In this document: one piece after another, positions 1 to 64,000 of the stretch | How positions within the stretch are numbered: position 1 is the first letter of the stretch | How the letters are laid out: the number at the start of each line of letters is the position of its first letter | Source: Candidatus Poriferisocius sp. | Lineage (GTDB): Bacteria > Actinomycetota > Acidimicrobiia > Acidimicrobiales > Bin134 | Direction: 5' to 3' | DNA length: 64,000 nucleotides | Assembly (NCBI GenBank): GCA_965221865.1 | Contig: OZ244918.1 | Coordinates: 1,702,816-1,766,815, forward strand | The notes under the pieces: model-generated | The model's input: the letters and a program-made list of their open reading frames with translations, nothing else | Databases searched by the model: none | Told to the model about the DNA's origin: nothing | Made by a program: the position numbers and the translations under genes

Positions 1-127
1 GCGGACACTTGCCTAGACTACTTGCAGCCCGTGTCAGCTTTAGATCAAAGCACAAACGAACTCCTCATGTTTTAGCGTTATTTTGCTGAGGATGCCTGCT
101 CTGCTAGAGGTATGTTTGATGGTATGT

Positions 128-1073
128 CTAAATCAAGGTGAACTCCGTCGGTGGTTGCGACGGGTCGGCTATTATAATTGGTTTGATGTTTCTGCGGCCT
201 ATCGGTGGAGGGTTTTGTTGTGGCATAGTGTTTGGGTGTGTGGAGGCGCGCATGTTTTGAGGTGTTGTTACAGCAGGGGTTTATGTAACGCTGAGGTTGT
301 TTTGTGTTTGGGCAGGTGAAAGATCGGTTTGGTGAGTGTTTATTGCTTCACGCTATTGCAGCGGAGTTACGTTGTTTGGGTTACCGGATTTGTGTTGAGA
401 CGATTTGCTGGGCTTGTTATGATTTTTCTAACCGTAGCGGTTTACTATCAAAATGTTGGAAACTGCTGCCTCGTGCTTGGCGGCGTAAACCACCTAGCCG
501 CAGTTCGCAGGGTAGGTGCAGTGTTTTAGGTGATTGGTGTCGTATATGTGAGCGTCCCAGCGAAGCTGATAGCTGGGTTGAGCCTGGTCATTAGCAAGAC
601 GATCTGATTATCACTCAAAAACCATCGCTCAGCTATAGCTACTTTAGCAGAACGCAAAAGCCGTCAAACCTTCAGTGTCAGCTTAGGTGACAGCTACGAT
701 GCTGTTAACACTGCTAACACCTGTCACCCAAGCACTAGCCCAGCAACTTGCACATATGGTGAAAACCCTTCATCTGAGACCACCGCAGAGAAATGACACG
801 GTTAGCTGACATAGAAAAAACCGTCGGTATCAAAGTCTACTTCTGTGAACCCCACTCACCCTCACAACAACCCAACCAACAAACAAACCAACACCTATCC
901 TACGCCGCCCGCTACCCAAACACACCAACCCCAACACCACCAAACCCCTACCAGCAACCATCAAAGACCATATCAAGGTAAACTCCATCAGTGGTTGCAA
1001 CAGGTTAACTGTTAGGACTGGTTTGAATTATCAGCAACCGACCGATGGAATTTACCAATTTGTTGATGGGTGA
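128..1073 (+). mobile_element. Degenerate IS30-family element, copy 1 (transposase pseudogene)
   Basis: IS30-type transposase landmarks appear in order but are spread over several frames with stops. They are ETICWACY, ICERPSEADSWVEPGH*QDDLI (GHWEGDLI box with TGG->TAG), AIATLAERKSR, VYFCEPHSPSQQ (SPWQRG.NEN box) and the LNYQQPTDGIYQF C-terminus. About 97% identical to 2956-3612. Confidence 0.7.
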
Positions 1074-1098
1074 GCCTTGACAGTTTAAGCTTTTTGTT

Positions 1099-1794
1099 AT
1101 GACATACAGTAAGCATTTTTCGCGGCTTCGCATTGTTGCAGCAACCCTTATGGCAGTTGTCCTAGTATCTTTTGTTTTCACAGGGGTGGTTTCAGCTGAT
1201 CCAAAAGCAGATGGCTCGCAGGAGGAGCCTACAAAAGAGACTCCCACAAGCGAAGAGCGCCCCGACGATAACGGTGAGACCAACTCACGACACGAAAATA
1301 AAGAGCCTCAAGATGAAAAATCAGAAGATACCAAAAACAATCATAATCCTCAGGGTGACGAGCAGCCTCAAGATATTCAATTTGATGCAATATGTATATT
1401 GGGGGTTGGCTTTTGTGGCAGTAATGATCCCAAACCTCAGACAGATACCGGTTATAAAAATTGTGGAGGGTTTTTGCTTTCCCAAGTAGGTCTAACTTAT
1501 AGAGCGAATGGCACGAGCTATACTGCTATTCATGCTGTACCAACCAGGTTCGGTAGACTACTGTCAGGATCGTCATATTTAACCATGTACAATGATATAA
1601 GAGGTTGTTTAAATAAGTATAGACTGCTAGAAAGTGTAAAAGTGAGAAGTTGGACATCAATTAGGCAACAGTTAAGCTGCCATCTTCTTGGACAATATTT
1701 TGGTGGAGGAGGTTCAACATGGGATCTAGAAGGATATCGTGATGCTAATTATATTTGGTTAGCTAATGTGGGTGATCATATGTGTAATTGGTAG
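1099..1794 (+). CDS. Secreted protein, DUF2599-like C-terminal domain
   Basis: N-terminal signal peptide (RLRIVAATLMAVVLVSFVFTGVVSA), an acidic low-complexity linker, and a C-terminal region with Q..SCH...WDLEG.R...CNW resembling DUF2599. AT-rich relative to the rest of the window. Confidence 0.5.
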   Translation: MTYSKHFSRLRIVAATLMAVVLVSFVFTGVVSADPKADGSQEEPTKETPTSEERPDDNGETNSRHENKEPQDEKSEDTKNNHNPQGDEQPQDIQFDAICILGVGFCGSNDPKPQTDTGYKNCGGFLLSQVGLTYRANGTSYTAIHAVPTRFGRLLSGSSYLTMYNDIRGCLNKYRLLESVKVRSWTSIRQQLSCHLLGQYFGGGGSTWDLEGYRDANYIWLANVGDHMCNW

Positions 1795-1830
1795 TTTCAA
1801 AAAACTCTAAGCTAGTGTGAAACAGTATTA

Positions 1831-2406
1831 ATGCAACACTATATTGTAAGTAGTCGGTATTACTGGATATTTCACATTAAGCGCCGGCTGTTTGGTTGGT
1901 TATACCATGAGGATAGTCTTGACAAAATCCTGATTCCATGGATTATAGTTTCTCTAGCAATATCATTAGTTCCATTTCATTTATGGCATGTTATTGCAGT
2001 TTTTTTATTATTATTTTATGGGTTTTTCTATCTTAAGATTTCAACTGAGAAAGATTGCAGTGACCTTATCAGGCCATATTGGATGGAACAGCTGCGTACT
2101 CCAGCATTAGTACGTCTTTGGATTCTTGTAACATATTCAGCATGGAGAACAGGTGTATCATTTATTACTGGCTCTGCTCCTAGCTATGAACGTTTGGTTG
2201 ATTTAGAGAAAGGAATTGTTATTCCTTCAACTATGTTTTATATTTGGAAAATAGGTGCTTGGGGTATAGTGATAATTTCAATACTATTTTCAATACAATT
2301 TGCATGGTGGGTGCGCTGGAAACCAATTCTTATCGTAGCTATAATGCTTGTACCAGTTCAATTATGGGTTTGGACTAATCGGATATCGCATGGCCTCATA
2401 TTTTGA
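1831..2406 (+). CDS. Integral membrane protein, unknown function
   Basis: 191-aa ORF with about five hydrophobic helices. AT-rich and co-oriented with 1099-1794. Confidence 0.5.
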   Translation: MQHYIVSSRYYWIFHIKRRLFGWLYHEDSLDKILIPWIIVSLAISLVPFHLWHVIAVFLLLFYGFFYLKISTEKDCSDLIRPYWMEQLRTPALVRLWILVTYSAWRTGVSFITGSAPSYERLVDLEKGIVIPSTMFYIWKIGAWGIVIISILFSIQFAWWVRWKPILIVAIMLVPVQLWVWTNRISHGLIF

Positions 2407-2460
2407 GCCTCAGCGATTTTGTAGGGTGAAGGTTGTTTAGAGATCGGCTATTGCAGTGCA

Positions 2461-2487
2461 GAGCTAACAACCTCTATGGACACTACA
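2461..2487. repeat. 27-bp perfect direct repeat, copy a (gagctaacaacctctatggacactaca)
   Basis: The identical 27-mer occurs again at 4030-4056. The pair brackets IS30-like copy 2 and a 330-bp remnant. Confidence 0.9.
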
Positions 2488-2549
2488 CCTAGCAGGGCAG
2501 GCTCTTCAGCAAAATAATGCTAAAAAATGAGGAGTTCATTTGTGCTTTG

Positions 2550-3698
2550 GCAAGCTCTAGTGGTGGTCGCGACATAGTTGATTGTATATGGTTTGGGCTG
2601 TGTTCGGGTGGTGGAGTTTTCTGGGCATGTTGTTTGGTGAACTCCGTCGGTGGTCGCGACGGGTCGGCTATTATGGTCGGTTTGATGTTTCTGCGGCCTA
2701 TCGTTGGAGGGTTTTGTTGTGGCATAGTGTTTGGGTGTGTGGGGGCGCGCATGTTTTGAGGTGTTGTTACAGCAGGGTTTGAGTGATGCTGGGTTTGGGA
2801 AGTGTTTGGGTAGGAGTCGGGTAACGGTGTGGTGGGAACAGAAGCGTTTCGTTCAGGGCGCGTATCATGCTGAAACCGCTCAAAATGGGGCTGATGGGAA
2901 AGCGTTACGACCGAGGCTGTGTGAACTGGTTGTAGATGGTGAACTTGTTTAGCTGGTGAAAGATCGGTTTGGTGAGTGTTTATCGCTTCACGCTATTGCA
3001 GCGGAGTTACGTTGTTTGGGTTACCGGATTTGTGCCGAGATGATTTGCTGGGCTTGTTATGATTTTTCTAACCGTAGCGGTTTACTATCAAAATGTTGGA
3101 AACTGCTGCCTCGTGCTTGGCGGCGTAAACCACCTAGCCGCAGTTCGCAGGGTAGGTGCAGTGTTTTAGGTGATTGGTGTCGTATATGTGAGCGTCCCAG
3201 CGAAGCTGATAGCTGAGTTGAGCCTGGTCATTAGCAAGGCGATCTGATTATCACCCAAAAACCATCGCTCAGCTATAGCTACTTTAGCAGAACGCAAAAG
3301 CCGTCAAACCTTCAGTGTCAGCTTAGGTGACAGCTACGATGCTGTTAACACTGCTAACACCTGTCACCCAAGCACTAGCCCGGCAACTTGCACATATGGT
3401 GAAAACCCTCATCTGAGACCACCGCAGAGAAATGACACGGTTAGCTGACATAGAAAAAACCGTCGGTATCAAAGTTTACTTCTGTGAACCCCACTCACCA
3501 TGGCAACAACCCAACCAACAAACAAACCAACACCTATCTTACGACGCCCGCTACTCAAACACACCAACCTCAACACCACCAAACCCCTACCAGCAACCAT
3601 CAAAGACCATATCAACAACACACCCAAAAAACCCCACCACCCGAACACAACCCAAACCACACACAACCAACCATGTCACAACCACCACTAGAACTTGC
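2550..3698 (+). mobile_element. Degenerate IS30-family element, copy 2 (transposase pseudogene) with 85-bp terminal inverted repeat
   Basis: Contains N-terminal HTH-like LGRSRVTVWWEQKRF..AYHAETAQ, then the same landmarks as copy 1 (EPGH*QGDLI, VYFCEPHSPWQQ), with stops and frameshifts. 2550-2634 is the reverse complement of 3614-3698 (73/85 identical). Confidence 0.7.
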
Positions 3699-4029
3699 CT
3701 TATTTAGCAGTAATTTTTTGTCCCAGTTGCCAAACCCAATCAGGCGCATTTATAGCGTCATGGTCGCATAAAGCGTTAACTGCCATAGCGATCCGTGTCA
3801 GATCGTGGCGGCGCGGCGTGTGAAACGATGCCACCACCGATGTCGCTGCGGTGGTATTTTCATACTTATTACTCTATGAGCGTGATCTGTGTGCGATCAT
3901 TGCTTGCACAGTTCGCGAAGGTCAACCACACGACCACGCATATCGTTATTACGCATCAGCTCAGGAGTATCAGCAGCTGTGATAGTAGGAACAAACACCA
4001 CACTGACACAGGAGGCTCACCCAAACACG

Positions 4030-4056
4030 GAGCTAACAACCTCTATGGACACTACA
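4030..4056. repeat. 27-bp perfect direct repeat, copy b
   Basis: Identical to 2461-2487. Confidence 0.9.
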
Positions 4057-4164
4057 TGTAGCCGCACATAGGTAGACATATATTTAGTTTAGTACTCTCC
4101 TAGATTGAAGCTATTGCAAAGTGATGTAGATATTTTGATTTAGCCCATTAGTGTTAATACTCGT

Positions 4165-5358
4165 ATGCCTGATGATGAGATGGCTGCTCAAACCTCCGCC
4201 GAGTTACCGGTAGCCGAGTTAATTGATATAGAACCAGCCATTGTTGCAGAAGACGCTGCGCCAGCCCCCGCTGTTGCAGAACCTGCACTAACCCTAGCTG
4301 CTGTTACAGACCTCAAACCTGAAGCTCCGCCGGGAGAGCCTGTATCAGCCACGGTGGACGGGCTTGTTAGCGGCACAATTGTTGCTGGTGCGGTTAAAAC
4401 TAAGGCTGTTCACGAAGTGGAATTAGATTTAGGTGGAGATCGGATTGGGGTAATCAGCCAGCGCTACTGGGGTGACGACCCGGCTGCTGATCTAACTCGA
4501 GAATGTGTTTTGGGTGAGGTTGTTAACGCTGCTGTTTTGGTGCGCCAAGACCATAAGGGTCGTATCGTGTTGTCGCGGTTGTGGGCTATGCAGCAGATTG
4601 CTTGGGCAAACATTGCCAGAGCAGCATCAGCCAATGAGGCGATTAGCGGCACTATCACAGCTGTAGTGAAAGGTGGGCTATCTTGTGATGTGGGGGTGCG
4701 GGGTTTTATCCCCTTGTCTTTAGTAGATATTGAGCCGGTAGAGAACCTTCAGTCTTTGGTTGGCCAGGAGGTTCAGTGCAAGGTTGTTGATGCCGATCAG
4801 ATGTCAGGCCGATTGGTGTTATCGCGCAAAGCGGTACTGCGGGCTACCCAGCGCAAGGCGGCAAAAGCGCTGCTGGAATCTATGACCCCAGGCGATGAGC
4901 ACACTGCCAGAGTGGTAGATATTCAAGATTTTGGTGTCTTTGTAGATATCAGCGGGGTGCGGGGGTTGGTGCATATAGCTGATATGGCTTGGAAGCGTGT
5001 GCAACACCCTAGTGAGTTAGTTGCAGTAGGTGATGAGGTGAAGGTGCGGGTGAAGTCGGTGCAGGTTCCTAAGCAGCGTGTGAACCTTACTATGAAGTTA
5101 GATGCCGATCCGCTACAGAGATTAGAAGTAGGTAGTCTGCTGGTGGGCCAAGTTAGCCGTTTAGTAGATTTTGGTGCTTTTGTGATGCTAGAAGGCGATG
5201 TTGAAGGTTTGGTTCACATCACCGAGATGGCCGAGTACCGTGTGTATCATCCCGAAGAAGTGGTGTTGCCTGGTGAACAGGTTTGGGTAAAGGTACTTGC
5301 CGTAGACCGTAAACGCCGCCGTGTGGACTTGTCCATAGCGCAAGCCATCGCTGGCTAA
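4165..5358 (+). CDS. S1 RNA-binding domain protein (RpsA-like, four S1 repeats)
   Basis: Ala/Pro-rich N-terminus followed by repeated S1 motifs (G.V..V..FGVFVDI.GVRGLVHI..M, VDFGAFVMLEG.VEGLVHITE). Confidence 0.7.
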   Translation: MPDDEMAAQTSAELPVAELIDIEPAIVAEDAAPAPAVAEPALTLAAVTDLKPEAPPGEPVSATVDGLVSGTIVAGAVKTKAVHEVELDLGGDRIGVISQRYWGDDPAADLTRECVLGEVVNAAVLVRQDHKGRIVLSRLWAMQQIAWANIARAASANEAISGTITAVVKGGLSCDVGVRGFIPLSLVDIEPVENLQSLVGQEVQCKVVDADQMSGRLVLSRKAVLRATQRKAAKALLESMTPGDEHTARVVDIQDFGVFVDISGVRGLVHIADMAWKRVQHPSELVAVGDEVKVRVKSVQVPKQRVNLTMKLDADPLQRLEVGSLLVGQVSRLVDFGAFVMLEGDVEGLVHITEMAEYRVYHPEEVVLPGEQVWVKVLAVDRKRRRVDLSIAQAIAG

Positions 5359-5868
5359 TTGTAGCGTCCATGGAGTTCACCTAACCATCACAAAAACCAA
5401 AACCTGACGTCCCTGCTTAAACGCGCAGAGCCGGTTTCTAGATACTCAACCTTCGCTTCTTCATATAGGAGACCAGCCATTTTCCTAGAGAGTCCAAAAT
5501 GTAAATTACGATACTTCTAACCGTAGTGGACCGAAACGAAAACAAGTCTTACCGAAACACTAAATCTTGTTTGAAACTAGACATCCATTTTCCCACAACG
5601 CGGCTGAGCTACTTAGAGTAATCTGAATAGTATGTAGTTGCCTAAAGTGTTGGACCCCATCGTGAAGACCTCTAAAAACGGTGCTGCGGTGGATTATCTG
5701 CGGTATATGCAACAGTTCGCTTATTTTCGTTTAGAAGACCTGCCATGCAGTCCGAAAGTCGTTAAAGAAGTGGAACTGTTTGTCATCCACCAGTCTTTGC
5801 CTGATTTTTACATTTTGCTCTAATGCGGTCATTATTGCTAATGCGGTCGTTATTGCTAAGATAGTCGT

Positions 5869-7176
5869 ATGCAGAAACTTGATCCGTGGGAAGAAGGACT
5901 CGCCAAATCTGCAAACAGTCCATTTACACCTGCTTTTGGAACTGCACCTACCACTATGGTTGGCAGGGACGACTTGATTCGATCCATAGCTAGTGGATTT
6001 CAAGACCGGGCAGGTTCCCCTGGGCATTCTCCACTTGTGTTTGGTGCTCGCGGGACTGGTAAAACGTCTTTACTTCACTCAATCTGCGAATCGGCTGCTA
6101 GAAGCGGGTGGCTAACGCTATCTCTGGATGCTGGCAGTCCAGGACTGTTGAAACGTGTTGATGCTGCTATTGAGTGGGCGGTACGCGAGTCTGGGCATCA
6201 ATCCCTTGAAGATATTTCTTCTGATTCTTTGTCTCGGCTAAACCATCTGCAATTTTTAGGTGTAGGAGCTGGGTGGGAGCCAAAAAGACGCGACACGAAC
6301 CCAGTCAACTACACAATCCGTGAGCGCTTAGCAAAACTAACAAAAGCGGTAGCTGCAAATGGTGGACGTGTGCTTATCACAGTAGATGAAATGCATAACA
6401 TTAGGCTCACGGAAGCGCGTCGGTTTTGTAACGATTTGCAACATATAACCAAAGGCGACGAGTTGCCTCTTTTATTTCTCGGAGCGGGTTTCCCAATGAT
6501 GAGAGAAGGGATACTTAAAGATAGTCGGCTCTCATTTTTTAGGCGTTCCGATCTTTACGATATTGCGGCACTTACTATCAATGACGCGCTTGAAGGGATA
6601 GAACAGCCGATATTAGAAGCAGGCGGGACGATCAGTGAAGAAGCATTACAGATCGCAGCAGAGGGTTCTGTTGGTAAATATCCATATATGCTTCAGCTGA
6701 TAGGGGATCACGCGTGGAAAGCGGCCGGAGCGCCTTTAGGTCGTATAGAGGTAAAGCACGCAGAGCGGGCAGTAGAGGCGGCTAGAAAAGAGTTTGACGA
6801 TAAAATATCAGCTCCTTCTTGGTCTGATTTATCTGACGCTGAGCAAGATTTCATGGCAGGTCTAGCTTCGCTGGGGGGAAAAGCCGAATCAGCTCAAGTA
6901 AGAACCGCTTCAGGTTTGATCCCACGCACTGCTAGAAGAATTCAACTGCGACTAACGATCGGTGGGTATATCACAGAAGATAGGGGTTTCTTGGAAATCA
7001 CCGATCTCGTTTCACGAGAATCGGTGTCAGCGTTCTTTTCCCCAGATTTACTTGAAAACAGGCAGAGCACAGCGCATGTTGCGGGGAAGCGCCAGTGTAA
7101 TAAATGGATGCCGCGTGCCCGACAACCTTGCGTGTTGGCATTGAATCATAAAGGACCATGCCGCTCTCATATTTAA
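5869..7176 (+). CDS. AAA/STAND-like NTPase with C-terminal wHTH-like region
   Basis: Walker A GARGTGKTSLL and Walker B LITVDEMH. 435 aa. Confidence 0.55.
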   Translation: MQKLDPWEEGLAKSANSPFTPAFGTAPTTMVGRDDLIRSIASGFQDRAGSPGHSPLVFGARGTGKTSLLHSICESAARSGWLTLSLDAGSPGLLKRVDAAIEWAVRESGHQSLEDISSDSLSRLNHLQFLGVGAGWEPKRRDTNPVNYTIRERLAKLTKAVAANGGRVLITVDEMHNIRLTEARRFCNDLQHITKGDELPLLFLGAGFPMMREGILKDSRLSFFRRSDLYDIAALTINDALEGIEQPILEAGGTISEEALQIAAEGSVGKYPYMLQLIGDHAWKAAGAPLGRIEVKHAERAVEAARKEFDDKISAPSWSDLSDAEQDFMAGLASLGGKAESAQVRTASGLIPRTARRIQLRLTIGGYITEDRGFLEITDLVSRESVSAFFSPDLLENRQSTAHVAGKRQCNKWMPRARQPCVLALNHKGPCRSHI

Positions 7177-7236
7177 TACACACCAGCCCTCAGCACAGCA
7201 TTACCGCCACGGATACACTCTTTGACCTGCATGTGA

Positions 7237-7941
7237 TGGGATCCCCCCCCCTTAGACGACATCAGCCGAACCGATATCACCCAAGTAGAAGACGTGCAAC
7301 GCGACCCTGTCGGCGTCCGTAGACTGCTAACTTCGTTGGGGCGTAACACCGGCGCCAAAGCATCTTTGCGAACACTGTCTCAAGACGCTTCTAAGGATCG
7401 AGATGTGGCTATGCATCCCCGAACTATTAAGGCATACTTACAAGCGCTTGAGCGCTTGTTTGTGGTTGAAGATTTGCTGGCATGGCAACCGCATCTTCGG
7501 TCGCGAATAGCTTTACGCACAACTCCAGTTCGCCATTTCGTATGCCCCTCTCTCGCTGTTGTCGCTTTGCGTACCAACAGCACTCGCCTGCGAGCCGATT
7601 TGAGGTTCTTCGGTTGTCTCTTTGAATCGCTTGTTGTGCGTGATCTTCGCATCTACTCACAGATTGAGGGCTGCCTTCTCTCCCACTATCGAGACGAATA
7701 CGGCTTAGAAGTAGATGTGATTTTAGAAAGAGCCTACGGAGAGTGGGCTGCATTCGAAATCAAACTAGGAAGCCAGGCAGTCATCATGGAAGGAATCGAG
7801 TCGCTTCGCATGCTAAAAGATCGCGTTAACACCAAACGTATAGGGGAACCCAGCAAGCTAGCAGTAATCACTGCAACAGGCATTGGTGGGGAGTTGCCTG
7901 ACAACATAGCAGTCATACCCATCACAGCCCTCGGCCCCTGA
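7237..7941 (+). pseudogene. DUF4143-domain ATPase, 5'-truncated C-terminal fragment
   Basis: The region DI..V.RDP..VRRLL..L..N.G...S...L......HPRTIKAYL.ALE.LF resembles the DUF4143 C-terminal half of AAA_14 proteins. The N-terminal ATPase half is absent. The frame opens just after a stop at 7234-7236 and runs through a C9 tract (7243-7251); the first start codon is GTG 7294. Confidence 0.5.
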
Positions 7942-8216
7942 CGGCTCACATAGCCAAAACAACCAACTCAACAAACTGTCAGTACCTAATAAACCGGCGC
8001 CCCTACTGTAAACACGTTCCATTGCAGCATTCAAAACCTCACACGGCAGCCGCCCAAACAATTCCAGTCTCAAGTTCTCAGTCAATAGCGACTCTTTCTC
8101 GGATTCCGGCAAAAACACCGGAACTAACTATCTCAGACCACACCCTTCACACAGACAATCTGACAGTCTCCCAGCAAGCATTTTCGACATGCTTTAACCT
8201 TTGAATAAATTGGGTA

Positions 8217-8705
8217 TTATTGCCCCAAGACAAACCGCGCTTTTTCTTCCCGCAACATCTCGTAGGGGTTTATAAATGTGACCCCGACTCCACGACAAGC
8301 TTCGGGAATTTTGATCTTTTTCAACGACTCGCTAGATGCCTCATGCGTCACCACAATACAGTCATTAGCATGGGCTTGGGCTACTAGGTAATAGTCGGTA
8401 CTTTGTAAAAATTCGGAGACTCCAGCTGATGTGTATTTTTGGCTGTTTGCCCACCCGCTAACCAAACTTAAGCTGTCACTGATCAAGTCGCTTTCAAGAG
8501 GAAAAAGGTCAGGTCTCCGCCCAGCCCATTCGGCGAGTTCATCCTCCTTAGCTTGAATTCCATCGCCTACTTTTTTGATGCTGAAAACTTTGCCCGCTTC
8601 ATTTTGCTGATCCAGCCAATCCCAGAATGCTGGGCAGAATTCGAATCCGTAATGCAGGTTCTTTGCCTGAATAAAGACGTTGGTATCTAGCAGATAAGTT
8701 GTCAT
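8217..8705 (-). CDS. DUF4411 (PIN-like) family protein
   Basis: N-terminus YLLDTNVFIQAKNLHYGFEFCPAFWDWL is typical of DUF4411. Its start overlaps the stop of the upstream ImmA gene. Confidence 0.7.
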   Translation of the reverse strand: MTTYLLDTNVFIQAKNLHYGFEFCPAFWDWLDQQNEAGKVFSIKKVGDGIQAKEDELAEWAGRRPDLFPLESDLISDSLSLVSGWANSQKYTSAGVSEFLQSTDYYLVAQAHANDCIVVTHEASSESLKKIKIPEACRGVGVTFINPYEMLREEKARFVLGQ

Positions 8706-9847
8706 ATCACTTCAAGCTGCTTGCAGAGTTTGTCGAAGGTGGATTGTTTTTTGAGTCCAAGCATATTGAAGGCATCTGTGTAGAGTGTTTGCCCTTCAAG
8801 GGTGTTAGCGATCACTGAACGTGTGAATTGTTTGGAGACTCTTGTAAGCAGTGTGTTGCAGAAGTTGCCTCCGCTATTTTTTGTGGGTAACAAGTCCATC
8901 ACTCGCGCTAGTTCAGTTTGATATGTGTTTTGGTAGCTATTCCAGTCAAGATATCTCGCTTCATGCACTTGATGTAACACTACAAGAGTGCTTGATTTGA
9001 AATGATGTGCTAGCCGATCTAGCTCATCAATTAAGGGTGCATTGACATCAAAAGCTGTACGTAACTCTTGTAATGGCACTAGAACTTCTGCGGCAACGCT
9101 ATTGCACCACCGTTCTATCTCATTTGTGGTTCGCGCTCTGAGGTTGAAATCTGACAAAGCGCTCTCACCAAGCCAGATATGGGCTAGTTCATGTACAAGA
9201 GTGAATGTTTGTGCTGCCTGCGTGTCCGCTCTGTTGATAAATACCAGCGGTGCCACTGAGTCTACTAGTGCAAAACCCCTGAACTCTTCAGGATTCAACT
9301 TGCGGTGGGTGTTGCTGCCAACAACACCACTCACCATGACTAGCACACCGATTGCCTCAGCTTGATCACGTAGGTAGGTAAATGTACCCGCCCAACCTGC
9401 TTCTCGCTTTTCCGATCCAAAAGAAAGTGCTTCTGTAATCTCTGCACCTGCTGCAACGGGATCAACTTCAGTAGTAAGTGAACCAACTTGAGACACCTCA
9501 TTGAGCCCGATAGTACGAGCGTAATCCCGGTACCAGTCCTGTCGTTGTTGACATTGGTAAATAGTGTCTAGGAGGTCCGGGCTCGGACGAACAGCTGAGC
9601 GGTCGCCGATGGTACGAAAGTCGGGAATGGGTATGTCTTCTTTTGGTGGTACTGCCAAGAAGAGGTAGCCAACCGGCGTGCGTGTTGCCCTTGCAAAGTT
9701 TTCCAGCTGCTTCAAAGTTGGGTTCACCTCACCAGACTCCCACTGATACAACTTAGGAAACTTTTGAATTAGCAAGTCCGCGTCAAGGCCAGAGCGCGCG
9801 CGTGCCCATGCCAGCAAAGCGGGCTCAACTGTAACCTGAACTGTCAC
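8702..9847 (-). CDS. HTH (XRE-like) + ImmA/IrrE zinc metallopeptidase
   Basis: N-terminal HTH-like segment and the HEXXH motif HELAHIWLG. The usual partner gene of DUF4411. Confidence 0.75.
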   Translation of the reverse strand: MTVQVTVEPALLAWARARSGLDADLLIQKFPKLYQWESGEVNPTLKQLENFARATRTPVGYLFLAVPPKEDIPIPDFRTIGDRSAVRPSPDLLDTIYQCQQRQDWYRDYARTIGLNEVSQVGSLTTEVDPVAAGAEITEALSFGSEKREAGWAGTFTYLRDQAEAIGVLVMVSGVVGSNTHRKLNPEEFRGFALVDSVAPLVFINRADTQAAQTFTLVHELAHIWLGESALSDFNLRARTTNEIERWCNSVAAEVLVPLQELRTAFDVNAPLIDELDRLAHHFKSSTLVVLHQVHEARYLDWNSYQNTYQTELARVMDLLPTKNSGGNFCNTLLTRVSKQFTRSVIANTLEGQTLYTDAFNMLGLKKQSTFDKLCKQLEVI

Positions 9848-9867
9848 GCTCGTTTAGCCTGTATTGC
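9787..9867. repeat. 81-bp direct repeat, copy 1 (covers the real 5' end of the ImmA gene)
   Basis: Near-identical to 10611-10691, with a few mismatches clustered in the first 20 nt. Confidence 0.9.
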
Positions 9868-9883
9868 TAATACTCATTTTCTC

Positions 9884-10300
9884 TTAGTTGGGCGAAGTGG
9901 TTTGCTTGGCTCCAGGGGAAACAATTGCTACTCCATGATTGGCCGCTGCGTGTGCCATTCTAGAGTCATAGGTAACAATGCCTTGAAGTTCATGGCCGAA
10001 TTCAAGTGCTGTTGTTAAATGAATTGCGTCTAGGGAACGTAGCGAGGGCGGGTCAAGCAAACCTGCTAGTTTGAATATGCGCTCCCCTAATCGGATAAGT
10101 TGGATTGCGCCAAGTACTTCCTTAGCTAACTTAATGTGTTCAGAGGATTGTCTGTGAGCTGCTCTGAGAAGTTCTGTTTGCACAAGGTCCCCGGCTATCA
10201 AGATTCGTTCTTTTTGCGTGAGCCAAGATTTAAGTGCGTTTGTCTCTGGTTCTGCGGTGATCAGTGTCACAAGGGCAGATGTATCAATGTAAAACGGCAT
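9884..10300 (-). CDS. vapC: Type II toxin VapC (PIN domain)
   Basis: MPFYIDTSAL.., with acidic PIN residues (IDTS, QTEL, SLDAIHL, TYD). ATG at 10300 lies 1 nt after the antitoxin stop. The longer ORF-track start (10360) overlaps the antitoxin. Confidence 0.85.
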   Translation of the reverse strand: MPFYIDTSALVTLITAEPETNALKSWLTQKERILIAGDLVQTELLRAAHRQSSEHIKLAKEVLGAIQLIRLGERIFKLAGLLDPPSLRSLDAIHLTTALEFGHELQGIVTYDSRMAHAAANHGVAIVSPGAKQTTSPN

Positions 10301-10301
10301 C

Positions 10302-10574
10302 TTAGCAGCGTTCATCTTCGCGCATTTCAGCAAGTGTTTTTGACATACTCGGACCTGCAATAGGATCGGATAACTCTGCTATGCTTCTTTGAATAGGTGT
10401 TGTCAAACCGGCATCGATTAGTTCTTGTAAGCGAGACTTTGGGATTGGTGTCAACAGAGCCACTGGATGCCCGCGACTGGTTATTGTGACGATTTCACCT
10501 GCTGCTGCAGTAGCCACCACTGCTGATGCGTTTTGTTTGAGCGACCTAATGCCCACTTCAGTCATGTGCATCAT
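10302..10574 (-). CDS. Type II antitoxin, Phd/YefM family
   Basis: MTEVGIRSLKQNASAVV...GEIVTITSRGHPVALL is typical of Phd/YefM. The start is uncertain (ATG 10574/10571/10565 or TTG 10598). Confidence 0.8.
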   Translation of the reverse strand: MMHMTEVGIRSLKQNASAVVATAAAGEIVTITSRGHPVALLTPIPKSRLQELIDAGLTTPIQRSIAELSDPIAGPSMSKTLAEMREDERC

Positions 10575-10610
10575 TGTAGTACATGGCGCCTGTTGCAAAA
10601 CTAAAAAAAG

Positions 10611-10691
10611 TTAACTAAATGGCCAGAGCGCTCGCTCGCACATGCCAGCAAAGCGGGCTCAACTGTAACCTGAACTGTCACGCTCGTTTAG
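10611..10691. repeat. 81-bp direct repeat, copy 2 (orphan copy of ImmA 5' end)
   Basis: Encodes a pseudo N-terminus MTVQVTVEPALLACASERSG on the minus strand. Lies between vapB and the ABC ATPase stop. Confidence 0.9.
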
Positions 10692-10713
10692 CCTGTATTG
10701 CAAATGGTGTTTA

Positions 10714-11844
10714 TTATTCCAAGACCAAGCCGGTTTTAGGATTAATCCAGCGGATTTGGTCAGGTGGGAATCGTATCCACAAATCTTGTCCGGGCGTAGC
10801 CTCAAAGGTGGGGTGCGTGGAAACTTTAATAGCATGTGTAGATTGAGCAGAATGTGTGGCAACAGATTGCGGGGCAGCACCGGGTAACAGGGACACAGTA
10901 AGCAGGTTTTGGGCTCCAAGTGGCTCAACCACCTGTACCCGCACTCGCAAAGCATCGTCAGTGGCTTTAGACATAGTTTCCATGTTCTCAGCTCTGATGC
11001 CTAAACGGATGTCTGTGTCCACAAAAGCCTTTAGCTTGTTCAGCAACGAGCTGCTGCTAAGCATTTGACCGGCTAAGTCCACCGAAACTTCGCCATTATG
11101 AGCCCTTACCACACCATCTAGAAAGTTCATAGGCGGGTTGCCAATGAAGCCCCCCACAAACTCATTAGACGGGTTGTCGTATATCAGCGAAGGGCGATCC
11201 ACCTGCTGTAAGACGCCGTCGCGCATTACTGCTACACGGTCACCCATGCTAAGCGCTTCAATTTGGTCATGCGTCACATAAATAGTTGTGGCATTAACTT
11301 CAGCAAGCAGACGTTTTAGCTCGGCACGCATCTCTAAGCGCAAAAGGGCATCTAAGTTGCTTAGAGGTTCGTCCATTAACAACACCTCAGCTTTCATCGC
11401 TAAGGCCCGGGCGACAGCCACACGCTGGCGTTGCCCACCGCTCATAGCGTTGGGTTTGCGATCTAATAATTCTTCAATGTGCAAAAGCGCAGCGGCTTCT
11501 TCCACCCGTTCTTGGATGACTGGCTTGGCAACCTTGTTCATTCGCAACCCGAAAGCAATGTTGTCGCGCACCGACATGTGGGGAAAGATGGCATAACTCT
11601 GAAACACCATTGAAATCTTGCGATCCCCAGCGGGCAGGTAGGTGACATCTCTGCCGTCGATGCTGATACGACCCGAATCCACCATACCGAGTCCTGCAAC
11701 AGCCCGCAGCAGCGTAGTTTTGCCACAACCGCTTGGCCCCAGCAGCACTAAGAACTCGCCGTCGCGCACGGTGATGCTCACATCGTCTAAGGCAACTTTT
11801 TCGCCAAAGGATTTTGTTGCTTGTTCAACAACTATTTCAGCCAT
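10714..11844 (-). CDS. Sugar ABC transporter ATP-binding protein (MalK/UgpC type)
   Basis: Walker A GPSGCGKTT, signature LSGGQRQR, Walker B LLMDEPLS, and a TOBE-like C-terminus. ATG 11844 is preceded by GAGG. Confidence 0.9.
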   Translation of the reverse strand: MAEIVVEQATKSFGEKVALDDVSITVRDGEFLVLLGPSGCGKTTLLRAVAGLGMVDSGRISIDGRDVTYLPAGDRKISMVFQSYAIFPHMSVRDNIAFGLRMNKVAKPVIQERVEEAAALLHIEELLDRKPNAMSGGQRQRVAVARALAMKAEVLLMDEPLSNLDALLRLEMRAELKRLLAEVNATTIYVTHDQIEALSMGDRVAVMRDGVLQQVDRPSLIYDNPSNEFVGGFIGNPPMNFLDGVVRAHNGEVSVDLAGQMLSSSSLLNKLKAFVDTDIRLGIRAENMETMSKATDDALRVRVQVVEPLGAQNLLTVSLLPGAAPQSVATHSAQSTHAIKVSTHPTFEATPGQDLWIRFPPDQIRWINPKTGLVLE

Positions 11845-11889
11845 AACACACCTCGCTAACAACAAGGATTAGCCAACAATTCTGATAGC

Positions 11890-12768
11890 TCATTTTGTAA
11901 CCTGACTCCACATGTTGAACAGATAGTTGCGAATTAGGAACATAAACACAATGGACGGTGCCATCAAAAAGAAACCGCCAGCGAACTGGTAGGCATCGCT
12001 GGACTCTGCAAGCTGTGTTAAAAGCAGTGCAGGTAGGGTTCTGTTCTCAAAAGTAAGAACACCCGCAGCGAACACTTCGTTCCAGCTCAACACGAAAGAG
12101 AAAACCGCACTAGCAGCAATACCCGGCAACGCTAAAGGCAGCACGATATACCAAAAAGATTGCAGTGCTGAAGCCCCAAACACTTGTCCGGCTTCTTCTA
12201 GTTCATGGGGGACGCTGGCAAACACGCTAGCGATGATCAATACAGAAGTAGGCATGGCTAGTGCTGTGTGCATCATGGCCAGACTGTAGACGCTGTCAAA
12301 AATGCCAGCTCGCAAGAACAAAACAGCCAATGGAATTGATAAAACAACAATCGGAAAGGCTCTTACTGCCAGTATCCCTAGGCGTACGATGTCTCGTCCC
12401 ACAAAAATGTAGCGAGCAATGGCATAGCCAGCAGGTGCAGCCAAAGCAGTAGACAGCGCTAGGGTGATGCCAGCAACTATCAAACTGTTTAGCAAGCCGT
12501 CTATAACCCCAGGTTGATCTAGAAAAAAGCGCACAGTGTCTGTGGAAAACGGAATAAAGGGGAGCACGTTTTTGGGGTAGGAAAGCACAGTCTCACGGGT
12601 AGTGAAGGCCATGGATGTTAAAAACACCAGCGGTATGAGTATCCACAATGCGATTAGCACAGCTCCTATATATGTCCACACTCGGCCTCGTTTGGAACGC
12701 AGCTTCATGCGCCGGTGAAGTTTACGTACCTCTGGGGAATCTAAGGGTGGCAGGGCTGTTACGGTCAT
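11890..12768 (-). CDS. Carbohydrate ABC transporter permease (MalG-like)
   Basis: Six TM segments with an EAA-like loop. Start and stop overlap the neighbouring genes. Confidence 0.85.
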   Translation of the reverse strand: MTVTALPPLDSPEVRKLHRRMKLRSKRGRVWTYIGAVLIALWILIPLVFLTSMAFTTRETVLSYPKNVLPFIPFSTDTVRFFLDQPGVIDGLLNSLIVAGITLALSTALAAPAGYAIARYIFVGRDIVRLGILAVRAFPIVVLSIPLAVLFLRAGIFDSVYSLAMMHTALAMPTSVLIIASVFASVPHELEEAGQVFGASALQSFWYIVLPLALPGIAASAVFSFVLSWNEVFAAGVLTFENRTLPALLLTQLAESSDAYQFAGGFFLMAPSIVFMFLIRNYLFNMWSQVTK

Positions 12769-14222
12769 CTTTGAATCTCTGGGTCGGTTCGTACTGAGCG
12801 TAAGTAGAAGAAAGCGCTTGCTAGCGACAACCCCATCACGAACACGGCGTAGGCTGCGGCTACGTTGTTGTTGCGGAACTCAAAGTACTGGCGGAAAGCC
12901 TCGTTGGTTAGCACCGTAATCGTGTCACCGCCACCTAGAGCTATAACCACCGCAAAAACTTGCAGTGCCAAAATGGTTCGCAAGATCAGCGCTACTTGGA
13001 TGCTGGGTTTTAGTAATGGCAGCATCACATGGCGTACTCGTTGCCAGTAAGAAGCACCAAACAGTTCTGCGGCTTCTAGGTTTTCATCGGGAATTGCTTG
13101 CAGACCTGACACTAAGATCACCATGACTATCGAGGTGGAGCGCCAAATTTCGGCTACTACAATGGCAAAGATTATCCAGTTGCGGGTTTGTGCGCTTAAA
13201 AACACATGTGGCGAGTCAATTATGCCTAGACCTTCCAGAATGGAGTTTAAAAGACCGTTGCCGGTAAATATGGAAAAGAACAACGTGCCCACAGCTAGAT
13301 CACTCATGCCCATAGGGATGGTGAAGATGTAGAGGAACCAAGAGTTCAACTTGGTGCGGGCGTGGATCACCAGCGACATCAAAAGGGCGAGCACAAACTG
13401 CGCCGGAATAATAAGCACCAGCAGCAACAATGTGGTGCGCAGTGCCGTGCCAAAAAAGCGGTCGTCAAACATTTTGCGAAAGAAGTCGGCTGTGAACTGC
13501 CCTGCAGAGCCTCGGTCGATGCGTCCGTTTACCTCATTGCCAAACACTTGAATAAACCGTGAAGGTGCCCAACCCTCCGCAATGCTGCTTTGGTTTATGT
13601 TGCCAGCAGCGGCTGTGCTATCAGCATCAGCACCGGCAACAGTGTGGCGAACGTTGAACCACACCTCCAAGATAGCTACCTCGGTAACCTCCACTGCTGC
13701 GCGCGGTTCAATTAGAGCGATCTGAGCGGCGGTTTCTCCGGGCTCATCACGCAAAATGGTTAGCGGATTGTCGGGTGCGCCCAATTTAGGGCGAACTGTT
13801 GCTGTTAGCGGTGTGCCGTCTGCGGTTTCTTGGCGGATTCTGATGCGGGACTCTGGAGCCCAGCCTTGCGTAGGGGTGCCATCTTGCTCGCGCAAAGTAA
13901 CTTGATACCAAGTCTCAGTTAGCAGATCGCTGGCTTCTTCGTTTACTAACAGGTTGCCTTGTCTGCCAAGAATCTCTACGCGTTCCCCTTGCGGGAGGCG
14001 CCCCGATTCGGAGGCGCTCAAGCTAGGAGCTTCCCGCAACGCCAGCACAGCATCATCATCCCAGATAGCTAAACGCAACCCTTCATACATTGGGTATGCA
14101 AAGAAGAGGCCGAGGAACACAAGCACCGGTGCGACGAGCAGGTAAGGCTTAACTGCTCGTCGCACGGCATGGAACTTAGGTTTATGTACCGGTGCGTTAG
14201 AGTTACGCACCGGCCATTTCAT
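12765..14222 (-). CDS. Carbohydrate ABC transporter permease (MalF-like) with ~190-aa extracytoplasmic insert
   Basis: Permease core with EAAELFGAS. The first loop carries two SH3b-like segments (..W.QV......GWAP.SRI..). Confidence 0.8.
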   Translation of the reverse strand: MKWPVRNSNAPVHKPKFHAVRRAVKPYLLVAPVLVFLGLFFAYPMYEGLRLAIWDDDAVLALREAPSLSASESGRLPQGERVEILGRQGNLLVNEEASDLLTETWYQVTLREQDGTPTQGWAPESRIRIRQETADGTPLTATVRPKLGAPDNPLTILRDEPGETAAQIALIEPRAAVEVTEVAILEVWFNVRHTVAGADADSTAAAGNINQSSIAEGWAPSRFIQVFGNEVNGRIDRGSAGQFTADFFRKMFDDRFFGTALRTTLLLLVLIIPAQFVLALLMSLVIHARTKLNSWFLYIFTIPMGMSDLAVGTLFFSIFTGNGLLNSILEGLGIIDSPHVFLSAQTRNWIIFAIVVAEIWRSTSIVMVILVSGLQAIPDENLEAAELFGASYWQRVRHVMLPLLKPSIQVALILRTILALQVFAVVIALGGGDTITVLTNEAFRQYFEFRNNNVAAAYAVFVMGLSLASAFFYLRSVRTDPEIQR

Positions 14223-14270
14223 TGGGTTAATTCCTTATGGTGGGAGTAGTCCCTCAGGAGTTTTAATTGC

Positions 14271-15764
14271 TTAGTTAGCGGGTTCCACCACGCACGGGCC
14301 ATCGCTGGCTGGATCAGGATCCCAGCAGGGTGCCCCGGTTTCGTTTAGCAGAGCCTGAAGTGCATTACCTTCGCTGTCTAGCACCGAAGCTATGTTTTCA
14401 CCGCCATCTACTATGCGGTCATACGCGTTGCGGAAGATCTGGTTGATCTCACCGCCACGTTCACCGAGGCCCACAGGCAACAGTGCTGGGATGCCGTCTG
14501 GGGCATTGAGCAGCTTGTTCACGGCTTCGGCTTCTATGGCTACGCCTGCGGGCAGGTTGCTAGTGTCCACACCTTCAACCACTGGGAAGAACCCAAGCTC
14601 TGCTAGAACCTGCTCTTGCACCTCAGGACGGGTGAGGTACTCAATAGCTGCTGCTGCAGCTTCTGGATCAGGAGCATCAGCGGGAATACCAAGCCCAACG
14701 ATAACCGGCATAAAGCCCCGGCCTTGCGGGCCAGCTGGTGTTGGGAAAGCCACGAAGTTGTTGGGTTCTGTGTCAAATGCTGGTAGCAAGCGGGCCACAT
14801 GGTCAAAGGCCACCCAAACCTCACCGCTTAGCAAAGGCTCATTCATGAAGTCATAGGTGAGGCTTTCGGGATGCAAGGTTGGGGCTAGATCATCTCTCAG
14901 GTATTCCATCATCTCTGTAGCGGCAGCACTGCGGAACTGACTAACCATGCCACCGGTGTAAGAAGGCCACATGTAGCCCTCTAAGAAACGGTGGAACAAA
15001 CCTGCCCGGGGGAGCCCGCACAACCGACGTCCTTCACCTTCTTGCAATGCTTGACACCACTCCGCTAGGTGATCCCATGTGAGGCTGTCAATGTCGGCAC
15101 CATCTGGGAGGTAATCCAAAGCTTCTGTATGAGCAGCCATGATGTAGGTGGCTTGTGCCCACGGCACAAAGGCTAGGAAGTCTTCGGTACCTAGCAGTCC
15201 AGCGCTTACCATTGAAGGCGCAAAAGTACGGCTGCCGCTTAGATCGTCGTATACGTCAATGACATTTGTCAGAGTGTTCTCCCGTGCTAGTGGCGGGAAG
15301 GAACCGTGCAACGCCCCAAACACATCAATTTGGCCTGAACCGGCCAAGATTTGATCTGTGAATGCGCCAGCATCGCCAAAAGTCATATCTAAGCCGCTGG
15401 TACCGGCATCGGCAGTGATAGCCAGAATTTTTTGCTGTTCTTCAGGTGGTGCAAACTGAGTAGAGGCCACCGCCGCATCGGAAGCATCAGCCATATCAGA
15501 CATGTCGTCTGTAGACATATCGTCTGTAGACATATCATCAGCCATTGCAGGTTCAGGAGTTGCGGGTTCAGCCATTTCAGTTGCCATTGGTGTGGCTGCT
15601 TCAGTTGCCATTGGTGTGGCTGCTTCAGTTGCCATTGGTGTGGCTGCTGTATCACCTGAATCAGCGGGTATGGCATCATCGTCGTTGCCGCAGGCTGCTG
15701 CTAATAGAGCGACAGCCATCATTATTGCTGCTAGCTTAGCTAGCAGGCTTCTTTGGTTTTTCAT
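14271..15764 (-). CDS. ABC transporter solute-binding lipoprotein
   Basis: Lipobox LLAAAC, a low-complexity linker (3x ATPMATEA, DDMST repeats), then an SBP fold. Confidence 0.8.
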   Translation of the reverse strand: MKNQRSLLAKLAAIMMAVALLAAACGNDDDAIPADSGDTAATPMATEAATPMATEAATPMATEMAEPATPEPAMADDMSTDDMSTDDMSDMADASDAAVASTQFAPPEEQQKILAITADAGTSGLDMTFGDAGAFTDQILAGSGQIDVFGALHGSFPPLARENTLTNVIDVYDDLSGSRTFAPSMVSAGLLGTEDFLAFVPWAQATYIMAAHTEALDYLPDGADIDSLTWDHLAEWCQALQEGEGRRLCGLPRAGLFHRFLEGYMWPSYTGGMVSQFRSAAATEMMEYLRDDLAPTLHPESLTYDFMNEPLLSGEVWVAFDHVARLLPAFDTEPNNFVAFPTPAGPQGRGFMPVIVGLGIPADAPDPEAAAAAIEYLTRPEVQEQVLAELGFFPVVEGVDTSNLPAGVAIEAEAVNKLLNAPDGIPALLPVGLGERGGEINQIFRNAYDRIVDGGENIASVLDSEGNALQALLNETGAPCWDPDPASDGPCVVEPAN

Positions 15765-15827
15765 TTTTTTATGCCCTCCTAATCCATCGGTTTCGATGGA
15801 TTTTTGAAAGTTTAGCGGGAGGACAGG

Positions 15828-18563
15828 CTAGCGGTCAAATGCTTGAAACTTTAGCAGATCGTCAACATAGTCGTAGATGCGCCGCTGAATCCGTAGATCG
15901 TTGAGTTGTCTACCGATTTGTTCAATAGCTGGCAAGGGTTTGTCGGGCAGGCTTACTTCGGCATCAGGCGCATCTAAGCGTAGCTGGTTGAGAGCTAGTG
16001 ACAGCTTTAGTTCTTGGAGTTCTCGTTCGTAAACAAGGGCTCTATGAACCCCAAGGTGGTAGGCATCCCCCTGAAGAGACTGTAACGAAGAGCGCTCTGT
16101 TTGTGCTTTTGCTGCTAGCGCATCAGCTTGTTCCCGCAAGTGTTGCAATATGTGCTCTTTGGGTAGTGAAGTTGAGCGACCTGCACGGTCTTTTGGCAGC
16201 CCATGGACATTTACCGTAGGTTTTGTTGTGTCAGCAGAAGGAACTGTTTGCATAATGGGGAGTTCAACGATTTTTTTGGGTGCAATGCTGTGGGTTTGTG
16301 TGGTTATGGTTATGTGTGTGGGGTTGTAAAAGCGTGCTAGCAGGACATTTTTGTTTGGTTGTAGCGCGCTCATTGGCAGGCTGGCAGCAAAAGCTTTCCA
16401 GTGTTTGTGTGTGCCTTGGCTGTTTTTAACCTCTACTAGTGTTGGGGGGTTGCGGAAGGCTTCACAAGCGGCTAACAGCTGTTTGTCGTCGGGCGATGCA
16501 GGGATTACCGACATTCCTAGCTGGTGTTGGATCTTGCGTTCACAGCGAGCGCCAGGAACGTATATTGCAGGCCCAGCATCGCCCGTTCGGTGAGTCAGCC
16601 CAGATTTAGCCAACCACTCTACGCTGCGGCGCAGCGGTAATATGATTTTTCCATCTGGAGTGCAGCGGTAGGCGCGGATACCGCGGGCGTGTACCACAAA
16701 GCAACGTTCACCATCGAAGGTTGTAACGAAATCATGGAACGGGAAGGTAGAAACTTCATGTACCTCGCGTTGCCCCATTAGAACTCTAGCTAGGTCTGGG
16801 TGTATCTCATGGCCGAAAAGGTCGTTGTCGGCAGAGTTTCTTGGCACCATGTCAAACGGCATTCCCGCTAGGATTTTGATTTGTTTTTGGCCCTTAGGAG
16901 GTGTTGGAGGACTAAAACAAAGCTCAGCTACAAAGGCTGTTCCGCGGCTGTCCAAACTGAGGTCAAGTTCTACTGTTTGGTTTTGGCTAAAGCGAAACCG
17001 CAGTTCGGCTGTTAGCTCACCGTCTTCCCAGCAGGCTTGCATCGCAACAGCCAGAACACCATCTATAGCACTTACCGATTCTGCTGTTACTTGGGTTATG
17101 TGGGCAATAGTTAGGAGGTCTTTAGGTTCGCTGGAATAGCTGTCACCCTCGTCGTGACGTACCTCTAAGGGGCCAACAACTACATTGCCGATATTTATGG
17201 TGTGGTCGTTGTTGATTTTTAGCGGGCCAAAGGGTGTGGGCAGCTCCTCTACTGACAAATTGTGCGTCTTAATTGGATGCGAAGTTGCGGCAAAAAGCCC
17301 AAAACCATCTGAGTTGAACTCATAAACCAACCCTTTAGCTTGTACACTCGCCAAGCGAGGTATCGCTGAAGTCGATAGGACGTACTGCCCATCTTGTAGG
17401 CCGCAGCATATGTGGGCAAGAGAGTTTTCGGCATCTTCATGCATTGCGTTGAGCAGGCTACGGTAGGAACGTTCCATGCGTTCGTGTACTGCATCGATGC
17501 TGACCCCGCAAATGCAGTCGTGTACTGCGTTTTGTAGTAACTGTCGGTTCCAGTTTTCGTAGCGGCTGGGATTATAGGTGTTGCCAAGCGCGGCTAGAGG
17601 CTCACAAATACGGTGCAGTAAGTGTTCGGTGTCGGCGTGTAAAAGTTTTAGGTATGTTCTTGTTGAAAGGCTTCCTGGGAAGGTTGCCCCGTACTTGCCA
17701 GATAGCAATTCGCCTTCAATGGTGGGGGCTGAAGCTAGATGTGCTGTGAGCGCTTGTACATACTGTTCTGATGAAGATGCCAGCACCTGCGGGCAGTTGG
17801 CCTCAGCATTAGCCTCAGCAGTAGGAGTGTTTTGTGCTTGAAGGATGGCTACGGGATCTTCTGGTTCGGTTTCGAGGTCATAGCCGTCAAACAGCGGTGT
17901 GGGCAGAGCACCGTAGAAAGGGGCTAGTTTTTCGTATTCTCCTGCTAAGCGTCGCATAGCAAGGTTTGGTGTTTTGGAAATCCCGTATAGGTTGCGGTAG
18001 CCGCCAAAGAGGTTAATAGCGGTGAGCTTGCTGCCATCTGAGGCTGCCCAGTGAAACAAGGGTTCTAGTTGCGGTACTCCACGCCACAGGTACACAGCTT
18101 CTATGGCAAATAAAGAAAGCATTTGTGGGGCTTGTGAGATGTGGCCGAAGGTGTCTACTAACCAAGCTGTTTTTGTTTGGCCACCATAGTGCGCCACATC
18201 AGCGATGCCTGTGCTGATGTTTCTAAGCAACAATTCTCCGCTGGCGATTCGCCAGTCTGGTTGGCTGTAGAGGGGGCCGATTTCAAGGATTCTTCTACTA
18301 ACCAAGTCTGTGAGTAGCGGCGAATATTGGGGTTGTGTGCGAATCAGATCTTCGCAAATTAAGGTTTGGCCATCTAACAGGTAGCGGTAGTGGGGATTGG
18401 CTTCTCTAATCTTATCGATGGCATCAATCAGCTGCGGTATCCACTCTGTGGTGTACTCCTCAGTTAAAAACCATTCTCTGTCCCAGTGGGTGTGGTTGAT
18501 AATGTGTACCGGTGGTTTTGTCGCTGAACTAGGGTGTGTAAGGTTGGGGCTAGCGGTTTGCAT
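15828..18563 (-). CDS. Glycoside hydrolase family 38 alpha-mannosidase-like
   Basis: N-terminal HIINHTHWDREW motif and WLVDTFGH. 911 aa. Confidence 0.8.
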   Translation of the reverse strand: MQTASPNLTHPSSATKPPVHIINHTHWDREWFLTEEYTTEWIPQLIDAIDKIREANPHYRYLLDGQTLICEDLIRTQPQYSPLLTDLVSRRILEIGPLYSQPDWRIASGELLLRNISTGIADVAHYGGQTKTAWLVDTFGHISQAPQMLSLFAIEAVYLWRGVPQLEPLFHWAASDGSKLTAINLFGGYRNLYGISKTPNLAMRRLAGEYEKLAPFYGALPTPLFDGYDLETEPEDPVAILQAQNTPTAEANAEANCPQVLASSSEQYVQALTAHLASAPTIEGELLSGKYGATFPGSLSTRTYLKLLHADTEHLLHRICEPLAALGNTYNPSRYENWNRQLLQNAVHDCICGVSIDAVHERMERSYRSLLNAMHEDAENSLAHICCGLQDGQYVLSTSAIPRLASVQAKGLVYEFNSDGFGLFAATSHPIKTHNLSVEELPTPFGPLKINNDHTINIGNVVVGPLEVRHDEGDSYSSEPKDLLTIAHITQVTAESVSAIDGVLAVAMQACWEDGELTAELRFRFSQNQTVELDLSLDSRGTAFVAELCFSPPTPPKGQKQIKILAGMPFDMVPRNSADNDLFGHEIHPDLARVLMGQREVHEVSTFPFHDFVTTFDGERCFVVHARGIRAYRCTPDGKIILPLRRSVEWLAKSGLTHRTGDAGPAIYVPGARCERKIQHQLGMSVIPASPDDKQLLAACEAFRNPPTLVEVKNSQGTHKHWKAFAASLPMSALQPNKNVLLARFYNPTHITITTQTHSIAPKKIVELPIMQTVPSADTTKPTVNVHGLPKDRAGRSTSLPKEHILQHLREQADALAAKAQTERSSLQSLQGDAYHLGVHRALVYERELQELKLSLALNQLRLDAPDAEVSLPDKPLPAIEQIGRQLNDLRIQRRIYDYVDDLLKFQAFDR

Positions 18564-18593
18564 ATTAATTGAATATGTATTTCGGGTAGCTAG

Positions 18594-18668
18594 CGCGCTT
18601 GGAGGGACTCGAACCCCCGGCCTTCTGATCCGTAGTCAGACGCTCTATTCCAACTGAGCTACAAGCGC
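18594..18668 (-). tRNA. tRNA-Arg (anticodon ACG)
   Basis: Hand-folded cloverleaf: acceptor gcgcttg/caagcgc, anticodon arm tctga-ctACGga-tcaga, T-loop ttcgagt. Confidence 0.9.
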
Positions 18669-18828
18669 AAGGCTCTTTATTCTAACCACTGTGATGTGTG
18701 TTGTTGCGAAAGAAAATGTTTATTGCCTATTAGCAAGGTTTCTGAACTCAAAACCGGTGTCAAGAATTAGGTGAAGTTGCAATGAATGGGAGGCCAGCAG
18801 GATTGGCCGCTAGGCTTGGGGACTCTTT

Positions 18829-18911
18829 GGGTCGGTGCCCGAGTGGCCAAAGGGAACGGGCTGTAAACCCGTCGGCATTAGCCTTCGGAGGTTCAAATCC
18901 TCCCCGGCCCA
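18829..18911 (+). tRNA. tRNA-Tyr (anticodon GTA)
   Basis: Acceptor gggtcgg/ccggccc, anticodon arm acggg-ctGTAaa-cccgt, a long variable arm, T-loop ttcaaat. Confidence 0.9.
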
Positions 18912-18927
18912 CTGTGTGAAGTAGAGA

Positions 18928-19455
18928 TCAACCGCTAGAGGTCAACCTGCGGTGAAAGCTTTGCAGCATTATTTGCATGACAATTACGTCTAGCCAGCGC
19001 CCAAATTTGCGACCAACCTCTCGTTCGGTTCCTACAACCTCGAAACCTAAAGAACGGTGCATTTCCACCGAAACTTCGTTGCCACCTGAGATGCGCGCAA
19101 TCATCGTGTGAAAGCCGTGGCTTATGGCTAGCTGAAGGATTTCTTGCAGCAGTGCTTTACCGATTCCCCGCCCGCGGTGGTCTTGATGCACATACACCGA
19201 ATTTTCTACGGTGCTGTTGTAGGCGGGACGGGCGTGAAAAGGCGAGAGCGAAGCAAACCCCAGCACTTTGTCATCGTCACCGTTAGCCGTAGCCACTATC
19301 ACCGCATGTACGCCGCTGCGGTTTTGCAGCCATGTTTGTTGGTCGGCCAATGTTCGGGGTTCCAACTCGAAGATGCTAGTACCATTCAAGATTTCATAGT
19401 TCATAATCTCACAGATACCCGCAGCATCTGTGAGTCGCGCTGTTCTAATTAACAC
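18928..19455 (-). CDS. GNAT N-acetyltransferase (phosphinothricin/MSO acetyltransferase-like)
   Basis: IRTA...D...I..I.N..I...T..FE..P......W motif and the acetyl-CoA site HRGRGIGKALL. Confidence 0.75.
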   Translation of the reverse strand: MLIRTARLTDAAGICEIMNYEILNGTSIFELEPRTLADQQTWLQNRSGVHAVIVATANGDDDKVLGFASLSPFHARPAYNSTVENSVYVHQDHRGRGIGKALLQEILQLAISHGFHTMIARISGGNEVSVEMHRSLGFEVVGTEREVGRKFGRWLDVIVMQIMLQSFHRRLTSSG

Positions 19456-19524
19456 GCTGGCAGGCTAGCGTTATAAAAACTAAGTAGCATGGTTACACTC
19501 TAAAGCAGGTAAAGTTTGAGTCTT

Positions 19525-19597
19525 GCCTCCTTAGCTCAGTCGGCAGAGCGTTTCCATGGTAAGGAAAAGGTCGAGAGTTCGATTCTCTCAGGAGGCT
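19525..19597 (+). tRNA. tRNA-Thr (anticodon GGT)
   Basis: Acceptor gcctcct/aggaggc, anticodon arm tttcc-atGGTaa-ggaaa, T-loop ttcgatt. Confidence 0.9.
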
Positions 19598-19643
19598 CAC
19601 AGGTTCTTTTTAGCAACTTCTAGGCTGCTAAAAAGAACTCTAA

Positions 19644-19717
19644 GGCGGCGTAGCTCAGTCGGTAAGAGCGCTCGACTCATAATCGAGAGGTCGCCAGTTC
19701 AAGTCTGGCCGCCGCTA
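19644..19717 (+). tRNA. tRNA-Met (anticodon CAT; elongator type, Ile2 not excluded)
   Basis: Acceptor ggcggcg/cgccgct, anticodon arm ctcga-ctCATaa-tcgag, T-loop ttcaagt. Confidence 0.85.
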
Positions 19718-19876
19718 CTGCTTACGCTATTGCTTAAAAGCTTACTGTTTAACTAACTGCTGCTAACCGCTATAATTTGTACTATCCAACCTGCACGTTC
19801 CAAGCGACAATCAGATCAACACGCCGAATTAATAGAAGCTGCCCGGCGTGGTGATAGAGATGCTTTTAATGAGTTA

Positions 19877-20365
19877 GTGCGGGCTACCTATCGTGATGCT
19901 TATGCGTTAGCGTATCGACTTACTCGCAACGCTGCCGATGCTAGCGATGTGGTGCAAGATGCCTATGTACGTGCATACCGAGCTATTCGCCGGTTTAGGG
20001 GTGAATCTAGCTTTTCTACATGGATGTATCGGATTGTTAGCAACTGCGCGTCTACGCATTTAAGCCGGCGTTCGCGTTATCGTACCGATGAACTTAAAGA
20101 TGATGCTGCGGTCTTCGACATCAGCCCCGAGCAAGACCCAACTCTGCGTGCCGAGGCAGTGTTGTTGCATCAGCATTTAGACCATGCCATTCGGACTCTT
20201 CCTGAGCGGCTACGACAAGTAGTTGTATTACGACATTTGCATGATTTCAGCCACCGGGAGATTGCATCTCAGCTCGGTATTACGACAACGGCAGCAAAGG
20301 TGCGACTGCACCGGGCTCGGCAACGACTCCAAGAGCTGCTGCATCTAGCAACCGAGGTTGAATGA
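19877..20365 (+). CDS. ECF-type RNA polymerase sigma-70 factor (start probably further upstream)
   Basis: Region 2 (DVVQDAYVRAY..FRGES.FSTWMYRIV.N) and region 4 (L..RQVVVLRH....S..EIA..LGIT..A.KVRLHRAR). Confidence 0.85.
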   Translation: MRATYRDAYALAYRLTRNAADASDVVQDAYVRAYRAIRRFRGESSFSTWMYRIVSNCASTHLSRRSRYRTDELKDDAAVFDISPEQDPTLRAEAVLLHQHLDHAIRTLPERLRQVVVLRHLHDFSHREIASQLGITTTAAKVRLHRARQRLQELLHLATEVE

Positions 20366-20550
20366 GTTCTGAGGTGAATCGCATGGGTGCCCAACGTCGC
20401 CCAGAGGTGGCACACCCAACTTTAGTGTGGGAGGTCATGGGCCGTCTTGATGCATATGAGAGACGGCAACGTTTAACTAAGCGTTGGTTAGCTGGAGCGG
20501 GTTTAGCGGTTGTTACATGGGTAGCTCACAAAAAGTCCGTTTCGCATTAA
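20362..20550 (+). CDS. Putative anti-sigma factor (single TM)
   Basis: ATGA start/stop overlap with the sigma gene and one TM segment (WLAGAGLAVVTWVA). Assigned by position only. Confidence 0.4.
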   Translation: MSSEVNRMGAQRRPEVAHPTLVWEVMGRLDAYERRQRLTKRWLAGAGLAVVTWVAHKKSVSH

Positions 20551-20627
20551 CCGCAATTTTGTGTTTACATTATTTTTGTATTGTGGCTTGGGGGTTAACT
20601 CCTGTAGTCTAAAAGAACCCCTGACTT

Positions 20628-20700
20628 AGGGCAGTGGCTCAATTGGTAGAGCACCGGTCTCCAAAACCGGCGGTTGGGGGTTCGAGTCCCTCCTGCCCTG
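20628..20700 (+). tRNA. tRNA-Trp (anticodon CCA)
   Basis: Acceptor agggcag/ctgccct, anticodon arm ccggt-ctCCAaa-accgg. In the canonical position upstream of secE. Confidence 0.9.
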
Positions 20701-20743
20701 CGTAAGCAGTCCCTTTCCTAAGCGTTAGACGTACTAAAGTAAT

Positions 20744-21049
20744 ATGACAGACCTTAACCGACAACAAAAACGCATGGCCCAAAGACAAGGCTTTGTAGAC
20801 GACGAAGGCGAGCCAGTCCGCGAGCGTCGTCAAAATCGCGATCAGCCCCGTCCGGGCCAATCTCGTGTTGGGCCTGTGCAGTTTCTAAGAGAAGTAAGAG
20901 GGGAGTTACGCAAGGTTTCATGGCCACGTCGTGATGAGGTAGTCAACTATTCAATTGTCGTGCTAGTGGTGTTGGTGCTTTTGACAACAGCTATTGGTCT
21001 TTTGGACTGGGGCTTTAGTGAAGCCATATTGAAGTTGTTCGATCGATGA
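20744..21049 (+). CDS. secE: Preprotein translocase subunit SecE
   Basis: FLREVRGELRKVSWP.R.EV followed by a TM helix. Synteny with nusG. Confidence 0.9.
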   Translation: MTDLNRQQKRMAQRQGFVDDEGEPVRERRQNRDQPRPGQSRVGPVQFLREVRGELRKVSWPRRDEVVNYSIVVLVVLVLLTTAIGLLDWGFSEAILKLFDR

Positions 21050-21918
21050 GTACCGATACTCCAGTCAGCTCCGACCAAACCGTTGCTAGCGATGATGTTA
21101 GTGATATTGCCGAAGCCGAATCGCAACCCAAAGCTGCATCCGATCTTTTACCAACCGGCGACTTAGACCACGCAGATGAAAACGAAGCGCAGCTTGATGA
21201 TGGTTTAGCCGGTGCTTTAGAGCCTGCTGAGTTGCTGCCAACAGGCCCTGGTGTTTCTCAAACTCCAAATGAAACAGCCACCGATGAGTCGTTTGAGGTA
21301 ATCGGTGTAGAAGATTTGGTATATGAAAAACCACAAGAAGATGTTGAACCAACAATTAGCCCTTACGACATGCCCGGCAAGTGGTATGTGGTTCACACCC
21401 AATCTGGCTATGAAAATAAGGTGCAACAAAATATTGAATCGCGTCGCCGGACAATGGGTGCCGAAAACACCATTCACGACACTGTGATTCCTATGGAAGA
21501 TGTGGTTGAGTTCAAAGGTGGTAAGAAGGTCACCGCCAAGAAAAAGATGTTTCCCGGTTACCTATTGGTGCGTGCTGAACTTAACGATTCCTCTTGGGAT
21601 GTTATTCGCAACACGCCTGGTGTGACAGGGTTTGTCGGACAAGGACGTAGGGGAGCTAAACCAGTTCCTCTTAAACGCAAGGATGTGGAGAACTTCTTAC
21701 AAGTTAAAACCGACGGAGAGCAGGTTATCCGCCGCACCAAACCACGTTTACAGTATGAGGTTGGTGAAACCATCAGAGTTAAAGAAGGCCCATTCGCAGA
21801 CTTCTCTGGGGAAGTAGCCGAAATAAACGAAGACCAACTTAAGGTAAAAGTGCTAGTCAACATCTTTGGGAGAGAAACTCCAGTAGAACTTGAGTTCTCC
21901 CAAGTAGCGAAACTGTAG
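21046..21918 (+). CDS. nusG: Transcription termination/antitermination factor NusG
   Basis: KWYVVHT.SGYENKV, a KOW motif, and an acidic N-terminal extension. Confidence 0.95.
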
Positions 21919-21929
21919 AGGGAAGGCTG

Positions 21930-22355
21930 ATGGCTCCAAAAAAAGTTGCTGCAGTAGTAAAGATACAGATACCCGCAGGCCAAGCCACGCCTGCACCGCC
22001 AGTAGGAACTGCTCTTGGCCCGCATGGTGTTGCAATCATGGATTTTTGTAAGGCATACAACGCTAAGACCGAAGACAAACGCGGGCAGGTTGTACCTGTT
22101 GAGATCACAATTTACGAAGACCGCACATTCACATTCGTTACAAAAACTCCGCCTACGTCGTTTTTAATTCGACAAGCAGCTGGGTTAGAGAAAGGTTCTA
22201 CAGAGCCCGGGCGCACGCAGGCCGGCAGCATTACTGCTAGTCAATGCGCTGAGATAGCCCAAGTGAAGCTGCCCGATTTGAACACCGATGATTTAGAGCA
22301 AGCCACCTTGCAGGTTGCTGGAACAGCCCGCAGCATGGGCATTGCGGTGGATTAA
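21930..22355 (+). CDS. rplK: 50S ribosomal protein L11
   Basis: [27 protein letters not shown]. Confidence 0.97.
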
Positions 22356-22368
22356 GGGAGATTAGCTG

Positions 22369-23070
22369 ATGGGCAACAAGGGTAAGCGTTACAGCGATTC
22401 GGTTAAGCGCTACGACAAAGAGCTGTCGCACACCACTAAAGAAGGCGTTGATTTAGTAAAGAGTTTAGGTTCCGCCAAATTTGATGAAACCTTAGAGTTA
22501 GCTGCACGACTAGGGGTAGACCCTCGTAAATCGGATCAAGCGTTGCGGGGTACCGTTAGCTTGCCTTCGGGTACTGGCGCTACTACGCGCATTGCCGTGT
22601 TTGCTCAGGGAGAAGCAGCGCAACAAGCCACTGAAGCTGGTGCTGACATAGTGGGCGCAGACGATCTAGTCGCAAAAGTAGAAGCGGGCGACATGGCCTT
22701 TGACGTGGCAATCGCAACCCCCGACATGATGGGGATGGTTAGCAAGCTAGGCAGGGTGCTAGGCCCGCGGGGTTTGATGCCTAACCCCAAAACAGGCACG
22801 GTTACAGACGATGTGGCTAAGGCAGTGACCGAGTTTAAAGGTGGCAGGGTGGAATACCGCACAGATAGGCAAGGCAATGTACATGTGCCAGTAGGTAAGC
22901 TCAGCTTTACCGCCGATGAACTGGTTGCAAATATTACAGCAGTTGTAGATGAGCTGAACCGGGCAAGACCTGCAGCTGTGAAAGGCCGTTACTTTCGTAA
23001 GCTAACCATTGCTTCCACTATGGGCCCAGGCATCAAGTTAGATTTAGCCGATTTGGGCGCAAACCGCTGA
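22369..23070 (+). CDS. rplA: 50S ribosomal protein L1
   Basis: [23 protein letters not shown], plus synteny. Confidence 0.97.
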
Positions 23071-23182
23071 TCCGCTAAAATAGTGTTTTCAAAAACTGAA
23101 CTCTTGCCGTAGAACTCAGGTGCAGTGTCTTATACTGCTTAATCCTCACAGCCTGATGAGGTGAACTTTTCCAAGAAACCTT

Positions 23183-23213
23183 GGGGCGTTTGCTGTCAGC
23201 GGCGCCCCATTTT
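23183..23213 (+). terminator. Possible attenuator/terminator between rplKA and rplJL
   Basis: GC stem ggggcg...cgcccc followed by atttt. The loop is long, so this is only moderately convincing. Confidence 0.35.
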
Positions 23214-23290
23214 GCATGTTAGCGCCTATTTACGGGCCAAGATGTTGTGAGATGTGGAACGCATGAACGAATAAGGGAAACTAAATCAAA

Positions 23291-23863
23291 ATGGACAACC
23301 CACGCAGCGAGAAGGTAGCCATAGTTCAAGAAGTGCGTGAGCGCATTTCATCTGCTGAAGCTGTGGTAATAACCGACTATCGGGGTTTAGATGTGCCGGC
23401 ACTAGCCGATTTACGTGCCCGCCTGCGCCAAGCAGGTAGCGACTACAAGGTTTACAAGAACACGCTTATTGGTTTTGCGGCACGTGATTTAGACCTTGAC
23501 TTAGATGATGTGTTGGTTGGTCCAACGGCGCTTGCTTTTGTAGGTACCCATGATGATGGCACCCCGTCTGATGCAGTTTCTCTAGCTAAGGCTGTATGTG
23601 AGTTTGCAAACAGTTCTGATTTCTTGTCCATTAAGGGAGGAGTGTTAGACGGCCGCGTACTAACCGGCGCAGAGGTTACTGCTCTTTCCAAGTTAGGCAC
23701 CAGAACAGAGATTCTGGCAGAGTTACTCGGTCTGTTGGATGCTCCACTAGCAGAAATGGCAGGGCTATTAGAAGCACCACTAGTGGAGATGGCAGGTTTG
23801 TTGGATGCCCCGCTCCTAGAGACCGCCGGCCTGATAGAGGCTTTAGCTGCTGTAAAGCAATAA
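23291..23863 (+). CDS. rplJ: 50S ribosomal protein L10
   Basis: L10 N-terminal domain with a repeated C-terminal helix (GLLDAPLAEMA/GLLEAPLVEMA/GLLDAPLLETA). Confidence 0.95.
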   Translation: MDNPRSEKVAIVQEVRERISSAEAVVITDYRGLDVPALADLRARLRQAGSDYKVYKNTLIGFAARDLDLDLDDVLVGPTALAFVGTHDDGTPSDAVSLAKAVCEFANSSDFLSIKGGVLDGRVLTGAEVTALSKLGTRTEILAELLGLLDAPLAEMAGLLEAPLVEMAGLLDAPLLETAGLIEALAAVKQ

Positions 23864-23905
23864 GTAAGAACTAACCAATAACAACCAACCCATGAAGGAA
23901 AAACT

Positions 23906-24301
23906 ATGTCAAAGGTAGATGAAGTACTCGACTCCATCGGGTCTATGACCGTACTTGAGCTTGCGGAACTCAAAGAAGCTTTCAAAGAACGCTTCAATGT
24001 GGAAGCAGCCGCTCCAGTTGCGGCCATGCCACTGACGACTGCGGCTGTTAGCGGCGATAGCGATGCTGCTAGCGATGCTGGTGAAGAGCAATCTGAGTTT
24101 GATGTGATCTTGACTGGCGGCGGTGATAAGAAGATTCAGGTCATCAAAGAGGTGCGTACCCTTACCAACTTAGGTCTAAAAGATGCTAAAGATTTAGTAG
24201 ACAACGCTCCTAAGACGATACTTGAGAAAGCCTCTAAAGCCGATGCCGATAAGGCTAAAGAGCTTATTGAGGCTGCAGGCGGAAGCATAGAACTCAAGTA
24301 A
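23906..24301 (+). CDS. rplL: 50S ribosomal protein L7/L12
   Basis: FDVIL...G.KKI.VIK.VR..T.LGLK.AK.LV. Confidence 0.97.
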   Translation: MSKVDEVLDSIGSMTVLELAELKEAFKERFNVEAAAPVAAMPLTTAAVSGDSDAASDAGEEQSEFDVILTGGGDKKIQVIKEVRTLTNLGLKDAKDLVDNAPKTILEKASKADADKAKELIEAAGGSIELK

Positions 24302-24454
24302 CTCTAGAGAGTTGCGCCTAAATAATTAATTTCGCTGCTAGCGACAGCAAAATCTTGTTGAGTACGACTTTGCAAGTTTGACTACAGACGCGTATAATCA
24401 AAAGATACGCGCTTGCTTTTGTCTTTGGTCATGCCATTTTCTTTTGCACAACCG

Positions 24455-24486
24455 CGTTTGTGAGGTCATCAACCTCACAAACGTTT
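24455..24486 (+). promoter_or_regulatory. Perfect 11-bp hairpin in the rpoB leader
   Basis: cgtttgtgagg-tcatcaa-cctcacaaacg followed by ttt, about 30 nt upstream of the rpoB ATG. A second 7-bp hairpin at 24389-24411 is followed by a T-rich run. Confidence 0.35.
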
Positions 24487-24514
24487 AGGAATGTGCTCAG
24501 CATAGCAGCGTTGG

Positions 24515-27500
24515 ATGTCCACAACCATAATTGCTCAGGAGCGTATCTTGGCCCCCCGCTTGGCGACCCGCGACCGTTACTCTTTCGGAAACTTGGAGGA
24601 GGTATTACCCCTACCCGATCTTCTTGCGGTGCAAAAGGATTCTTTTGAGTGGTTTATACGCCACGGGCTATCCGACGCTTTTGCGGACATCAGCCCCATA
24701 AAAGATTTTTCTGAAAACCTGCAGCTGGAGTTGGAGTTTGATCCTGACGATGAAGACTTAAACCCAGGGCCGCGTTTTGGCACAACGGTGGAGGAATGCA
24801 AAGAGAAGGATATGACCTACTCGGCTCCTATTTTGGTGAGAGCCCGTTTCTCTAACCGCATTACTGGGGAGATCATCGAGCAAATCGTGTTTCTAGGCGA
24901 TTTCCCAGTAATGACCGAAAAAGGCACCTTCATCGTTAATGGAACTGAACGAGTAGTGGTGTCACAGTTAGTGCGTTCACCTGGTGTGATATTTCAGCCG
25001 GGAGAACGTTTTCGTTTGCGCAATTTGAGTAAACACCAGCTTGTCACTGGCACAATCCACCCGTATCGGGGGGAGTGGATTGAGTTTGATGTAGAACACA
25101 AACCGGGACGCAACCCAACGGCAGGAGCTCGGGTGGCCCGTAAACGGCGGATGAGCTTGTTTACCTTGTTGCGGGCATTGGGATATGACGAGCAAGGTGC
25201 TCCAGGCTTTTTAGATCGCTTTGTAGCCCATTTTGATTTTTTAGCTGATCAGTGGGAAACCGATAAGCACCAGCACAGCACCCGCGAGGAATCTTTGCTG
25301 GAAATCTACAAGCGGGCTCGCCCTGGTGAACCGCAGACCTTGGATGCAGCAGATAAGTATTTCACAAATGCTTTCTTTGAGAACCGACGTTACGACCTCT
25401 CACGCGTAGGTCGTTACAAGCTGGATCGCAAGCTGGGGCCAGAGCTGAATCGCATTGAAGAGCTTTTCGGCCTTGAGTTGGAGCGCCCAGAAAAAGATCA
25501 ACCAGTTTTGTCGCGCGCTGAGGTGCTAGCAACTTGCACCTATTTGCTTCATCTTATGAAGTTTGAGGCTGGCTATCGTCTAGACGATCAAGATCATTTT
25601 GCTAATCGCCGTATTCGCTCGGTGGGTGAGTTGATTCAAAACCAGGTGCGTGTGGGCTTATCACGTATGGAGCGAGTAGTGCGTGAGCGCATGACTACCC
25701 AAGATATGGAGGCCATCACCCCCACATCGCTAATTAACAGTCGGCCAGTATCGGCAGCCATCAAAGAGTTCTTTGGCACAAGCCAGCTTTCGCAGTTTAT
25801 GGACCAGGTCAACCCCTTATCGGGGTTAACGCATCGGCGGCGGTTATCGGCGCTTGGCCCTGGTGGTCTCTCCCGCGAGCGGGCTGGTTTTGAAGTGCGA
25901 GATGTACACTTTTCGCATTATGGACGCATGTGCCCTATTGAAACTCCTGAAGGCCCAAATATCGGTCTGATAGGCGCTTTAGCTTCTTATGGCCGCGTCA
26001 ACGAGTTTGGTTTCATAGAGTCGCCCTATCGCAAGGTTGTTGATGGGAAGGTTACTAACCAAATTATTTGGCTAGCCGCCGATGACGAGGAGGAGTATGT
26101 AGTGGCTCAGGCTAATGCTCCTTTAGATGCCGACAACAGGTTCGTAAACGATCGAGTGCTGGTGCGACGTTCCCCGCAGGCTGCAACCATGCAGGGTTTG
26201 CAAGCTCAGCTAGAACAAGAGGTTTTCTTCGGGGCTACTACCGAAATTTCATCGGTTCCTCCAGATGAAGTGCAGCTTATGGATGTGTCGCCAAAGCAGA
26301 TTGTTTCCGTGGCTACTGCGTTGATTCCCTTCTTAGAACATGACGATGCCAACCGTGCTCTTATGGGAGCCAACATGCAGCGCCAAGCGGTGCCGTTAGT
26401 GCGCCCAGAAGCCCCTTATGTGGGTACCGGAATCGAAGCTAAAGCAGCCCGTGATGCTGCAGACATTATCGTCGCTAAAGAAGCAGGCACCGTTACAGAT
26501 GTGGCCGGCGACTCGCTTACGGTGAACTACACAAATATGGGCAAAGTGAACTACAACCTCATGAAGTTTCAGCGCTCTAATCAAGACACCAGCATCAATC
26601 AGAAATCGTTAGTTCAGCCAGGTGATTCTTTTAGCCAAGGAACCATCTTGGCTGATGGGCCTTCCACCGAAAACGGTGAGCTTGCCTTAGGCAAAAACTT
26701 GTTGGTGGCCTTCATGGCATGGGAAGGGTACAACTTTGAAGATGCCATTATTTTGAGTGAAAGGTTGGTGCGCGACGACGTGCTCACCTCTATTCACATT
26801 CACGAACATGAGATTGATGCCCGAGACACCAAGCTAGGTGCCGAAGAGATAACCAGAGATATTCCGAACCTTTCTGAAGAGATCTTGGCTGACCTAGATA
26901 TTGAGGGCATTATTCGCCCAGGCGCAGAGGTTGGGCCTGGTGATGTGTTGGTAGGCAAAGTCACTCCTAAAGGTGAAACCGAACTAACCCCTGAAGAGCG
27001 TTTGCTGCGGGCCATCTTTGGTGAAAAAGCCCGTGAGGTGCGCGACACCAGCCTAAAAGTGCCCCATGGCGAGAGCGGCAAGGTGATTGATGTTAAGAAG
27101 TTCAATCGCTTCTATGGCGACGAGCTACCCCCAGGTGTGAACCAGCTTGTGCGTGTGTATGTAGCTCAAAAACGTAAAATATCTGTGGGCGACAAGCTAG
27201 CAGGACGTCACGGCAATAAAGGGGTGATCTCTAAGATCCTGCCAGTTGAGGATATGCCTCATTTAGCAGATGGCACACCAGTGGATATCATTTTGAATCC
27301 GTTAGGTGTACCTTCGCGCATGAACGTGGGGCAGGTTTTAGAAGCCCACTTGGGCTATGCTGCTCGCTGGGGTTGGGATGTTAATGGTTCGGTGGGGACA
27401 CAACCCGACCGGGGGGAGGGTCGTAAAACACGGCCCACAACACAAGCTTCTACCCTCGTAGCCACACCAGTGTTTGATGGGGCTAACTGGGATGAGACGG

Positions 27501-28132
27501 CTCGTGCTGGCAGTCATCCCACTATCCAACAACTGTTAGAGAACATCAAACCAGAAAGCACTGATGGAGAGCGACTAGTTGGGGCTGATGGCAAGGCTGT
27601 TTTGTATAACGGGCGTACCGGGGAGCGCTATGACAATCGCATCATGGTTGGTTACATGTACATCCTCAAGCTAGCTCACCTTGTGGATGATAAAATACAC
27701 GCTCGGTCTACTGGCCCTTACTCCATGATTACGCAGCAACCGCTAGGTGGTAAGGCTCAGTTTGGTGGGCAGCGTTTCGGAGAGATGGAAGTATGGGCGT
27801 TAGAAGCCTATGGGGCTGCGTATTGTTTGCAAGAGTTGCTCACAGTTAAGTCTGACGATGTAGTGGGCAGAGTTAGGGTGTATGAAGCCATTGTCAAGGG
27901 TGACAACATTCCTGAAGCGGGTATCCCTGAGAGCTTTAAAGTGCTCATAAAAGAGATGCAAGCCTTATGTTTGAACGTGGAAGTGCGTGACACAGCAGGT
28001 GCTCAAGTTGAGATAACCGAGTTAGACGATGATGCTTTCCGAACTTCTGAAGAGTTAGGTATTGATATTTCTCGCCCCGAGAGGGGAACCGATGATGACG
28101 ATGATCGCCGTATGGTGGGAAGGACTTTCTAA
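24515..28132 (+). CDS. rpoB: DNA-directed RNA polymerase subunit beta
   Basis: 1205 aa with full-length RpoB motifs (e.g. [17 protein letters not shown]). Confidence 0.99.
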
Positions 28133-31100
28133 ATGCTAGATGTCAACGCTTTTAATCAGCTTTCCATCGGGCTTGCCACTGCCGATGCCATTAGAACTTG
28201 GTCAAATGGTGAGGTAAAGAAACCTGAGACCATCAACTATCGTACGCTTCGTCCTGAAAAAGACGGCTTGTTTTGCGAGAAGATTTTTGGGCCCACTAAG
28301 GATTGGGAGTGCTACTGCGGCAAGTACAAGCGTATCCGCTTCAAAGGTATCATCTGCGAACGCTGTGGCGTAGAAGTTACCCGCTCCAAAGTACGCCGTG
28401 ACCGTATGGGCCATATTGAGCTAGCCGCTCCAGCAGTACACATCTGGTATTTGCGGGGGACTAGATCGTGGTTGGCGTATCTTTTGATGGGCACAGAGCC
28501 TAAAGAAGAGTTGAAGGCTAAGCAGCTTGAAAAGGTTATCTACTTTGCTGCCTATTTGGTTATAGAAGTAGACGAAGAAGAGCGCCATAAGCATTTGCCA
28601 ACTCTAGAGAAAGAGATGCATGAAGAGGTGCAAGCCATTCGCGATGAGCTTGAGGTGAATAAAAATGAGCGTTTAGCTGAACTAGAAGCGGAGTTAGAAG
28701 AGGTTGAAGCAACCGGTTCTAGAGACATAGATCGTCGTCAAAAAGCTGCTGAAAAAGACATCGCTGTTTTTACTGAAGAAGCCGAAGAAGAAATAGAGAT
28801 GGTAGAGCGCGCTTTTGAGGAGTTCTCCAAACTGCACCGGCGCATGATCGTTGAAGATGAAGAGCTGTGGCGGGAAATGCAAGATCGCTATGGTCAAATG
28901 TTTAGTGGCGGTATGGGGGCATCGGTTATTGCTACTTTGATTGACAGTGTGGATTTAGATGAAGAAGAACGCAAACTACGCGAACTACTCGATCCCTCTG
29001 ATGGCAAAAAAGGGCTTTCGCAGCAACGTGAGCAAAAAGCCATCAAGCGTTTGAAAATTGTTTCAGCCTTCAATCGCCGCGATAAGCATGGGCGGCGCAT
29101 CAACGATCCACGAGCAATGATTTTAGATGCCGTGCCGGTTATACCACCTGAGTTGCGCCCGATGGTGCAGCTAGACGGGGGGCGTTTTGCTACTTCTGAT
29201 CTGAACGACTTGTATCGGCGCGTTATTAACCGCAACAACCGTTTGAAGCGTTTGCTGGACTTAGATGCGCCTGAGATTATCGTTAACAACGAAAAGCGGA
29301 TGCTGCAAGAAGCGGTGGACGCGTTGTTTGATAACGGTCGTAGGGGTCGTCCGGTAACTGGGCCTGGTAATCGGCCTTTGAAGTCGCTATCAGACATGTT
29401 GAAAGGCAAGCAGGGACGCTTTCGCCAGAACTTGTTAGGCAAGCGGGTGGACTACTCGGGTCGGTCGGTAATTGTGGCCGGGCCTACTCTTAAGTTGCAT
29501 CAGTGTGGGTTACCCAAGTTGATGGCGCTGGAGTTGTTCAAGCCTTTTGTGATGAAGAAGCTAGTAAACGAAGACCTAGCTCAAAACATCAAGTCTGCTA
29601 AGCGGATGGTGGAACGGCGACGCCCACAGGTGTGGGATGTATTAGATGAGGTCATTCAAGAGCATCCAGTGCTGTTGAACAGGGCTCCAACTTTGCACCG
29701 TTTAGGTATTCAAGCATTCGAACCAGTGTTGGTAGAAGGCAAAGCCATCCAGATTCACCCCTTAGTTTGTACCGCTTTTAACGCAGACTTTGATGGCGAT
29801 CAGATGGCTGTTCATTTGCCTTTGTCAGCTCACGCCCAAGCCGAGGCTAGGGTGCTTATGTTGTCGGCCAATAATGTGTTGAGCCCCGCACATGGTCGCC
29901 CGTTAGTTACCCCTAGCCAAGATATGATCATTGGCGCATACTATTTGACCGAAGAGGTAGAAGGCGCTCTAGGTGAAGGGCGAGTTTTCCGTCGCCAAGA
30001 TCAAATTGAGCGAGCCTATGAAGCTAAAGAAGTTGACCTGCATGCGCGCATTCAATACCGCATTCCTGAGTTGCTTGCTACCCCTCCAAACGGTAAAGCA
30101 GCCGAGTATCACCCCACCACTGTGGGCAGAGTGCTGCTAAACAGCACGCTTCCCGAAGACTTCCCTTATGTAAATCGGCTGGCCACCAAACGCGATATAA
30201 CCGTCATCGTAGATCAGCTAGCACAGAACTACAGCAAAGAAGTTGTAGCGCGTAGTTTGGACGAGTTGAAGAACCTTACTTTCAAGTTCGCTAGTCTTTC
30301 TGGACTAACCGTTTCTGTAGATGATGTCAAGGTGCCCGGCGATAAACAAGCAATCTTGGATCGCTACGAAAAAGAAGCTCAGAAAGTAGAAAACCAGTTC
30401 CGCAGAGGCATCATCACAGATGGGGAGCGTCGCCAAAAAGAGGTGGAGATTTGGACCGAGGCCACCGAAATGGTGCGCCAGCGCATGGAAGTTGTGCTCA
30501 AATCCGAGCAGTTTAACCCTATTGACATGATGGTGGATTCTGGGGCTAGAGGCAACATGATGCAGGTACGTCAAATCGCTGGGATGCGTGGCTTGGTGGC
30601 TAACCCCCGTGGTGACATGATTCCGCGTCCTATAAAAAGCAACTTCCGTGAGGGACTAGCGATGTTGGAGTACTTCATCGCTACCCCAGGGGCTCGTAAG
30701 GGTTTGGTTGATACTGCTTTGCGAACAGCGGACTCTGGCTATCTCACGAGGCGTTTGGTGGACGTAGCCCAAGAGGTGATCATCAACGACAGAGACCCCT
30801 TTGCAAGCGGTGGCCCAGTGCGAGGCATTTGGATTGAAGATGTAACGCCCGATGAGGCAGGTAAACGCACCTATCTTGAAACCAGATTGTTTAGCCGAAC
30901 CTTGGCCGAGGACGTAACCCTCAGCGACAAAACGGTGCTGGCAAAGGGCAGTGTGGTAGGCGATAACGAGATGGTTATGTTGCGTGACGATCCGCAAATA
31001 AACCGAGTTAGGGTGCTATCACCTCTCACCGATGATTCTGAGGTAGGTATCAGCAGGGCTTCTTACGGCATATCTTTGGCTACTGGTCAAGATATTGAGG

Positions 31101-32059
31101 TAGGCGAGGCTGTGGGCGTGATTGCTGCTCAGTCCATCGGTGAACCTGGCACGCAGTTAACCATGCGCACTTTTCACACTGGTGGTGTGGCAGGCAAAGA
31201 CATTGCTGGTGGTTTACCTCGGGTTGTGGAGTTATTTGAAGCCCGCACGCCTAAAGGCAAAGCCGAGTTAACCCGTATATCTGGTGTGGTACGTATTGAA
31301 GAAGAGGACGGTAAAGCTAGTCGCTTGTTAGTAGTAGGCGATGATGGTTCTGAGTGGTCAGTGCTAGTAGATCCAGCGTGGAGGTTGGCTGTAAGCGAAG
31401 GCCAAGAGGTTTCCGCAGGCGATCCAGTAGCTCAAGCTGACGGCCCGTTAGACCCTAAAGAATTGTTGGAGATTCGCGGTGTACGTGAAACTCAGCAGTA
31501 TCTTGTGGATGAGGTGCAGCGGGTGTATCGCGACCAAGGTGTGTCTATCCACGATAAGCACATTGAGTTGATAGTGCGTCAGATGACTCGTCGTGTTGCC
31601 ATTCAAGAGCCAGGAGATTCCAATTTCTTGCCTGGAGAGCGCGTAGATTCTCAGACTTTTACCAACGTTAATCGGGCCTTAGCTAAAGAAGGTAAACGCC
31701 CTGCAGAGGGACGTCCCGAGTTAATGGGTATAACCAAGGCTTCGTTGGCTACAGATTCGTGGCTGTCGGCAGCATCATTTCAAGAAACAACTCGGGTACT
31801 AACCGAAGCTGCTATTGAGTCGCGCCAAGATGGGCTGATTGGCCTCAAAGAAAACATTATTATCGGTAAGCTCATTCCTGCTGGTACAGGAATGGAGATA
31901 TACCGTGACATTGCTACGCATGCGCCTGATTACACTCCGATGGAGTTCTATACATCAAGCGATGATGATTTGAATCTACCGCAGTATTTTGCCGATATGG
32001 TTTCAGCTTCTAGCACTGAGGGTGCTGATGTGTTGCCGATTGGTTCAATAGCCACGTAG
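28133..32059 (+). CDS. rpoC: DNA-directed RNA polymerase subunit beta'
   Basis: 1308 aa with the NADFDGDQM catalytic motif and a zinc-binding N-terminus. The ATG abuts the rpoB stop. Confidence 0.99.
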
Positions 32060-32134
32060 ACTTACCTACAGGGCATGGCTAATGTCGCGCCCTAATCTTG
32101 TTCTATTTTGTTTTGATCAGCTTTAGGAAGTGCT

Positions 32135-32506
32135 GTGCCCACAATTCAGCAGTTGGTGCGTAAGGGACGCCAGTCAAAGTTCCGTAAGGAAAAGACACCA
32201 GCCCTACAGGGCGCGCCCCAAAGACGAGGGGTGTGTACACGTGTGTACACCACTACCCCTAAAAAACCTAACTCTGCATTACGCCGGGTAGCACGCGTGC
32301 GGCTTACTAGTGGGATGGAGGTTACTGCTTACATCCCTGGTGAAGGTCACAATCTGCAAGAGCACTCCATCGTTTTGGTGCGCGGTGGACGAGTTAGAGA
32401 TTTACCCGGAGTGCGTTACAAGGTAGTACGCGGTACCCTAGATACTTCTGGCGTGTCTGAACGTCGTCAAGCTCGTAGTCGCTACGGCGCAAAGAAAGAA
32501 GACTGA
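32135..32506 (+). CDS. rpsL: 30S ribosomal protein S12
   Basis: [11 protein letters not shown]...PKKPNSALR. Confidence 0.98.
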
Positions 32507-32508
32507 TC

Positions 32509-32979
32509 ATGTCACGGAAAGGTTCTACAGGTCGACGCAACCTGCCTCATGATCCAATTTATGACTCTTTGCTAGTCACGCAGTTTGTCAACAAGATATT
32601 GCAGCGCGGTAAGCGTTCCACTGCAGAGCGGATCGTGTACGGGGCGCTAGACATTGTTGAGCAGCGAACAAGCGCAGAGCCTGTGGGAACTCTGAAGCGG
32701 GCTTTAGATAACGTACGCCCGCAATTAGAGGTGCGCAGTCGTCGTGTTGGGGGGGCCACATATCAGGTACCTGTAGATGTGCGTCCGCGTCGCGCTAACA
32801 CTTTGGCTATTCGCTGGATTGTCAACAATGCTAGAGGCCGGCGGGAGCGCACTATGATGGATCGCCTCGCTAGCGAAATTTTAGATGCATCTAACGGACT
32901 TGGCGCGTCGGTTAAACGGCGCGAGGACATGCACAAGATGGCAGAGGCCAACCGAGCCTTCGCCCATTACCGCTGGTAA
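32509..32979 (+). CDS. rpsG: 30S ribosomal protein S7
   Basis: S7 motifs and synteny. Confidence 0.98.
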
Positions 32980-33003
32980 GCGGTCTGACCTCCATTGAGT
33001 TAC

Positions 33004-35082
33004 ATGTCTCGCCACCCGTTGGAAAAAACCCGCAATATCGGCATCATGGCTCACATTGACGCGGGCAAAACTACTTGCACTGAGCGCATCTTGTACTACA
33101 CCGGCAAGGCTTACAAGCTAGGTGAGGTGCATGACGGTGCTGCCACTATGGACTGGATGGCCCAAGAACAAGAAAGAGGCATAACCATTACCTCCGCAGC
33201 TACAACTGCCGAGTGGGCTGGGCATCGCATCAACATTATTGATACGCCCGGGCACGTGGACTTCACCATGGAGGTGGAGCGCTCGTTGCGAGTCCTAGAC
33301 GGTGCTGTGGCCTTGTTTGATGGGGTAGCTGGGGTGGAGCCTCAGTCTGAAACGGTTTGGCGTCAAGCTAACAAGTACCAAGTGCCGCGGATCTGCTTTA
33401 TCAACAAACTAGACCGTACCGGCGCAAACTTTGAGCATGCCGTACTTACAATTAACGAACGGTTACGGGCCAATACTGCTGTGGTGCAGTTCCCAATCGG
33501 TATTGAAGCCGATTTGTTGGGAGTAGTGGATGTAGTAGAGATGCAAGGTCTGGTTTGGAGGGGTGATGATTTGGGATCTACTTGGGATGTCACGCCGATT
33601 CCAGATGAATTGCAAGAACAAGCTACGCAAGTTCGCCTAGAGCTAATCGACTTGTTGACTCGTTTTGATGAAACTTTGTTGGAGAAATACATCGAAGATG
33701 AGGAATCTATAACCCCCGCAGACTTAAGAGCTTCGCTTCGTGCTTGCACATTATCGTTAGATGTTGTGCCGGTGCTTTGTGGTTCGGCTTTTAAGAACAA
33801 AGGTGTGCAGCCGCTGTTAGATGCTGTGGTGGATTATTTGCCGTCGCCTATGGATATTCCCACCATTAAGGGTAGTTACAAGGGTCAAGAGTTAGAACGG
33901 CCTGCAGAAGACGATGCTCCGTTTAGCGCTTTAGCTTTCAAGATAATGAGCGACCCGCATGTGGGTAAGCTCACATATCTGCGTATTTACAGTGGGCAAC
34001 TAGAAAAGGGCGGTCAAGTGTTAAACCCCCGCACTGGCCGCAAAGAGCGCATAGGACGCATTTTGGAGATGCACGCTAACGACCGTGAAGATTTAGACAT
34101 AGTACGTTCTGGCGACATTGTTGCAGCTATTGGTTTTAAAGATGTGCGCACTGGCGACACTTTGACAGCTGTTGATCAGCCGATTGTTTTAGAGGAAATG
34201 GACTTTCCCGAACCAGTTATTCAAGTAGCAGTGGAGCCGCGCACCAAAGCAGATCAAGACAAGCTAGGCAAGGCCATGGCTGCTTTAGCCGAAGAAGATC
34301 CAACTTTCCAAGTTCGTACCGATGCTGAGACAGCGCAAACTCTTATTGCTGGAATGGGAGAATTGCATCTTGAAGTGCTAATCGACAGGATGTTGCGTGA
34401 GTTTAGCGTGGATGCCTCTGTTGGTAAACCGCAGGTAGCGTATCGTGAAACTCTTTCAGGGTCGGTTACTAAATATACTTACACCCACAAAAAACAAACT
34501 GGTGGTGCGGGGCAGTTTGCCGAGATAGTCTTTGATTTAGAACCTAACGAAGCAGGTAAAGGTTACGAGTTTTCTAGCGCCGTTACTGGTGGGCGTATTC
34601 CTAAAGAGTACATTCCTGCCGTGGATCATGGTATGAAAGATGCTATGACAACTGGGCCTTTGGCAGGATTTCCGATGGTAGACATTAAAGTCAAGTTGAC
34701 CGATGGCAAGCACCATGATGTTGACTCATCCGAAATGGCTTTCAAGGTGGCTGCTACTGCGGCTTTTCGCGAGGCATCCAAGCGAGCGAAGCCAGTTTTG
34801 TTGGAACCTATTATGGCGGTAGACGTAGTAACTCCCGAAGAGTATATGGGAGATGTTATTGGCGACCTGAATAGTCGGCGCGGCAAGATTGACAGCATGG
34901 AACAACGTGGGCGTGAGCAGATTGTTAAGGCTCATGTGCCACTTTCGGAAATGTTCGGGTACGCTACTGATTTACGTTCGCGCACTCAAGGTCGAGCAAC
35001 GTACACAATGCAGTTTGACACTTATCGGCAAGCTCCTGCCAAAGTGCAAGAAGAGATCGTAGCCCGAATTAGGGGCGAATAA
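33004..35082 (+). CDS. fusA: Elongation factor G
   Basis: [25 protein letters not shown] 33004 is preferred over TTG 32995. Confidence 0.97.
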
Positions 35083-35118
35083 TTTAGGTATATATAACCC
35101 ATTTGGGAAGGTTGAAAT

Positions 35119-36309
35119 ATGGCAAAAGAAACATTTGAGCGCAATAAGCCGCACTTGAACGTGGGCACGATGGGTCACATCGACCACGGCAAGACAACCT
35201 TAACAGCGGCTATCACGCGTGTGTTGTCGGAGGCTGATCCAACTAGCACGGAGTTCACCGCGTTTGACAACATTGATAAGGCTCCTGAAGAACGTGAGCG
35301 TGGTATTACTATCAATGTGGCGCATGTTGAGTATGAGACGTCTAACCGTCACTATGCACACGTAGACATGCCCGGCCACGCTGATTATATCAAAAACATG
35401 ATTACTGGTGCCGCTCAGGTTGATGGCGCAATCTTGGTTGTGTCTGCTGCAGACGGCCCGATGCCACAGACACGTGAGCACGTATTGCTAGCTCGTCAAG
35501 TAGGTGTGCCAGCAATTGTTGTCGCTCTTAACAAGGTAGATCAGGTGGATGACGAAGAGTTGCTAGAGCTAGTTGAGCTTGAGGTGCGTGAGCTGCTCAA
35601 CGAGTACGATTTCCCTGGTGACGACATTCCGATCGTCCCTGTGTCTGCGATTAAGGCTTTAGAAGGCGATTCAGGTGCTGCAGATCAGGTGAAAGCTCTT
35701 ATGGAAGCAGTTGACACTTATATTGAAGAGCCAGAGCGAGATGTGGATCGTCCTTTCTTGATGCCCATTGAGGATGTCTTTTCAATTACCGGTAGGGGAA
35801 CCGTTGTAACCGGTCGTGTAGAACAAGGCATTGTGAACAGTGGTGACAAGGTGGAGATTGTGGGCATCCGTGATACTGCTGAAACAGTTTGTACAGGTGT
35901 GGAGATGTTCCGCAAGCTGCTAGATGAGGGACGCGCCGGTGACAACATTGGTGCGTTGCTAAGAGGTACCGCTAAAGAAGAAGTGCAGCGTGGACAAGTG
36001 TTAGCGGCACCGGGTTCGATAACCCCTCACACTCACTTTGAGGCGCAGGTATACGTGCTTACTAAAGATGAGGGCGGTCGTCATAAGCCATTTTTTAGCA
36101 ACTACCGGCCTCAGTTTTATTTCCGTACAACAGATGTAACTGGTACTGTTGCTTTGCCTGATGGTACAGAAATGTGCATGCCCGGCGATAACACAGAGAT
36201 GACAATAGACTTGATTGCTCCGATTGCTATGGATGAAGGCTTGCGCTTTGCTATCCGTGAGGGTGGGCGTACTGTGGGTGCTGGCACTGTTACTAAGATT
36301 TTGAAGTAG
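35119..36309 (+). CDS. tuf: Elongation factor Tu
   Basis: [22 protein letters not shown]. Confidence 0.99.
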
Positions 36310-36314
36310 CACTC

Positions 36315-36635
36315 ATGCCCGTTGGACCAAAAATTCGCATTCGGTTGAAGGCTTACGATCACGAGATTATTGACCTATCCACCAAAAAGATCGTGGAAAC
36401 AGTTAAGCGCACTCAAGCAGATTTGCGAGGGCCTGTTCCTTTACCAACGGAAAAACATCGTTTCACGGTAATACGGTCTCCGCATAAGGACAAAGACAGT
36501 CGTGAACACTTTGAAATCCGCATACACAAGCGATTGTTGGACATCGTAAATCCTGGCGCAAAAACTGTGGATTCGCTTCAGCGGCTAGACCTGCCTGCAG
36601 GTGTGGATATAGAAATCAAACTGCAACACAGTTAA
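36315..36635 (+). CDS. rpsJ: 30S ribosomal protein S10
   Basis: [12 protein letters not shown], about 105 aa. Confidence 0.97.
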
Positions 36636-36676
36636 GGCATATCTAGGTTGCGGCTAGCTTGCCTTTAGCAGCTGAG

Positions 36677-37855
36677 ATGACAGTATCAGAATCTCAAGTA
36701 ATCCTATTAAGGGTTTCTGGTCCCGATCGCCCGGGCCTGTTTGCAGGGGTTTTAGGGGTGCTTATCGAGGGTAAAGCTCAAATTCAAGACGTTGAGCAAG
36801 TTGTTATTCGCCGTCAGCTCACACTGTGTCTGGTGCTTGAGGTTCCTAGGGGCCAAGATATTCTCAAAGACTTACTTTTGTTTGGCTGGGAAAACGATGT
36901 AGCTGTGGACTTTGAGGTGGTAGATCCCACCCCTTCAGCCAACTTGGGCGCTCACGCTGTGACTGTTTTAGGCCGTGAACTAACACCCGCGATGCTAGCT
37001 GCCACTGCTACTGCTATAGCTAACGGGCAAGGCAACATTAGGCGGATTGTAAGGCTATCGCGTCATCCCATTTACAGTTATGAGCTGTTGGTAGAGGGTG
37101 GTGATGGTGCTGTACTTCGTCAAAACCTTTTAGCGGTGGCGGGCGCTAACCATGAGTTTGATGTAGCCATCCAGCGGGAAGGGTTAGCCCGGCGCGCCAA
37201 GCGGGTAGCGGTGTTAGATGTGGATTCAACCTTGATTCAGGACGAGATGATCGACTTGTTGGCAGCTGAGGCTGGTTGCGTGAAGAAGTGTCAAACGTTG
37301 ACTGCACAAGCAATGCGTGGGGAGATTGATTTTGAGACTGCTCTGCGTGAACGGGTGCGCTTGTTGGCAGGCTTACAAGAAGCCGACTTAGATCGGGCTT
37401 GGGCACAGGTGAGGTTAACCCCAGGGGCACGAACTTTTTTGACCACCTTGAAGCGCTTAGGGTTTGCGGTGGCCATCGTAAGCGGCGGTTTCACACGATT
37501 TTGCAATCGCCTCAAAGAAGAGTTCGAACTCGATCATGCTTATGCCAACGTCTTAGAGATGGTAGACGGACGGCTTACTGGCAACTTAGAGGGGACTATA
37601 GTAGATCGACCCCGCAAAGCCGACTTACTAAAGCAGATTGCAGCTAGTGAAGGTGTTTCGCCTGAGCAGGTTGTTGCAGTGGGAGACGGTGCCAACGATA
37701 TAGATATGCTTACTGTAGCTGGGTTGGGCATAGCATTTAATGCTAAGCCTAAGGTGCGCGAAGCAATAGAAACAGCTGTGAACGTGCCGCATCTAGATGC
37801 TATTTTGTTTTTGCTGGGGGTTAGTCGCCAAGAACTAGAGGCCGAGGGCATCTAA
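36677..37855 (+). CDS. serB: Phosphoserine phosphatase SerB with N-terminal ACT domains
   Basis: HAD motifs VLDVDSTLI and GDGANDIDM, with ACT-like N-terminal repeats. ATG 36677 is preferred over TTG 36659. Confidence 0.85.
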   Translation: MTVSESQVILLRVSGPDRPGLFAGVLGVLIEGKAQIQDVEQVVIRRQLTLCLVLEVPRGQDILKDLLLFGWENDVAVDFEVVDPTPSANLGAHAVTVLGRELTPAMLAATATAIANGQGNIRRIVRLSRHPIYSYELLVEGGDGAVLRQNLLAVAGANHEFDVAIQREGLARRAKRVAVLDVDSTLIQDEMIDLLAAEAGCVKKCQTLTAQAMRGEIDFETALRERVRLLAGLQEADLDRAWAQVRLTPGARTFLTTLKRLGFAVAIVSGGFTRFCNRLKEEFELDHAYANVLEMVDGRLTGNLEGTIVDRPRKADLLKQIAASEGVSPEQVVAVGDGANDIDMLTVAGLGIAFNAKPKVREAIETAVNVPHLDAILFLLGVSRQELEAEGI

Positions 37856-37865
37856 ACCGGCCTGT

Positions 37866-38771
37866 TTAGTCACCTTGTTCGCGTAGGAAATCTTCGATCT
37901 GAGTCACAAGTGTGCTGGGGTCTGCGGTACGCATTTGTTCTAGGTTTTTATTTTCGGCAACGGCCTCGTCGTAGTTTGCTTCAAGCGTTGCTAAGTATTC
38001 GGCAGTGTCATCAGATTGCGGGATTAGGTTGGATACGCGTTTTTCATAGTTTTTGGCTAGTTTCTTAAGTTCTGCTGTGTTAGGTGTTATGTCTAAAATC
38101 CTGCACAAGTTTTCAATAAGGCCGAGAGATGCTTTTGGGGAAGGAACTTCGGAAGCATATCCGGGCACTGCAGCCCATAGCGAAGCTGTTTGCAGACCTG
38201 CTTCTACACAGGCACTGTTGAGGACTCCCACAATGCCGGTAGGTCCTTCGTAGCTAGATCTTGGCAGGCTTAGTTGTTCGGCCAGTTTTGCGTCTGGGCT
38301 GCTGCCGTAGATTACCGAGGGTCGAGTGTGAGGTATGTCGGCCAATAGTGATCCTAGCGTTATTATCAGTGGGCTGTTGATGCGTCGTGCCATTGTGATG
38401 ATCTCTTGAGTGTATGTACGCCACTTGAACTGTGGTTCGGTGCCAACCAATATGGCTAGATCGGTGTAAGACAGGTTGTGCGGCTTGTCAGCTTGAGGTA
38501 TTTTGCAAATCAAGGTGGCGGCTATGAGATTGTTATTAGGCCAGCTTAGGTAGCGGGAGCCGTCTTTATTTAGGTGAATAAGAGGGCGTGTTTCACTGAA
38601 ATCGTAAAATGGTTCTGGATCAAGAGTAGCGAGTAGTTTTGCTTTACACCGTTTGGTTAACCAGTTGAGGGCGCTTGATGCAGCATCTCCAGCATCATTC
38701 CAGCCGGTAAATGCCACTAGAAGGGTTGGTTGAGTTTGGTTCGGGTTTTTTAGCCAAGTGATTTTGCTCAC
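37866..38771 (-). CDS. PAC2 (proteasome assembly chaperone 2-like) family protein
   Basis: LLVAFTGWNDAGDAAS motif, about 300 aa. Confidence 0.8.
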   Translation of the reverse strand: MSKITWLKNPNQTQPTLLVAFTGWNDAGDAASSALNWLTKRCKAKLLATLDPEPFYDFSETRPLIHLNKDGSRYLSWPNNNLIAATLICKIPQADKPHNLSYTDLAILVGTEPQFKWRTYTQEIITMARRINSPLIITLGSLLADIPHTRPSVIYGSSPDAKLAEQLSLPRSSYEGPTGIVGVLNSACVEAGLQTASLWAAVPGYASEVPSPKASLGLIENLCRILDITPNTAELKKLAKNYEKRVSNLIPQSDDTAEYLATLEANYDEAVAENKNLEQMRTADPSTLVTQIEDFLREQGD

Positions 38772-38848
38772 CGTTTCAACCTACCGTTTTTTCTAAGATT
38801 AACTGTTGTCGCACCGCTAGTCTTTGTTTATTCGGTTAGTCTCATCAT

Positions 38849-39280
38849 GTGCAAGTTACGATTGTTGAGGTTACAGAGGTAAGTGCAGAACTGTTGAGCG
38901 CGTTTGAGCGGCTCACACCTCAACTGTCGTCATCGAATCCACCGCCTGATGTGAGGGCATTGCAAGAAATTGTTGAGTCTGGGTGTACTCGTTTACTGCT
39001 AGCCCATTTAGATGGTGTCATTGTTGGCAGTCTGACCTTAGTGCTGGTGCGTATTCCCACTGGTCTGCGAGCCATCATTGAGGACGTTGTGGTAGACGAG
39101 CATTACCGTAGCCAAGGTATAGGTGGTGCCCTTAGCAAGCATGCTTTAGAGTTAGCACGTTCTGTGGGTGCAGTAACCGTAGACCTCACCTCGCGGCCTT
39201 CGCGCGAAGCCGCCAATCGCCTTTACCGCAGCCTCGGTTTCAAAGCACGCGACACCAATGTTTACCGCTACGAGCTTTAG
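38849..39280 (+). CDS. GNAT family N-acetyltransferase
   Basis: Acetyl-CoA motif YRSQGIGGAL and ..A..LY..LGF. Confidence 0.8.
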   Translation: MQVTIVEVTEVSAELLSAFERLTPQLSSSNPPPDVRALQEIVESGCTRLLLAHLDGVIVGSLTLVLVRIPTGLRAIIEDVVVDEHYRSQGIGGALSKHALELARSVGAVTVDLTSRPSREAANRLYRSLGFKARDTNVYRYEL

Positions 39281-39308
39281 TTGGGGGCTGTCACTTAGTG
39301 CGTGATTT

Positions 39309-40262
39309 TTATTGTGCAGGTACCGCTAGCGGGCTTACACGTCTAATGAATGCTTTACCAAGGTGGTTTTCAACAATCTTCACTGTTCCTGTGTGATTCA
39401 TCAAGTGGTTTATGGCATGATGTACGCTGAGAATCAGATCTTGAAGTCGGTCGTCTTCTTCAAGATCAACAACCTTTAGTCCCAAGTTTTTGAGCTGTGC
39501 CTTGCCGAGGCGCCGATTATGACTCATGTATTGATCATAGTTTGAAAGGGCTTTTGCAACCTCTTTCGCTTTGGCTGTGGCATTATCTGATGATGAAAAC
39601 ATGTATTTTGCAAGCCAATCAGCCACCATTGATACGGCTAGGCGTTCGGCATTGTCACAAATCTGTAGTAGCGCCGGTGATAATCCCCGGATGATGGGAA
39701 GCCACGCTGCCATGTGGTTAGGATTTTTTCGCAGGTCCTCGATTGCATCTTGAAACTGTTTTCGTATTGCGGCTGCTGGTGCTGTTCTCGGACCCTCTGG
39801 TGTTGCTATAGTAAGTTGGGGGTCAATCGGACCTAACTGAGAGTGATCCCCTAGCATTATTTCATCGGCGGCCATCGCCATCATAGTCGCAGCTGACATA
39901 GCAGCAATGGGTACAATTACTTGGAGTCCTGGAAATCTCCCACGCAGATACTCAACTATTGACTCGGCCGCTTCTGCGGTGCCTCCCGGTGAGTGAAGAA
40001 TCAGGTCTAATGGCTTTTTGGGGTCGAGTCCGTGTACAACTTCCATGAATGCGCCAACATCTGGATCGAGGGATATTTGGATGCTGTCGGGAGTTGCTCC
40101 TAGTGGAGGAGCAAAACCTGCAGTTTCGTAGAGAATTATCGATCTACCGGTATATGCGAATAGTTCTCGCAAGTATCGACGACGTACTCCATCAAAATCT
40201 ACAGGTCCGTCCTCTGTACGGCTAGCGAGTAATTCTCTTTCGACTTCACCCCAGGTTGCCAC
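39309..40262 (-). CDS. SDH-family Clp-fold serine protease (SppA/ClpP-like)
   Basis: LILHSPGGTAEAAE....L......V.VP..AMSAATMMA.AADEI.....S.LGPIDPQ. Confidence 0.7.
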   Translation of the reverse strand: MATWGEVERELLASRTEDGPVDFDGVRRRYLRELFAYTGRSIILYETAGFAPPLGATPDSIQISLDPDVGAFMEVVHGLDPKKPLDLILHSPGGTAEAAESIVEYLRGRFPGLQVIVPIAAMSAATMMAMAADEIMLGDHSQLGPIDPQLTIATPEGPRTAPAAAIRKQFQDAIEDLRKNPNHMAAWLPIIRGLSPALLQICDNAERLAVSMVADWLAKYMFSSSDNATAKAKEVAKALSNYDQYMSHNRRLGKAQLKNLGLKVVDLEEDDRLQDLILSVHHAINHLMNHTGTVKIVENHLGKAFIRRVSPLAVPAQ

Positions 40263-40271
40263 CAGATAATT

Positions 40272-40481
40272 CTATGTGGCGGGCATGTATTTTCCAGCTG
40301 ATGATGTAGAGGAGATAGTTATTGTAGAACTTATCTGACTTTGTGCAGCAGAATAGGCAGCCATAGCTGCTTCGTATAGCTGCAAGACCTCAATTACTCC
40401 GGGTGAAGTCTCGAGGTCTTTAAATGATACTTCAGCAATGTCTCTGCTGATTGCATCTTTCTTGTCGGTGTAACTAGGCAT
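40272..40481 (-). CDS. Small hypothetical protein (69 aa) upstream of the Clp-fold protease
   Basis: ATG 40481 is preceded by AGGAGA. The longer ORF-track start would overlap the oppF-like gene. Confidence 0.45.
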   Translation of the reverse strand: MPSYTDKKDAISRDIAEVSFKDLETSPGVIEVLQLYEAAMAAYSAAQSQISSTITISSTSSAGKYMPAT

Positions 40482-40587
40482 TGTTTCTCTCCTATAAGAC
40501 AGACTGTAGCGCTTGTTGTATTCACCGCTGGGCTCACGTACTTGGCTCATCTTGTCGAAAGAGGTATGGGTAGGGTTATGGACATTG

Positions 40588-41589
40588 CTATACATTCACG
40601 GGGACTTCGTTGGGAAAGTGGCAGGCAACAAAGTGGTCGGGGGCGACTTCTCGAAGTTCGGGCTCGTCGGTTGCACAAACATCTTGCACCTTTTCGCAGC
40701 GAGTGCGGAAACGACATCCCGAAGGTGGGCTTATGGGTGACGGTAACTCTCCAGTGATTTGGCGGTCTGGTATTGGTTGTTCAGGATCAGGCTCAGGTAT
40801 GGATGCCAGCAGTACTTCGGTGTAGGGATGAGATTGATATCCGTAGAGGCTGTCGGGATTGGCTACCTCACATATTTTTCCGAGGTACATCACAACTACT
40901 CTGTCGGACACGTTTTTGACAACAGCTAAGTCGTGGGCGATAAACACCAAAGTGAGCTTGTAGCGTTCTTTCATGTCCTCTAAAAGATTCAATATCTGTG
41001 CTTGCACCGATACATCTAACGCTGATACAGGCTCATCGCAGATAATCATTTTGGGGTCTAGTACGAGAGCTCGAGCAATGCAGATACGCTGACATTGTCC
41101 CCCAGAAAACTGATGCGGTTTGCGGTCTGCAACAGCTCTAGGGTCTAGCCCAACAGCTGCGAGCATCTCTTGTACTTTTTGCTCTGCGGTGTCTCCAGAA
41201 TCGTTATGCCAGATAGACAGCCCTTCAGCCACAATGTCATGTACGTTGCGACGAGGATTGAGTGAGGAAATTGGATCTTGGAATATCATCTGCATACGGG
41301 TACGACTATGGCGCAACTCTTGTTTGGAAAGCTTGGTCATTTCTGTGCCGTCAAACATCACCGAACCTGACGTGGGGGGAGGCAGTTGCATGATGGCTCG
41401 TCCAGTGGTGGATTTACCACAGCCAGATTCCCCTACTACTCCCAGAGTTTCACCTTCAAACACATCAAAGCTGATGTTAGAAACAGCGTGTACTATTTTT
41501 TTACGACCAGCAGGAAATTCCACGGTGAGGTTTTTTACTGACAACAGCGCATCGCTGCCTCTCAGGTGAACTGTTCCAGTACCAGCCAT
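40588..41589 (-). CDS. Oligopeptide/dipeptide ABC transporter ATP-binding protein (OppF/DppF-like)
   Basis: Walker A GESGCGKST, LSGGQCQR, and a C-terminal Cys-rich oligo_HPY tail. ATG 41589 is preferred over TTG 41631. Confidence 0.85.
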   Translation of the reverse strand: MAGTGTVHLRGSDALLSVKNLTVEFPAGRKKIVHAVSNISFDVFEGETLGVVGESGCGKSTTGRAIMQLPPPTSGSVMFDGTEMTKLSKQELRHSRTRMQMIFQDPISSLNPRRNVHDIVAEGLSIWHNDSGDTAEQKVQEMLAAVGLDPRAVADRKPHQFSGGQCQRICIARALVLDPKMIICDEPVSALDVSVQAQILNLLEDMKERYKLTLVFIAHDLAVVKNVSDRVVVMYLGKICEVANPDSLYGYQSHPYTEVLLASIPEPDPEQPIPDRQITGELPSPISPPSGCRFRTRCEKVQDVCATDEPELREVAPDHFVACHFPNEVPVNV

Positions 41590-41614
41590 TGCTTTGTGAT
41601 CCTTTGGCTTATTT

Positions 41615-42694
41615 TTAGCTAGATTTTGCAACCGCTGCTGCGGTCAGATCTAGCCCAGCAGCGGTTACTCCTGCTGTTTGGTTATGGATGTCGGCCTGTT
41701 GGTTTTCAGGTGACCCTACAGGGAACAAGCAGGCTTGGTGGTGCCCAACTCTGCTGGTTTCAAATAAGACAGGCTCATCGGTTAAGCACTGGGTTTGAGC
41801 ATAGCGACAGCGTGGGGCAAAGCGGCATCCCACAAACTTTCGGGTCATATCGGGTGGTCGCCCGCTGATAGCCGAGAGCCTTGTGTGGCTTTGGTCTTCC
41901 ATGCGGGGTATAGATTTGAAAAGCGCCTGTGTGTAAGGATGGTTCATGTTGGCGAACAAAGTGTGGGTGTCGGCAGTTTCAACCATCCTGCCCGCGTACA
42001 TAACACCAATGCGTTGCGCTCGGCCAGCAACCACACCTAAATCATGGGTAATCAAGATCATGGCCATATCTAATTCTTGCTGAATAGACGACAGCAAGTC
42101 TAGAATTTGTTTTTGAACGGTCACATCAAGCGCAGTTGTAGGCTCATCTGCGATCAGCAGCTTGGGGTTGCAGGCCAGAGCAATGGCGATGGTAACCCGT
42201 TGGCGCATACCTCCTGAAAGCTGATGCGGATATTCTCCTAATCTTTTGCGAGGTTCGGGAATACCTACTTGCACCATAAGTTCTAAAGCTCGTTGTGTGG
42301 CTTTTTGCTTAGACATTTTTAAGTGAAAGCGTAAGGATTCGGTAATTTGAACTCCGATTTTTTTCACCGGGTTTAGTGAAGTCATTGGGTCTTGAAAGAC
42401 CATTGCCATCTGCGTACCCCAAAAGTGTTTGGCTTCTGCACGGTTTAGCTGCGAGATGTCCTGACCATCAAAATACACTTTAGAAGATTCGGGTACTATG
42501 GCGTTAGTTGTCAAAATGTTCATGATAGACCGCACCAGAACGGACTTGCCAGAACCTGATTCACCTACGATCCCAATCGTTTCACCTTTGTTCAAAGAGA
42601 AACTCACTCCATCTACGGCCTTGAGTATGCCGCGAGGCGTGTTAAAGTAGGTTTTAAGGTTATTAATCTCTAATAGAGGTTGGTCGCCTGGCAT
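41615..42694 (-). CDS. Oligopeptide/dipeptide ABC transporter ATP-binding protein (OppD/DppD-like)
   Basis: [29 protein letters not shown]. Confidence 0.88.
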
Positions 42695-42737
42695 TTATGT
42701 CTCCATTTTCGCAGCAACACAACTGCCCAACCCGTGT

Positions 42738-43349
42738 TTAGCTAAGTCGTGATTGTTTGCGTGCTGCTGGCGCTGGATCCTCATCATCGGACTCCTCTTT
42801 GTCGCGATCATAAACGATTACCGTAGTACCAGCTAGCCAATCTGACAATGTGCGGCGACGTTTATCAAACGGTGATGTCAGGTAGTTGGCTGCATTTATC
42901 AGCAAACCGCCTAGCACAACTGGGGGTACAATCCAGCTAGCACCGCCCAACAACCAGTGCAAACCACAGCGTCCTAAGCTCATATGGCTGCCATCTGCTG
43001 TGCGAACTGCCCGCAGTTTCATGAAGTCCATAGCTGGAGTTTGGCCTTCGTTCCAGCGAAGAAACACCACCGTATATATCAAGTGCAAAAAAATATAGAC
43101 CAAAATGGCAGCACTGTAGCGTCCCCAGGGTTCTGGTTGCCACCGGGTAGAAACGCTGTCCATAAATCCCAGCACCTGAACAATCGTTAACATCCACTGT
43201 AAAAAAAACACTGTAAAAGCATCAATGAGGCGCGCTAGGGCTTTACGCCAGACTGGGGCAACAGGATAGGAAATCCCCTGTGGGCCGCTGACCAATAGCA
43301 CGCTTTCAGATATTTGAGGTGCTTGAGAAGATGTGCTGGTAATAGTCAC
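42738..43349 (-). CDS. RDD family membrane protein
   Basis: R..A.LID motif plus TM helices. Confidence 0.6.
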   Translation of the reverse strand: MTITSTSSQAPQISESVLLVSGPQGISYPVAPVWRKALARLIDAFTVFFLQWMLTIVQVLGFMDSVSTRWQPEPWGRYSAAILVYIFLHLIYTVVFLRWNEGQTPAMDFMKLRAVRTADGSHMSLGRCGLHWLLGGASWIVPPVVLGGLLINAANYLTSPFDKRRRTLSDWLAGTTVIVYDRDKEESDDEDPAPAARKQSRLS

Positions 43350-43696
43350 AGCAACTGCAGAACCTCCCTGTATGGACGGGCTATGATTGCTTTGTTACCT
43401 CGTACTGCTACCGGTCGTTGCATCAGCTTAGGATGTTCTAGTAGTAGTTGCACTACTGCTGCTGCACTTTGGTAATCGTTAATATTGAGGCCAAGTTTTT
43501 TAAAGTGGCTGTCTTGGCGTACCAACTCCGCTGGTTCTGTAGGAAGCAAGTTTACCAAGCGTTCTAGTTCTTGTTGGTTGAGTGGGGTTTTCATGTAGTA
43601 CACAACATCGAACTCGATGCTTTGCTCCTCGAGAACCTCGAGTGCGTTTTTGGAACTGGTTCAACCAGGATTGTGATAGATGGTTATTTTGGTCAT
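43346..43696 (-). CDS. ArsC/YffB-family thiol reductase with in-frame TGA at the catalytic Cys position (selenoprotein candidate or pseudogene)
   Basis: The minus strand reads MTKITIYHNPG-TGA-TSSKNALEVLEEQSIEFDVVYYMKTPL.., colinear with E. coli ArsC ITIYHNPAC(12)GTSRNTL. TGA is at 43661-43663. Total length is 116 codons, typical of the family. Confidence 0.6.
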
Positions 43697-43860
43697 GCCC
43701 TAAAGACTACACCCAATTGACAGACTTGCTAAAGAGCAGTGTATTTACAAATAGGGGGGGGGCAGCTCACTGTTGAGTTTTTTCTTATGATTATGGTGGT
43801 GTTGTTGGTTGGGGGTGGGGTTGTGGTATGCTTTTTGGATGCGTTTTTTCGGGTTTTTAG

Positions 43861-46800
43861 TTGGTGGTGTTGTGTGTGGGTTTGCGCGTCTTGTTGCTGT
43901 TGTGGGGGGGGGGGGGGGCAGGTTTGGTGAGGTGTCTGAGGTTGGGTGGTTGGTTGCGTAAGGTTTTGCGCGTGCGGGGGTTTGTTGCTGCGGCACTGGC
44001 CGCGGTGTTGTTTGGGGTGTTGTTTGGGGTGTTGGCGCCTGGTTCTGTTGGGGCGCAAACTTCGTCTGTGGTGTCTTCTACTGGTGATAGTGCGGTGGAG
44101 GTAGGCGAGGGTTCCGTGGCTGTTGTTGGGTTTAGTGTGTCGCCTCCGGTGGATTCGGAGGTGTGGCTTCGGTTTTGTTTTGAGAGTTCTTTAGCTGATT
44201 CTAATTTTTCTAATCTGCAGACTCAAATTGGTAATATGAACGTGTCTTTGGATAATAATGGTTGTTTTGATGGCCAGACGGTAACTGTTACCGTGGCCGG
44301 GGCGACGACTCAGTCAGCTACTATTAGGTTTCAGCCTTTGACTAATACGGTGGATGATCTTGATGAGGTTGTTACTGTTACGGTGAGTGAGGATCCTGAT
44401 AATCCGTTGCCTGATGGTGTAAGTATCGATGCTGAGGCTGATTCGGTGTCGAGGAAGATTGTGGATGAAGATCCGACGGTGGTGTCGTTGGCTCGTTCGG
44501 GTTCGGGGGCGATCACCGAAGGCGGGTCAGCGGAGTTAACGGTGAGTTTGGGTCGTGAGCTTGTTGCGGGTGAGATGGTGGGTGTGCCGTTGGCTATTAG
44601 CGGTACGAATGTGACGACCGCGGACTATGATTTGGTGTTGAAGGAAGGACAGGGGCTCAACACTGGCGTTGAGTTGTCGGGTGTGTCAACAACCGAACCG
44701 CATTTGAGTTTTTCTGGTGCTGGCGCGCAGACAGCAACTTTGCTGCTGACAGCGTTGCTAAATAATGATACGGGTGCTGAAACAGTAACAGTCGCGTTGG
44801 GGCCTGATGATGCGACTGCTAACGGTTTTGATCGCCCAGCGTTAGAGACGAACGTAAGTGGCGGTGTTAACCGGTCAAGCACGCAGAATAGTGTGAATGT
44901 GACAGTGAACGATCCTGCTGCGCCTGCTGCGCCTAGGTTATCGTTGGCTCAAGCTGGTGATGGGCAGGTGTATTTGTCGTGGGCTAATCCGGTTAATAGT
45001 TTGATTACTGGTTATGAGTTTCAACGCCGCCCAAGCGGCGGTGAGTGGGGTTCAGCGAAAGGGATTGTTGGTAGTAACGCTAATACCATTACTTATGTGG
45101 TAACCGGTCTCACTAATGACACGGCTTACACTTTCCGGGTGCGCGCTGTGTCTGGTAATACGGATGGGGCGTGGTCGGATGCGTCTGCTGCTGTGACACC
45201 AACGTCTGCTTCTACTGCTAGACCGGCTGTTCCAACGAATTTGGCGGCTGTTGCCGGTGACTCACAAGTAGTGTTAACGTGGGATAACCCGGGTAACACG
45301 GCGATTACTAGTTATGAGGTTCGTCAAAGAACTGGGTCCGCTGATTGGGGTACGTGGGCTGCTATTGCTTCTAGCAGCGCTACTACTGTTACCCATACTG
45401 TTACCGGGTTAACTAACGGTGTGACATATCAGTTTCAAGTACGTGCCGCTACTGGAAACCAAGACGCGTTGAAAAGTTTAACGCCAACAGATTTTTTCGC
45501 TGAAGCTACCCCCAGACCGGCACCACCAACGTTGCTGGTGTCGTCAAGGTCTGCGTTGCGGGTGCCTGAGGGGACGACAACTTTAGGGTATAATATTGTG
45601 TTGTCCCGGGCGTTGACGGCTGATGATCCTGCTGTGTTGGAGTTTGAGATAGCTGTTTCTGGCACTGCTACGCGTGGTACGGATTACTCGTTTTCGTCTG
45701 ATTCTAATTTGAGTGGCACAGGTGTGAGTGTGGTTAACACTGCGGGTAAGGGTAACCCTGTGATTCGTATTGACCGGGCCGCGTTCGGTCTCACTCGAAG
45801 AGGTAGCACTGCTGGGTTGATTATCAACGTGAATCCTGATAGTGATACGGAATCGACTGATGAGACGATTGTACTAACAACACCAGGCACCACCCTCACC
45901 CACATGATTTATGATGCGCCTGCGTCTGTTGAAGCTAAGTTCGCTTTAGCTTCTTCTACTTACGCTGAAGGTTTCGGTCCTTTAACGGTTGTTGTTCAAT
46001 TGAGCGCGTTAACAGGCCGGGATTTGGTGTTCCCCATATTATACCCGTCGGCTACTACAACAGCGGTAGCGAATGTTGATTACACACCGGTTAACAGTTT
46101 CACGGTGAAAGCTAATGGGCAGTTAACTCATTCTTTGGTTATTCCTTATGTTGATAATGATGTTGATGAGCCTAATAAAACGTTGTCTGTGATGTTGGGT
46201 GCTGCGCCTTCGGGTGCTACTAAGGCCACAACAGACACTATGACGGTGACTATTGCTGATAATGATGCAACAACAGTCGCTTTAGCGGTGGCAGATACTA
46301 CGTTGCGTGAAGACACTGACACTCGTTTGACTGTCACTTTGAGTCGTGATTTAGTGGCTGGTGAAATAGTGCGGGTGCCTTTGACTGTAAGCGGAACTGG
46401 TGTGACAGCTGATGATTACACGTTGGAGTTGGCTTCGGATGCGGGGTTGAACACGGGTGTTAGGTTGAACATTGCCTCTCCTTTTAGTGCTGCTTCACCG
46501 CAGGTAGTGTTCACAGGTAGTAGCGGCACCGAACAGGTCGCTACTTTGGTGTTGAGCGCTTCCTATGATGCTACCTCTGAGGGTGCGGAGACGTTGCAGG
46601 TTGGTTTCGGTGCGGTTACAAGCAATTTAGCTCACCCGGATCGGTCTACGTTTACTGCTGCTGGTACTACTGCGGGTGCCCCGGTTGATGTGACAGTGAA
46701 TAATTTGGATGCCCCAGCAGCGCCTACAGGACTCGCCGCGACTGCGGGGGACACGCAAGTGTCGCTGGTTTGGGATGATCCGGGTAATAATTTGATTACT

Positions 46801-49800
46801 GGGTACCAGTTTCGTAGAGGTTCAGGTGACCCGTTTAGTTGGGGTACGCATAAAGGTGTTGCTAATAGTGATGCGTCTACTACGTCTTATGTGGTGACGT
46901 CTTTGACTAATAGCACGGAGTACAGTTTTCAGGTACGCGCTTTAATTAACAGTGTGGAAGGTGCTTGGTCTAGCACAGTTAAAGCTACTCCTACGTCTAG
47001 TTCTACTGCTCCTCCGGCTGCTCCTTCAAACGTCACCGCCACAGCTGGTGACACACAAGTAGTATTAACGTGGGCTAACCCAGGTAACGCGGCTATTACC
47101 GGCTATGAGGTGCGCCAGCGTGCCGGGTCTTCTGGTAGTTGGGGTTCGTGGGCTGCTATTGCTTCAAGCAGCGCTACTACTGTTACCCACACTGCAACCG
47201 GGTTAACTAACGGCATTGAGTATAGTTTTGAGGTGCGCGCGGTTGCGGGCACAACACAAGGCGCAGCGTCGGTGACAGTAACCGCGACGCCGATGATTGA
47301 ACCGCCTATTTTGAATCTTTTTCGGCGTCCCCCAGCTAGGTTGCCTGAAGGTACAATAACCGATACCAATTTTGATTTCAGGTTGTCCCGGGCGTTGACT
47401 TCAGATGATCCTGCTTTAGTGGATTTGGAAGTAGCAGTTTCGGGTACTGCTACGCGTAACGTTGATTATCAGTTTTTTAGTAGTGGAACGGTTGCGGGTG
47501 TGTCTGTGTTGAACACAGCCGGTACAGGTAATCTTGTGCTTCGCATTAATCGGGCGACGTTCGGTACTACCAGTCAGGCCGTGTCGGTGAAGTTGGGTAT
47601 AAGAGTTCTGCCAGACAACACGGTGGAGTCGTCTGATGAGACGATTATTCTCACACCAGCGGGTGGTAGCGCGCGTACTTTTAGTGTTTATGATGCGCCA
47701 GCGTCGGTGGAAGTCAATGTTGAACAAAGCAGGCTTCGTGCTTCAACTCTTGAGAACCGTTCTTTGCATTTAACCCTTGTTTTAGACGCTGCTACTGGTA
47801 AGGATTTAGTGTTTCCTGTTTCGTATTCTGGTACAGCAACATCAGGGTCAGATTACACACCGGTTGATAGTTTCACGGTGAAAGCTAACGGGCGGTTAAC
47901 TCATTCTTTGGTTATTCCTTATGTTGATGATGATGTTGATGAGACTAACGAAACGGTGACAGTAATGTTAGGCGACGCCCCGTCTGGTGCTACTAAAGGT
48001 AGTACAGACACTGCGACTTTCACGATTGTTGATAACGATGCGACAACAGTGACAATGAAGCTTGCGGGTAGGGCGGGTATTGAAGAAAACACTTCCACTC
48101 AGCTGACAGTGTCATTAAGCCGCGATTTGGTAACAGGTGAGGAGGTTTGGGTGCCGTTGACGGTGTCGGGTACTGGTGTCACGGCAGATGATTACACGTT
48201 TAGTTTAGCTTCAGGTACAGGGTTGAACACTGGTGTCACGTTGAACACTACCGCTCCGTACAGCGCTGCGTTACCGCAGGTTTTGATTACTGGTGGTTCC
48301 GCTGTTGAGCGGTTTGCTACTTTGACTCTCAGCGCAGCTGATGATAGTACAGCAGAGAACACAGAAACATTGTCAATTGGTTACGGTAGTGTGGAAAGTA
48401 ATCTTGACCGGTTGGATGCATCTATTTTTTCTACAGGTGGTACTACTACTGCTGGTGCCCCGGTCACAGTTCAGATCAGCGATGAAGCTACTGGACCAAC
48501 GTTGCTGTTCACCAGGACAGGAACAGGGACACGGCTTCCTGAGGGCACAACTCTTGTGGAACACAATTTTGTGTTGTCTCGTCGTTTAAATGGCACTGAT
48601 CCTCAAGTACTTGAATACGAAATCGGGTTGGGTGGCACCGCTACTCGGGGTGCTGATTACACGTTAAGGTTTGTTTCGCAAGCACGCCACTCTGATGGTG
48701 TCACCGTCATTAACACTGCTGGTAGCAGTAATCCTGTTTTGCGTATCAACAGAACAGTGTTTGGCAGCAGGTTAACCAGGGGTACTGTTGGTTTAGTTTT
48801 GAGTGTAACAGCCGATAACACTGTTGAATCAGCTGCTGAAACAATTACTTTAACAACATCAGGCGGCAGCCTGGCTTACACGATTTATGATGCGCCTGCG
48901 TCTGTTGAAGCCAAGTTCACACGAGCCGCTTACGGGTATCAAGAAGGCAATAGAGTCTTTACAGTTGTGATTCAATTAAACGAACCAACAGGCAAAGATT
49001 TAGTGTTCCCCTTATCGTACCCGCAGCCTACAACAGCGGTATCAGGGGTTGATTACACACCGGTTGATAGTTACACTGTGAAAGCTAACGGGGAGTTAAA
49101 TCACGCAATCTCATTCCTATACAATGATAATAACCTTGATGAACTAACTAAAACATTGACTGTGATGTTAGGCGCAGCACCTGATGGTGTTACTAAAGGC
49201 ACCCCAGACACCGCAACAGTGACTATCTATGATAATACTCCCACAGCAGTTACTTTAGCCGTAAACGGTTCGTCTTCAATTGAAGAAGACACTAGTACTC
49301 AGCTCACTGTGACTTTGGGTCGTGATCTAGTGGCCGGTGAGATAGTGCGGGTGCCTTTGACTGTGAGCGGTACGGGTGTGACAGCCGATGATTACACGTT
49401 GGAGTTGGCTTCGGATGCGGGTGTGAATACTGGTGTAACTTTGAACACTGCTAACCCGTATAGTGCTGCTGAACCCCAAATAGTGTTCACTGGGGGCAGT
49501 AGTGTTGAGCGGGTAGCTACTTTAGTGTTAAAAGCGGTTGCTGATAATGATGATACTGAAACTTCTGAAACTATGACTATTAGTTTCGGTTCGGTTACAA
49601 GCAACTTAGATCAAATAAACCCGTCTGTTTTCGATGGGAGTGGTACTGCTGCTGGTGAGCCGGTGGAAATACTATTAGGCGCAGCTGTTTTGACTTTGTC
49701 TGTTGATAGTGGCACTGCTAATCCCACGGAGGTGGTTGAAGGCGAGTTGTTGATGATTACTGTTACGCGTAGCCAAGCTAACCGGACTGGTGCTGATATT

Positions 49801-51861
49801 AATGTTCCGTTCCGTTTGTTGATCGATGATGTAGGTTTAGTGGGTTTAGCTGATTTCACTATTCACAATGGTGATACTACTAGTTCAGCTAGTTTGAAAG
49901 CTCCTAACGACCGGTATGATGAACCAACTAAACAAGCATGGACAGCGGAATTGAACACTGCGTTGCTACCCGAAAATCATGTTGCTGATACATCTCGGGT
50001 GGCATTTACTGTTACAGATAATGATCCGACCACGGTTACTCTCAACGGGCTTGCAGGTGATATCGCTGAGGACACGGTGAAACGATTTACAATCACCCTT
50101 AACCGCGGGTTAGTAGCCGGTGAAACCTTGCCTGTACCTTTGGTTTTTGGTGGTACTGCTACCCGCAACGCGGATTACACTACTGCTTGCCCTGATCCTT
50201 TGCCGGTGGGAATACAATGCAATAATCTTGATACCGCTGAGACGCCGACTGTAACATTCACTGGCCCTCAACAAGGTGTAACAGCCCGTTCGGTTACTTT
50301 AACAGTCACCGCCCAAGCAGACCTATACACTGAAAACGACGAAACTCTGCGCATCGCTTTAGCACCCCTAAACGCTGATTCTGGTGACGGTTTAGGCGGC
50401 GGCGCGGTTGCTGTCAACGATTTTGATGCGTTCAACATCACAGACACCACCGACCCAGCAACCGCAATACAACCACCCCCAGAAGACCCTGAAGAACCTG
50501 TTGATCCTGAACCTGAAACAGTACCAACAACGCCCATATATCAAGTACCCACCAGCCTCATAGCTGATGTGCGCGGTTACGCTGCTGAAACTCACAATGG
50601 TGCCGCGCATGTGCGCCGTTGGCAACAAGTCTTGTTAGCGTTCGGTGACACCGTTAATGGGTTCACCGGCGCTCCGATCACTCTCACCGAAGCGCGAACC
50701 TATGCGCAACAGTTCTGGAGTGTTCGCTGGGATCCGGTAGTTGAAGCACTACAACAACTCGCCAACAACCCCCAACCCCAACCCACCGCAACACCTCAAC
50801 CCACTCCAACATCCACACCAACACCATCTGTTTACACCGTGCCAGCCAGCCTCATAGCTGATGTGCGCGGTTACGCTGCTGAAACTCACAATGGTGCCGC
50901 GCACGTGCGCCGTTGGCAAAGAGTCTTGCTCGCGTTCGGTGAAGACGTGCCAGGCTTCACTGGCACCCCGATCACCCTCACTCAAGCGCGAACCTATGCG
51001 CAACAGTTCTGGGGCAGCCGCTGGGATCCTGTAGTTGAAGCATTGCAACAACTCGCCAACAACCCGCCACCCCAACCTAACGACCCGTCGCCTAACAATC
51101 CGCCGCCTAACAATCCTTCAGTTGACCCACAGCCAAAACCTGTGCTGCCCAGAATCGGTGTTACAGCACCCACCGATATCACCGAAGGCCAAACCGCCGA
51201 TTTCACATTCACCGCTGTGTCCGCCCCCGCAACCCCGCTCACTGTCACTGTCAACATAATCACAACAGGTGATTATGGCATCACCGCTGGCAGCCGCACC
51301 GTGACCATAGACACCAACGGCACCGCCACACTGTCACTAGCTACCATTGGTGACAGCGTTGACGAACCAAACGGCACTATCACCGTCACACTTACCACCA
51401 GTAACACCTATAATGTTGACTCTGCTGCTGCGACTGCGACGGTTACTATCGCAGACGACGACGCACCAGTACAAACCACAAGCACACCTATTATTTCTAT
51501 AGCCGACCAAACCATCACCGAAGGCACCTCCTGTCGTACCCCCGCCCCCTGGTCCTGCCTCAACTTATACCCTGTCACTGTCACTTTGAACCAACCCCAC
51601 CACCAAAGCGTGTGGGTCTCATTCACCATCACCCAACTCGGACAAGGAACAGGCTATGCCACCGCGAACCAAGACTTCGCCGCACGCGACCGAAGAAGCT
51701 TCATCATCGCCGCAGGCCAAACCACCAAAAACATATACGTCAACATCAAAGACGACAACACCAAAGAACCCGACGAAACCTTCCAAATCACCCTACACAA
51801 CCCCCTCCGCGGACAAATCGGCGACGGACAAGCCACCATCACCATCAAAGACAACGACTAA
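43861..51861 (+). CDS. Giant secreted Calx-beta-like/FN3 repeat protein (2666 aa as listed; likely start GTG 43972)
   Basis: Signal-peptide-like RGFVAAALAAVLFGVLFGVLAPGSVGA-QT. Contains two FN3 pairs, many Calx-beta-like modules (..DNDATTV.., VD.DVDEPN.TL.V.L), three super-repeats and two 98-aa C-terminal modules. An AAGG lies 8 nt before 43972. Confidence 0.85.
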   Translation: MVVLCVGLRVLLLLWGGGGAGLVRCLRLGGWLRKVLRVRGFVAAALAAVLFGVLFGVLAPGSVGAQTSSVVSSTGDSAVEVGEGSVAVVGFSVSPPVDSEVWLRFCFESSLADSNFSNLQTQIGNMNVSLDNNGCFDGQTVTVTVAGATTQSATIRFQPLTNTVDDLDEVVTVTVSEDPDNPLPDGVSIDAEADSVSRKIVDEDPTVVSLARSGSGAITEGGSAELTVSLGRELVAGEMVGVPLAISGTNVTTADYDLVLKEGQGLNTGVELSGVSTTEPHLSFSGAGAQTATLLLTALLNNDTGAETVTVALGPDDATANGFDRPALETNVSGGVNRSSTQNSVNVTVNDPAAPAAPRLSLAQAGDGQVYLSWANPVNSLITGYEFQRRPSGGEWGSAKGIVGSNANTITYVVTGLTNDTAYTFRVRAVSGNTDGAWSDASAAVTPTSASTARPAVPTNLAAVAGDSQVVLTWDNPGNTAITSYEVRQRTGSADWGTWAAIASSSATTVTHTVTGLTNGVTYQFQVRAATGNQDALKSLTPTDFFAEATPRPAPPTLLVSSRSALRVPEGTTTLGYNIVLSRALTADDPAVLEFEIAVSGTATRGTDYSFSSDSNLSGTGVSVVNTAGKGNPVIRIDRAAFGLTRRGSTAGLIINVNPDSDTESTDETIVLTTPGTTLTHMIYDAPASVEAKFALASSTYAEGFGPLTVVVQLSALTGRDLVFPILYPSATTTAVANVDYTPVNSFTVKANGQLTHSLVIPYVDNDVDEPNKTLSVMLGAAPSGATKATTDTMTVTIADNDATTVALAVADTTLREDTDTRLTVTLSRDLVAGEIVRVPLTVSGTGVTADDYTLELASDAGLNTGVRLNIASPFSAASPQVVFTGSSGTEQVATLVLSASYDATSEGAETLQVGFGAVTSNLAHPDRSTFTAAGTTAGAPVDVTVNNLDAPAAPTGLAATAGDTQVSLVWDDPGNNLITGYQFRRGSGDPFSWGTHKGVANSDASTTSYVVTSLTNSTEYSFQVRALINSVEGAWSSTVKATPTSSSTAPPAAPSNVTATAGDTQVVLTWANPGNAAITGYEVRQRAGSSGSWGSWAAIASSSATTVTHTATGLTNGIEYSFEVRAVAGTTQGAASVTVTATPMIEPPILNLFRRPPARLPEGTITDTNFDFRLSRALTSDDPALVDLEVAVSGTATRNVDYQFFSSGTVAGVSVLNTAGTGNLVLRINRATFGTTSQAVSVKLGIRVLPDNTVESSDETIILTPAGGSARTFSVYDAPASVEVNVEQSRLRASTLENRSLHLTLVLDAATGKDLVFPVSYSGTATSGSDYTPVDSFTVKANGRLTHSLVIPYVDDDVDETNETVTVMLGDAPSGATKGSTDTATFTIVDNDATTVTMKLAGRAGIEENTSTQLTVSLSRDLVTGEEVWVPLTVSGTGVTADDYTFSLASGTGLNTGVTLNTTAPYSAALPQVLITGGSAVERFATLTLSAADDSTAENTETLSIGYGSVESNLDRLDASIFSTGGTTTAGAPVTVQISDEATGPTLLFTRTGTGTRLPEGTTLVEHNFVLSRRLNGTDPQVLEYEIGLGGTATRGADYTLRFVSQARHSDGVTVINTAGSSNPVLRINRTVFGSRLTRGTVGLVLSVTADNTVESAAETITLTTSGGSLAYTIYDAPASVEAKFTRAAYGYQEGNRVFTVVIQLNEPTGKDLVFPLSYPQPTTAVSGVDYTPVDSYTVKANGELNHAISFLYNDNNLDELTKTLTVMLGAAPDGVTKGTPDTATVTIYDNTPTAVTLAVNGSSSIEEDTSTQLTVTLGRDLVAGEIVRVPLTVSGTGVTADDYTLELASDAGVNTGVTLNTANPYSAAEPQIVFTGGSSVERVATLVLKAVADNDDTETSETMTISFGSVTSNLDQINPSVFDGSGTAAGEPVEILLGAAVLTLSVDSGTANPTEVVEGELLMITVTRSQANRTGADINVPFRLLIDDVGLVGLADFTIHNGDTTSSASLKAPNDRYDEPTKQAWTAELNTALLPENHVADTSRVAFTVTDNDPTTVTLNGLAGDIAEDTVKRFTITLNRGLVAGETLPVPLVFGGTATRNADYTTACPDPLPVGIQCNNLDTAETPTVTFTGPQQGVTARSVTLTVTAQADLYTENDETLRIALAPLNADSGDGLGGGAVAVNDFDAFNITDTTDPATAIQPPPEDPEEPVDPEPETVPTTPIYQVPTSLIADVRGYAAETHNGAAHVRRWQQVLLAFGDTVNGFTGAPITLTEARTYAQQFWSVRWDPVVEALQQLANNPQPQPTATPQPTPTSTPTPSVYTVPASLIADVRGYAAETHNGAAHVRRWQRVLLAFGEDVPGFTGTPITLTQARTYAQQFWGSRWDPVVEALQQLANNPPPQPNDPSPNNPPPNNPSVDPQPKPVLPRIGVTAPTDITEGQTADFTFTAVSAPATPLTVTVNIITTGDYGITAGSRTVTIDTNGTATLSLATIGDSVDEPNGTITVTLTTSNTYNVDSAAATATVTIADDDAPVQTTSTPIISIADQTITEGTSCRTPAPWSCLNLYPVTVTLNQPHHQSVWVSFTITQLGQGTGYATANQDFAARDRRSFIIAAGQTTKNIYVNIKDDNTKEPDETFQITLHNPLRGQIGDGQATITIKDND
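43904..43918 (+). repeat. Homopolymeric G15 tract in the giant gene 1 leader / extreme 5' end
   Basis: Counted directly. Lies 54 nt upstream of GTG 43972, where a signal-peptide-like sequence starts. A G9 run is at 43754-43762. Confidence 0.95.
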
Positions 51862-51882
51862 CCCCGTTGGGGGTTAGTCGTT
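51853..51882. terminator. 13-bp perfect palindromic hairpin between convergent genes (bidirectional terminator candidate)
   Basis: aacgactaacccc-gttg-ggggttagtcgtt. Both stop codons (51859-61 and 51874-76) lie inside the stem. There is no U-tract. Confidence 0.5.
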
Positions 51883-52278
51883 GGGGCGTGGTAGTCCGGC
51901 GGCGGTTTCGAGGCGAGCTAGGCGGTCGGTGTGGTCGAGGAGTATCGCGTTGATTTCAGCAAATCCTGCCTGCATTTCTGTGCGTACGCTGCTGATTTCG
52001 GTGCGTAGTTCGGTGCTTAGTTCTGTGCGTACGTTGTTGATTTCGGTGCGTAGTTGAGTGTCGAGGTTGTCTATGCGGTTGCCGAGTGAGTTGATTTGTG
52101 AGATGATTATGCTTAACAGCACAGATACTAGGGTAACTAGTAGTGTGCCGACCACCGAGCTGAGGGATGGGAGCCATTTACGTGTTGTGCTTTGTGTGTC
52201 ACCGGTTTGAGATTGCGCGGTGTCGCTCATCTCGACAGTGGTTGTTTCGGTTGGCACGTTTTGTATTATAGCAGCCAT
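51874..52278 (-). CDS. Membrane-anchored coiled-coil protein, unknown function
   Basis: AGGAGG SD, one TM (VVGTLLVTLVSVLLSIIIS), and a repeated RTEINNVRTELSTELRTEISSVRTEM. Confidence 0.65.
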   Translation of the reverse strand: MAAIIQNVPTETTTVEMSDTAQSQTGDTQSTTRKWLPSLSSVVGTLLVTLVSVLLSIIISQINSLGNRIDNLDTQLRTEINNVRTELSTELRTEISSVRTEMQAGFAEINAILLDHTDRLARLETAAGLPRPND

Positions 52279-52613
52279 CGAACCTCCTAATGCATCGATA
52301 ATTAGAATATATATGTATTATACTTGAAATAGTTTACAAAACTTGAAAACATTTGATTTTTACTTGTTTTGATGAAACATATTCTATAAGCTGCTATCAC
52401 CCTCTAAAACAATGACTGCTTAAACTCTTGCTGTGGGAAATGGGCTGGGCAACTTCTCTCCTCATCCCCTCCCCAAACGTATCCTTCACAAAAAAGGGCG
52501 GTTGACTGTGTTTGCGCAACGCAGCCCACAGCTTGTTGGTGCTAATATGGTAGGGCACATGTCATCTAGCGTTGATGTTGTTATGAAGTGTTTTAAGCAT
52601 TTGGAGGAACTTT

Positions 52614-53456
52614 ATGTCTAATGTAGTGAGAGCCGCAGTTGTGCAGACTGCGTGGACAGGTGATCAAGAGTCCATGATGGAACTGCACGAAAAGTATTTG
52701 GCCGAGGCTGCGGCTGCGGGAACTCAGGTGATGTGCTTTCAAGAGTTGTTCAACGGCCCGTATTTCTGTCAAGTGCAAGAGGCGGACTATTACAGTTATG
52801 CAGAAGCTATTCCCGACGGTCCCACCACTAAGCGTTTTCAAGAACTAGCAGCTAAGCACAACATGGTTCTGGTTTTACCCATGTATGAACAAGAACAGCC
52901 TGGAGTGCTTTACAACACTGCTGCAGTAATCGACGCTGACGGTTCTTATCTGGGAAAATATCGTAAGGTACATATTCCCCATGTGAAAGGCTTTTTTGAG
53001 AAGTTCTATTTTCGCCCGGGCAACCTGGGGTTTCCAGTGTTTGACACCGCAATAGGTAAGGTTGGGGTGTACATCTGTTACGACCGTCATTTTCCTGAAG
53101 GATGGCGAGCTTTAGGTTTAGCCGGTGCACAGGTGGTGTTTAATCCGTCGGCAACTAGCAGAGGGTTGTCCTCATATTTGTGGAAATTGGAGCAGACATC
53201 TTCTGCGGCGGCCAATATGTACTTCGTGGGTGCCATTAACAGGGTGGGTATAGAAGAACTAGGAGACAACGATTTTTACGGCACTTCTTATTTCGCTAAC
53301 CCTCGTGGTGAGTTTGTGGATGATCCAGCGTCGGATCAACATGAGGAGTTGGTGATCCGCGACTTAGATTTTGCGTTGATTACACAGATACGTAATCAGT
53401 GGGCTTTTTATCGAGATCGCCGTCCCGATATGTACGGGCCGCTTGCTCACGCTTAG
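52614..53456 (+). CDS. Carbon-nitrogen hydrolase, beta-ureidopropionase-like
   Basis: Nitrilase-superfamily E-K-C triad context (FQELF, YRKVHIP, ICYDRHFPE). Assignment supported by its neighbours in the pyrimidine pathway. Confidence 0.75.
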   Translation: MSNVVRAAVVQTAWTGDQESMMELHEKYLAEAAAAGTQVMCFQELFNGPYFCQVQEADYYSYAEAIPDGPTTKRFQELAAKHNMVLVLPMYEQEQPGVLYNTAAVIDADGSYLGKYRKVHIPHVKGFFEKFYFRPGNLGFPVFDTAIGKVGVYICYDRHFPEGWRALGLAGAQVVFNPSATSRGLSSYLWKLEQTSSAAANMYFVGAINRVGIEELGDNDFYGTSYFANPRGEFVDDPASDQHEELVIRDLDFALITQIRNQWAFYRDRRPDMYGPLAHA

Positions 53457-53516
53457 AGCACAAAACATGCCCAGGGGGGAAGCTAAACAAGGTCAAATGT
53501 TCACAGGGCAGAGCAA

Positions 53517-54824
53517 ATGACCACAAACGCAGAACTGTATAAGCGTTATCGAGCCGTGTTGCCTTCTTATGTGAAACCGCTTTACACCGAACCTATTAGC
53601 ATCCACCGTGGCCAGGGCAGCTATGTGTGGGATGTGGAAGGTAACCGCTATTTAGATTTTTTTGGTGGCGTGCTTACCACAATGGTGGGCCACAACAACC
53701 CAGCAGTTACAGCTGCCATACAGAATCAAGCATCCAAGGTGCTTCACACCTCCACGTTGTATTTGTGTGAACCCATGATCCAGCTAGCCGAAGAGATAGC
53801 AGCAGTTAGCGGCATAGATGATGCGCGAGTGTTTTTTACTACCTCAGGTAGCGAAGCCAACGATACCGCTATTTTGTTAGCTACTAGCTACAGAAAATCA
53901 AATGAAGTGTTGGCTATGCGTAACAGTTATCACGGCCGCTCCTTTACGACTCAGGCCATTACAGCGCACTCTTCTTGGACGTCTACTGCACTGTCTGGGC
54001 TGTCGGTGCATTTTGTGCATGGTGCCTATCGGTTGCGTAGTCCGTTTCGCGATTTAGATGACGAAGAGCTAACCGCAGCTTGTACTGAGGATCTGCGTCA
54101 AGTTCTAGACATGATGACCACAGGATCGCCAGCTTGTTTTATTGCTGAACCCATTCAAGGTGTTGGTGGGTTTACTACCCCACCTGATGGTTTTTTTACG
54201 CCTATGCATAAGCTTTTGTCCAAACACGAGACATTGTTTGTAACAGATGAGGTGCAAACTGGTTGGGGGCGAACTGGCGAGCATTTTTGGGGCTACCAAG
54301 CCCACAACATAATTCCCGACATGTTGACTTTTGCCAAAGGCGTGGGTAATGGCATTACTCTGGCAGGGATCGTAGCTAGAGCCGAGATAATGGATACGAT
54401 CAAGGCGCTGAGCTTCTCCACCTTTGGCGGCAATCCACTGTCGGCAGCAGCTGGTTTAGCTACTTTGCGGTATGTGCAGGAAAATAATTTGCAACAAAAT
54501 GCTTCTACGATGGGCCGCCGCATGGTCGATGCTCTGAGGCCAGCTGCACAAAGAGCGCCATGGATTGCAGAGTTGCGGGGTAAGGGTCTTATGTGGGCTT
54601 TAGAGATCGTAGTGCCAGATACGATTGAGCCTGATGCAGTTCGCGCCGGTGACCTTTTGGAAGGTTGTAAGCGGCGTGGACTCTTGGTGGGTAAGGGTGG
54701 GTTGTATGGCAATGTTTTGCGTATCACGCCCATGCTGGATGTAACTGCAGCAGAAATTGATGAGGGTGTGGCAGCCATTTGCGAGACCATCGAAGAGATA
54801 GAAGAGATAGATAGGAAGGTGTAG
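53517..54824 (+). CDS. Class-III PLP aminotransferase (beta-alanine/omega-amino acid type)
   Basis: GSEANDTA, DEVQTGWGRTG, TFAKGVGNG. Confidence 0.8.
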   Translation: MTTNAELYKRYRAVLPSYVKPLYTEPISIHRGQGSYVWDVEGNRYLDFFGGVLTTMVGHNNPAVTAAIQNQASKVLHTSTLYLCEPMIQLAEEIAAVSGIDDARVFFTTSGSEANDTAILLATSYRKSNEVLAMRNSYHGRSFTTQAITAHSSWTSTALSGLSVHFVHGAYRLRSPFRDLDDEELTAACTEDLRQVLDMMTTGSPACFIAEPIQGVGGFTTPPDGFFTPMHKLLSKHETLFVTDEVQTGWGRTGEHFWGYQAHNIIPDMLTFAKGVGNGITLAGIVARAEIMDTIKALSFSTFGGNPLSAAAGLATLRYVQENNLQQNASTMGRRMVDALRPAAQRAPWIAELRGKGLMWALEIVVPDTIEPDAVRAGDLLEGCKRRGLLVGKGGLYGNVLRITPMLDVTAAEIDEGVAAICETIEEIEEIDRKV

Positions 54825-54828
54825 CGCT

Positions 54829-56238
54829 GTGACTAAGTTTATTAAAGGTGGAACTGTCGTAAGCCCCACTGGAGCCGATCCTGTGGAGGTGCTGATTGAC
54901 GGCGAGACTATCGCCGCTGTGTTGCAACCAGGTTCAGATGTAGCTTTAGCAGCCGAAAACGGGGCTGATCAGATACTAGACGCTACAGGAAAGCTGGTTG
55001 TGCCCGGTGGCGTAGATGTGCATACTCATATGGAGTTGCCGTTTGGTGGCACTGTTGCGTCAGACGATTTTGAATCAGGAACTCGCGCTGCTGCTTGGGG
55101 TGGCACTACCACTATTGTAGATTTTGCTACGCAAAGCTACGGCTTAGACGTGCGCGAGTGTTTTGAGGCTCGTATGGCTCAAGCCGAAGGGCGCTGTGCC
55201 ATTGATTATGGCTTCCATATGATTATTGGTGATGTTACCGATGTTGCTCTTGGTGAGATGGACCTTTTAGTTAATGAAGGCGTGAGCAGCTTCAAACTGT
55301 TTATGGCGTATCCAGGCGTGTTTTACAGTGATGACGGCCAGATTTTGCGGGCTATGCAGCAGTGCGCCAGCAATGGTGGTTTGATGATGATGCATGCTGA
55401 AAATGGTATAGCCATTGATGTGCTAGCCGAACAAGCTTTTGAACGAGGTGAGACCGACCCTGTTAACCATGGGTATGTGCGTCGAGCCGAGTTTGAGTCG
55501 GAGGCAACCCATCGTGCTATTCAGCTAGCTAAGGTGGGTGCAGCCCCGCTGTACATCGTTCACCTGTCTGCTAAGCAAGCCTTAGAGCAGGTAGCCATTG
55601 CTCGCAATAACGGTGCCAATGTTTTTGCAGAGACCTGCCCACAATACTTGTATTTCAGTTTGGAGGAACACCTAGATCAAGGTTGGGATGGTGCCGCCTA
55701 CGTTTGTTCCACGCCTATCCGTTCTCATCACCATCACCATCAAGATGAGTTGTGGAAGGGTTTGCGAACTAACGATTTGGCGGTTGTGTCAACCGACCAT
55801 TGCCCGTTTTGCATGAAGGAGCAAAAAGAGTTGGGTGTTGGCGATTTTCGGGCTATTCCTAATGGTATAGGTGGCGTAGAGCATCGCATGGATTTGATTT
55901 ATCAAGGTGTAGCTACAGGCGAGATTAGTGTTCCCCGTTGGGTGGAGTTGTGTTCAACAACGCCAGCTCGCATGATGGGTCTTTATCCTCGCAAGGGTAT
56001 TATCCAACCGGGATCAGATGCTGATTTGGTTATCTACGATCCACAAGCCTCTTGGACTATTAGCGTGGATAATCATCACATGAACATCGACCATTCCGCT
56101 TATGAGGGTATAGAGGTAAGTGGACATGTAGACACGGTGTTGTCTAGAGGGCGTGTGATAGTTGATAAGAATCAGTATTTTGGCCACATGAGTCACGGCC
56201 AGTATCAGCGCCGTGGTTTGAGCAGCTACTTGATCTAA
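54829..56238 (+). CDS. Dihydropyrimidinase / D-hydantoinase
   Basis: GGVDVHTHMELPFGG, FKLFMAY (carboxylated Lys), STDHCPF. Confidence 0.88.
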   Translation: MTKFIKGGTVVSPTGADPVEVLIDGETIAAVLQPGSDVALAAENGADQILDATGKLVVPGGVDVHTHMELPFGGTVASDDFESGTRAAAWGGTTTIVDFATQSYGLDVRECFEARMAQAEGRCAIDYGFHMIIGDVTDVALGEMDLLVNEGVSSFKLFMAYPGVFYSDDGQILRAMQQCASNGGLMMMHAENGIAIDVLAEQAFERGETDPVNHGYVRRAEFESEATHRAIQLAKVGAAPLYIVHLSAKQALEQVAIARNNGANVFAETCPQYLYFSLEEHLDQGWDGAAYVCSTPIRSHHHHHQDELWKGLRTNDLAVVSTDHCPFCMKEQKELGVGDFRAIPNGIGGVEHRMDLIYQGVATGEISVPRWVELCSTTPARMMGLYPRKGIIQPGSDADLVIYDPQASWTISVDNHHMNIDHSAYEGIEVSGHVDTVLSRGRVIVDKNQYFGHMSHGQYQRRGLSSYLI

Positions 56239-56277
56239 CGGCTGAGATATGTATTTCACACCCATGAGGAGTTAATA

Positions 56278-57765
56278 GTGCAGGAGATACACCATTTAAT
56301 TAACGCAAAGCAGGTTGCAGGCACATCAGGGCGTACATCTGCGGTTTTTAATCCTGCTACTGGCACACAAACCGGTGTTTTGTCGCTGGCAGCTAAAGAC
56401 GAGGTAGATTATGCGGTAGCAGCAGCACAGGCTGCTTTTACCGAGTGGCGTAAGGTGTCGGTGGCGCGCCGCATCACCTTAATGTTTAGTTTTCGTAATT
56501 TGGTGGTAGAACATACCGACAAGATAGCGGGCTTGCTTACTGCTGAGCATGGCAAGGTTAACGTAGATGCTTTGGGTGAGGTAGCTCGCGCTATTGAGAA
56601 CGTTGAGTATGCGTGTGGGGTAGCTGAGCATCTTAAAGGTAGCCACAATGAGACGGCATCTACTGGTGTAGATGTCTATACGGTGCGTCGCCCTTTGGGT
56701 GTTGTGGCTGGAATAACACCGTTTAATTTTCCGGCCATGGTGCCTTTATGGATGATTCCTAACGCTGTTGCTTGCGGTAATACTTTTGTGCTCAAACCTT
56801 CAGAGCGCGACCCGTCTGCTCCTATGTTCATAGCTGAGTTGTTTCAACAAGCTGGTTTCCCGCCTGGGGTATTGAATGTAGTTAACGGCGATAAGGTAGC
56901 CGTGGATCGGCTGTTAGAGCATGCAGATATCAAGGCGGTGAGCTTTGTTGGTTCTACCCCTATTGCTCGTTATGTGTACGAAACTGGCACTTCGCATGGA
57001 AAGCGGGTTCAAGCTCTAGGCGGCGCTAAAAATCATATGGTGGTGTTACCCGATGCTGATATTGATTTAGCTGCTGACTCAGCGGTTTCAGCTGCCTACG
57101 GATCAGCTGGGGAACGCTGCATGGCTATTTCTGTGGTGGCCGCAGTTGGGGATGTTGCCGATCCATTGGTTGATGCTATTAAAGTACGTATGGAGAAGCT
57201 GGTTATTGGCAGTGGCGTTGATCCCGCTTCGGATATGGGGCCGCTAATCACCCGGGAACATCGCGACAAGGTAGCGGGGTACATTGATTCTGCTGTGGTA
57301 CAAGGGGCAAATGTTGTGGTAGACGGTAGGCAAAGTCATTTTGAAGGAGACGGCTTCTTTCTTGGAGTGTCGTTGTTAGACAACGTAACTGCTGATATGG
57401 ATGCCTACCGCGATGAGATATTTGGCCCGGTGCTTTGTGTTGTGCGATGCGATACTTACGCTGAAGCTGTTGGGCTCATAGCAGACAATTCTTATGGTAA
57501 TGGTGCAGCTATCTTTACTCGAGATGGTGGAGCAGCTCGACGGTTTCAAGAAGATGCCGATGCTGGCATGGTGGGGATAAATGTACCTTTGCCAGTACCA
57601 GTGGGGTACCACTCTTTTGGTGGTTGGAAAGACTCCCTTTTTGGCGACACTACTATGTATGGACCTGAAGGAATTTCTTTCTACACCCGCCCTAAGGTGA
57701 TGACCACCCGTTGGCCCGACCCTGCTGAAAGTTCAGTAAACCTTGGTTTTCCCACTAATGCTTGA
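56278..57765 (+). CDS. mmsA: CoA-acylating methylmalonate/malonate-semialdehyde dehydrogenase
   Basis: FNFPAMVPLWM, VLKPSERDP, GERCMA. Confidence 0.88.
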   Translation: MQEIHHLINAKQVAGTSGRTSAVFNPATGTQTGVLSLAAKDEVDYAVAAAQAAFTEWRKVSVARRITLMFSFRNLVVEHTDKIAGLLTAEHGKVNVDALGEVARAIENVEYACGVAEHLKGSHNETASTGVDVYTVRRPLGVVAGITPFNFPAMVPLWMIPNAVACGNTFVLKPSERDPSAPMFIAELFQQAGFPPGVLNVVNGDKVAVDRLLEHADIKAVSFVGSTPIARYVYETGTSHGKRVQALGGAKNHMVVLPDADIDLAADSAVSAAYGSAGERCMAISVVAAVGDVADPLVDAIKVRMEKLVIGSGVDPASDMGPLITREHRDKVAGYIDSAVVQGANVVVDGRQSHFEGDGFFLGVSLLDNVTADMDAYRDEIFGPVLCVVRCDTYAEAVGLIADNSYGNGAAIFTRDGGAARRFQEDADAGMVGINVPLPVPVGYHSFGGWKDSLFGDTTMYGPEGISFYTRPKVMTTRWPDPAESSVNLGFPTNA

Positions 57766-57868
57766 CGGGACACACCTGTTCCCCGATATTTTGAGAGCAG
57801 ATTGTTTGGGTAATATAGTAAACGTTACGTCAAGCTACTATTGTTGGTGATTGTTGAAAGGATGAGGA

Positions 57869-58741
57869 ATGGCAAAAACTGAGACTATTCGTGCTCGAGT
57901 TGAGCCAGAGCTTAAACAAAAGGCCGACAAGGCACTAGCTGAACTTGGTGTTACAGCTACCGATGCCATTACACGAATGTATGAAGAGGTTGTGTCCACA
58001 GGGGCGTTACCGTTTGCCGATGATGCAACAACCACAGCTAATCCGAATAAACAAATCGCAAACCCTAAAGAACCGGTAGAAGGGCAAACTGTTGTAGCTA
58101 CATCTCAACGCCCACCTACAGAGGCGAGTCGTTCCGAAGGTTATCACGATAAGGTTTCAGGGGAACAGCAGCGTCAAGGCACACCTAAAAACGATATACC
58201 TAAAGAAGAACTACCTACTTCTAGTTCACGGGAGGGAACGGTTTCGCTAGGCGGTTTTTCGCCTGACGCGAGGATAAAGCCTGCAACTATTTTTATTATT
58301 TTGGGGTCTTTGGCTTTTGCAGCCTTGTTTGCGGTCTTTTTGTATCTTCTTGTCGCAGAGCGTTCTCACACTCATGATGAGTACGCCGAACACACCCATG
58401 CGCATGATGAGTATGCCAGTCACACGCATGCGCATGATGAGTACGCTGAGCACACTCATGATGAGTACGCCGAACATACCCATACCCACGATGAATATGC
58501 TGAACATACCCATGTGGTGAGCCCTTATGGTTATGGCCTAAACAGCCAGCCTCAGTACCCGGTGCCTCCTGTTTATGGGACTATTCCTGCACCTGCTCCA
58601 TTTTGGCCTGCTCCAGAGCTTTATTCACAACCCAATTCTGGAGCAGAAATGTATTACTGTCCTAATGGAGAGCATTATTCATTTCAAGCATCTCCAGACT
58701 GCGTTTATAGGGGAACATATTACAATAGACCTTTTGGATAA
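57869..58741 (+). CDS. DinJ/RelB-like RHH domain fused to a TM helix and a His-rich repeat region
   Basis: N-terminus TIRARVEPELKQKADKALAELGVTATDAITRMY..V...GALPF resembles DinJ. TM is ATIFIILGSLAFAALFAVFLYLLVA. Five HTH(A)HDEYAE repeats lie at 58367-58513. Confidence 0.6.
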   Translation: MAKTETIRARVEPELKQKADKALAELGVTATDAITRMYEEVVSTGALPFADDATTTANPNKQIANPKEPVEGQTVVATSQRPPTEASRSEGYHDKVSGEQQRQGTPKNDIPKEELPTSSSREGTVSLGGFSPDARIKPATIFIILGSLAFAALFAVFLYLLVAERSHTHDEYAEHTHAHDEYASHTHAHDEYAEHTHDEYAEHTHTHDEYAEHTHVVSPYGYGLNSQPQYPVPPVYGTIPAPAPFWPAPELYSQPNSGAEMYYCPNGEHYSFQASPDCVYRGTYYNRPFG

Positions 58742-58756
58742 AGGCTAGAAAATCAG

Positions 58757-60900
58757 CGGTGGTTGGGTGGGGTTAGAGTTTTATGTAGGTGTCGGGGTTT
58801 TGGGTGTGTTTTTGCTTTGGGGAACAGATTTTTCGTGTTGTTGATAATTGGGGAACAGATTTTGTTTGTTTGTTTTTATCTGGGTTTTTAGCTTGTTTGT
58901 AAGGGTTTTCTAGTTTTTGTTGTTCCTCGTGGTTTGTTTTCCGTTATCTGTGTGTGTTGGTTGTTTGTTTTTGTAGTTTGTGGGGGTTTGGTGTTTGTTG
59001 GAGGGTAGCTGCTGGGGGTGGTGGGGTTTTGGTGGGGGTGTGGTTGGTTTTTTATTGTTTGTTGATTTTTGTATAGTATATGAATTATGAGTGGTTTGTT
59101 GTTTTGTTTGTTGAGGGGGGGTTTGTGTTTTGATTCTTTGGTGTGCGGGGGGGGGGGCTGGGTTTGTTGTTTGGGGTTGTGTGTGTGGGTTGAGGTGGGG
59201 TTGTGATGTTGGTGGGGGGTTTTTGTTTTAGGGTTGTTTGTGGTTTGGTGGTTGTGTTGGGTTTGTTTGTTTCGGGTTTGGGTGTTGGTGGTGGTGTGGT
59301 TGCGGAGGGGGGTGGTTTTGTGGGGGTGGGTGTGGGGGGTTCTGGTGTTGTTGTGGGGGTGGGTGATGTTGGTGTTGGTGGGGTTTTGGGTGTTGGGGGT
59401 GGGTCTGATTTGTTTTGGGGTTTGGATGGTTTGGAGGGTTTGGAGGGTGTTGGGGGTGGTGTTGGTGTGGTTGGGGGTCGTGTGGGTGGTGGGTTGTTGT
59501 TTGGTGGGGATGGTTTTTTGGATTTGGGTGTGGGTGTGGGTGGGGGTGGGGGTTTTGGTTTTGAGGGGTGTGGGTCTGGGGAATCTGGTGTGGTTGAGGG
59601 TGTTGTTGAGGAGCTTATGTCAGATACTGTTGTGGCGGATAGTGGGTGTGGGTGGTCTGTTGGTTTGTGGGTGAAGCGGGTTGGTGGGGTTGTTGGTGGG
59701 TCTGTGTTGTTGGGGTCTTTGGAGGGTGGGGATTCTTTGTTGTTGGAGGGTGTTGGGGGTCGTGTGGGTGTGGGGCGGTTGGGTGGTGTGGTTCGTAGTT
59801 TTGGGTTTGGTACGCCGTTGGGTGAGTGGGTTTATTTGGTGTTTGTGGGGTCGTCGGGTGGTGTGGGTTTGTTTGTGGATGGGGTGTTGGTGGGTTGGGT
59901 TGGTGGGGGTGTTGGGTTGTCTTTGGGTGTTTTGGGTGGTGGTGTTGGTGGTGTTGGGGGTGTGAGGGCTGTTTTGGATGATTTGCGGGTGTGGGGTCGT
60001 GTGTTGTCTGCGGGTGAGGTGGCGGGGGTGTTTGGGGGGTTTGAGCCGTTGTTGGTGCCTGGTGTTGTTGAGGGTTTGGTTGGGGCTGATGTTGGTGTTG
60101 GGAGTGTTGGGTTGGGGTGGTTAGCGCCTGTTGGTGGTGGTGGGGTTGAGGGGTTTGAGGTGCGTTGGCGTGAGGAGGGTTCGGGTGTGTGGTTGGGTGA
60201 GGGTGTGGTTGAGGTGTCGGCTCAGGGGAAGGGGGAAGAGGGGTATGGTTTTGTGGCCGATGGGTTGGGTGTTGGGGTGGCATATGAGTTTTGGGTGCGT
60301 GCTGTTAATGGTGTGGGTGGTGGTGGTTGGGTTTCTGTTCGGTTTGTTGCGGGTGTTTCGGGGGTGGCTGATGTTGTGAGCGGGTTGAGGGTGTCTTCTG
60401 AGCCGGGTGGGTTTAGGGTTTCGTGGGGTAGGCCTGTTGATGCGGGTGGTTTTGATGTGTCGGGGTTTGAGGTGCGTTACCGGCGTGGTGGTGGTGGTGG
60501 TTGGGTGTCTGAGTTTGTGGGTGACACAGAGCGGGGGTTGGTGGTGGATGGTTTGGTTGTTGGTGGTGCCTATGAGGTGCAGGTGCGGGTTTTGACTGGG
60601 TTTGGTGCGGGTTTGTGGGTGTCTGGGAGGGTTGTTGTGGGTCGTGAAGGTGTTCCGGGTGTTCCGGGTGGGTTGTTGGTTGATGTTGGGGCAGATGGGG
60701 TGGTGTTGTTGTGGGATGCGCCTGTTAGTGATGGTGGTGTTGGGGTTGATGGTTATGAGGTTCGGTATAGGCGGGGCGGGTTTTGGTCTGAGCCTGTTGG
60801 TTTAGAGTCTTGGGTGCGGGGTTATGAGTTTTCGGGTTTGGTGCGTGGTGTGGATCATGTGTTGTTGGTGCGGGCTATAAATGAGCGTGGGCCGGGTTCT
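58757..60900 (+). other. G+T-saturated (A/C-depleted) tract
   Basis: For example, 59281-59400 has 4 A/C in 120 nt. The tract covers 450 nt of non-coding DNA and the first 1.7 kb of giant gene 2. Confidence 0.9.
59147..59157 (+). repeat. Homopolymeric G11 tract 49 nt upstream of the giant gene 2 ATG (plus G7 at 59115-59121)
   Basis: Counted directly. Confidence 0.95.
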
Positions 60901-63900
60901 TGGGCTGGTTTAGAGGTAGGTTTTGGTGTTTCATCTAAACAAGCGTTCACGGTGCCTAGGTTGGTTGGTTGGTTGCCTGGTGATGGGGTGTTCACAGTTG
61001 TTAGGGGTTCACGTGTTGTGATTACGGGTGGTGATACAGCTAGGAGTTGGTCTGAGGATTTCATGTCCACAGTATTAGAAAACGAAGAGGTGGTAGCCGA
61101 TGTTGACAGTGTTTTAGGTGTGAATGTGTTGCAAGCACATTCACAGGTTGTGGGTGTTGCTACTGCTGCGCGTAGGGTTTTACGGGAGGTAGCAGAAAAG
61201 ATAGCTGCCGATTTGGAAGCTGTCACAGGTTTTGATGTGCCTGTGGTGGTGGTTGATGATATTCAAAGTGCGCGTGCTGGTGACATTGTGTTGGATGTAG
61301 CTGATAGTTCGGTTGAAGGGTTGGGGGTGGAAGGTTACACATTGTTTGTGGGTGATGTGGTAAGGATTGTTGGGAATACTTCTACTGGCGTGTTTTGGGG
61401 GTCGAGGTCTTTGCTGCAATTGTTAGCAGCATCTGAAACCGGTTTGGTGGTACCAGCAGGTTCGGTGCGTGATATTCCTTCAGCGGTTAGCGCTGTGAGA
61501 TCTTTGCATTTAGATAAAGCAGCCAGGTTTTACAGTCCAACACATTTACAACAGTTGATCGGGTTGTTGTCTTGGCACAAACTAAACGTGTTACACCTTG
61601 ATTTCACTTTCGCTAATGGTAGATACGATCAAGCGGTTTGGCTTTCGGATTTAGAAAACTTCGCTCGCGACCATCATGTGGCAGTAATCGTTAGCGAACC
61701 GCTTGCCGACACTACACCACCCGCAGAACAAGCAGACAGGCTAGTTGCTGAAAGTTTTGTTAGCAGCGGTGTGGTTGGGAGTGTTGTTGGTGACGGTGAT
61801 GCAGGGTTAGTTGAGAGCACAGTCACACAAGACCGTCAACAATTAGCTAACACTGTGTCTGGTGTGAGCGCGGATCGTTGGGTGAGGGGACACCGTTTTG
61901 TTTTAGGACGTCAACTTGTGTTACCTGATTTAGCGGCTATTCACAGTCTGGCTAGCAAACTGAATGGGCCCGGTGAGGTGGGTGCTGGACTGTTCGTGGG
62001 CGGCCCGTTAGCTTTAGCAGCCACCGACGGGTTCATCAACTATCATTTAGGTTCGTCTTTAGCAGTGCTCGGTGACCGGTTATGGAACGAGCAGGCATCT
62101 AACTGGACAGTCGACGAGTTCCTAACAGCTAAAAACATTATCGGTTCACCGCTCACAACAAAAACCGTTCACAACTCTGAACAACATCGCGGGCTCATAC
62201 ACCACTGGAGTTTCAACAATGTGAAATATTATCAAACCTCTGAAAACACAGCAGATAAGACAAGCTATTTACTAATACCCGATCATACGGGCAGAGCTGA
62301 CGGATATGCGATCGGTGACCCACAAAAATTTCCTCGGCTAAACGCTGACAGCCGTCTTTTAGGTCAAAGCATAGAATTCGGGCACAGCGAACAAGTCCTA
62401 AACCAAGACGGCATAGAACTAGGCGCCACAGACTTACCAGTACCATGGACCCTGTCAGCGTGGGTGAAACGAACCGGCAACCATCCCGGAGCGACACTAC
62501 TAAACTCAATTAACGGGGCGATACGCCTACAACAACACAACAAACCCGTAATAGGCCTCCTAGACCGCACAAACACACCATACACATACCACAACTTTGA
62601 CTACACCCTGCCACTAAACAAATGGGTACACCTAACACTCATCGCCACCCAACAAGGCACAGTACTATACGCTGATAGCCGTCTTGTCGGCTCAGTGCCC
62701 AAGTCGATTTCGTTGCCGCTACAACAAATCGGGTTTGAAAACCTCATCGGCCTAAAAGCCAAAATAGATGATATCAAAATATGGGGGCAACCACTTGTTT
62801 CTGCTGTCAACCAAGTTATATCCACCCCAACAACACCCATTGATCAACCCATAGTGCCCGAGCTGGTTGCTACACCACCATTAGAACCCGGTTTAGTAGC
62901 AGTGTCGCTGGATGTGAACAACTCGGGCACAGTCACAGAGGGTGGCACGTTGACGGTCACTGCGACATTAGCGGCAGCGGCCGCAGCGAACGTTACGATT
63001 CCAGTGCGCGTTGCCTCCGGTGGCACAGCAGGAGCTGGTGATTACACACTTTCTGCTTCGGGGAACATTACTATTAGCAGCGGTTCCACATCAGGCACTT
63101 TGACGTTTAATGCTACCGATGACAGTATTGATGAAAACAATGAGACGCTAACATTAGAGTTCGGTACGCTACCTGCCGGTTATCGTGCTGGCAGCCCGTC
63201 AAGTGTGAACATCACCATAACAGACAACGACACAGCGGGTGTGACCATCACCGAGACCGGTGACAGCACATCGGTAGCAGAAAACGCTGGTACTGACACT
63301 TACACCGTCGTGTTAGACACCCAGCCAACCCATGATGTGTCGGTGGCGGTCACATCAACAGGGCCTGTGGCGTTTGATGGACCAGATGATGCGACCGCGT
63401 ACACCACAAGTGAAACATTAACGTTCACACCAACTAACTGGGCGACAGCGCAGACGATCACAGTGCAAGGCCAAAACGATGATGTGGACAACACTGGCGG
63501 GTCGCGTAGCGCGACACTCTCTCATGATGTGTCGTCCAGCGACACGGCTTATAACGCTATAGCTGACCAAGATGTCACCGTAACGGTGACCGATGATGAT
63601 GCGACGCCTGAGATTGATTTAAGTGTGAACCCGGCAACGGTGGCAGAAGATGCTGGCGCGACCACGGTGACAGTTACCGCCACGGTTGATGACGCGACCA
63701 TCAGATTTGACGCGGCGAAAACGGTAGCAGTGTCGGTTACAGGGTCGGGTGAGGCTAACCGGGTCGGGTTCACAGCGGTCAACAACTTCAACATTACTAT
63801 CGCTGCTGGCCAACCGTCGGGGAGTAACACGTTCACGCTCACACCAGATGATGACAGCACTGATGAGACCGACGAGACAATCACCATATCGGGCACTTCA

Positions 63901-64000
63901 ACTGGGCTAACCATCAACCCGGCGACGTTGACCCTCACCGACGATGATGCTCTTGCACTTGTTAGCATGCCTGTCACGTTGGGGGTCAACAACTCGGGCA
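59206..64000 (+). CDS. Giant surface protein 2 (partial, continues past the window)
   Basis: Domain order is TM/signal, LamG, 3x FN3, GH20-like, LamG, Calx-beta-like repeats. Frame 1 is open from the stop at 59191-59193 to the window end, checked by hand translation of several segments. It is absent from the ORF track because no stop is reached. Recognisable landmarks include W.VGLWVKR...LFVDG...DDLRVWGR.LSAGEV (LamG_3), FRVSWGRPVDAGGFDVSGFEVRYR (FN3), EGYTLFV...GVFWGSRSLLQLL...D.P....R.LHLD.AR.FYS...L..LI.LLS.HKLNVLHLDF (GH20-like), and ..TITDNDTAGV.. (Calx-beta-like). Confidence 0.85.
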   Translation, partial: MLVGGFCFRVVCGLVVVLGLFVSGLGVGGGVVAEGGGFVGVGVGGSGVVVGVGDVGVGGVLGVGGGSDLFWGLDGLEGLEGVGGGVGVVGGRVGGGLLFGGDGFLDLGVGVGGGGGFGFEGCGSGESGVVEGVVEELMSDTVVADSGCGWSVGLWVKRVGGVVGGSVLLGSLEGGDSLLLEGVGGRVGVGRLGGVVRSFGFGTPLGEWVYLVFVGSSGGVGLFVDGVLVGWVGGGVGLSLGVLGGGVGGVGGVRAVLDDLRVWGRVLSAGEVAGVFGGFEPLLVPGVVEGLVGADVGVGSVGLGWLAPVGGGGVEGFEVRWREEGSGVWLGEGVVEVSAQGKGEEGYGFVADGLGVGVAYEFWVRAVNGVGGGGWVSVRFVAGVSGVADVVSGLRVSSEPGGFRVSWGRPVDAGGFDVSGFEVRYRRGGGGGWVSEFVGDTERGLVVDGLVVGGAYEVQVRVLTGFGAGLWVSGRVVVGREGVPGVPGGLLVDVGADGVVLLWDAPVSDGGVGVDGYEVRYRRGGFWSEPVGLESWVRGYEFSGLVRGVDHVLLVRAINERGPGSWAGLEVGFGVSSKQAFTVPRLVGWLPGDGVFTVVRGSRVVITGGDTARSWSEDFMSTVLENEEVVADVDSVLGVNVLQAHSQVVGVATAARRVLREVAEKIAADLEAVTGFDVPVVVVDDIQSARAGDIVLDVADSSVEGLGVEGYTLFVGDVVRIVGNTSTGVFWGSRSLLQLLAASETGLVVPAGSVRDIPSAVSAVRSLHLDKAARFYSPTHLQQLIGLLSWHKLNVLHLDFTFANGRYDQAVWLSDLENFARDHHVAVIVSEPLADTTPPAEQADRLVAESFVSSGVVGSVVGDGDAGLVESTVTQDRQQLANTVSGVSADRWVRGHRFVLGRQLVLPDLAAIHSLASKLNGPGEVGAGLFVGGPLALAATDGFINYHLGSSLAVLGDRLWNEQASNWTVDEFLTAKNIIGSPLTTKTVHNSEQHRGLIHHWSFNNVKYYQTSENTADKTSYLLIPDHTGRADGYAIGDPQKFPRLNADSRLLGQSIEFGHSEQVLNQDGIELGATDLPVPWTLSAWVKRTGNHPGATLLNSINGAIRLQQHNKPVIGLLDRTNTPYTYHNFDYTLPLNKWVHLTLIATQQGTVLYADSRLVGSVPKSISLPLQQIGFENLIGLKAKIDDIKIWGQPLVSAVNQVISTPTTPIDQPIVPELVATPPLEPGLVAVSLDVNNSGTVTEGGTLTVTATLAAAAAANVTIPVRVASGGTAGAGDYTLSASGNITISSGSTSGTLTFNATDDSIDENNETLTLEFGTLPAGYRAGSPSSVNITITDNDTAGVTITETGDSTSVAENAGTDTYTVVLDTQPTHDVSVAVTSTGPVAFDGPDDATAYTTSETLTFTPTNWATAQTITVQGQNDDVDNTGGSRSATLSHDVSSSDTAYNAIADQDVTVTVTDDDATPEIDLSVNPATVAEDAGATTVTVTATVDDATIRFDAAKTVAVSVTGSGEANRVGFTAVNNFNITIAAGQPSGSNTFTLTPDDDSTDETDETITISGTSTGLTINPATLTLTDDDALALVSMPVTLGVNNSG

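Follow-up and report, generated by a model that had tools for sequence, protein, structure and literature searches.

Does a TGA codon that falls inside an ArsC-family gene, exactly where a related reductase carries its catalytic cysteine, mark a broken reading frame, or is it translated? The question arises in a 64-kb window (the whole stretch of DNA analysed here, 64,000 nucleotides of Candidatus Poriferisocius sp.), for which an initial annotation had proposed the insertion of selenocysteine (Sec) at that codon. The comparative tests that were run all came out in favour of Sec, and the proposal is supported: the locus very probably holds one intact gene, encoding a 116-residue ArsC-family (thioredoxin-fold) reductase in which, judging from the comparison of sequences, UGA codon 12 would be decoded as selenocysteine.

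An ArsC-family gene with a TGA at codon 12

The putative selenoprotein gene occupies 43346..43696 on the minus strand and is complete, with 116 codons plus stop, as delimited by translation, by matches to PF03960 and TIGR00014 and by alignments to PDB 1I9D and 3RDW. Translation of the minus strand over 43346-43696 gives MTKITIYHNPG*TSSKNALEVLEEQSIEF...LQLL*, which begins at an ATG (43696..43694, minus strand) and ends at the gene's own terminator, a TGA (43348..43346, minus strand). The sole internal TGA is codon 12 (43663..43661, minus strand), within the motif HNPG-U-TSS (UxxS). The initial annotation had placed the frame and its TGA at these very positions. It had also described TGA as a normal stop elsewhere in the window, and so it is: 12 of the 43 ORFs checked end in TGA, among them the ArsC-family gene itself and the sigma-factor gene at 19877..20365. 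Codon 12 apart, TGA is an ordinary stop in the source genome. A scan of the window for a second TGA-interrupted ORF with a redox motif found none.

For the profile matches the U was replaced by C. The Pfam ArsC model PF03960 scored 46.9 bits (cutoff 24, E 3.4e-12), and the top-scoring model was NCBIfam TIGR00014, with 96.9 bits over positions 1-114 of its 114. Since this score does not reach the equivalog cutoff of 106.05, exact functional equivalence is not assured. The ArsC protein of E. coli plasmid R773 is a glutaredoxin-coupled arsenate reductase (PDB 1I9D, 1JZW). A HMMER alignment lays residues 1-116 of the window protein colinearly on residues 1-116 of that enzyme and makes the TGA fall on its catalytic Cys12, in agreement with the earlier claim that the codon replaces the nucleophilic cysteine; Arg60, Arg94 and Arg107 are conserved and match the catalytic arginines of 1I9D, and U12, R60, R94 and R107 are invariant in all five of the full-length Sec forms aligned. 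The window protein differs from R773 ArsC in its predicted Sec, in its length (116 aa, ~25 C-terminal residues short of the 141 aa of R773 ArsC) and in its location outside an ars operon. The closest solved structures are PDB 3RDW and 3F0I (E 5e-17 and 9e-16), YfgD-like short ArsC-family proteins (3RDW is labelled 'putative arsenate reductase') that come close to it in length (~119 aa) but carry Cys; their motif YHNPxCSKSR is common to the Cys homologues nearest the window protein.

A pfam03960 domain with Sec in a UxxS motif defines the ArsC 1 (UxxS) selenoprotein family, and the window gene conforms to it with the motif U12-T13-S14-S15. The ArsC/UxxS family was first described from marine metagenomes in 2005 (Zhang, Fomenko & Gladyshev; PMC1088965), and ArsC 1 (pfam03960/COG1393/TIGR00014, UxxS) is catalogued as a selenoprotein family (PMC1088965; PMC2398784, Zhang & Gladyshev 2008; reviews PMC9312934, PMC13188914); the remark in the initial annotation that ArsC-like selenoproteins are known from marine metagenomes thus has its sources in the literature (PMC1088965, PMC2398784, PMC13188914). 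The window gene has in common with this family the Pfam/TIGRFAM assignment, the U-x-x-S motif, a Sec codon where the catalytic Cys would stand, abundant Cys homologues and a stem-loop right after the UGA. It differs in nothing essential, although the window copy lies on a ~2.9-Mb Acidimicrobiia-like chromosome and not in a marine read, and its annotation covers no more than an 82-aa fragment. It is a further member of an already catalogued family, with nothing in it to surprise a selenoprotein specialist.

Identity as an Spx/MgsR regulator was considered and rejected, the motif being UxxS and not CxxC and the scores lying at 52.7 bits for TIGR01617 (cutoff 75) and at 26-45 bits for the Spx models (cutoffs 123-159). 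The ArsC/Spx superfamily fold is shared with Spx/MgsR and with the arsenate reductase 2 or 'arsenate reductase-like' selenoproteins (cd03032, NF041106), but these have U/CxxC where the window gene has UxxS. No ars genes (arsR, arsB/ACR3, arsA) were found in the window or in orthologous loci; because of this missing operon context and of a TIGR00014 score under the equivalog cutoff, 'arsenate reductase' is an inferred role. The product is most likely a selenol-based arsenate (or related oxyanion/thiol) reductase, as suggested by the placement of the predicted Sec12 at the position of the arsenate-attacking Cys12 and by the Arg60/Arg94/Arg107 triad.

Downstream lies the gene of an RDD-family membrane protein (42738..43349, minus strand), recognized from the ORF list and from Pfam and gene calls in the 99%-identical contig L001. 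Within the letters GTGA the GTG start of the RDD gene and the stop of the ArsC gene overlap, and for this reason the two genes are probably co-transcribed. Neither this TGA/GTG overlap nor the second of the two hairpins described below figures in the initial annotation. Two DppD/F-like ABC ATPase genes (41615..42694 and 40588..41631) come after the RDD gene, and a giant protein gene is a further neighbour. The synteny of the neighbourhood is also found at loci L002 and L003.

The TGA in orthologous genes

Automated gene calling at this locus gave exactly an 82-aa C-terminal fragment with a Met35 start (P0001), and the database gene calls of the orthologues examined are shortened likewise. Such a call is in line with a pseudogene or truncated gene, in which the TGA would be a true premature stop and would leave nothing functional, or just the Met35-initiated fragment. 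The same explanation can draw on the lack of any Sec machinery gene within the 64-kb window, itself a part of the ~2.9-Mb chromosome: SelA, SelB, SelD and AIRS domains are absent from the 30 ORFs scanned (Pfam), and a search of the 64 kb for tRNA-Sec (ARAGORN, Rfam) returned only five ordinary tRNAs. The orthologues, however, tell otherwise. Over 60 distinct orthologues, spread over several phyla, have the same TGA at the same codon; they belong to Acidimicrobiia, Binatia, Gammaproteobacteria/Pseudomonadales, Myxococcota, Deltaproteobacteria-labelled MAGs, Opitutales and Microthrix, and no further disruption was found in any of these genes. YHNPG-TGA occurs at ~66 of 80 species-representative genome loci, a count from which no frequency of TGA forms can be claimed since the search pattern was biased to the Sec-type N-terminus; the species of the window is not itself among the GTDB representatives listed, whose best locus is 71% identical. 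Database homologues that appear 'truncated' (P0049, P0075, P0108, P0113/4) each have the same in-frame TGA upstream of the annotated start.

The region that the gene calls leave out behaves as coding sequence. Sixty unique N-terminal segments of 34 codons are free of any extra stop or frameshift, and before and after the TGA alike they vary most at codon position 3 and least at position 2 (in the order 3 > 1 > 2, 0.49/0.26/0.13 upstream and 0.41/0.20/0.14 downstream). Both flanks are, by this measure, evidently under coding constraint. A pseudogene does not accord with the in-frame conservation and codon periodicity, in 60 distinct sequences, of the 34 codons that precede Met35, including the 11 that precede the TGA, and a Met35 fragment would have neither the first beta-alpha unit of the fold nor the catalytic residue. 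A broken or truncated gene is accordingly very unlikely, and the public annotation is a mis-annotation of the gene as a truncated protein.

A sequencing or assembly error that turned a TGC or TGT into TGA has nothing to recommend it but the prior that single-base errors happen. It is effectively refuted, both by a second, 99%-identical assembly/contig in which the gene is 100% identical while the flanks differ by 1%, and by the recurrence of the same TGA in the more than 60 independently assembled orthologues. Close homologues carry Cys at the TGA position (P0002-P0014, with the motif YHNPxCSKSR, and 77 Cys-form loci), so that TGA-containing and Cys-containing orthologues, which the initial annotation had proposed to look for, both exist. 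Many of the MAGs with TGA forms are labelled sponge-associated (Ca. Poriferisocius, Binatia and gammaproteobacterial bins); a search of the literature on selenoproteins of Poriferisocius or of sponge symbionts found nothing relevant.

Two hairpins downstream of the UGA

The initial annotation had described a hairpin CUCGAG-GUU-CUCGAG at 43628-43642, starting 18 nt after the UGA and extendable by two G-C pairs, and this is confirmed. Hairpin 1 (43624..43645, minus strand) consists of CUCGAG (43642-43637), the loop GUU (43636-43634) and CUCGAG (43633-43628), with the outer pairs G43645-C43624 and C43644-G43625 across an internal loop; its core begins 18 nt, and its loop 24 nt, after the UGA, and its minimum free energy (MFE) is -10.1 kcal/mol. 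Hairpin 2 (43604..43621, minus strand), with 7 bp, is formed by AGCAUCG (43621-43615), the loop AGUU (43614-43611) and CGAUGUU (43610-43604); its loop begins at a distance of 46 nt from the UGA, and its MFE is -7.6 kcal/mol. The two are adjacent and together span +17 to +60 nt from the UGA. These energies were obtained by region-limited MFE parsing, a strict contiguous-stem scan underestimating them. No repeat of the hairpin 2 sequence, GTCGAGTTCGAC, was found elsewhere in the window above chance.

Hairpins could follow from the encoded peptide alone, the codons for LE-x-LE and V/I-E-F-D being palindromic by chance and without a role in decoding. CUCGAG is indeed self-complementary, and a weaker hairpin 2 is also seen in some Cys homologues with V-D-F-D. 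Synonymous recoding, in which the amino acids were kept fixed and new codons were drawn according to codon usage in the window, contradicts this explanation: equally stable structures arose in only 0.2% of recodings for hairpin 1 (p=0.002) and 0.3% for hairpin 2 (p=0.003), with p <0.001 for both together. Codon choice points the same way. Both Leu codons of hairpin 1 are CTC, the rarest Leu codon of the window (7.5%), and all four Glu codons inside the structure are GAG, against a genome-wide GAG:GAA ratio of 50:50; of the six Glu codons that come later in the gene, four are GAA. Selection on the hairpin-forming synonymous sites of the window gene itself also speaks against a pseudogene.

Comparison across the family, with 50 Sec forms set against 77 Cys forms of similar GC, extends this result. 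The hairpin 1 region stands at -13.0 kcal/mol in Sec forms and -7.1 in Cys forms, the hairpin 2 region at -10.6 and -4.6 kcal/mol, respectively (Mann-Whitney p from 2e-13 to 3e-18), and the z-scores are -2.2 for the Sec forms as against -0.35 (hairpin 1) and -0.65 (hairpin 2) for the 77 Cys forms. The window gene's own hairpins are among the weakest of the family. The loop of hairpin 2 reads NGUN in 49 of 52 Sec forms and in 2 of 77 Cys forms; its G, although at a synonymous position, never varies (62 of 62 have GAG, for which the background is 70%), and the Phe codon is always TTC. A mere by-product of the encoded peptide is therefore highly improbable. The conserved structure after the TGA that the initial annotation looked for is present, and both hairpins are specific to TGA forms and under selection.

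The two hairpins differ in how they are conserved. No helix but hairpin 2 keeps one register through all 50 aligned Sec forms, with GC->AU and CG->UA compensations, and consensus folding of the whole alignment of these 50 recovers it alone, whereas the register and sequence of hairpin 1 differ between clades. Covariation in fixed register is weak, most pairs being merely conserved (0.079 in clade A against 0.057 in shuffled alignments; clade B indistinguishable from shuffles), and for this reason the register-free thermodynamic tests, recoding and Sec versus Cys, were relied upon.

Which of the two would be recognized by SelB? The SECIS of E. coli fdhF is the archetype of the bacterial consensus (bSECISearch model). 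The bSECIS model has a loop of 3-9 nt, a stem of 4-16 bp, a G in loop positions 1-2, a spacing of 16-37 nt and an MFE <= -7.5 (PMC13188914). Hairpin 1 of the window gene agrees with the consensus in every respect, having a 3-nt loop with G then U at positions 1-2, a 6-bp upper stem and a loop 24 nt after the UGA, within the 16-37 nt range; the initial annotation, too, had judged its distance to suit a bacterial SECIS element. This agreement holds for the window gene but does not carry over to the family: a G at loop position 1 or 2 of hairpin 1 is present in just 6 of 52 Sec forms, and the G-U loop (NGUN) conserved family-wide lies on hairpin 2, where the 46-nt spacing is outside the range of the consensus. 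The Rfam SECIS families gave no match, a permissive search of 43540-43720 returning only a chance group-II-intron match (E 0.73). One tentative possibility is that the ArsC(UxxS) family uses a non-canonical, two-hairpin SECIS, in which SelB would recognize the N-G-U-N tetraloop of hairpin 2 while hairpin 1, a compact element, would provide spacing or a pause and so bring hairpin 2 near the ribosome. A canonical G-loop on hairpin 1 itself is found in few lineages (GUU in the window gene, GGUC in a Microthrix MAG), and the Microthrix MAG has hairpin 1 with this GGUC loop and no hairpin 2. Were the two-hairpin arrangement true, these lineages would suggest that SECIS function is able to move between neighbouring hairpins. 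The two Sec-specific hairpins of the ArsC(UxxS) family are an addition of the present analysis.

Proposed decoding of UGA12 and its implications

I infer the mechanism from the established bacterial pathway; Sec insertion, the SelB-binding hairpin, the substrate and the reductant are predictions as well. When a ribosome reaches UGA12, the downstream mRNA structure, two adjacent hairpins, would recruit SelB.GTP.Sec-tRNA(Sec), Sec would be inserted and termination avoided. At the second TGA, codon 117, which no such structure follows, translation would terminate normally. The resulting Sec12 enzyme may be recycled by a low-molecular-weight thiol together with a glutaredoxin-like partner.

A conserved UGA and a downstream structure cannot by themselves tell which amino acid is delivered, and UGA12 might be recoded to something other than Sec, either to Cys by SECIS/SelB-like-dependent insertion from a tRNA-Sec-like tRNA, or to Trp or Cys by near-cognate read-through. 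The former kind of Cys insertion has been reported for some bacteria. Other tRNA species that mediate UGA recoding with downstream SECIS elements have also been mentioned (PMC13582414). Sec is nevertheless preferred, and recoding to another residue is considered unlikely: the family has been classed among the selenoproteins since 2005, and the pairing of Sec with Cys at a redox-active nucleophile is the usual mark of a selenoprotein. Cys at the UGA would bring no gain over the UGC codon used by close relatives, and Trp at the catalytic nucleophile would inactivate the enzyme.

With Sec at codon 12, correction of the annotation regains a full-length redox enzyme from a fragment without an active site, and an ArsC-family Sec gene implies a Sec-decoding trait in a ~2.9-Mb Acidimicrobiia-like genome. 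The occurrence of TGA forms in sponge-associated lineages agrees with the known marine bias of the family. For the family as a whole, the two-hairpin arrangement and the conserved position of the G-U loop pose a small, directly testable question on the spacing rules of bacterial SECIS elements.

An in-frame TGA at the catalytic cysteine codon

Translation of the minus strand from 43696 to 43346 gives MTKITIYHNPG*TSSKNALEVLEEQSIEFDVVYYMKTPLNQQ...IARPYREVLQLL*, an ArsC-family frame of 116 sense or recoded codons that is interrupted once, by TGA at codon 12 (43663..43661), and ends in TGA at 43348..43346. Mechanical ORF finding recovers only the 85-aa ORF 3' of the internal TGA, and the entry in the public protein collection (P0001, 82 aa, starting at Met35) is a fragment of the same kind. 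For profile and structure searches, a cysteine was put in place of the internal stop. The resulting protein matches Pfam ArsC (PF03960; 46.9 bits, cutoff 24), the whole length of NCBIfam TIGR00014, 'arsenate reductase (glutaredoxin)' (96.9 bits, just below the equivalog cutoff of 106.05), and the solved ArsC-family structures 3RDW (5e-17), 3F0I, 2MU0 and 1I9D (3e-14). Its HMMER alignment with E. coli R773 ArsC pairs residues 1-116 with 1-116, so that the TGA falls on Cys12 and the three catalytic arginines are matched by R60, R94 and R107. The initial annotation was therefore correct in describing the gene as colinear with E. coli ArsC, with TGA at the catalytic cysteine. It also holds that TGA is an ordinary stop elsewhere in the window, where 12 of 43 ORFs end in it, among them the sigma-factor gene and also ArsC; since G+C is moreover about 50%, the window bears no sign of a reassigned genetic code. 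The terminal TGA lies within a 4-nt overlap with the GTG start of an RDD-family membrane protein gene (GTGA, 43346-43349), so that one gene carries both a putatively recoded TGA and a terminating TGA within a translational-coupling overlap.

A base-calling error at the TGA is excluded, as a second contig (ENA), 99.0% identical over 3.6 kb, contains a 100% identical ArsC gene. Every homologue listed as 'truncated' by the protein search proved to share the in-frame TGA, always in the context YHNPG-TGA-G(S/K/Q)SR; reading the DNA 5' of each fragment revealed it for P0049 (an Acidimicrobiia MAG), P0075, P0108 and P0113/P0114 (Myxococcota). Two orthologous loci, L002 and L003, are syntenic with the window: ArsC is followed by the RDD gene (L003 only) and by two ABC ATPase genes. 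Scanning a single genome per species gave 80 loci, of which about 66 have TGA at that codon (Sec forms) and 9 have Cys (Cys forms; YHNPxCSKSR); their ratio is without meaning because the pattern searched for gave preference to N-termini of the Sec type. By record title, the TGA forms belong to Acidimicrobiia/Acidimicrobiales (including many 'Candidatus Poriferisocius'), Candidatus Binatia, Gammaproteobacteria/Pseudomonadales, Myxococcota and Deltaproteobacteria-labelled MAGs, one Opitutales MAG and one Microthrix MAG. TGA-form genes occur in many species-representative MAGs (loci L010-L089), an occurrence that, given the Sec-biased pattern, does not establish enrichment. Their record names (Ca. 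Poriferisocius, Ca. Binatia) and bin names (SB06xx, IRC1, CAR2, RHO1) suggest holobionts of sponges or other marine invertebrates.

Further disruptions, which would mark a pseudogene, were sought in the orthologues: 60 distinct 34-codon N-terminal segments contain no further stop or frameshift. Nucleotide diversity at codon positions 1, 2 and 3 of these segments is 0.26, 0.13 and 0.49 upstream of the TGA and 0.20, 0.14 and 0.41 downstream, the pattern of translated sequence on both sides. This tracking of codon position speaks against the alternative that the region ahead of Met35 is an untranslated leader.

Two hairpins 3' of the UGA

Folding of the RNA 3' of the UGA yields two adjoining hairpins. 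The first, H1, is the one described in the initial annotation, CUCGAG-GUU-CUCGAG (43642-43628, minus strand) extended by two outer G-C pairs (G43645/C43644 and G43625/C43624); its MFE is -10.1 kcal/mol and its loop begins 24 nt past the UGA. The second, H2 (AGCAUCG-AGUU-CGAUGUU, 43621-43604, minus strand), had not been noted; its MFE is -7.6 kcal/mol and its loop begins 46 nt past the UGA. An ordinary dinucleotide shuffle of the region gives only z = -1.4. Since a coding region calls for a different null, I used synonymous recoding, in which the amino acids are fixed and codons are redrawn from the window's own usage. Recodings as stable as the native gene amounted to 0.2% for H1, 0.3% for H2 and <0.1% for both together. 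The excess stability is due to codon choice: Leu19 and Leu22 are both encoded by CTC, which is chosen least often among the Leu codons here (53/706), Phe29 uses TTC (37% usage), and all four Glu codons within the structure are GAG (genome usage 50:50), GAA being used in four of the six Glu codons farther downstream.

Stability was then compared between 50 distinct Sec forms and 77 distinct Cys forms of similar G+C (0.63 vs 0.60), the Cys-form set having been expanded through a metagenome scan; z was computed relative to synonymous recodings. For H1, MFE was -13.0 kcal/mol in Sec and -7.1 in Cys forms, and z was -2.17 and -0.35 (Mann-Whitney p 2e-13 to 1e-14). For H2, the corresponding values were -10.6 and -4.6 kcal/mol, and -2.19 and -0.65 (p 3e-18 to 2e-12). 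A smaller set showed the same trend for both hairpins. A conserved structure follows the TGA and, given the stability gap between Sec and Cys forms, H1 and H2 are RNA features under selection that go with the UGA.

The next question is which of the two serves as SECIS. The bacterial SECIS (bSECIS) model specifies an apical loop of 3-9 nt on a stem of 4-16 bp, a G, usually with G or U after it, within loop positions 1-2, a UGA-to-loop spacing of 16-37 nt and an MFE <= -7.5 kcal/mol (PMC13188914). The statement in the initial annotation that H1 lies at a distance typical of bacterial SECIS elements holds for the window gene, where H1 fits the bSECIS model on all four points and is a candidate SECIS, but family-wide the conserved G-U loop is on H2, and either hairpin may be the one that SelB binds in this gene. 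The register and sequence of H1 differ between clades: the Poriferisocius group, for example, has GCGCGCUCGAG-AUC-CUCGAGUCGCGC, gammaproteobacterial MAGs have GCGCAAU-CGACAU-AUUGCGC, and others have GUGCUGG-AGAU-CCUGCAC; G lies within the first two loop positions in only 6/52 Sec forms. The only helix in common register across the family is H2, which displays compensatory changes (GC->AU, including the window's AUC...GAU, and CG->UA). Its loop reads N-G-U-N in 49/52 Sec forms (AGUU, 47; CGUG, 4) vs 2/77 Cys forms, where mostly ACUU, AGCC and similar loops occupy the position. The G of the loop falls at the wobble position of Glu28, whose codon is GAG in 62/62 distinct genes vs 70% elsewhere in the same genes, and the closing C falls at that of Phe29, TTC in 63/63 vs 69%. 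Fixed-register covariation statistics for the hairpins are weak, and none of the Rfam SECIS models has a match to the window-gene hairpin region. Judged from these sequences, H2 presents a family-conserved, SelB-like loop at a 46-nt spacing, beyond the consensus range. The TGA form of the Microthrix MAG CAYFLT010000027.1 (L087:1534-1599) is devoid of H2 and has at the H1 position a textbook SECIS hairpin, CCGUGGC-GGUC-GCCACGG, 23 nt past the UGA. SECIS function may have moved between the two adjoining hairpins in different lineages.

Decoding, function and surroundings of the gene

The bacterial Sec pathway comprises SelA, SelB, SelC and SelD, and the SECIS is part of the coding sequence, immediately 3' of the UGA (PMC1088965, PMC13188914). 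Given this established pathway, UGA12 is most likely decoded by SelB-delivered Sec-tRNA(Sec). SelB, tethered to the downstream mRNA structure, would bring Sec-tRNA(Sec) to UGA12, and TGA117, devoid of such a structure, would cause termination. H1 and H2 might act as one unit: H1 may remain folded while the UGA sits in the A site because it begins 16 nt past the UGA, and H2 would effectively begin at the base of H1 because the two ends of a hairpin adjoin. That the gene genuinely encodes Sec is held with high confidence. Within the window, there is neither tRNA-Sec (the five tRNAs found are all ordinary) nor a second TGA-interrupted redox gene, and the 30 unassigned ORFs scanned contain no SelA, SelB or SelD domain; continued selection on the hairpins and reading frame of this very gene argues, indirectly, that the Sec trait is active.

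Sec12, Arg60, Arg94 and Arg107 reproduce the active-site constellation of R773 ArsC, and the simplest function is therefore selenol-based reduction of arsenate by an enzyme of the single-nucleophile (UxxS) type; the enzyme would depend on a Grx-like partner as well as an external thiol. This assignment is held loosely because the protein scores below the TIGR00014 threshold, the closest solved structures are those of YfgD-like 'putative' reductases and there is no ars operon around the gene; the RDD-family gene is followed by two DppD/F-like ABC ATPase genes. Divergent from the ArsC gene is a giant ORF (43861-51861, plus strand; 2666 aa, TTG start), called at 3236 aa in the otherwise 99%-identical ENA contig and only ~82% identical to it from about 44482 onward; its product appears to be a strain-variable giant protein.

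Elsewhere in the window, an 86-nt inverted repeat (2549-2634/3614-3699; 86% complementary, 979 nt apart) within A/C-rich low-complexity DNA flanks short ORFs. The end of one of these, ORF 3432..3707, resembles an IS30-family transposase (...VYFCEPHSPWQQ), no ORF of at least 100 aa lies between 2406 and 4165, and the arrangement looks like a decayed insertion sequence. Tracts 2489-2752 and 3432-3771 are similar in composition to a long A/C-rich tract (59615-60283 and 60131-60805) that reads as a P/T/H/Q-rich low-complexity 'protein' on one strand, is G/V/L/W-rich on the other and has no Pfam match. Three adjoining minus-strand genes, for a DUF4411 protein (8217..8705), an IrrE/Peptidase_M78 protein (8702..9847) and a PIN-domain protein (9884..10360), lie downstream of AAA_16 and DUF4143 ORFs (5869..7941) and adjoin the tRNA/ribosomal-protein/rpoBC region; the group resembles a small toxin-antitoxin or defence-like islet.

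Relation to known selenoproteins

ArsC-like selenoproteins are indeed known from marine metagenomes: in 2005, 'Arsenate reductase' (COG1393) from the Sargasso Sea was described as a novel selenoprotein family, represented by 14 sequences and having a predicted SECIS (PMC1088965), and current reviews list it as TIGR00014/UxxS (PMC9312934, PMC13188914). The window gene has the PF03960 domain, TIGR00014 as best model and the motif U-T-S-S. The selenocysteine reading is thus supported and, as the gene fits on every sequence criterion, it is assigned to this already known family. What is mildly new is confined to two points, the Sec-specific H2, whose conserved G-U loop is spaced non-canonically from the UGA, and how widely TGA forms are spread across MAGs of sponge-associated lineages.

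Follow-up and report, generated by a model that had tools for sequence, protein, structure and literature searches.

How can the coding strand of a gene become almost free of G and T towards its 3′ end and turn G+T-rich exactly at a palindrome that the gene shares with a convergent neighbour? This question is raised by a locus of Candidatus Poriferisocius sp., an uncultured, sponge-associated actinobacterium, within a 64 kb stretch of DNA that is referred to here as the window (GCA_965221865.1, contig OZ244918.1). We scanned every position of the window for the skew (G+T) − (A+C), 250 nt on the left against 250 nt on the right. The largest upward step in the entire 64 kb (+0.89; standard deviation of the statistic 0.148) lies at 51866, in the loop of the palindrome, which is where a preliminary description of the locus had seen the flip. 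The G+T fraction is 0.36 at 50440–51866 and 0.66 at 51874–52278, with 0.54 for the whole window; our recount of 51721–51840 returned precisely the 26 G/T in 120 nt reported before, and the G+T richness claimed for the 5′ end of the same gene was confirmed (0.82 at 43780–44200). No published description of such a pattern was found in the literature.

The gene in question, giant gene 1 (43861–51861, + strand), is a 2666-codon open reading frame whose product combines fn3 with Calx-beta domains and starts with what resembles a signal peptide; in a sister strain it is called at 2639 amino acids. Its G+T-rich head (43771–44600, + strand) has an abrupt onset and a slow decay, the third-position skew being +0.8 in the head and falling to about +0.4 to +0.5 across the body until about 48300. 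A run of nine G (43754–43762, + strand) lies immediately upstream of the head and another of 15 G (43904–43918, + strand) in the 5′ coding region; strain L001 has one G fewer in the former and three more in the latter, with the frame kept. Towards the 3′ end, two tandem copies of a family domain of about 75 amino acids (YxVPxSLIADVRGYAAE...FWSVRWDPV; 50549–50783 and 50842–51077, + strand; 87% identity) are followed by the two final β-sandwich domains of a conserved family C-terminal module (51133–51858, + strand). The terminal domain, described beforehand as Calx-beta-like and homologous to the internal ones, is a genuine Pfam Calx-beta domain (E = 4.6e-11; amino acids 150–242 of the 51133–51858 segment, about 51580–51858) ending in ATITIKDND. 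The C+A-rich tail occupies 51100–51866 (+ strand; core 51679–51858), with a third-position skew of about −0.2 to −0.5, reaching −0.87.

The tail runs into the palindrome (51852–51883), which holds the stop codons of both convergent genes. A palindrome of 13 bp had been reported; it is present, but its arms (51852–51865 and 51870–51883) are longer, 14 nt each and 100% complementary around a 4-nt loop. Both reading frames terminate as N-D-stop within the arms, and a stable hairpin is predicted in either transcript, the surrounding 121-nt segment folding at about −46 kcal/mol on each strand. The palindrome is perfect in the window strain only, through a C>G change at 51871. Past the stop, the final ~10 nt of the gene appear again, directly repeated in L009 and inverted in the window. 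On the other side, the convergent ORF (51874–52278, − strand) encodes a 134-amino-acid, predicted membrane-anchored coiled-coil protein without a family match, which is 141 and 156 amino acids long in relatives by in-frame indels. Its coding strand is C+A-rich (−0.63 at third positions) with a transition-type signature, so that the + strand forms a G+T-rich flank (51870–52250) that peaks beside the palindrome and decays rightwards. The coding strands of both genes are C+A-biased, as had been proposed, most strongly close to the palindrome. Two convergent transcription units share one bidirectional terminator-type hairpin, and both RNAs are C+A-rich at the 3′ end.

Among the final 60 codons of giant gene 1, C closes each of the 42 that end in a pyrimidine, and A each of the 17 synonymous codons that end in a purine. 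The corresponding C/(C+T) and A/(A+G) are 0.25 and 0.35 in the interior of the gene, an extreme difference in the comparison of terminal with internal domains that had been put forward as a check; they are 0.39 and 0.46 in 11 ordinary + strand genes, and 0.84 and 0.82 in the 134-amino-acid ORF. Since the bias sits at synonymous sites, an amino-acid effect is ruled out. Close strains from three more metagenomes, assembled independently (L001/L004, L002 and L003), have the C+A tract too, and comparable tails occur on SPAdes-style NODE contigs, presumably from short reads, of a related MAG (L023, L043 and L044), which excludes artefacts of assembly or sequencing platform. Between strain L002 and the window, 40 differences cluster in 51385–51751, against about 0.05% of sites elsewhere.

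Selection on translation would offer a simple reading of such synonymous bias: C/A-ending codons pair Watson–Crick with G34/U34 tRNAs and would be read fast, and G/T-ending codons are read by wobble and slowly, giving a slow body and a fast end. The skew of body and tail is indeed mainly at third positions, but the 5′ leader and the untranslated spacer past the stop are likewise skewed, codon positions 1 and 2 are converted in the heads and, judged by eye, apparently in the L006 tail, and insertion sequence (IS) remnants and their terminal inverted repeats (TIRs) share the bias. Moreover, rpoB, rpoC and an ORF situated where tuf would be, which we take from its position only to encode an elongation factor, have ordinary skew and no preference for C/A-ending codons; the G+T enrichment thus does not track the expected expression level. 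The non-coding tracts largely refute codon selection, which we regard as very improbable.

The tail is no isolated occurrence at the gene 1 palindrome. It belongs to a Calx-beta family with at least 11 paralogues per genome in sponge-associated Acidimicrobiia, and is found in at least three named lineages. Every paralogue examined is G+T-rich at the 5′ end and in the body and C+A-rich at the 3′ end. For the 11 paralogues of OZ244864, the third-position skew is +0.54, +0.32 and −0.71 in the first 60 codons, the middle and the last 60 codons, respectively, compared with +0.01, −0.02 and −0.07 for 58 neighbouring genes. All family genes with a captured 5′ end carry a G or C run of 10–18 nt there, and the run lengths vary between close strains. 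Nothing comparable was seen in large Calx-beta genes sampled from at least 13 other phyla, including an Anaerolineae gene that ends in ITITIKDNDD. The tail bias and its flip at the shared hairpin are real, old, family-wide and confined to this lineage. ATITIKDND is a near-invariant C-terminus of the multicopy family, and its derivation from the internal ATVTIADND by G→A and T→C changes is rejected; nor is there an excess of such changes in the tail among those polarised across close strains.

A DGR-like or other reverse-transcriptase system, rewriting the gene end from an RNA template with cDNA errors that make the − strand G+T-rich, might account for a gradient running from the 3′ end. The bias covers the C-terminal domain and stops at a stem-loop with a 4-nt loop right after the coding sequence, an arrangement resembling that of DGR targets. 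However, the window contains no second (template) copy of 51100–51866, and the window ORFs that were scanned include no reverse transcriptase, error-prone polymerase or deaminase; A is enriched rather than mutated, opposite to DGR adenine mutagenesis, and the amino acids of the terminal motif are invariant family-wide. The defining features contradict this scenario, and we give it hardly any weight.

It is also conceivable, though improbable, that the composition was inherited, with gene conversion or recombination copying the C-terminal module, and the small gene as well, from paralogue to paralogue together with their base bias. Exchange would fit L005 and L006, whose 3′ 2.2 kb are 92% identical and whose last 360 nt differ at one site where 29 differences are expected (P = 5e-12), as well as the clustered L002 differences and the recurrence of the last ~10 nt past the stop. 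Against it, paralogue tails are well diverged at synonymous sites: the purine/pyrimidine discordance at shared fourfold codons is 0.23, matching the rest of the module (0.23–0.33), which shows that each copy keeps its bias independently of the others. It is also graded by distance from the stop, with no boundary at the module edge, and inheritance leaves the origin of the composition unexplained.

The palindrome separates two unlike kinds of bias. At fourfold sites of the last 126 codons (51481–51858) the tail has C 0.68, A 0.19, T 0.10 and G 0.03, and its purines are depleted (z = −3.1 to −3.6 in the window; in OZ244864, 145 purines where 214 are expected); it is specifically C-enriched and G/T-depleted. 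The tail is thus no mirror image of the G+T tracts, since the heads, the gene body and the 134-amino-acid ORF keep their purine fraction (|z| < 1.6). The 134-amino-acid gene side (33 purines observed at fourfold sites, 34.6 expected), the 5′ heads and the IS ends retain the purine/pyrimidine ratio, as expected of pure transitions. In the head of gene 2, fourfold sites are G 0.40, T 0.58, A 0.02 and C 0.01 (purines 165 observed, 180 expected). The inward polarity described for the IS remnants was borne out: they are G+T-enriched reading inwards, and 12 of 12 TIR mismatches are C/T or A/G, all in the same direction. In these tracts, C→T extends further than A→G, the same order as the deamination rates, and conversion is independent of the neighbouring base [T/(C+T) = 0.73 after C, G or T]. 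G+T reaches 93% over 200 nt and 99% at fourfold sites for 1.8 kb. The bias sets in on average about 200 nt upstream of the start codon and decays downstream, with no C+A tract upstream of the 5′ heads. The protein segments encoded in G+T tracts give the impression of decay and not of diversification. At the margin of the gene 2 tract, the window strain and its sister have G/T at 47 transition sites and strain L003 at 23 (p = 0.006), and all five polarised composition-changing changes in 51867–52300 are towards G/T; both results indicate that G+T conversion is still active.

Could a single polar process produce both sides? Hairpins or palindromes, IS ends and poly-G runs at the 5′ end might seed hypermutation tracts, in which G+T richness develops on the strand that leads 5′→3′ away from the seed, either by low-fidelity fill-in or restart synthesis with G:T mispairs after breaks or nicks, or by deamination of a strand that is nascent or displaced; on this view, tail and right flank would be two arms of one palindrome-seeded tract. 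The large upward skew steps of the window (51866, 58758, 3695, 977, 43771 and 2561) all have an abrupt onset and a gradual decay, the step at the palindrome lies exactly in the loop, arms and heads are alike in length scale, and the IS ends, expected sites of transposase cleavage, turn G+T-rich inwards through transitions alone. Mild G+T richness returns past the tail and hairpin in several paralogues. Actinobacteria are known to lack MutS/MutL mismatch repair, which would favour such a process. Recent changes in the L006-lineage tail are mostly transitions, 11 towards A/C (seven T>C and four G>A) and none towards G/T, which looks more like mutation pressure than weak selection, the symbiont population presumably being small. 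The difference in fourfold composition counts against two mirrored arms, although the A:C ratio of a saturated tract is set by rare transversions and purine loss is therefore compatible with a mirror-image mutational origin. Further objections are that neighbouring genes, many of them presumably with terminator hairpins, show nothing comparable on average, that convergent neighbours of family genes in OZ244864 are not converted to G+T, that the heads are one-sided and that the scanned ORFs include no candidate enzyme. In addition, a homologue of the 134-amino-acid protein in another species and context (L012, 1524–1997) is C+A-coded (third-position skew −0.57; purine fraction 0.46, baseline 0.47) with no family-gene tail identified adjacent to it. 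We consider this process possible but doubtful.

A related and rather less probable account attributes both flanks to transcription past the hairpin, in which untranslated antisense RNA forms R-loops and the displaced strand is deaminated; RNA of G and U only could not load Rho, so the effect would be self-reinforcing. The polarity matches on either side of the hairpin, and the right flank has a pure transition signature. A convergent downstream neighbour goes with stronger family tails (p = 0.02), the same sign is seen at another convergent pair, whose stop codons overlap in a short palindrome (37855/37866), and ordinary genes at convergent junctions show a weak trend (last-60-codon skew −0.20 against −0.01; p = 0.019), which disappears when the remainder of each gene is taken as its baseline (p = 0.24). 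Yet seven of the 11 paralogues have co-directional downstream genes and still have tails, which are weaker but present (−0.4 to −0.5) with such a gene 31–89 nt downstream; the tail is C-enriched at fourfold sites instead of A+C-rich via transitions, and the genes convergent to family tails in OZ244864 are unconverted.

We therefore favour, tentatively, two forces: strand-asymmetric deamination for the G+T tracts and selection at the RNA level for the tail. The first would convert one strand by transitions only (C→T and A→G), irrespective of context and preserving the purine/pyrimidine ratio, over giant-gene heads and bodies, the + strand of the 134-amino-acid gene and the inward-reading IS ends. 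The most plausible cause would be deamination, faster for C than for A, of a strand that becomes single-stranded again and again. A candidate is the non-template or displaced strand in transcription units that often yield untranslated RNA; the family genes have phase-variation-type poly-G/C runs, and IS transposase genes are poorly translated too. The second force would act on the tail as a putative Rho-loading site directly ahead of a pause hairpin, held C-rich, G-poor and structure-free for that function, and perhaps needed because the C-depleted body RNA gives Rho nothing to bind. On two forces, the flip at 51866 would be the junction of a family-type tail and a transition-converted convergent gene.

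Judged by published sequence criteria for Rho-dependent terminators (PMC6407284), the tail has the composition of a candidate Rho-loading site with a pause hairpin. The best 78-nt C>G windows (51731–51808, + strand, for gene 1 RNA; 52033–52110, − strand, for the convergent RNA) have C/G of 5.2 (31 C, 6 G) and 4.0, and each holds a chain of seven regularly spaced C, 11–13 nt apart in the gene 1 window. The strong 14-bp hairpin with its 4-nt loop lies within 150 nt of both windows, the final ~70 nt of gene 1 RNA ahead of it are predicted to be unpaired, and NusG is encoded in the window; the stronger tails beside convergent genes also agree with a terminator role. Unlike a Rho-dependent terminator, however, the C-rich region is 10–20 times the length of a rut site and graded (about 1–1.6 kb against ~80 nt), U is depleted as well, synonymous sites are saturated and paralogue residues are apparently altered; in the L005 and L006 tails, read against the family consensus and uncounted, many residues appear changed (V→I, A→T, D→N and G/S→N). 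The stretch lies entirely inside a translated ORF and so is not ribosome-free, and no dip of the C>G or C+A kind is seen at the stops of ordinary genes in either genome.

Known systems resemble parts of the pattern. In vertebrate mitochondria the displaced heavy strand is deaminated while single-stranded, and light-strand-sense genes are A+C-rich at silent sites in a graded manner. As here, one strand is nearly G/T-free at silent sites, changes are transitions only, C→T saturates ahead of A→G and the bias fades with distance from the start; the present tracts, however, are local (0.4–5 kb), numerous and of both polarities on one chromosome, with no known strand-displacement origin at them. Immunoglobulin somatic hypermutation and class switching (AID on R-loop-displaced DNA) and MutaT7 are likewise polar, start near the promoter, span 1–2 kb and have G-runs at the start on the non-template strand, and MutaT7-type mutators with dual deaminases combine C→T and A→G on one strand; here a hotspot context is absent, the window ORFs scanned include no deaminase gene, and the composition is an evolutionary equilibrium, not somatic diversification. 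Fungal RIP also converts transposable-element copies heavily through transitions, but hits both strands, prefers CpA and requires duplicated DNA in the sexual cycle, whereas conversion here is strand-polar, context-independent, includes A→G and affects apparently functional genes. Phase-variable contingency loci share the 10–18 nt G/C runs at captured 5′ ends, with lengths varying between strains, and are not known for polar G+T/C+A composition. Transcription-associated asymmetry, in which the non-transcribed strand gains C→T (in mammals also A→G) and coding strands become G+T-rich (PMC2031905; PMC2927911; PMC10030826), agrees with the G+T heads and bodies in sign, restriction to transitions, context independence, upstream start and downstream decay. 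It differs in that the amplitude here is far larger, only one gene family and IS elements are affected without scaling with expected expression, and the tail has the opposite sign.

The spacer past the stop bears on the level at which the tail bias acts. In the paralogues, ~20–45 nt after the stop look mostly C+A, reaching an apparent hairpin as judged by eye (fractions measured over 40 nt from the stop: C 0.41, A 0.27, G 0.20 and T 0.12). Since synonymous sites are saturated and paralogue tails run on into the untranslated 3′ spacer, the target of the bias is the nucleic acid, not the protein. It belongs to a long-standing architecture of sponge-associated Acidimicrobiia, carried for the most part by a single multicopy family whose members are large secreted Calx-beta/fn3 proteins. 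The three parts of this architecture are a 5′ poly-G/C run, a head and body that are G+T-rich on the coding strand, and a C-rich, G/T-poor tail that ends at a hairpin.

The reversal of strand composition at the junction between gene 1 (a giant fn3/Calx-beta ORF of 2666 codons, 43861–51861, + strand) and the convergent gene for a 134-aa protein (51874–52278, − strand) is confirmed and lies far beyond chance. G+T makes up 36% of 50440–51866, 66% of 51874–52278 and 54% of the whole window, and the 26 G/T bases counted in 51721–51840 in the preliminary description are exact. When (G+T)−(A+C) was compared between the 250 nt to the left and the 250 nt to the right of each position of the 64 kb, the largest upward step fell at 51866 (+0.89; s.d. 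0.148), inside the loop of a hairpin. At 50-nt resolution the skew passes from values of −0.44 to −0.64 in 51701–51850 through +0.20 in 51851–51900 to +0.4 to +0.5 rightwards. The palindrome shared by the two gene ends, previously given as 13 bp, is present but somewhat longer, with perfectly complementary arms of 14 nt each (51852–51865 and 51870–51883) around a 4-nt loop. Both stop codons lie within the arms and both proteins end in N-D. The predicted fold of a 121-nt segment containing the palindrome amounts to approximately −46 kcal/mol on either strand, and a strain-specific C>G at 51871 made the palindrome of the window perfect. Some 10 nt from the very end of the family gene (ACAACGACTA) recur just 3′ of the stop, inverted in the window (51847–51883) and direct in L009, a related locus of Ca. 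Poriferisodalis sp. OZ244864 (~7327–7365). The inverted copy forms the palindrome and is the source of the N-D-stop end of the small gene, and the recurrence hints at the way in which the hairpin arose. A HAD phosphatase-like gene and a member of the PAC2 family form a second convergent pair, which meets at 37840–37870 with both stops inside a short palindrome (CTAAAC-CGGCCT-GTTTAG); the gene on the right shows moderate C+A coding (third-position skew −0.32).

Codon choice at the end of gene 1 is extreme and unlike that of its interior. In the last 60 codons C/(C+T) is 42/42 and A/(A+G) is 17/17, against 0.25 and 0.35 in the interior; the corresponding values are 0.39 and 0.46 in ordinary + strand genes and 0.84 and 0.82 in the 134-aa ORF. 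Third-position skew is +0.8 at the 5′ end of gene 1, remains at +0.4 to +0.5 until ~48300, is negative from ~50160 and reaches −0.87 in the last 60-codon window. Amino-acid composition is rejected as the cause, as the bias sits at synonymous and fourfold-degenerate sites. Pfam confirms that the terminal domain is truly of the Calx-beta type (PF03160; 43.2 bits, gathering score 27; E = 4.6e-11; match to profile positions 28–119 of 119). Its final motif ATITIKDND had been read as a mutated form of the internal motifs; it is instead the family-conserved terminus of full-length homologues. The C-terminal 467 aa of gene 1 match full-length proteins of 478–774 aa, encoded in the genome itself and in its relatives, and each of these proteins ends in ATITIKDND.

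These proteins belong to a multicopy family of large secreted Calx-beta/fn3 proteins in sponge-associated Acidimicrobiia, and 65 loci emerged from a scan of genomes. The names of the rpoB clusters also indicate Acidimicrobiia; among species representatives Ca. Poriferisodalis sp. OZ244864 lies nearest, followed at greater distance by Ca. Aldehydirespirator and an Acidimicrobiaceae MAG. Third-position skew averages +0.54, +0.32 and −0.71 in the first 60, middle and last 60 codons of 11 OZ244864 paralogues, compared with +0.01, −0.02 and −0.07 in 58 neighbouring genes. Heads (the G+T-rich 5′ ends), bodies and mostly tails (the C+A-rich 3′ ends) are found in the Aldehydirespirator genes, and the COS4 MAG has tails without G+T bodies. 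No comparable pattern was seen in large Calx-beta genes of more than 12 other phyla, a sample that included likely sponge-associated MAGs (judged by taxon name) and an Anaerolineae gene ending in ITITIKDNDD. Paralogues mismatch between purine and pyrimidine at 23% of shared fourfold codons, even in the last 60 codons, which indicates that the tail bias is maintained independently in each copy. The first 40 nt 3′ of the stop in paralogues comprise C 0.41, A 0.27, G 0.20 and T 0.12, and by eye the first ~20–45 nt are mostly C+A. As a side observation, the 13 OZ244864 family loci lie on the + strand at 0.96–1.86 Mb and on the reverse strand at 0.1–0.68 and 2.44–2.53 Mb, as if all were co-oriented with replication from an origin inferred near 0.8 Mb.

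The locus also occurs in a sister strain (L001/L004, 98.7% identity), in a low-coverage strain (L002) and in the slightly more distant L003 (~99% in housekeeping genes), and since the skewed tracts are present in all these assemblies they are older than the strains. An assembly artefact was ruled out by the concordance of four HiFi assemblies with SPAdes-style MAG contigs. Neither published accounts of such tracts nor of Ca. Poriferisodalis were found in the literature searched.

The preliminary description had proposed a local G→A/T→C conversion at the palindrome, with the same ends-inward polarity as in insertion sequences. This reading is supported only in part: the flip itself is real, but the tail of gene 1 (51100–51866) is not a mirror image of the G+T heads and its bias is family-wide. 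Fourfold sites of the tail comprise C 0.68, A 0.19, T 0.10 and G 0.03, and purines are depleted there (z = −3.1 in the last 126 codons; z = −3.6 in 51151–51858), as they are in the OZ244864 family tails (145 observed versus 214 expected at fourfold sites). Had the tail arisen by G→A/T→C conversion alone, A would be higher, which is not the case. In a long-saturated tract, however, the A:C ratio is set by rare transversions, so that the difference between head and tail makes a common mutational origin no more than less probable. Among tail changes polarised with the close strains no excess of G→A/T→C was found, the events being too few. L002 differs from the window at 40 sites in 370 nt of 51385–51751 (17 G>A/T>C, eight reverse, the others transversions or indels) and at only ~4 sites over the other 8 kb, a cluster that reflects either the replacement of a patch by another allele or errors due to low coverage. 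The zone 5′ of the tail (50261–51150), which includes tandem 75-aa domains matching no Pfam or NCBIfam family, has fourfold G at 0.37 and T at 0.13 and a purine excess (z = +4.4) that neither a transition model nor C-enrichment explains.

The right flank is of a different kind. The 134-aa ORF keeps its purine fraction (33 observed versus 34.6 expected), and so does its OZ244864 homologue, which lies at another genomic location with a third-position skew of −0.57 and fourfold A 0.32, C 0.46, G 0.14 and T 0.09 (baseline 0.15, 0.36, 0.32 and 0.17). By this purine contrast the right side is a transition-type tract of a small gene family and the left side a C-enrichment of the large family. Because the OZ244864 genes convergent to family tails show no conversion, the flip is a juxtaposition of two unlike tracts and not a rule. 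The 134-aa coiled-coil protein matches no Pfam or NCBIfam family. Its relatives have 141 and 156 aa (L001/L004, at window position 51938, and L003), the length changes being in-frame insertions of at least 21 nt in a region of 12/21-nt periodic repeats (51976–52060).

All large upward skew steps in the window share a sharp onset and a slow decay. The most extreme G+T tract belongs to the second giant gene, gene 2 (58758–61500): the + strand reaches 93% G+T per 200 nt, fourfold sites are 99% G/T over 1.8 kb, and the bias starts at 58758 and decays only past ~61000, spanning a leader of ~450 nt and the first ~600 codons. Gene 2, which has 11004 aa in the sister strain, encodes LamG, fn3 and GH20 domains; fn3/LamG relics are still detectable in the tract, the N-terminus consists almost exclusively of G, V, L, W, F, C and R residues, and the frame is intact, every between-strain indel in the ORF being a multiple of three. 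The head of gene 1, beginning at 43771, is similar in kind. Fourfold sites of ordinary + strand genes comprise A 0.20, C 0.21, G 0.22 and T 0.36, and those of the gene 2 head (59206–60993) A 0.02, C 0.01, G 0.40 and T 0.58. Purines there number 165 versus 180 expected, so that the purine fraction is kept, the outcome of a complete A→G and C→T conversion; it is likewise kept in the head and body of gene 1, and the OZ244864 family bodies hold 3590 purines versus 3360 expected. C→T reaches farther than A→G in the G+T tracts. Heads and bodies thus display a coding-strand excess of C→T and A→G with unchanged purine/pyrimidine content, as for deamination of the non-template strand, a pattern that the gene 1 tail fails to show because its sign is opposite. 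A deaminase with a neighbour-base preference (APOBEC/AID/DddA-like) is unsupported, T/(C+T) at fourfold sites of the family bodies being 0.73 after C, G and T alike. Nor does the G+T bias scale with transcription as judged from expected expression: third-position skew is only +0.11 to +0.24 in rpoB, rpoC and the ORFs that by position would encode elongation factors. Translational selection is unlikely, since the skew extends to non-coding tracts and is missing from genes for which high expression is expected. A consensus promoter scan at the tract starts gave no match; a TTGACA/TATTTA site with a 19-nt spacer, noticed by eye 5′ of a G9 run, is a lead only. Elsewhere in the window, a 275-nt spacer after a DUF4143 gene (7942–8216) has an excess of C+A on its + strand (A 0.32, C 0.32, G 0.14, T 0.21), with an abrupt change of skew at its end (8200); the preceding spacer carries a C9 run (7243–7251).

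Each giant gene of the window has G runs on the + strand at its 5′ end: G9 (43754–43762, one shorter in L001) and G15 (43904–43918, three longer in L001) at gene 1 and G11 (59147–59157) at gene 2. The length of all three varies between strains. Each of the 11 family genes for which the 5′ end was recovered bears a G or C run of 10–18 nt there; with the G9 included, these 5′ runs measure 9–18 nt, and they are almost absent elsewhere in the family loci (the window and L006–L016). With this combination of a 5′ homopolymer and length polymorphism between strains, the family genes look in sequence like phase-variable contingency genes.

Two IS30-like remnants (~130–1010 and 2549–3700) each have a G+T-rich left part and a C+A-rich right part, and their transposase motif PGHWEGDLI has decayed to PGH*QDDLI. 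The second copy carries 86-bp terminal inverted repeats; the first is without them and also misses 137 nt of its interior. A third piece, from the left end and situated at 977–1060, is less converted. All 12 mismatches between the terminal repeats are C/T or A/G (12/12), with the G/T base always in the right-end copy, read inward. No intact copy was found across the 765 kb of loci analysed. At the edge of the gene 2 tract, transition sites carry the G/T base in the window strain and its sister at 47 sites versus 23 in L003 (p = 0.006), which argues that the conversion process is not extinct. The apparent divergence of this tract between strains is 7%, with many G↔T differences, a figure possibly inflated by misalignment of two-letter sequence and indels. 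Sponge-associated Acidimicrobiia may harbour one natural, locally targeted, seeded and strand-polar hypermutation process, transition-only, which would convert C→T and A→G on the strand that leads away from its start site. Its targets would be the phase-variable giant surface-protein genes and insertion sequences, driven over kilobases to more than 90% G+T, and the C+A tail and the G+T flank at the palindrome would be two arms of one tract. We regard this single process as rather unlikely, though only somewhat less probable than the account preferred below.

What the tail does share with a known signal is its resemblance to a Rho-dependent terminator, for which the sequence criteria are an RNA of at least ~78 nt with C exceeding G and a C every 11–13 nt, followed by a pause hairpin (PMC6407284), the latter taken here as a GC-rich stem with a loop of 4–8 nt no more than 150 nt downstream. 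C/G ratios are 5.2 at 51731–51808 (+) and 4.0 at 52033–52110 (−), values reached by only 1.8–3.1% of all 78-nt windows, and each stretch contains a chain of seven spaced C. The 14-bp stem with its 4-nt loop (51852–51883) provides the hairpin, and the RNA immediately 5′ of it is predicted to be unpaired. NusG was the sole item relevant to Rho dependence seen in the window. Where a convergent gene follows, family tails are more pronounced (p = 0.02). No family member of Rfam was found in 50000–53000. As for a diversity-generating retroelement, the window holds no second copy of 51100–51866 that could serve as a DGR template repeat, Pfam scans of 30 window ORFs revealed no reverse transcriptase, and A is enriched in the tail and not variable, at variance with a DGR target. 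Pairing of the G+T head with the C+A tail within the RNA was also rejected, the best match being no better than in shuffled sequences.

On balance we tentatively prefer, at less than even confidence, an account in two layers: a strand-asymmetric transition pressure for the G+T tracts, including the right flank, and an RNA-level function for the tail. The pressure would most likely be deamination of exposed single strands; phase-variable genes would presumably often be transcribed without being translated, which would favour R-loops. The tail function would be of the Rho-loading type. Several observations stand against such a function. Ordinary genes carry no C+A signal at their ends; the C-rich stretches are translated, lying inside ORFs on both strands with the stops in the hairpin arms, so that the putative binding region would not be free of ribosomes; and the mean compositional gradient of the tails, ~1.6 kb, far exceeds the length of a Rho site. 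In L005 and L006, which are the closest homologues, many amino acids of the tails have by eye apparently been changed by the bias, and T>C and G>A make up most of the recent changes in the L006 lineage. In Ca. Poriferisodalis these two paralogues are separated by 150 kb; they are 92% identical over the last 2.2 kb, but their final 360 nt (L005 7018–7377, L006 6994–7353) differ at one site versus 29 expected, a near-identity in sequence that suggests either very recent gene conversion or constraint at the nucleotide level.

Strand asymmetries of bacterial genes are normally faint and are regarded as by-products of replication and transcription. Those described here are near saturation over kilobases, reverse in sign within single genes and are limited to one family of probable contingency genes and to IS elements in one symbiont lineage. 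Under either cause, gene finders, codon-usage measures and detectors of horizontal transfer would misread such regions. If mutational, the tracts would be a natural case of localised, directional bacterial hypermutation that could be approached by population sequencing of sponge symbionts, and polar hypermutation, if true, would give bacteria their own equivalent of somatic hypermutation, kataegis or RIP. Selection on the tail, on the other hand, would mean that a very long gene can consist of a Rho-proof body and an oversized terminal Rho entry site, which would bear on the very possibility of transcribing giant genes.

Follow-up and report, generated by a model that had tools for sequence, protein, structure and literature searches.

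A conserved G/T-rich leader at the 5′ end of giant exported-protein genes in sponge-associated Acidimicrobiia

The stretch of DNA analyzed here (64,000 nt, hereafter the window) carries two giant genes on its + strand, each of which begins within a tract strongly enriched in G and T. Giant gene 1 (43861 to 51861) encodes a protein of 2666 aa. Giant gene 2 (59206 to 64000) runs off the window; its open reading frame begins at an ATG at 59206 or a GTG at 59203, lies downstream of an in-frame stop codon at 59191, and stays open to the window end. The orthologues of giant gene 2 in two close strains encode 11,004 aa (L013) and 12,573 aa (L014), and the gene itself contains fn3, GH20b/GH20, Laminin_G_3, and Calx-beta domains.

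The G/T tract of giant gene 2, delimited by a maximal-segment scan, occupies positions 58758 to 60931 of the + strand (2174 nt; A 146, C 126, G 1047, T 855). The + strand is 87.5% G+T across this segment, as it is across 58757 to 60900, the limits given in an earlier reading of the sequence alone. The 5′ edge of the tract lies 16 nt past the stop codon of an upstream RelB-like gene. All counts of the sequence-only reading were reproduced: the 120 nt from 59281 to 59400 hold 2 A and 2 C (P ∼4e-27 given the window background G+T of 0.53), and 37 of the 40 codons from 60409 to 60528 end in G or T. In 200-nt windows, the (G+T−A−C)/N skew peaks at 0.93 in the tract, compared to a background mean of 0.055 (standard deviation, 0.15). 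By codon position, G+T over 59206 to 60930 is 0.89, 0.76, and 0.97, and the G/T fraction of third positions (GT3) reaches 100% over the first 100 codons of the gene. Third-position GC-skew is +0.9 to +1.0 in the tract, and TA-skew drops in step with it, so that the asymmetry sets amino bases (A, C) against keto bases (G, T). Because the skew is greatest at synonymous sites and spans noncoding DNA, it acts on the nucleic acid and not on the protein.

The coding part of the tract (59206 to 60931; GT3 of 0.97) encodes an N-terminal hydrophobic segment, a Gly/Val-rich linker, one Laminin_G_3 domain, and three FN3 domains. The Laminin_G_3 domain (LamG1; 59650 to 60024, 37.7 bits) and the FN3 domains (60094 to 60330, 60397 to 60615, and 60664 to 60903; Pfam fn3, 37.0, 31.2, and 32.2 bits) score above their Pfam gathering cutoffs, so that the earlier description of a tract crossing noncoding upstream DNA, a LamG-like domain, and three FN3-like domains is borne out by both composition and domain searches. 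A second, A/C-rich Laminin_G_3 domain of the same gene is a paralogue of LamG1, the domain written in G/T (28% identity, E = 3e-21). With a three-sequence alignment, AlphaFold2 modeled the FN3 part as beta-sandwiches (mean pLDDT of 10-residue blocks roughly 65 to 93), with low confidence for the LamG part of the tract. Amino acid identity to the orthologue P0001 is 62% in the tract and 51% downstream. The encoded protein is Gly/Val-rich, and its LamG and FN3 folds are built mostly from Gly, Val, Leu, Phe, and Trp. The domain matches, the LamG paralogy, and the structural model thus support the earlier observation that the remaining A and C occupy amino acid-defining positions and that the domains are still recognizable.

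The tract had been described as fading at about 60.9 kb into ordinary composition. The fade is real; the plain return is not. GT3 falls gradually from 60932 to 61900 (0.89, 0.71, 0.65, and 0.54 per 100 codons), overshoots to 0.24 to 0.27 in an A/C-rich stretch at codons 1051 to 1200 (62356 to 62805; A3 0.40, C3 0.35) that coincides with the second Laminin_G_3 domain, and returns to ∼0.5. The low G+T of the overshoot is also present in L014. Double-strand-break resection, which predicts a skew peak beside the sign change, was rejected, as the skew in fact peaks at the extreme 5′ end.

Upstream of the start codon, the G/T-rich leader is noncoding (58758 to 59205), beginning 16 nt past the upstream stop codon, with G+T of 0.81 to 0.94 per 100 nt. 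It is kept in L013 and L014, where indels preserve the G/T composition, and G↔T accounts for 11 of the 24 differences in the leader aligned to L014. The leader holds a G7 homopolymer (59115 to 59121) and a G11 homopolymer (59147 to 59157) ∼50 nt 5′ of the start codon. The length of the G11 run differs between near-identical strains; one G fewer in L001 (G10) is the sole difference across 700 nt of tract, and the orthologue in L002 has a long G run (∼G15) at the equivalent position. Since the run lies upstream of the open reading frame and its in-frame stop, any effect would be exerted via the promoter or leader.

A second G/T tract (43771 to 44053, + strand, 86.6% G+T) lies over DNA upstream of giant gene 1 and over the 5′ end of the gene itself; GT3 in this gene stays at ∼0.7 for ∼4.5 kb and then descends to 0.29 at the 3′ end. 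This gene, too, has homopolymers at its start: a G9 run upstream (43754 to 43762), which is G8 in L013, and a G15 run in the 5′ coding region (43904 to 43918), which encodes poly-Gly ahead of the signal peptide and is G18 in L013, a change that stays in frame. The skew is not general, in agreement with the local character first claimed for it: among the 43 open reading frames of the window, only the two giant genes have a GT3 of at least 0.9 in their first 100 codons, all others ranging from 0.19 to 0.64, and the short exported proteins of the window lack a G/T gradient.

The amino-to-keto axis is exactly that of deamination chemistry, and the sequence-only reading had accordingly proposed deamination filtered by purifying selection. 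In its chronic form, strand-specific mutation is a serious rival explanation, which we consider possible though doubtful: the non-template strand would be single-stranded for long periods and its A and C deaminated or lost. This could happen in R-loops on giant genes that are poorly translated or membrane-anchored (transertion, hyper-negatively supercoiled), with uracil and hypoxanthine excision and abasic-site bypass yielding C→T/G and A→G/T; G-richness would favor more R-loops, so that the state would be self-reinforcing. The sharp 5′ onset and downstream decay of the tract fit such a process, as does the confinement of G clusters and G4 motifs to the non-template strand. Further support comes from IS30-like remnants in the window, in which the arms of the inverted repeat differ at 12 positions, all of them A/G or C/T with the same direction, indicating that a mutational process of this polarity is present here; in a direct repeat pair, G stands against A in 11/24 differences. 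These remnants went unrecognized in a Pfam search and gave weak tblastn matches to plasmid IS30 transposases (30 to 37% identity, E down to 3e-5). On the other side, rpoB, rpoC, EF-G, and EF-Tu, which are assumed to be highly expressed, show no effect and thus no scaling with expression (GT3 of 0.56 to 0.62, near that of other + strand genes), and the window open reading frames scanned contain no deaminase gene.

Related giant genes were compared, leaving out L007 to L009 as too distant or too short. All that were examined show the same gradient, starting at the 5′ end of the gene. In total, the G/T start was seen in syntenic orthologues and paralogous giant FN3 genes from at least five other sponge-associated Acidimicrobiia genomes with GC contents of 50 to 65%. 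These include the syntenic orthologues in L002 to L004 (54% GC), the close strains L013 and L014, a homologue in the 64%-GC genome L005, and a homologue in L006 on a short contig. Orthologues at ∼66% nucleotide identity and the L005 homologue have the tract at the same place. The Ca. Poriferisocius positional orthologue of giant gene 1 and its paralogues descend from a GT3 of 0.90 to 0.39, and three tandem paralogues form a G+T sawtooth (0.73 to 0.48, 0.80 to 0.48, and 0.74 to 0.52) with a reset at the start of every gene. In one Ca. Poriferisocius genome, there are at least 11 paralogous giant FN3 genes (73 to 84% identity), some in tandem, and poly-G runs of ∼15 and 14 to 18 nt lie upstream of the Poriferisocius paralogues. 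Thus, the G/T tract is a conserved "keto leader" anchored at the 5′ end of giant exported FN3/LamG/Calx-beta genes with poly-G runs in sponge-associated Acidimicrobiia; the depletion of sense-strand A and C begins just 5′ of the start codon, at the expected location of a promoter, decays over 2 to 5 kb, and resets with each gene.

An ordinary cause, whether an assembly or consensus artifact, tandem-repeat low complexity, protein-level selection for Gly and Val, or recently acquired foreign DNA, is very improbable. It could draw on the L001 assembly, which stops inside the tract, and on the Gly/Val-rich protein. However, the tract is present in four independent assemblies of the source or close strains (including L001, L013, and L014), and independent assemblies from different samples and methods are mutually consistent. 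Third positions and noncoding DNA are the most extreme, and both synteny and tract are conserved across genomes of 50 to 65% GC. Tandem Repeats Finder (TRF) returned no array over the tract, only short stretches (scores of 30 to 90, 59 to 100% matches) in a region that encodes LamG and FN3 domains. A repeat search of the whole window located no second copy of the tract; its matches were internal, short, and of low identity. A fungal RIP-like process, which would act on duplicated DNA with C→T on both strands, was therefore rejected, given also that the tract is changed on one strand exclusively and in A as well as C. A diversity-generating retroelement target, which would pair a template with a variable repeat differing at adenines near a reverse transcriptase gene, was likewise rejected: no repeat pair covers the tract, the depletion affects C as strongly as A, and the window open reading frames scanned yielded no RT domain.

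The composition of the tract varies with that of the genome, GT3 being 0.97 at 50% GC, 0.84 at 54%, and 0.79 to 0.86 at 64 to 65%. This tendency toward stronger tracts in lower-GC genomes speaks for mutation. So do the four-fold degenerate sites of the window tract (G 0.401/T 0.578), which fit what a pure A→G and C→T mapping of the neighboring genes yields (0.411/0.590), and the replacement of C mostly by T in the 64 to 65% GC relatives (G/T ratio of 1.4 to 1.5, compared to 3.9 to 4.1 in neighbors). The T excess of these high-GC relatives is, however, common to the 3′ end of the same genes and is therefore not decisive for a C→T flux. The A fraction of four-fold sites falls from 0.19 to 0.013 in the 50%-GC genomes; an account based on Rho alone (G against C) was ruled out because TA skew follows GC skew in these genomes.

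Substitutions between strains bear on whether the tract is a burst or a stable state. The close relatives compared are 1.4% and 6% diverged. At four-fold sites compared to L014, A/C↔G/T changes number 2/323 in the tract and 41/318 in the rest of giant gene 2 (p = 2e-11), a contrast that loses power should the tract evolve at the slow rate of its housekeeping neighbors and not at that of the remaining gene (4.9 expected, 2 observed, P = 0.13). Transitions account for 2 changes in the tract versus 21 in the rest (p = 2e-5) and keto↔amino transversions for 0 versus 20. G↔T changes number 22 in the tract and 12 in the rest, an apparent excess that slippage indels in two-letter sequence may have inflated (90 gap columns). 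A raised deamination rate predicts more A/C↔G/T turnover at neutral sites than elsewhere in the same genes, and less was observed, which argues against hypermutation. Nor do recent branches show a net polarized change: on the window and L013 branches, polarized with a 94%-identical outgroup, the coding tract has four A/C→G/T and six G/T→A/C changes. Near-identical strains show no excess divergence in the tract. Distant orthologues show as many transversions as transitions, with third-position G↔T dominant, but this comparison is saturated at synonymous sites and no mutation spectrum can be obtained from it.

The Poriferisocius paralogues extend the comparison. Synonymous difference is 15.8% in their 5′ part and 27.8% in their 3′ part. 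At pyrimidine sites, the C/T difference is 12.5%, compared to the 28.6% expected under an elevated C→T rate (P = 1e-23). Fitting a two-state model to the 5′ part gave C→T ×1.5 and T→C ×0.21, which is the shape expected of fixation bias with a scaled S of ∼2. It is thus shown in part that the tract is an old, stably kept state at long-standing equilibrium rather than a fresh burst. The proposal of sharply bounded, near-saturating hypermutation does not hold, since the tract is old, its place is shared among orthologues, and its turnover is low; with the composition shared and polarized changes balanced, which is a refuting condition named in the sequence-only reading itself, the hypermutation reading fails and the compositional oddity stands. 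What survives of the deamination proposal is the amino-to-keto axis and the filtering by selection on the protein.

A shortage of A/C-creating substitutions, rather than an excess of A/C-removing ones, is also what asymmetric protection or repair would produce. Mutations of the template strand (sense G→A and T→C) would be suppressed near the promoter, for example, by transcription-coupled repair or shielding in an RNA:DNA hybrid, and ordinary sense-strand damage would then slowly win. Only G/T, G/G, and T/T mismatches are substrates of actinobacterial NucS/EndoMS (PMC6159521), and repair in the phylum is thus keyed to keto bases. Nevertheless, the Poriferisocius paralogues show no lowering of sense G→A in their 5′ part (0.12 per G site, compared to 0.06), and the restriction to giant genes is unexplained, so that we regard this explanation as most unlikely. 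NucS specificity alone was also rejected, as working through the mismatch routes yielded, on reasoning, no strand bias.

We consider selection on the transcript or DNA a more likely cause than strand-specific mutation. Under this reading, to which we give a little less than an even chance, a fixation bias arising from selection on the nucleic acid keeps the sense strand of the leader clear of A and C. As the comparisons above show in part, substitutions that create a sense-strand A or C are rarely fixed and G↔T swaps are fixed freely, while A and C defining essential LamG and FN3 residues are kept by purifying selection. An mRNA 5′ region of G and U only could form no Watson-Crick helices; for each 100 nt of RNA, folding energies are predicted at −6 to −8 kcal/mol in the core of the tract and at ∼−32 in the neighbors. 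Rho requires C-rich, G-poor RNA. A G/U leader would lack the cytidines that Rho (C-rich rut sites) and actinobacterial RNase E (RN|CNU) require, and might shield the initiation-proximal, longest-lived part of a 33- to 38-kb transcript. Mycobacterial RNase E cuts single-stranded RNA 5′ of cytidine (PMC10641625). Alternatively, the same selection could act on DNA, through R-loops or G4 structures, the G-rich non-template strand carrying all G4 motifs of the window (8/8 clusters, all on the + strand within the two G/T tracts). That the gradient is conserved, 5′-anchored, specific to giant genes, low in turnover, balanced in its changes, and low in folding counts for selection. Against it, a GT3 near 1.0 needs a scaled S of ∼3.5 to 5, which is above ordinary codon bias and enough to turn much of the protein to Gly and Val. 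Avoidance of RNase E or Rho accounts for the loss of C but not, alone, for that of A; protection would be limited to the first 2 to 5 kb of a >30-kb mRNA; and the IS30-like remnants, which are nonfunctional, bear similar G/T and A/C tracts.

More tentatively, the two-letter leader may be an evolved nucleic acid device for mRNAs of more than 30 kb, being structure-free and unseen by C-dependent RNase E and Rho and/or programming R-loop and G4 formation. Folded LamG and FN3 domains would then have to draw on a vocabulary of almost only eight codons. Maintenance of the leader by a dedicated mutator, targeted to these genes and acting on one strand, would be just as novel. If selection keeps the leaders, they point to a design rule for extremely long bacterial transcripts; if mutation does, they represent the strongest local strand-specific mutation bias known from a bacterial chromosome and are a natural analogue of switch regions. 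In both cases, LamG and FN3 folds whose third positions are 97% G/T amount to a natural experiment on protein sequence space. The leaders also pose a practical problem for assembly, binning, gene calling, and the detection of horizontal transfer from composition.

A different DNA-level function, in which the G4-dense, poly-G non-template strand would be selected as a recombination or phase-variation module of variable surface proteins, is unlikely. Such a module would parallel pilin variation in Neisseria, which is G4-dependent, and GT-rich sequences are preferred RecA pairing substrates. Consistent with such a module, the G4 motifs of the window occur only in the tracts, poly-G lengths differ between close strains at both giant genes, and the paralogous giant FN3 genes are numerous. 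High-divergence patches within the giant genes (38 substitutions in 44501 to 45000 of giant gene 1) suggest recombination, and four-fold divergence in giant gene 2 is 7× that of its neighbors. Yet synonymous sites are better conserved in the tract than elsewhere in the gene, amino acid identity to the distant orthologue is higher there as well, and a few G4 motifs would do, leaving a 2-kb depletion of A and C at every synonymous site unaccounted for.

The keto leader was compared with known systems of strand asymmetry; a literature search for such tracts found no published description. Immunoglobulin class-switch regions have a G-rich non-template strand with G clusters, as R-loop-prone regions do, and the tract has both properties. 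Human CpG-island GC-skew/R-loop regions are similarly G-rich on the non-template strand just past the promoter, extend for one to several kilobases with G clusters, and are conserved by gene (PMC3787257). Both of these systems, however, involve G against C only, with modest skews, whereas the tract has lost A and C, is protein-coding, and is bacterial, and R-loops here are putative. Transcription-associated asymmetry, an excess of C→T and A→G on the non-transcribed strand, shares with the tract the sense-strand G+T excess, the direction relative to transcription, and the proposed deamination chemistry (PMC2031905), but known skews amount to a few percent, increase with expression, and extend over the entire gene, whereas the leader is near-total, 5′-graded, and restricted to giant exported genes. 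AID-type somatic hypermutation starts near the promoter and decays over ∼2 kb, with C→T and C→G expected after uracil excision; the 5′ onset and downstream decay of the tract would fit such targeting in shape, although the sigma-70 scan around the leader found no promoter. In contrast to the hypervariable targets of AID, the tract is near-identical between close strains and low in neutral turnover. On the vertebrate mitochondrial heavy strand, one-strand A→G and C→T changes are graded by position and shift amino acid composition (PMC3269014, PMC2779903); that gradient follows single-stranded time during replication of the whole replicon, whereas the gradient here is set per gene and reset in a tandem array.

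Among bacterial genes, giant repeat-rich ones were reported in the SeqWord analysis (Reva and Tummler) to show atypical oligonucleotide usage with high or moderate strand pattern skew (PMC2528017), but that skew is a coarse whole-gene statistic, and neither a two-letter 5′ leader nor a 5′-to-3′ gradient was described. A survey of giant genes (10.1101/2023.11.21.568195) also describes no two-letter 5′ leader with a gradient. The leaders resemble phase-variable contingency loci in that these surface-protein genes bear G7 to G18 runs of strain-variable length in promoter, leader, or 5′ coding sequence; the three runs noted above vary between close strains (G11/G10, G9/G8, and G15/G18). Contingency loci are not known with kilobase-scale two-letter composition, and ON/OFF switching of the giant genes is inferred. 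The leaders would mark a class of putatively phase-variable giant surface proteins, likely relevant to sponge-symbiont interaction.

Two smaller elements interrupt the G/T composition of the noncoding leader. A −10-like hexamer, TATAGT (59072 to 59077), lies inside the only A-rich island of the leader and also occurs 3′ of the poly-G run upstream of Ca. Poriferisocius paralogues. Since a scan for sigma-70 promoters and terminators returned neither at 58600 to 59400, the hexamer is a lead and not a promoter call. Farther upstream, two copies of GGGGAACAGATTTT form A/C-containing islands at 58819 to 58864 (TRF 31-nt period, 1.9 copies); this pair, recognized by reading the sequence, is mostly retained in L013 and L014 and is a candidate regulatory repeat.

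The tract occupies positions 58758 to 60931 of the + strand (2174 nt) and is 87.5% G+T (A 146, C 126, G 1047, T 855), with A and C depleted equally. The value of (G+T−A−C)/N in 200-nt windows peaks at 0.93 within it, against a background mean of 0.055 (sd 0.15), and two counts made from the sequence alone proved exact: 4 A/C in 59281 to 59400, and 37/40 codons ending in G or T in 60409 to 60528. The onset lies 16 nt past the stop codon of a RelB-like gene (57869 to 58741). A 448-nt noncoding leader is followed by the initial 575 codons of giant gene 2, whose open reading frame starts at ATG 59206 (or GTG 59203), is preceded by an in-frame stop at 59191, and stays open through the window end. 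G+T in the coding tract is 0.89, 0.76, and 0.97 at codon positions 1, 2, and 3, respectively. The G/T share at third positions (GT3) in successive 100-codon bins of the gene is 1.00, 0.98, 1.00, 0.95, 0.94, 0.89, 0.71, 0.65, 0.54, 0.46, 0.32, 0.27, 0.46, 0.49, and 0.54; therefore, the tract has no end at 60.9 kb. The sequence-only reading had it fade there into ordinary composition; what follows is instead a decay, an A/C-rich overshoot, and then parity. The overshoot lies over the second LamG domain (third-position A 0.40, C 0.35). GC skew and TA skew move in parallel throughout the third positions of the gene, which bears out the amino/keto axis proposed earlier. A tandem array was ruled out as the identity of the tract by a tandem-repeat search.

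The translated tract contains one Laminin_G_3 domain and fn3 domains in three copies, each scoring over its Pfam gathering threshold, in agreement with what had been read from the bare sequence. AlphaFold2 predicts beta-sandwiches for the FN3 part (10-residue block mean pLDDT roughly 65 to 93). The two LamG domains of giant gene 2 are paralogues of each other (28% identity, E = 3e-21); the coding sequence of one consists of G/T, and that of the other ranges from ordinary to A/C-rich. Orthologues of the gene in the close-strain contigs L013 and L014 have 11,004 and 12,573 codons, respectively. Giant gene 1 (43861 to 51861, + strand) encodes 2666 aa with fn3 and Calx-beta domains.

The window, from a 2.93-Mb contig, carries nusG, rpoB, rpoC, EF-G, EF-Tu, and tRNA genes, and its relatives are labeled as sponge-metagenome sequences and with the genus name Candidatus Poriferisocius. 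Its RpoB groups with proteins from MAGs designated Acidimicrobiia bacterium. The tract is present in the independent assemblies L001 (99.5% identical to the window overall, the sole tract difference being one G in a poly-G run), L013 (98.65%), and L014 (93.6 to 95.4%, from a 2.75-Mb genome). GT3 over the first 100 codons is ≥0.9 in 2 of the 43 window ORFs, both of them giant genes, and 0.19 to 0.64 in the remainder. The 5′ tract of giant gene 1 spans 43771 to 44053 (86.6% G+T), past which GT3 is ∼0.7 for 4.5 kb and then falls to 0.29 at the 3′ end. A weaker gradient (G+T 0.65 to 0.93 per 100 nt) occupies the same place in the syntenic orthologues L002 to L004 (GC 54%; a distant orthologous protein, P0001, is 50% identical) and in the homologue L006 (GC 53%, short contig), and the gradient is also present in L005, a more distant homologue on a 64.5%-GC contig.

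Giant gene 1 has a positional orthologue in Ca. Poriferisocius, in a complete genome of 3.04 Mb; this orthologue lies between RDD-family, ArsC, and amidohydrolase genes on its 5′ side and CN_hydrolase, aminotransferase, amidohydrolase, and aldehyde dehydrogenase genes on its 3′ side. Its GT3 is 0.90 at first and declines within 5.3 kb to 0.39, with a sharp onset ∼100 nt 5′ of the start codon and neighbors at ∼0.5. Among the proteins returned, 11 are paralogues (73 to 84% identity) encoded on that one 3.04-Mb contig. In three tandem paralogues, G+T forms a sawtooth (0.73 to 0.48, 0.80 to 0.48, and 0.74 to 0.52), jumping back up wherever a new gene begins. Given its recurrence in orthologues and paralogues, together with the 2/43 ORFs, the G/T leader is therefore tied to the transcription unit of one gene class, that of giant, exported, repeat-domain proteins. 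This state has persisted while genome GC shifted between 50% and 65%. The Ca. Poriferisocius giant FN3 family (P0004 to P0017) comprises at least 11 proteins of about 1,720 to 1,780 aa, some encoded head-to-tail, with giant FN3 arrays at ERZ25068685 ctg6961, 1603740 to 1618938. Their amino acid identity is lower in the 5′ part (72 to 76%) than in the 3′ part (83 to 84%), despite lower 5′ synonymous divergence.

The composition had first been attributed to a burst of hypermutation filtered by selection on the protein. The filtering was upheld. Amino acid identity to the distant orthologue is 62% inside the tract and 51% outside. The window and L002 share about 66% nucleotide identity, and third-position G↔T changes dominate their differences in the tract (70 + 66). 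At sites with G/T in the window and A/C in L002, transitions (79 + 61) barely exceed transversions (55 + 35), and G↔T differences at sites that are G/T in both are the same inside (28.8%) and outside (31.4%) the tract. These sites are saturated and establish no more than that the state is old and was retained in both lineages.

The window, L013, and L014 allow a closer comparison, with L014 as the outgroup for polarizing. Between the window plus L013 and L014, 115/1678 coding-tract sites differ, 45% of them by G↔T; in the flanking housekeeping genes 70/6119 sites differ, with 77% transitions and 4% G↔T. The window and L013 branches carry 4 A/C→G/T and 6 G/T→A/C changes in the coding tract, and net conversion is therefore absent on these two recent branches. 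At four-fold sites, window versus L014, the tract (323 sites) shows 2 transitions, 0 transversions between G/T (K) and A/C (M), and 22 G↔T or A↔C changes, compared with 21, 20, and 12, respectively, in the rest of giant gene 2 (318 sites; transitions, p = 2e-5; all K↔M changes together, p = 2e-11) and 20, 1, and 2 in five housekeeping genes (989 sites). A raised A/C→G/T rate at equilibrium predicts near-ceiling turnover, ∼9.7 sites on the rest-of-gene clock against 2 observed (P = 0.004); if the tract follows the slower clock of the housekeeping genes, 4.9 sites are predicted, and the contrast with 2 is not decisive (P = 0.13). A burst is thus contradicted by the scarce K↔M turnover, the balanced polarized changes, and the age of the state in orthologues; alignments to orthologues gave the same composition without net polarized conversion. 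Outside the tract, four-fold divergence of giant gene 2 from L014 (59206 to 63600) is 7× that of flanking housekeeping genes (53/318 versus 23/989) and transversion-rich (21 transitions/32 transversions versus 20/3). This could stem from old allelic lineages or recombination, from misalignment of repeats, or from mutation of another kind.

The Ca. Poriferisocius paralogues offer an unsaturated comparison, in which the synonymous difference is 15.8% over the first 800 codons (5′ part) and 27.8% over the last 590 (3′ part). The 5′ C/T difference at pyrimidine sites is 12.5%; a model that raises C→T and leaves T→C at its 3′ rate predicts 28.6% (P = 1e-23). Relative to the 3′ part, a two-state fit assigns the 5′ part C→T ×1.5 and T→C ×0.21; G→C is rarer in the 5′ part (0.03 versus 0.20 per G site), and C→G shows no clear difference. 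The signature is a scarcity of C-creating substitutions with no excess of C-destroying ones. Fixation bias would yield such a shape, with a modeled scaled S of ∼2 in Ca. Poriferisocius and ∼3.5 to 5 in the window genome. Our best, tentative explanation is a conserved G/T-only leader of giant, putatively phase-variable surface-protein genes, maintained in a selection-like manner.

Chronic non-template-strand damage on giant exported genes, through R-loops, uncoupled translation, or transertion-driven supercoiling, ranks second to such maintenance and is a serious, if less likely, rival. The anomaly does lie exactly along the amino/keto axis, and the tract four-fold shares (G 0.401, T 0.578) match what the neighbors would give if every A became G and every C became T (0.411, 0.590). 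Two ∼96% identical copies of a decayed IS30-like element (137 to 976 and 2636 to 3615), matched weakly to IS30 transposases by tblastn (30 to 37% identity, E down to 3e-5), also have G/T-rich 5′ parts and 88 to 89% A/C 3′ parts. Copy B has 86-nt inverted repeats (2549 to 2634 and 3614 to 3699) whose arms differ by 12/12 one-polarity transitions (6 C/T, 6 A/G; two-sided P = 5e-4); a process of the same polarity therefore acted on apparently dead DNA here. DNA-level function, repair asymmetry, and ordinary causes split what weight is left. A direct repeat nearby (130 to 225 versus 956 to 1051) differs chiefly by G versus A.

Returning to a maintained leader, predicted sense-RNA folding is −6 to −8 kcal/mol per 100 nt in the tract core versus about −32 in the neighbors, and the A/C-only antisense RNA has zero predicted folding. 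All eight canonical G4 motif clusters in the 64-kb window are on the + strand within the two tracts. Rho requires RNA rich in C and poor in G, and almost no C is left in the tract. In mycobacteria, RNase E cleaves single-stranded RNA on the 5′ side of cytidine, at RN↓CNU (PMC10641625). Transcription of an mRNA of 33 to 38 kb would last many minutes and leave the 5′ end as its oldest and most exposed part, which would give a rationale for a protected leader and a 5′-to-3′ gradient. Avoidance of RNase E and Rho by itself leaves the A loss in 50%-GC genomes unaccounted for; that loss would be explained solely if absence of Watson-Crick pairing were also selected. From composition, then, we infer a protective function.

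All giant genes examined carry poly-G runs (G7 to G18), placed in the leader or near the 5′ end of the coding region. On the + strand, G7 (59115 to 59121) and G11 (59147 to 59157) lie in the giant gene 2 leader, G9 (43754 to 43762) at the giant gene 1 5′ end, and G15 (43904 to 43918) in its 5′ coding region. The G11 run is G10 in L001, and the G9 and G15 runs are G8 and G18 in L013. Since run lengths differ between near-identical genomes, the runs look like phase-variable contingency loci, with putative switching. L002 has a long run (about G15) at the matching place. The Ca. Poriferisocius paralogues have TTGCGG, a ∼15-G run, and then TGTGTGGTTATAGT, and a further G14 to G18 run encodes poly-Gly ahead of the signal peptide. 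In the paralogue locus, L012, poly-G runs lie at about 4840 to 4950 and 10290 to 10390. One run is flanked by TTGCGG and TATAGT hexamers. The three 15-kb assemblies L002, L003, and L004 differ solely at 9942, 9966, and 9992, all G/T changes ≤50 nt past the long run (about G15), either genuine leader G↔T polymorphism or poly-G-context sequencing errors.

The closest analogues are human promoter-proximal GC-skew/R-loop regions and immunoglobulin switch regions (PMC3787257), transcription-associated strand asymmetry (PMC2031905), AID hypermutation, and the mitochondrial heavy-strand gradient (PMC3269014). Each resembles the tract in direction, position, or chemistry, but the tract lacks features that define several of them: it is neither hypervariable nor correlated with expression, is graded per gene, not per replicon, and involves A and C alike. 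Skewed oligonucleotide usage is already known in giant genes (PMC2528017); no prior account of two-letter 5′ leaders was found in the literature searched, including a recent giant-gene survey. We rate the tract a new, extreme form of promoter-anchored strand asymmetry.

Several neighboring features were also observed. Two patches of giant gene 1 diverge amid near-identical kilobases, 51385 to 51751 versus L001 (43 differences, 6 single-base indels) and 44501 to 45000 versus L013 (38 substitutions). Both could have arisen by mosaic recombination or by gene conversion among the repeat modules; the former could also be sequencing error, the contig having 2× coverage. The stop codon of giant gene 1 lies within a perfect hairpin, ACGACTAACCCC/GGGGTTAGTCGT. 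Directly after this gene, a small convergent gene (51874 to 52278, − strand) encodes 134 aa with a membrane anchor and LRTEI-type coiled-coil repeats; its sense strand is strongly A/C-rich (GT3 0.19), the opposite of the leaders. A/C-rich coding patches in downstream LamG and Calx-beta modules (window 62356 to 62805; L006 3800 to 4526, 75 to 83% A+C) and the giant gene 1 3′ end (50400 to 51861; third-position C 0.47, G 0.10) mirror the 5′ G/T tracts; such C-rich, G-poor patches would resemble a Rho loading site. The RelB-like gene adjoining the tract, kept in position in all relatives, encodes a RelB antitoxin domain and then His/Asp/Glu/Tyr-rich repeats (HDEYAEHTH-like, 24- to 30-nt period). 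A defense or toxin-antitoxin-like cluster (5869 to 10705) encodes an AAA_16 ATPase, DUF4143, DUF4411 with an IrrE-like M78 peptidase, and a PIN domain, and contains an 85-nt direct repeat (94%) at 9787 to 9871 and 10621 to 10705.

Follow-up and report, generated by a model that had tools for sequence, protein, structure and literature searches.

What does a homopolymer of 11 G residues (59147-59157), lying 48 nt ahead of ATG 59206, do for the 10,768-aa open reading frame (ORF) that begins at that codon? The ORF, giant gene 2, starts in the window, by which we mean the whole 64,000-nt stretch of DNA analysed here (G000:C1:1702816-1766815). The source genome is a single contig of 2.93 Mb; among genomes that bear a name, those closest to it are MAGs with the labels Acidimicrobiia and Candidatus Poriferisodalis. 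The window holds the 5′ part of giant gene 2 (59206-64000, + strand), and the full ORF extends over genome positions 1762018-1794324. Its product carries fn3, GH20b, Laminin_G_3 and Calx-beta domains, and the N-terminus, MLVGGFCFRVVCGLVVVLGLFV, is signal-peptide-like as judged by eye. The neighbour upstream encodes a 495-aa product. Two paralogues of 10,457 and 9,487 aa are ~97% identical to giant gene 2 over their first 3.8 and 7.4 kb, respectively, with 97–100% identity in the block common to all three genes; sequence from 59034 onward is shared with the paralogues and would confound short reads. When the leader DNA was searched in 40 relatives, matches were confined to this genome, and a search for related loci returned no orthologue bearing the N-terminus of giant gene 2. 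Exact 28-mers from around the start had no match in metagenome contigs or genome contigs, and a homologous-protein search with the first 250 residues gave no matches, low-complexity words having swamped the candidates.

The leader, all of whose features described below are on the + strand, is strongly depleted in A and C (6 A and 3 C in 120 nt). This depletion begins ~450 nt upstream, and in the 2.1-kb region around G11 the GC skew reaches 0.88. The sole A-rich island (59072-59079) holds two overlapping −10-like hexamers, TATAGT (59072-59077) and TAGTAT (59074-59079), which form a candidate promoter for a leaderless or near-leaderless transcript; over the 150 nt that precede the start, the only other TAnnnT hexamer is TATTGT at 59053. 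An upstream reading frame of 39 sense codons (59087-59206) opens at ATG 59087, spans a G7 run (59115-59121) as well as G11, and stops at TGA 59204-59206. G7 is unchanged in the four of four copies that possess it. A short GT repeat (59141-59145) lies directly 5′ of G11, and a G3 run (59187-59189) follows. Within TGAGGTG (59191-59197), the TGA puts a stop in the main frame 12 nt upstream of GTG 59203 and overlaps a Shine-Dalgarno-like GAGG (59192-59195) placed 7 to 10 nt upstream of the candidate starts, GTG 59203 and ATG 59206. These starts form GTGATG (59203-59208), and the TGA of the upstream frame overlaps both, sharing one A with ATG 59206-59208 and forming GTGA with GTG 59203. The third frame is closed by TAG 59229-59231, 23 nt past the main ATG, and all three frames are closed between −15 and +23 of the start. 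The positions that the first-pass annotation had given for G7, G11, ATG 59087, the 39 codons and the TGA/ATG overlap are correct to the base.

No A occurs between G11 and 59193, and each of the four A's found from 59091 to 59206 belongs to a TGA triplet, with all three frames represented. With TG at 0.22 of dinucleotides in that interval, the chance of this is ~0.002, a small extra signal; TG precedes 1 of the 25 residual A's of the upstream spacer and 38% of those in the coding sequence. The leader had no match in Rfam, and a scan of it for sigma-70 promoters and terminators returned nothing. A repeated 14-mer, GGGGAACAGATTTT, was set aside as a general motif, its exact form occurring only twice in the genome, both times in this leader.

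G11 is longer than base composition predicts, beyond chance. G/C runs are bimodal genome-wide, with 42 of 7 nt, 5 of 8 nt and 53 of 9–23 nt, and A/T runs reach a maximum of 10 nt. When runs of at least 9 nt were counted within −250 to +200 of the first start of each ORF, they were found at the 5′ ends of 12 of the 18 ORFs of at least 1,500 aa vs 26 of the 2,087 smaller ORFs (odds ratio 159, p 3e-18). Every one of the 12 ORFs of at least 2,600 aa (2,666 to 17,823 aa) has a 5′ run of 11–20 nt. Selection strongly favours long G/C runs at giant-gene 5′ ends. The base on the coding strand is G in eight of these genes and C in four, and the distance from the end of the tract to the probable start is 3 to 133 nt (24–54 nt in 9/12). 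All 12 products begin with a signal peptide ending in an AQT-like motif. Similar runs occur in relatives. In the complete genome of a Ca. Poriferisodalis sp. (G056), runs of at least 12 nt number 26, and many of them lie directly 5′ of long ORFs with AQT-type signal peptides. Runs of at least 12 nt are present in 36 of 40 genomes of the genus, a figure that is an upper bound and was dropped as a clean count, artefact-like G/C runs lying beside N gaps in some short-read MAGs.

Giant gene 1, in the same window, bears a parallel tract, G15 (43904-43918, + strand), at a similar spacing to its start. The likeness between the two leaders to which the first-pass annotation had drawn attention is real: in each a long G run lies ~48 nt upstream of the start, and the motif c[a/t]gg(g)tttg follows G15 as well as G11. 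In another strain, represented by a 49× contig (L023), the giant gene 1 tract is G18 vs G15 and the run upstream of it is G8 vs G9. The orthologue in G056 retains two tracts, G14 and G15, within flanks that have diverged and are of normal composition.

Aligned with one another, the sequences of otherwise identical copies differ in the length of the tract region, among paralogues and among strains. Near the start the three paralogues are identical save at simple repeats, the homology of the 9,487-aa paralogue beginning ~15 nt before the tract. Taking G11 of the window as the reference copy, the 10,457-aa paralogue has G13, one additional GT unit in the adjoining repeat, and G5 in place of G3 at 59187-59189; the 9,487-aa paralogue has G18 and the same G5 for G3. 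Strain contigs were found by exact-protein look-up of the upstream neighbours, and the orthologous leader is present on both (L019 and L022). On the 49× contig (strain L019/L023) the tract is again G11 with one additional GT unit, so that G11 is reproduced in an independent assembly. The L022 copy has G10 and no other repeat difference, and is weak evidence given its 2× coverage and the error-prone homopolymer lengths of long reads. As to mismatch repair, the genome encodes no MutS domain and has NucS; indels are not corrected by NucS-based repair (PMC7015689). Because of its position, its excess over expectation, its conservation across species, the differences in length and the repair background, the reading of G11 as a contingency tract is well supported, and G11 probably serves as an expression switch of a familiar type.

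Tracts across the family occur in three settings: as a promoter spacer, inside an ORF, and in a leader whose main frame is closed. The first is exemplified by a paralogue family in G008, a genome of the same genus, with the arrangement TTGACC-[G15-19]-c-GATAAT/GATGAT/GATACT-6 nt-ATG and −35/−10 spacers of 16, 16, 17 and 20 nt; in the present genome the 12,879-aa gene, with TTGACT-[C11]-5 nt-TAGCTT, is of the spacer type. Inside-ORF tracts follow a leaderless-type start in the 3,228-aa gene and in L051 of G056, both in frame through the tract, while L029 of G056, a paralogue of L051, is out of frame through it; the 4,750-aa gene, which begins ATG-t-[C16], is also in frame. The closed-frame leaders are those of the giant gene 2 family, the 17,823-aa gene and the 11,197-aa gene. 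In the leader of giant gene 2, no TAnnnT or other −10-like hexamer lies downstream of G11 and no −35-like hexamer abuts the tract, and TGA 59191-59193 separates the tract from the start in the main frame. Giant gene 2 belongs to the closed-frame class, and neither classic mechanism therefore applies to it directly.

Could the upstream frame supply the missing connection? In A-poor DNA there is nothing unusual about an open frame as long as this one, and the caution, voiced when the frame was first described, that such DNA yields open frames by chance is correct: 15 of the 69 stop-free runs in the A/C-depleted tract at 58757-60900 reach at least 40 codons. The cysteine-rich character of the encoded peptide was rejected as a signal, TGT and TGC codons being expected in G+T-only sequence, and the peptide sequence is not conserved among leader copies. 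Fusion of the frame opened by ATG 59087 to the giant ORF at some other tract length was also rejected; no tract length can join the two, because TGA 59191 closes the main frame.

ATG 59087 lies 7 nt after TAGTAT and 9 nt after TATAGT, a range of spacings that is enriched at gene starts genome-wide. TAnnnT precedes the first starts of ORFs at gaps of 6, 7, 8 and 9 nt in 153, 74, 55 and 68 cases, respectively, vs ~25–30 at other gaps, and is found at such spacing before 14.6% of first starts vs 1.5% of internal ATG/GTG codons. This enrichment implies that leaderless initiation is common in the genome, as it is in mycobacteria (PMC4633059). Within 150 nt upstream of 24 tract loci (12 from this genome and 12 from G056), TAnnnT-N6-8-ATG/GTG with a frame reaching the tract was present at 13 loci, corresponding to ~8 independent promoter families once paralogues among the loci are considered, vs 3.7 ± 1.7 in dinucleotide shuffles (maximum 11 in 300); the same pattern occurs in 6.3% of ordinary genes. 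One of these families is represented by the 3,446-aa gene, with a perfect TATAAT-6 nt-ATG; its upstream region has no relationship to that of giant gene 1, a near-identical paralogue. In a third species the leaderless-start-to-tract pattern was seen at 0 of 27 loci. Since A/C depletion starts ~450 nt upstream of the start of giant gene 2, transcription may also begin further up, in which case ATG 59087 would be an internal codon without a Shine-Dalgarno sequence.

Comparison of leader copies qualifies the coupling geometry that the first-pass annotation had seen in TGATG. The overlap is present in the window but is kept in only two of the five copies, and coupling through it is a hypothesis. 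TGATG terminates the upstream frame in the window and in the 10,457-aa paralogue, the latter preserving the overlap through three separate +2 changes that sum to +6; in the other three copies (L019, L022 and the 9,487-aa paralogue) the frame ends at the TAG at +23. The 9,487-aa paralogue has no equivalent of ATG 59087; a different ATG, with no −10 signature, opens a 52-codon frame that ends at the same TAG. It had been argued that the upstream frame would be undermined if it were not conserved where the giant gene is, and on the evidence of these copies its overlap with the start is not. Also against coupling are the poly-C orientation of the run on the coding strand of four giant genes and its role as a −35/−10 promoter spacer in relatives. 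Based on these comparisons, the upstream frame appears plausible and partly supported, but not conserved.

We consider it somewhat more probable than the contrary that G11 and the adjacent GT and G runs form a slipped-strand, hypermutable contingency locus in the 5′ leader of a giant gene for a secreted, adhesin-like protein, one of a genome-wide set varying the expression of giant surface proteins within the symbiont population, with a proposed step through a leaderless upstream frame. Its general part, a slippage-prone tract controlling a giant surface protein, is likely. For giant gene 2 the route that we favour, as a hypothesis, is action through the upstream frame. Transcription would start at the A-rich island TATAGT/TAGTAT, making ATG 59087 a leaderless or near-leaderless start from which ribosomes would cross the tract, and where they stop would depend on how long the tract region is, modulo 3. 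They might terminate at TGA 59191, 15 nt upstream of the main ATG; at GTGATG, on the start itself, where the two frames would be coupled; or at TAG 59229, 23 nt beyond the start, in which case ribosomes would run over it. Initiation on the 32-kb ORF would in turn go up or down with the stop site. The strictest version of this proposal, that slippage in G11 and the GT repeat works as a three-position translational switch by termination-reinitiation rather than by promoter spacing or in-gene frameshift, and that this logic serves the set of giant adhesin genes, we think unlikely. Transcriptional slippage on an 11-nt run could blur any frame effect.

Two other accounts of the tract have to be weighed against this proposal. 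The tract may be phase-variable through transcription or nucleic-acid structure, by way of promoter geometry, regulator phasing, or a G-quadruplex or R-loop (in the non-template strand or RNA) near the start of the 32-kb transcription unit, with the upstream frame an accident of A-poor sequence; this is possible, if on balance doubtful. Chance open frames are indeed expected in such a leader, the G008 tract is a −35/−10 spacer, the 12,879-aa gene has the same architecture within this genome, and the run occurs on either strand, as G in eight giant genes and C in four. In view of the poly-C members and the spacer-type relatives, tracts of this class can, in some cases at least, act at the level of DNA. 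The tract and ~40 nt 3′ of it are, moreover, the only part common to all three paralogues. When G-quadruplex terms are included, the three-layer quadruplex that ViennaRNA predicts (G11 + CU + GGG) requires at least 11 G's, with a minimum free energy of −16.5 kcal/mol at G10 vs −33.8 at G11. However, the spacer model fails for giant gene 2, which has neither A nor TAnnnT from the tract to 59193 and no abutting −35, an RNA quadruplex is inapplicable to the four poly-C genes, and the retained A-rich island and the restriction of A's to TGA are left unexplained.

At the other extreme, the tract might have no regulatory role and be a neutral by-product of strand-biased mutation that removes A and C, for example by turning a purine-rich run into G's, with spread by gene conversion and with lengths that reflect drift or assembly error. 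The tract does lie in the 2.1-kb region of extreme GC skew (up to 0.88), the block shared by the three paralogues is 97–100% identical, the G10 allele derives from a 2× contig, and artefact-like G/C runs occur beside N gaps in short-read MAGs of the genus. This account is nonetheless very improbable. It does not accommodate tracts of 11–20 nt before 12/12 giant genes, including those in normal-composition sequence and those with poly-C, or their retention at the giant gene 1 orthologue of another species despite diverged flanks. The dip at length 8 in the run-length distribution and the recurrence of G11 in the independent 49× assembly also speak against it.

The contingency locus that we favour has several known counterparts. 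In Treponema pallidum, poly-G tracts upstream of tprE, G, J, F, I, L and tp0126 vary in length within and between strains, and expression depends on that length (PMC7864442); these tracts are of 7–12 nt, at the transcription start site (TSS) or 4 nt before it, some in the −35/−10 spacer and others adjoining the TSS (PMC7864442). The likeness is in the placement of poly-G just upstream of paralogous surface-protein genes. Here, in contrast, the tracts are of 11–20 nt, and between that of giant gene 2 and the start, 48 nt away, there is no promoter signal. Cutibacterium (Propionibacterium) acnes, also an actinobacterium, is the closest analogue in tract number and base bias: it has ~54 variable tracts, nearly all G/C, in intergenic regions or at the 5′ ends of genes, notably those of surface adhesins, and lacks MutS/L (PMC4746626). 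Tract variation in that species followed clades, which suggests slow change (PMC4746626). Its targets are adhesins of ordinary size, whereas here the tracts mark every gene of 2,600–17,823 aa in an uncultured sponge symbiont.

The promoter-spacer homopolymers of Neisseria meningitidis, in porA (poly-G) and opc (poly-C), set the −35/−10 distance, as summarised in PMC7864442. This architecture is matched by the G008 family and the 12,879-aa gene but not by giant gene 2. Switches that work by intragenic frameshift, such as Neisseria pilC (poly-G), opa (CTCTT) and the poly-G phasome of Campylobacter jejuni, turn surface proteins on and off through a repeat placed after the start codon and ahead of the signal peptide. 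The 3,228-aa and 4,750-aa genes and L051 of G056 resemble these; the tract of giant gene 2, in contrast, cannot belong to the giant ORF, as TGA 59191 closes the main frame. The proposed upstream frame also has a counterpart in the leaderless short ORFs that lead mycobacterial operons, in which a 5′ AUG at the TSS opens an unannotated frame whose translation controls the downstream gene (PMC4633059; bioRxiv 10.1101/834739). The actinobacterial host and the short frame ahead of the main gene are common to both cases. The mycobacterial frames respond to amino-acid supply and are free of hypermutable repeats, whereas the candidate frame of giant gene 2 would be reset by slippage.

Sponge hosts feed on bacteria, and their symbionts need either to be recognised or to escape being eaten. 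Giant secreted repeat proteins are prime candidates for the interface between host and symbiont. The kind of contingency locus described here is already known; what is distinctive is an uncultured sponge symbiont in which no giant gene lacks a tract. Such runs, together with shared 5′ modules, will break assemblies and can shift the annotated starts of giant genes. If the upstream-frame mechanism is true, it adds a translational-coupling route to the known simple-repeat switches. Taken together, our analysis of a 5′ G/C run on 12/12 genes of at least 2,600 aa and of a repair background that leaves indels uncorrected suggests that this uncultured mutualist may maintain a stochastic expression repertoire, as the pathogens Neisseria, Campylobacter, Treponema and C. 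acnes do.

In the Candidatus Poriferisocius sp. genome (G000:C1), 12 ORFs reach 2,600 aa or more, the longest encoding 17,823 aa, and each of them carries a G/C run of 11–20 nt at its 5′ end. Read on the coding strand, the run is poly-G in 8 of these giant ORFs and poly-C in 4; examples lie at 454397–507868, 520914–559553 and 2260580–2294173.

The leader of giant gene 2 (10,768 aa; ATG at window position 59206) lies in an A/C-poor stretch (window 58757–60900). Its G11 tract, followed by CT and GGG (window 59147–59162), has just enough G residues to build a G-quadruplex of three layers, the loops being 1, 1 and 2 nt long, and predicted quadruplex stability jumps between G10 and G11. All four A residues left in the leader (window 59091–59206) fall within TGA triplets (59112, 59131, 59191 and 59204), and each of the three frames contains at least one of these triplets. 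For comparison, A is preceded by TG in just 1 of 25 cases in the upstream spacer. The 14-mer GGGGAACAGATTTT occurs as two exact copies 31 nt apart (window 58819–58832 and 58850–58863), which form A/C-containing islands retained within the depleted tract. No further exact copy was found elsewhere in the genome, and a copy with one mismatch lies 1.1 kb upstream of the 10,457-aa paralogue. The pair is possibly a binding site.

Three giant genes (G000:C1:1761500–1794400, 2027000–2058900 and 1800500–1829600) have in common a 5′ module of 3.8–7.4 kb with ~97% identity, rising locally to 100% near the start, and homology with one of the other two genes begins ~15 nt upstream of the poly-G. Together, the shared module and this homology edge suggest that tract and module moved as one unit by gene conversion among the three. 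In a near-identical strain (ENA ERZ25072448 ctg23979), gene calls give 11,004 aa for the orthologue of giant gene 2, compared with 10,768 aa in G000, and 2,639 compared with 2,666 aa for giant gene 1, differences indicating that strains vary in internal repeat number too.

Runs of at least 13 nt number 79 in the genome of another species of the genus (G008). Six paralogous genes there (L055–L057 and L075–L077), some in tandem ~5.5 kb apart, display the order TTGACC, G13–19, c, a GATAAT-like hexamer, 6 nt and ATG. The entire −35/−10 spacer of a putative leaderless promoter is poly-G, and its length, 16–20 nt, differs by copy. At a locus in a further genome of the genus (G005:C44, 995–1183), a C16 run immediately adjoins G18, and the start of a giant gene, in G+T-rich sequence, is preceded by an N gap and then a C50 run. 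Such runs are probably short-read assembly artefacts, although they occupy the same kind of site as the giant-gene tracts.

In the Candidatus Poriferisocius sp. genome, the giant secreted proteins whose 12 genes carry 5′ runs look like a genome-wide ‘phasome’.
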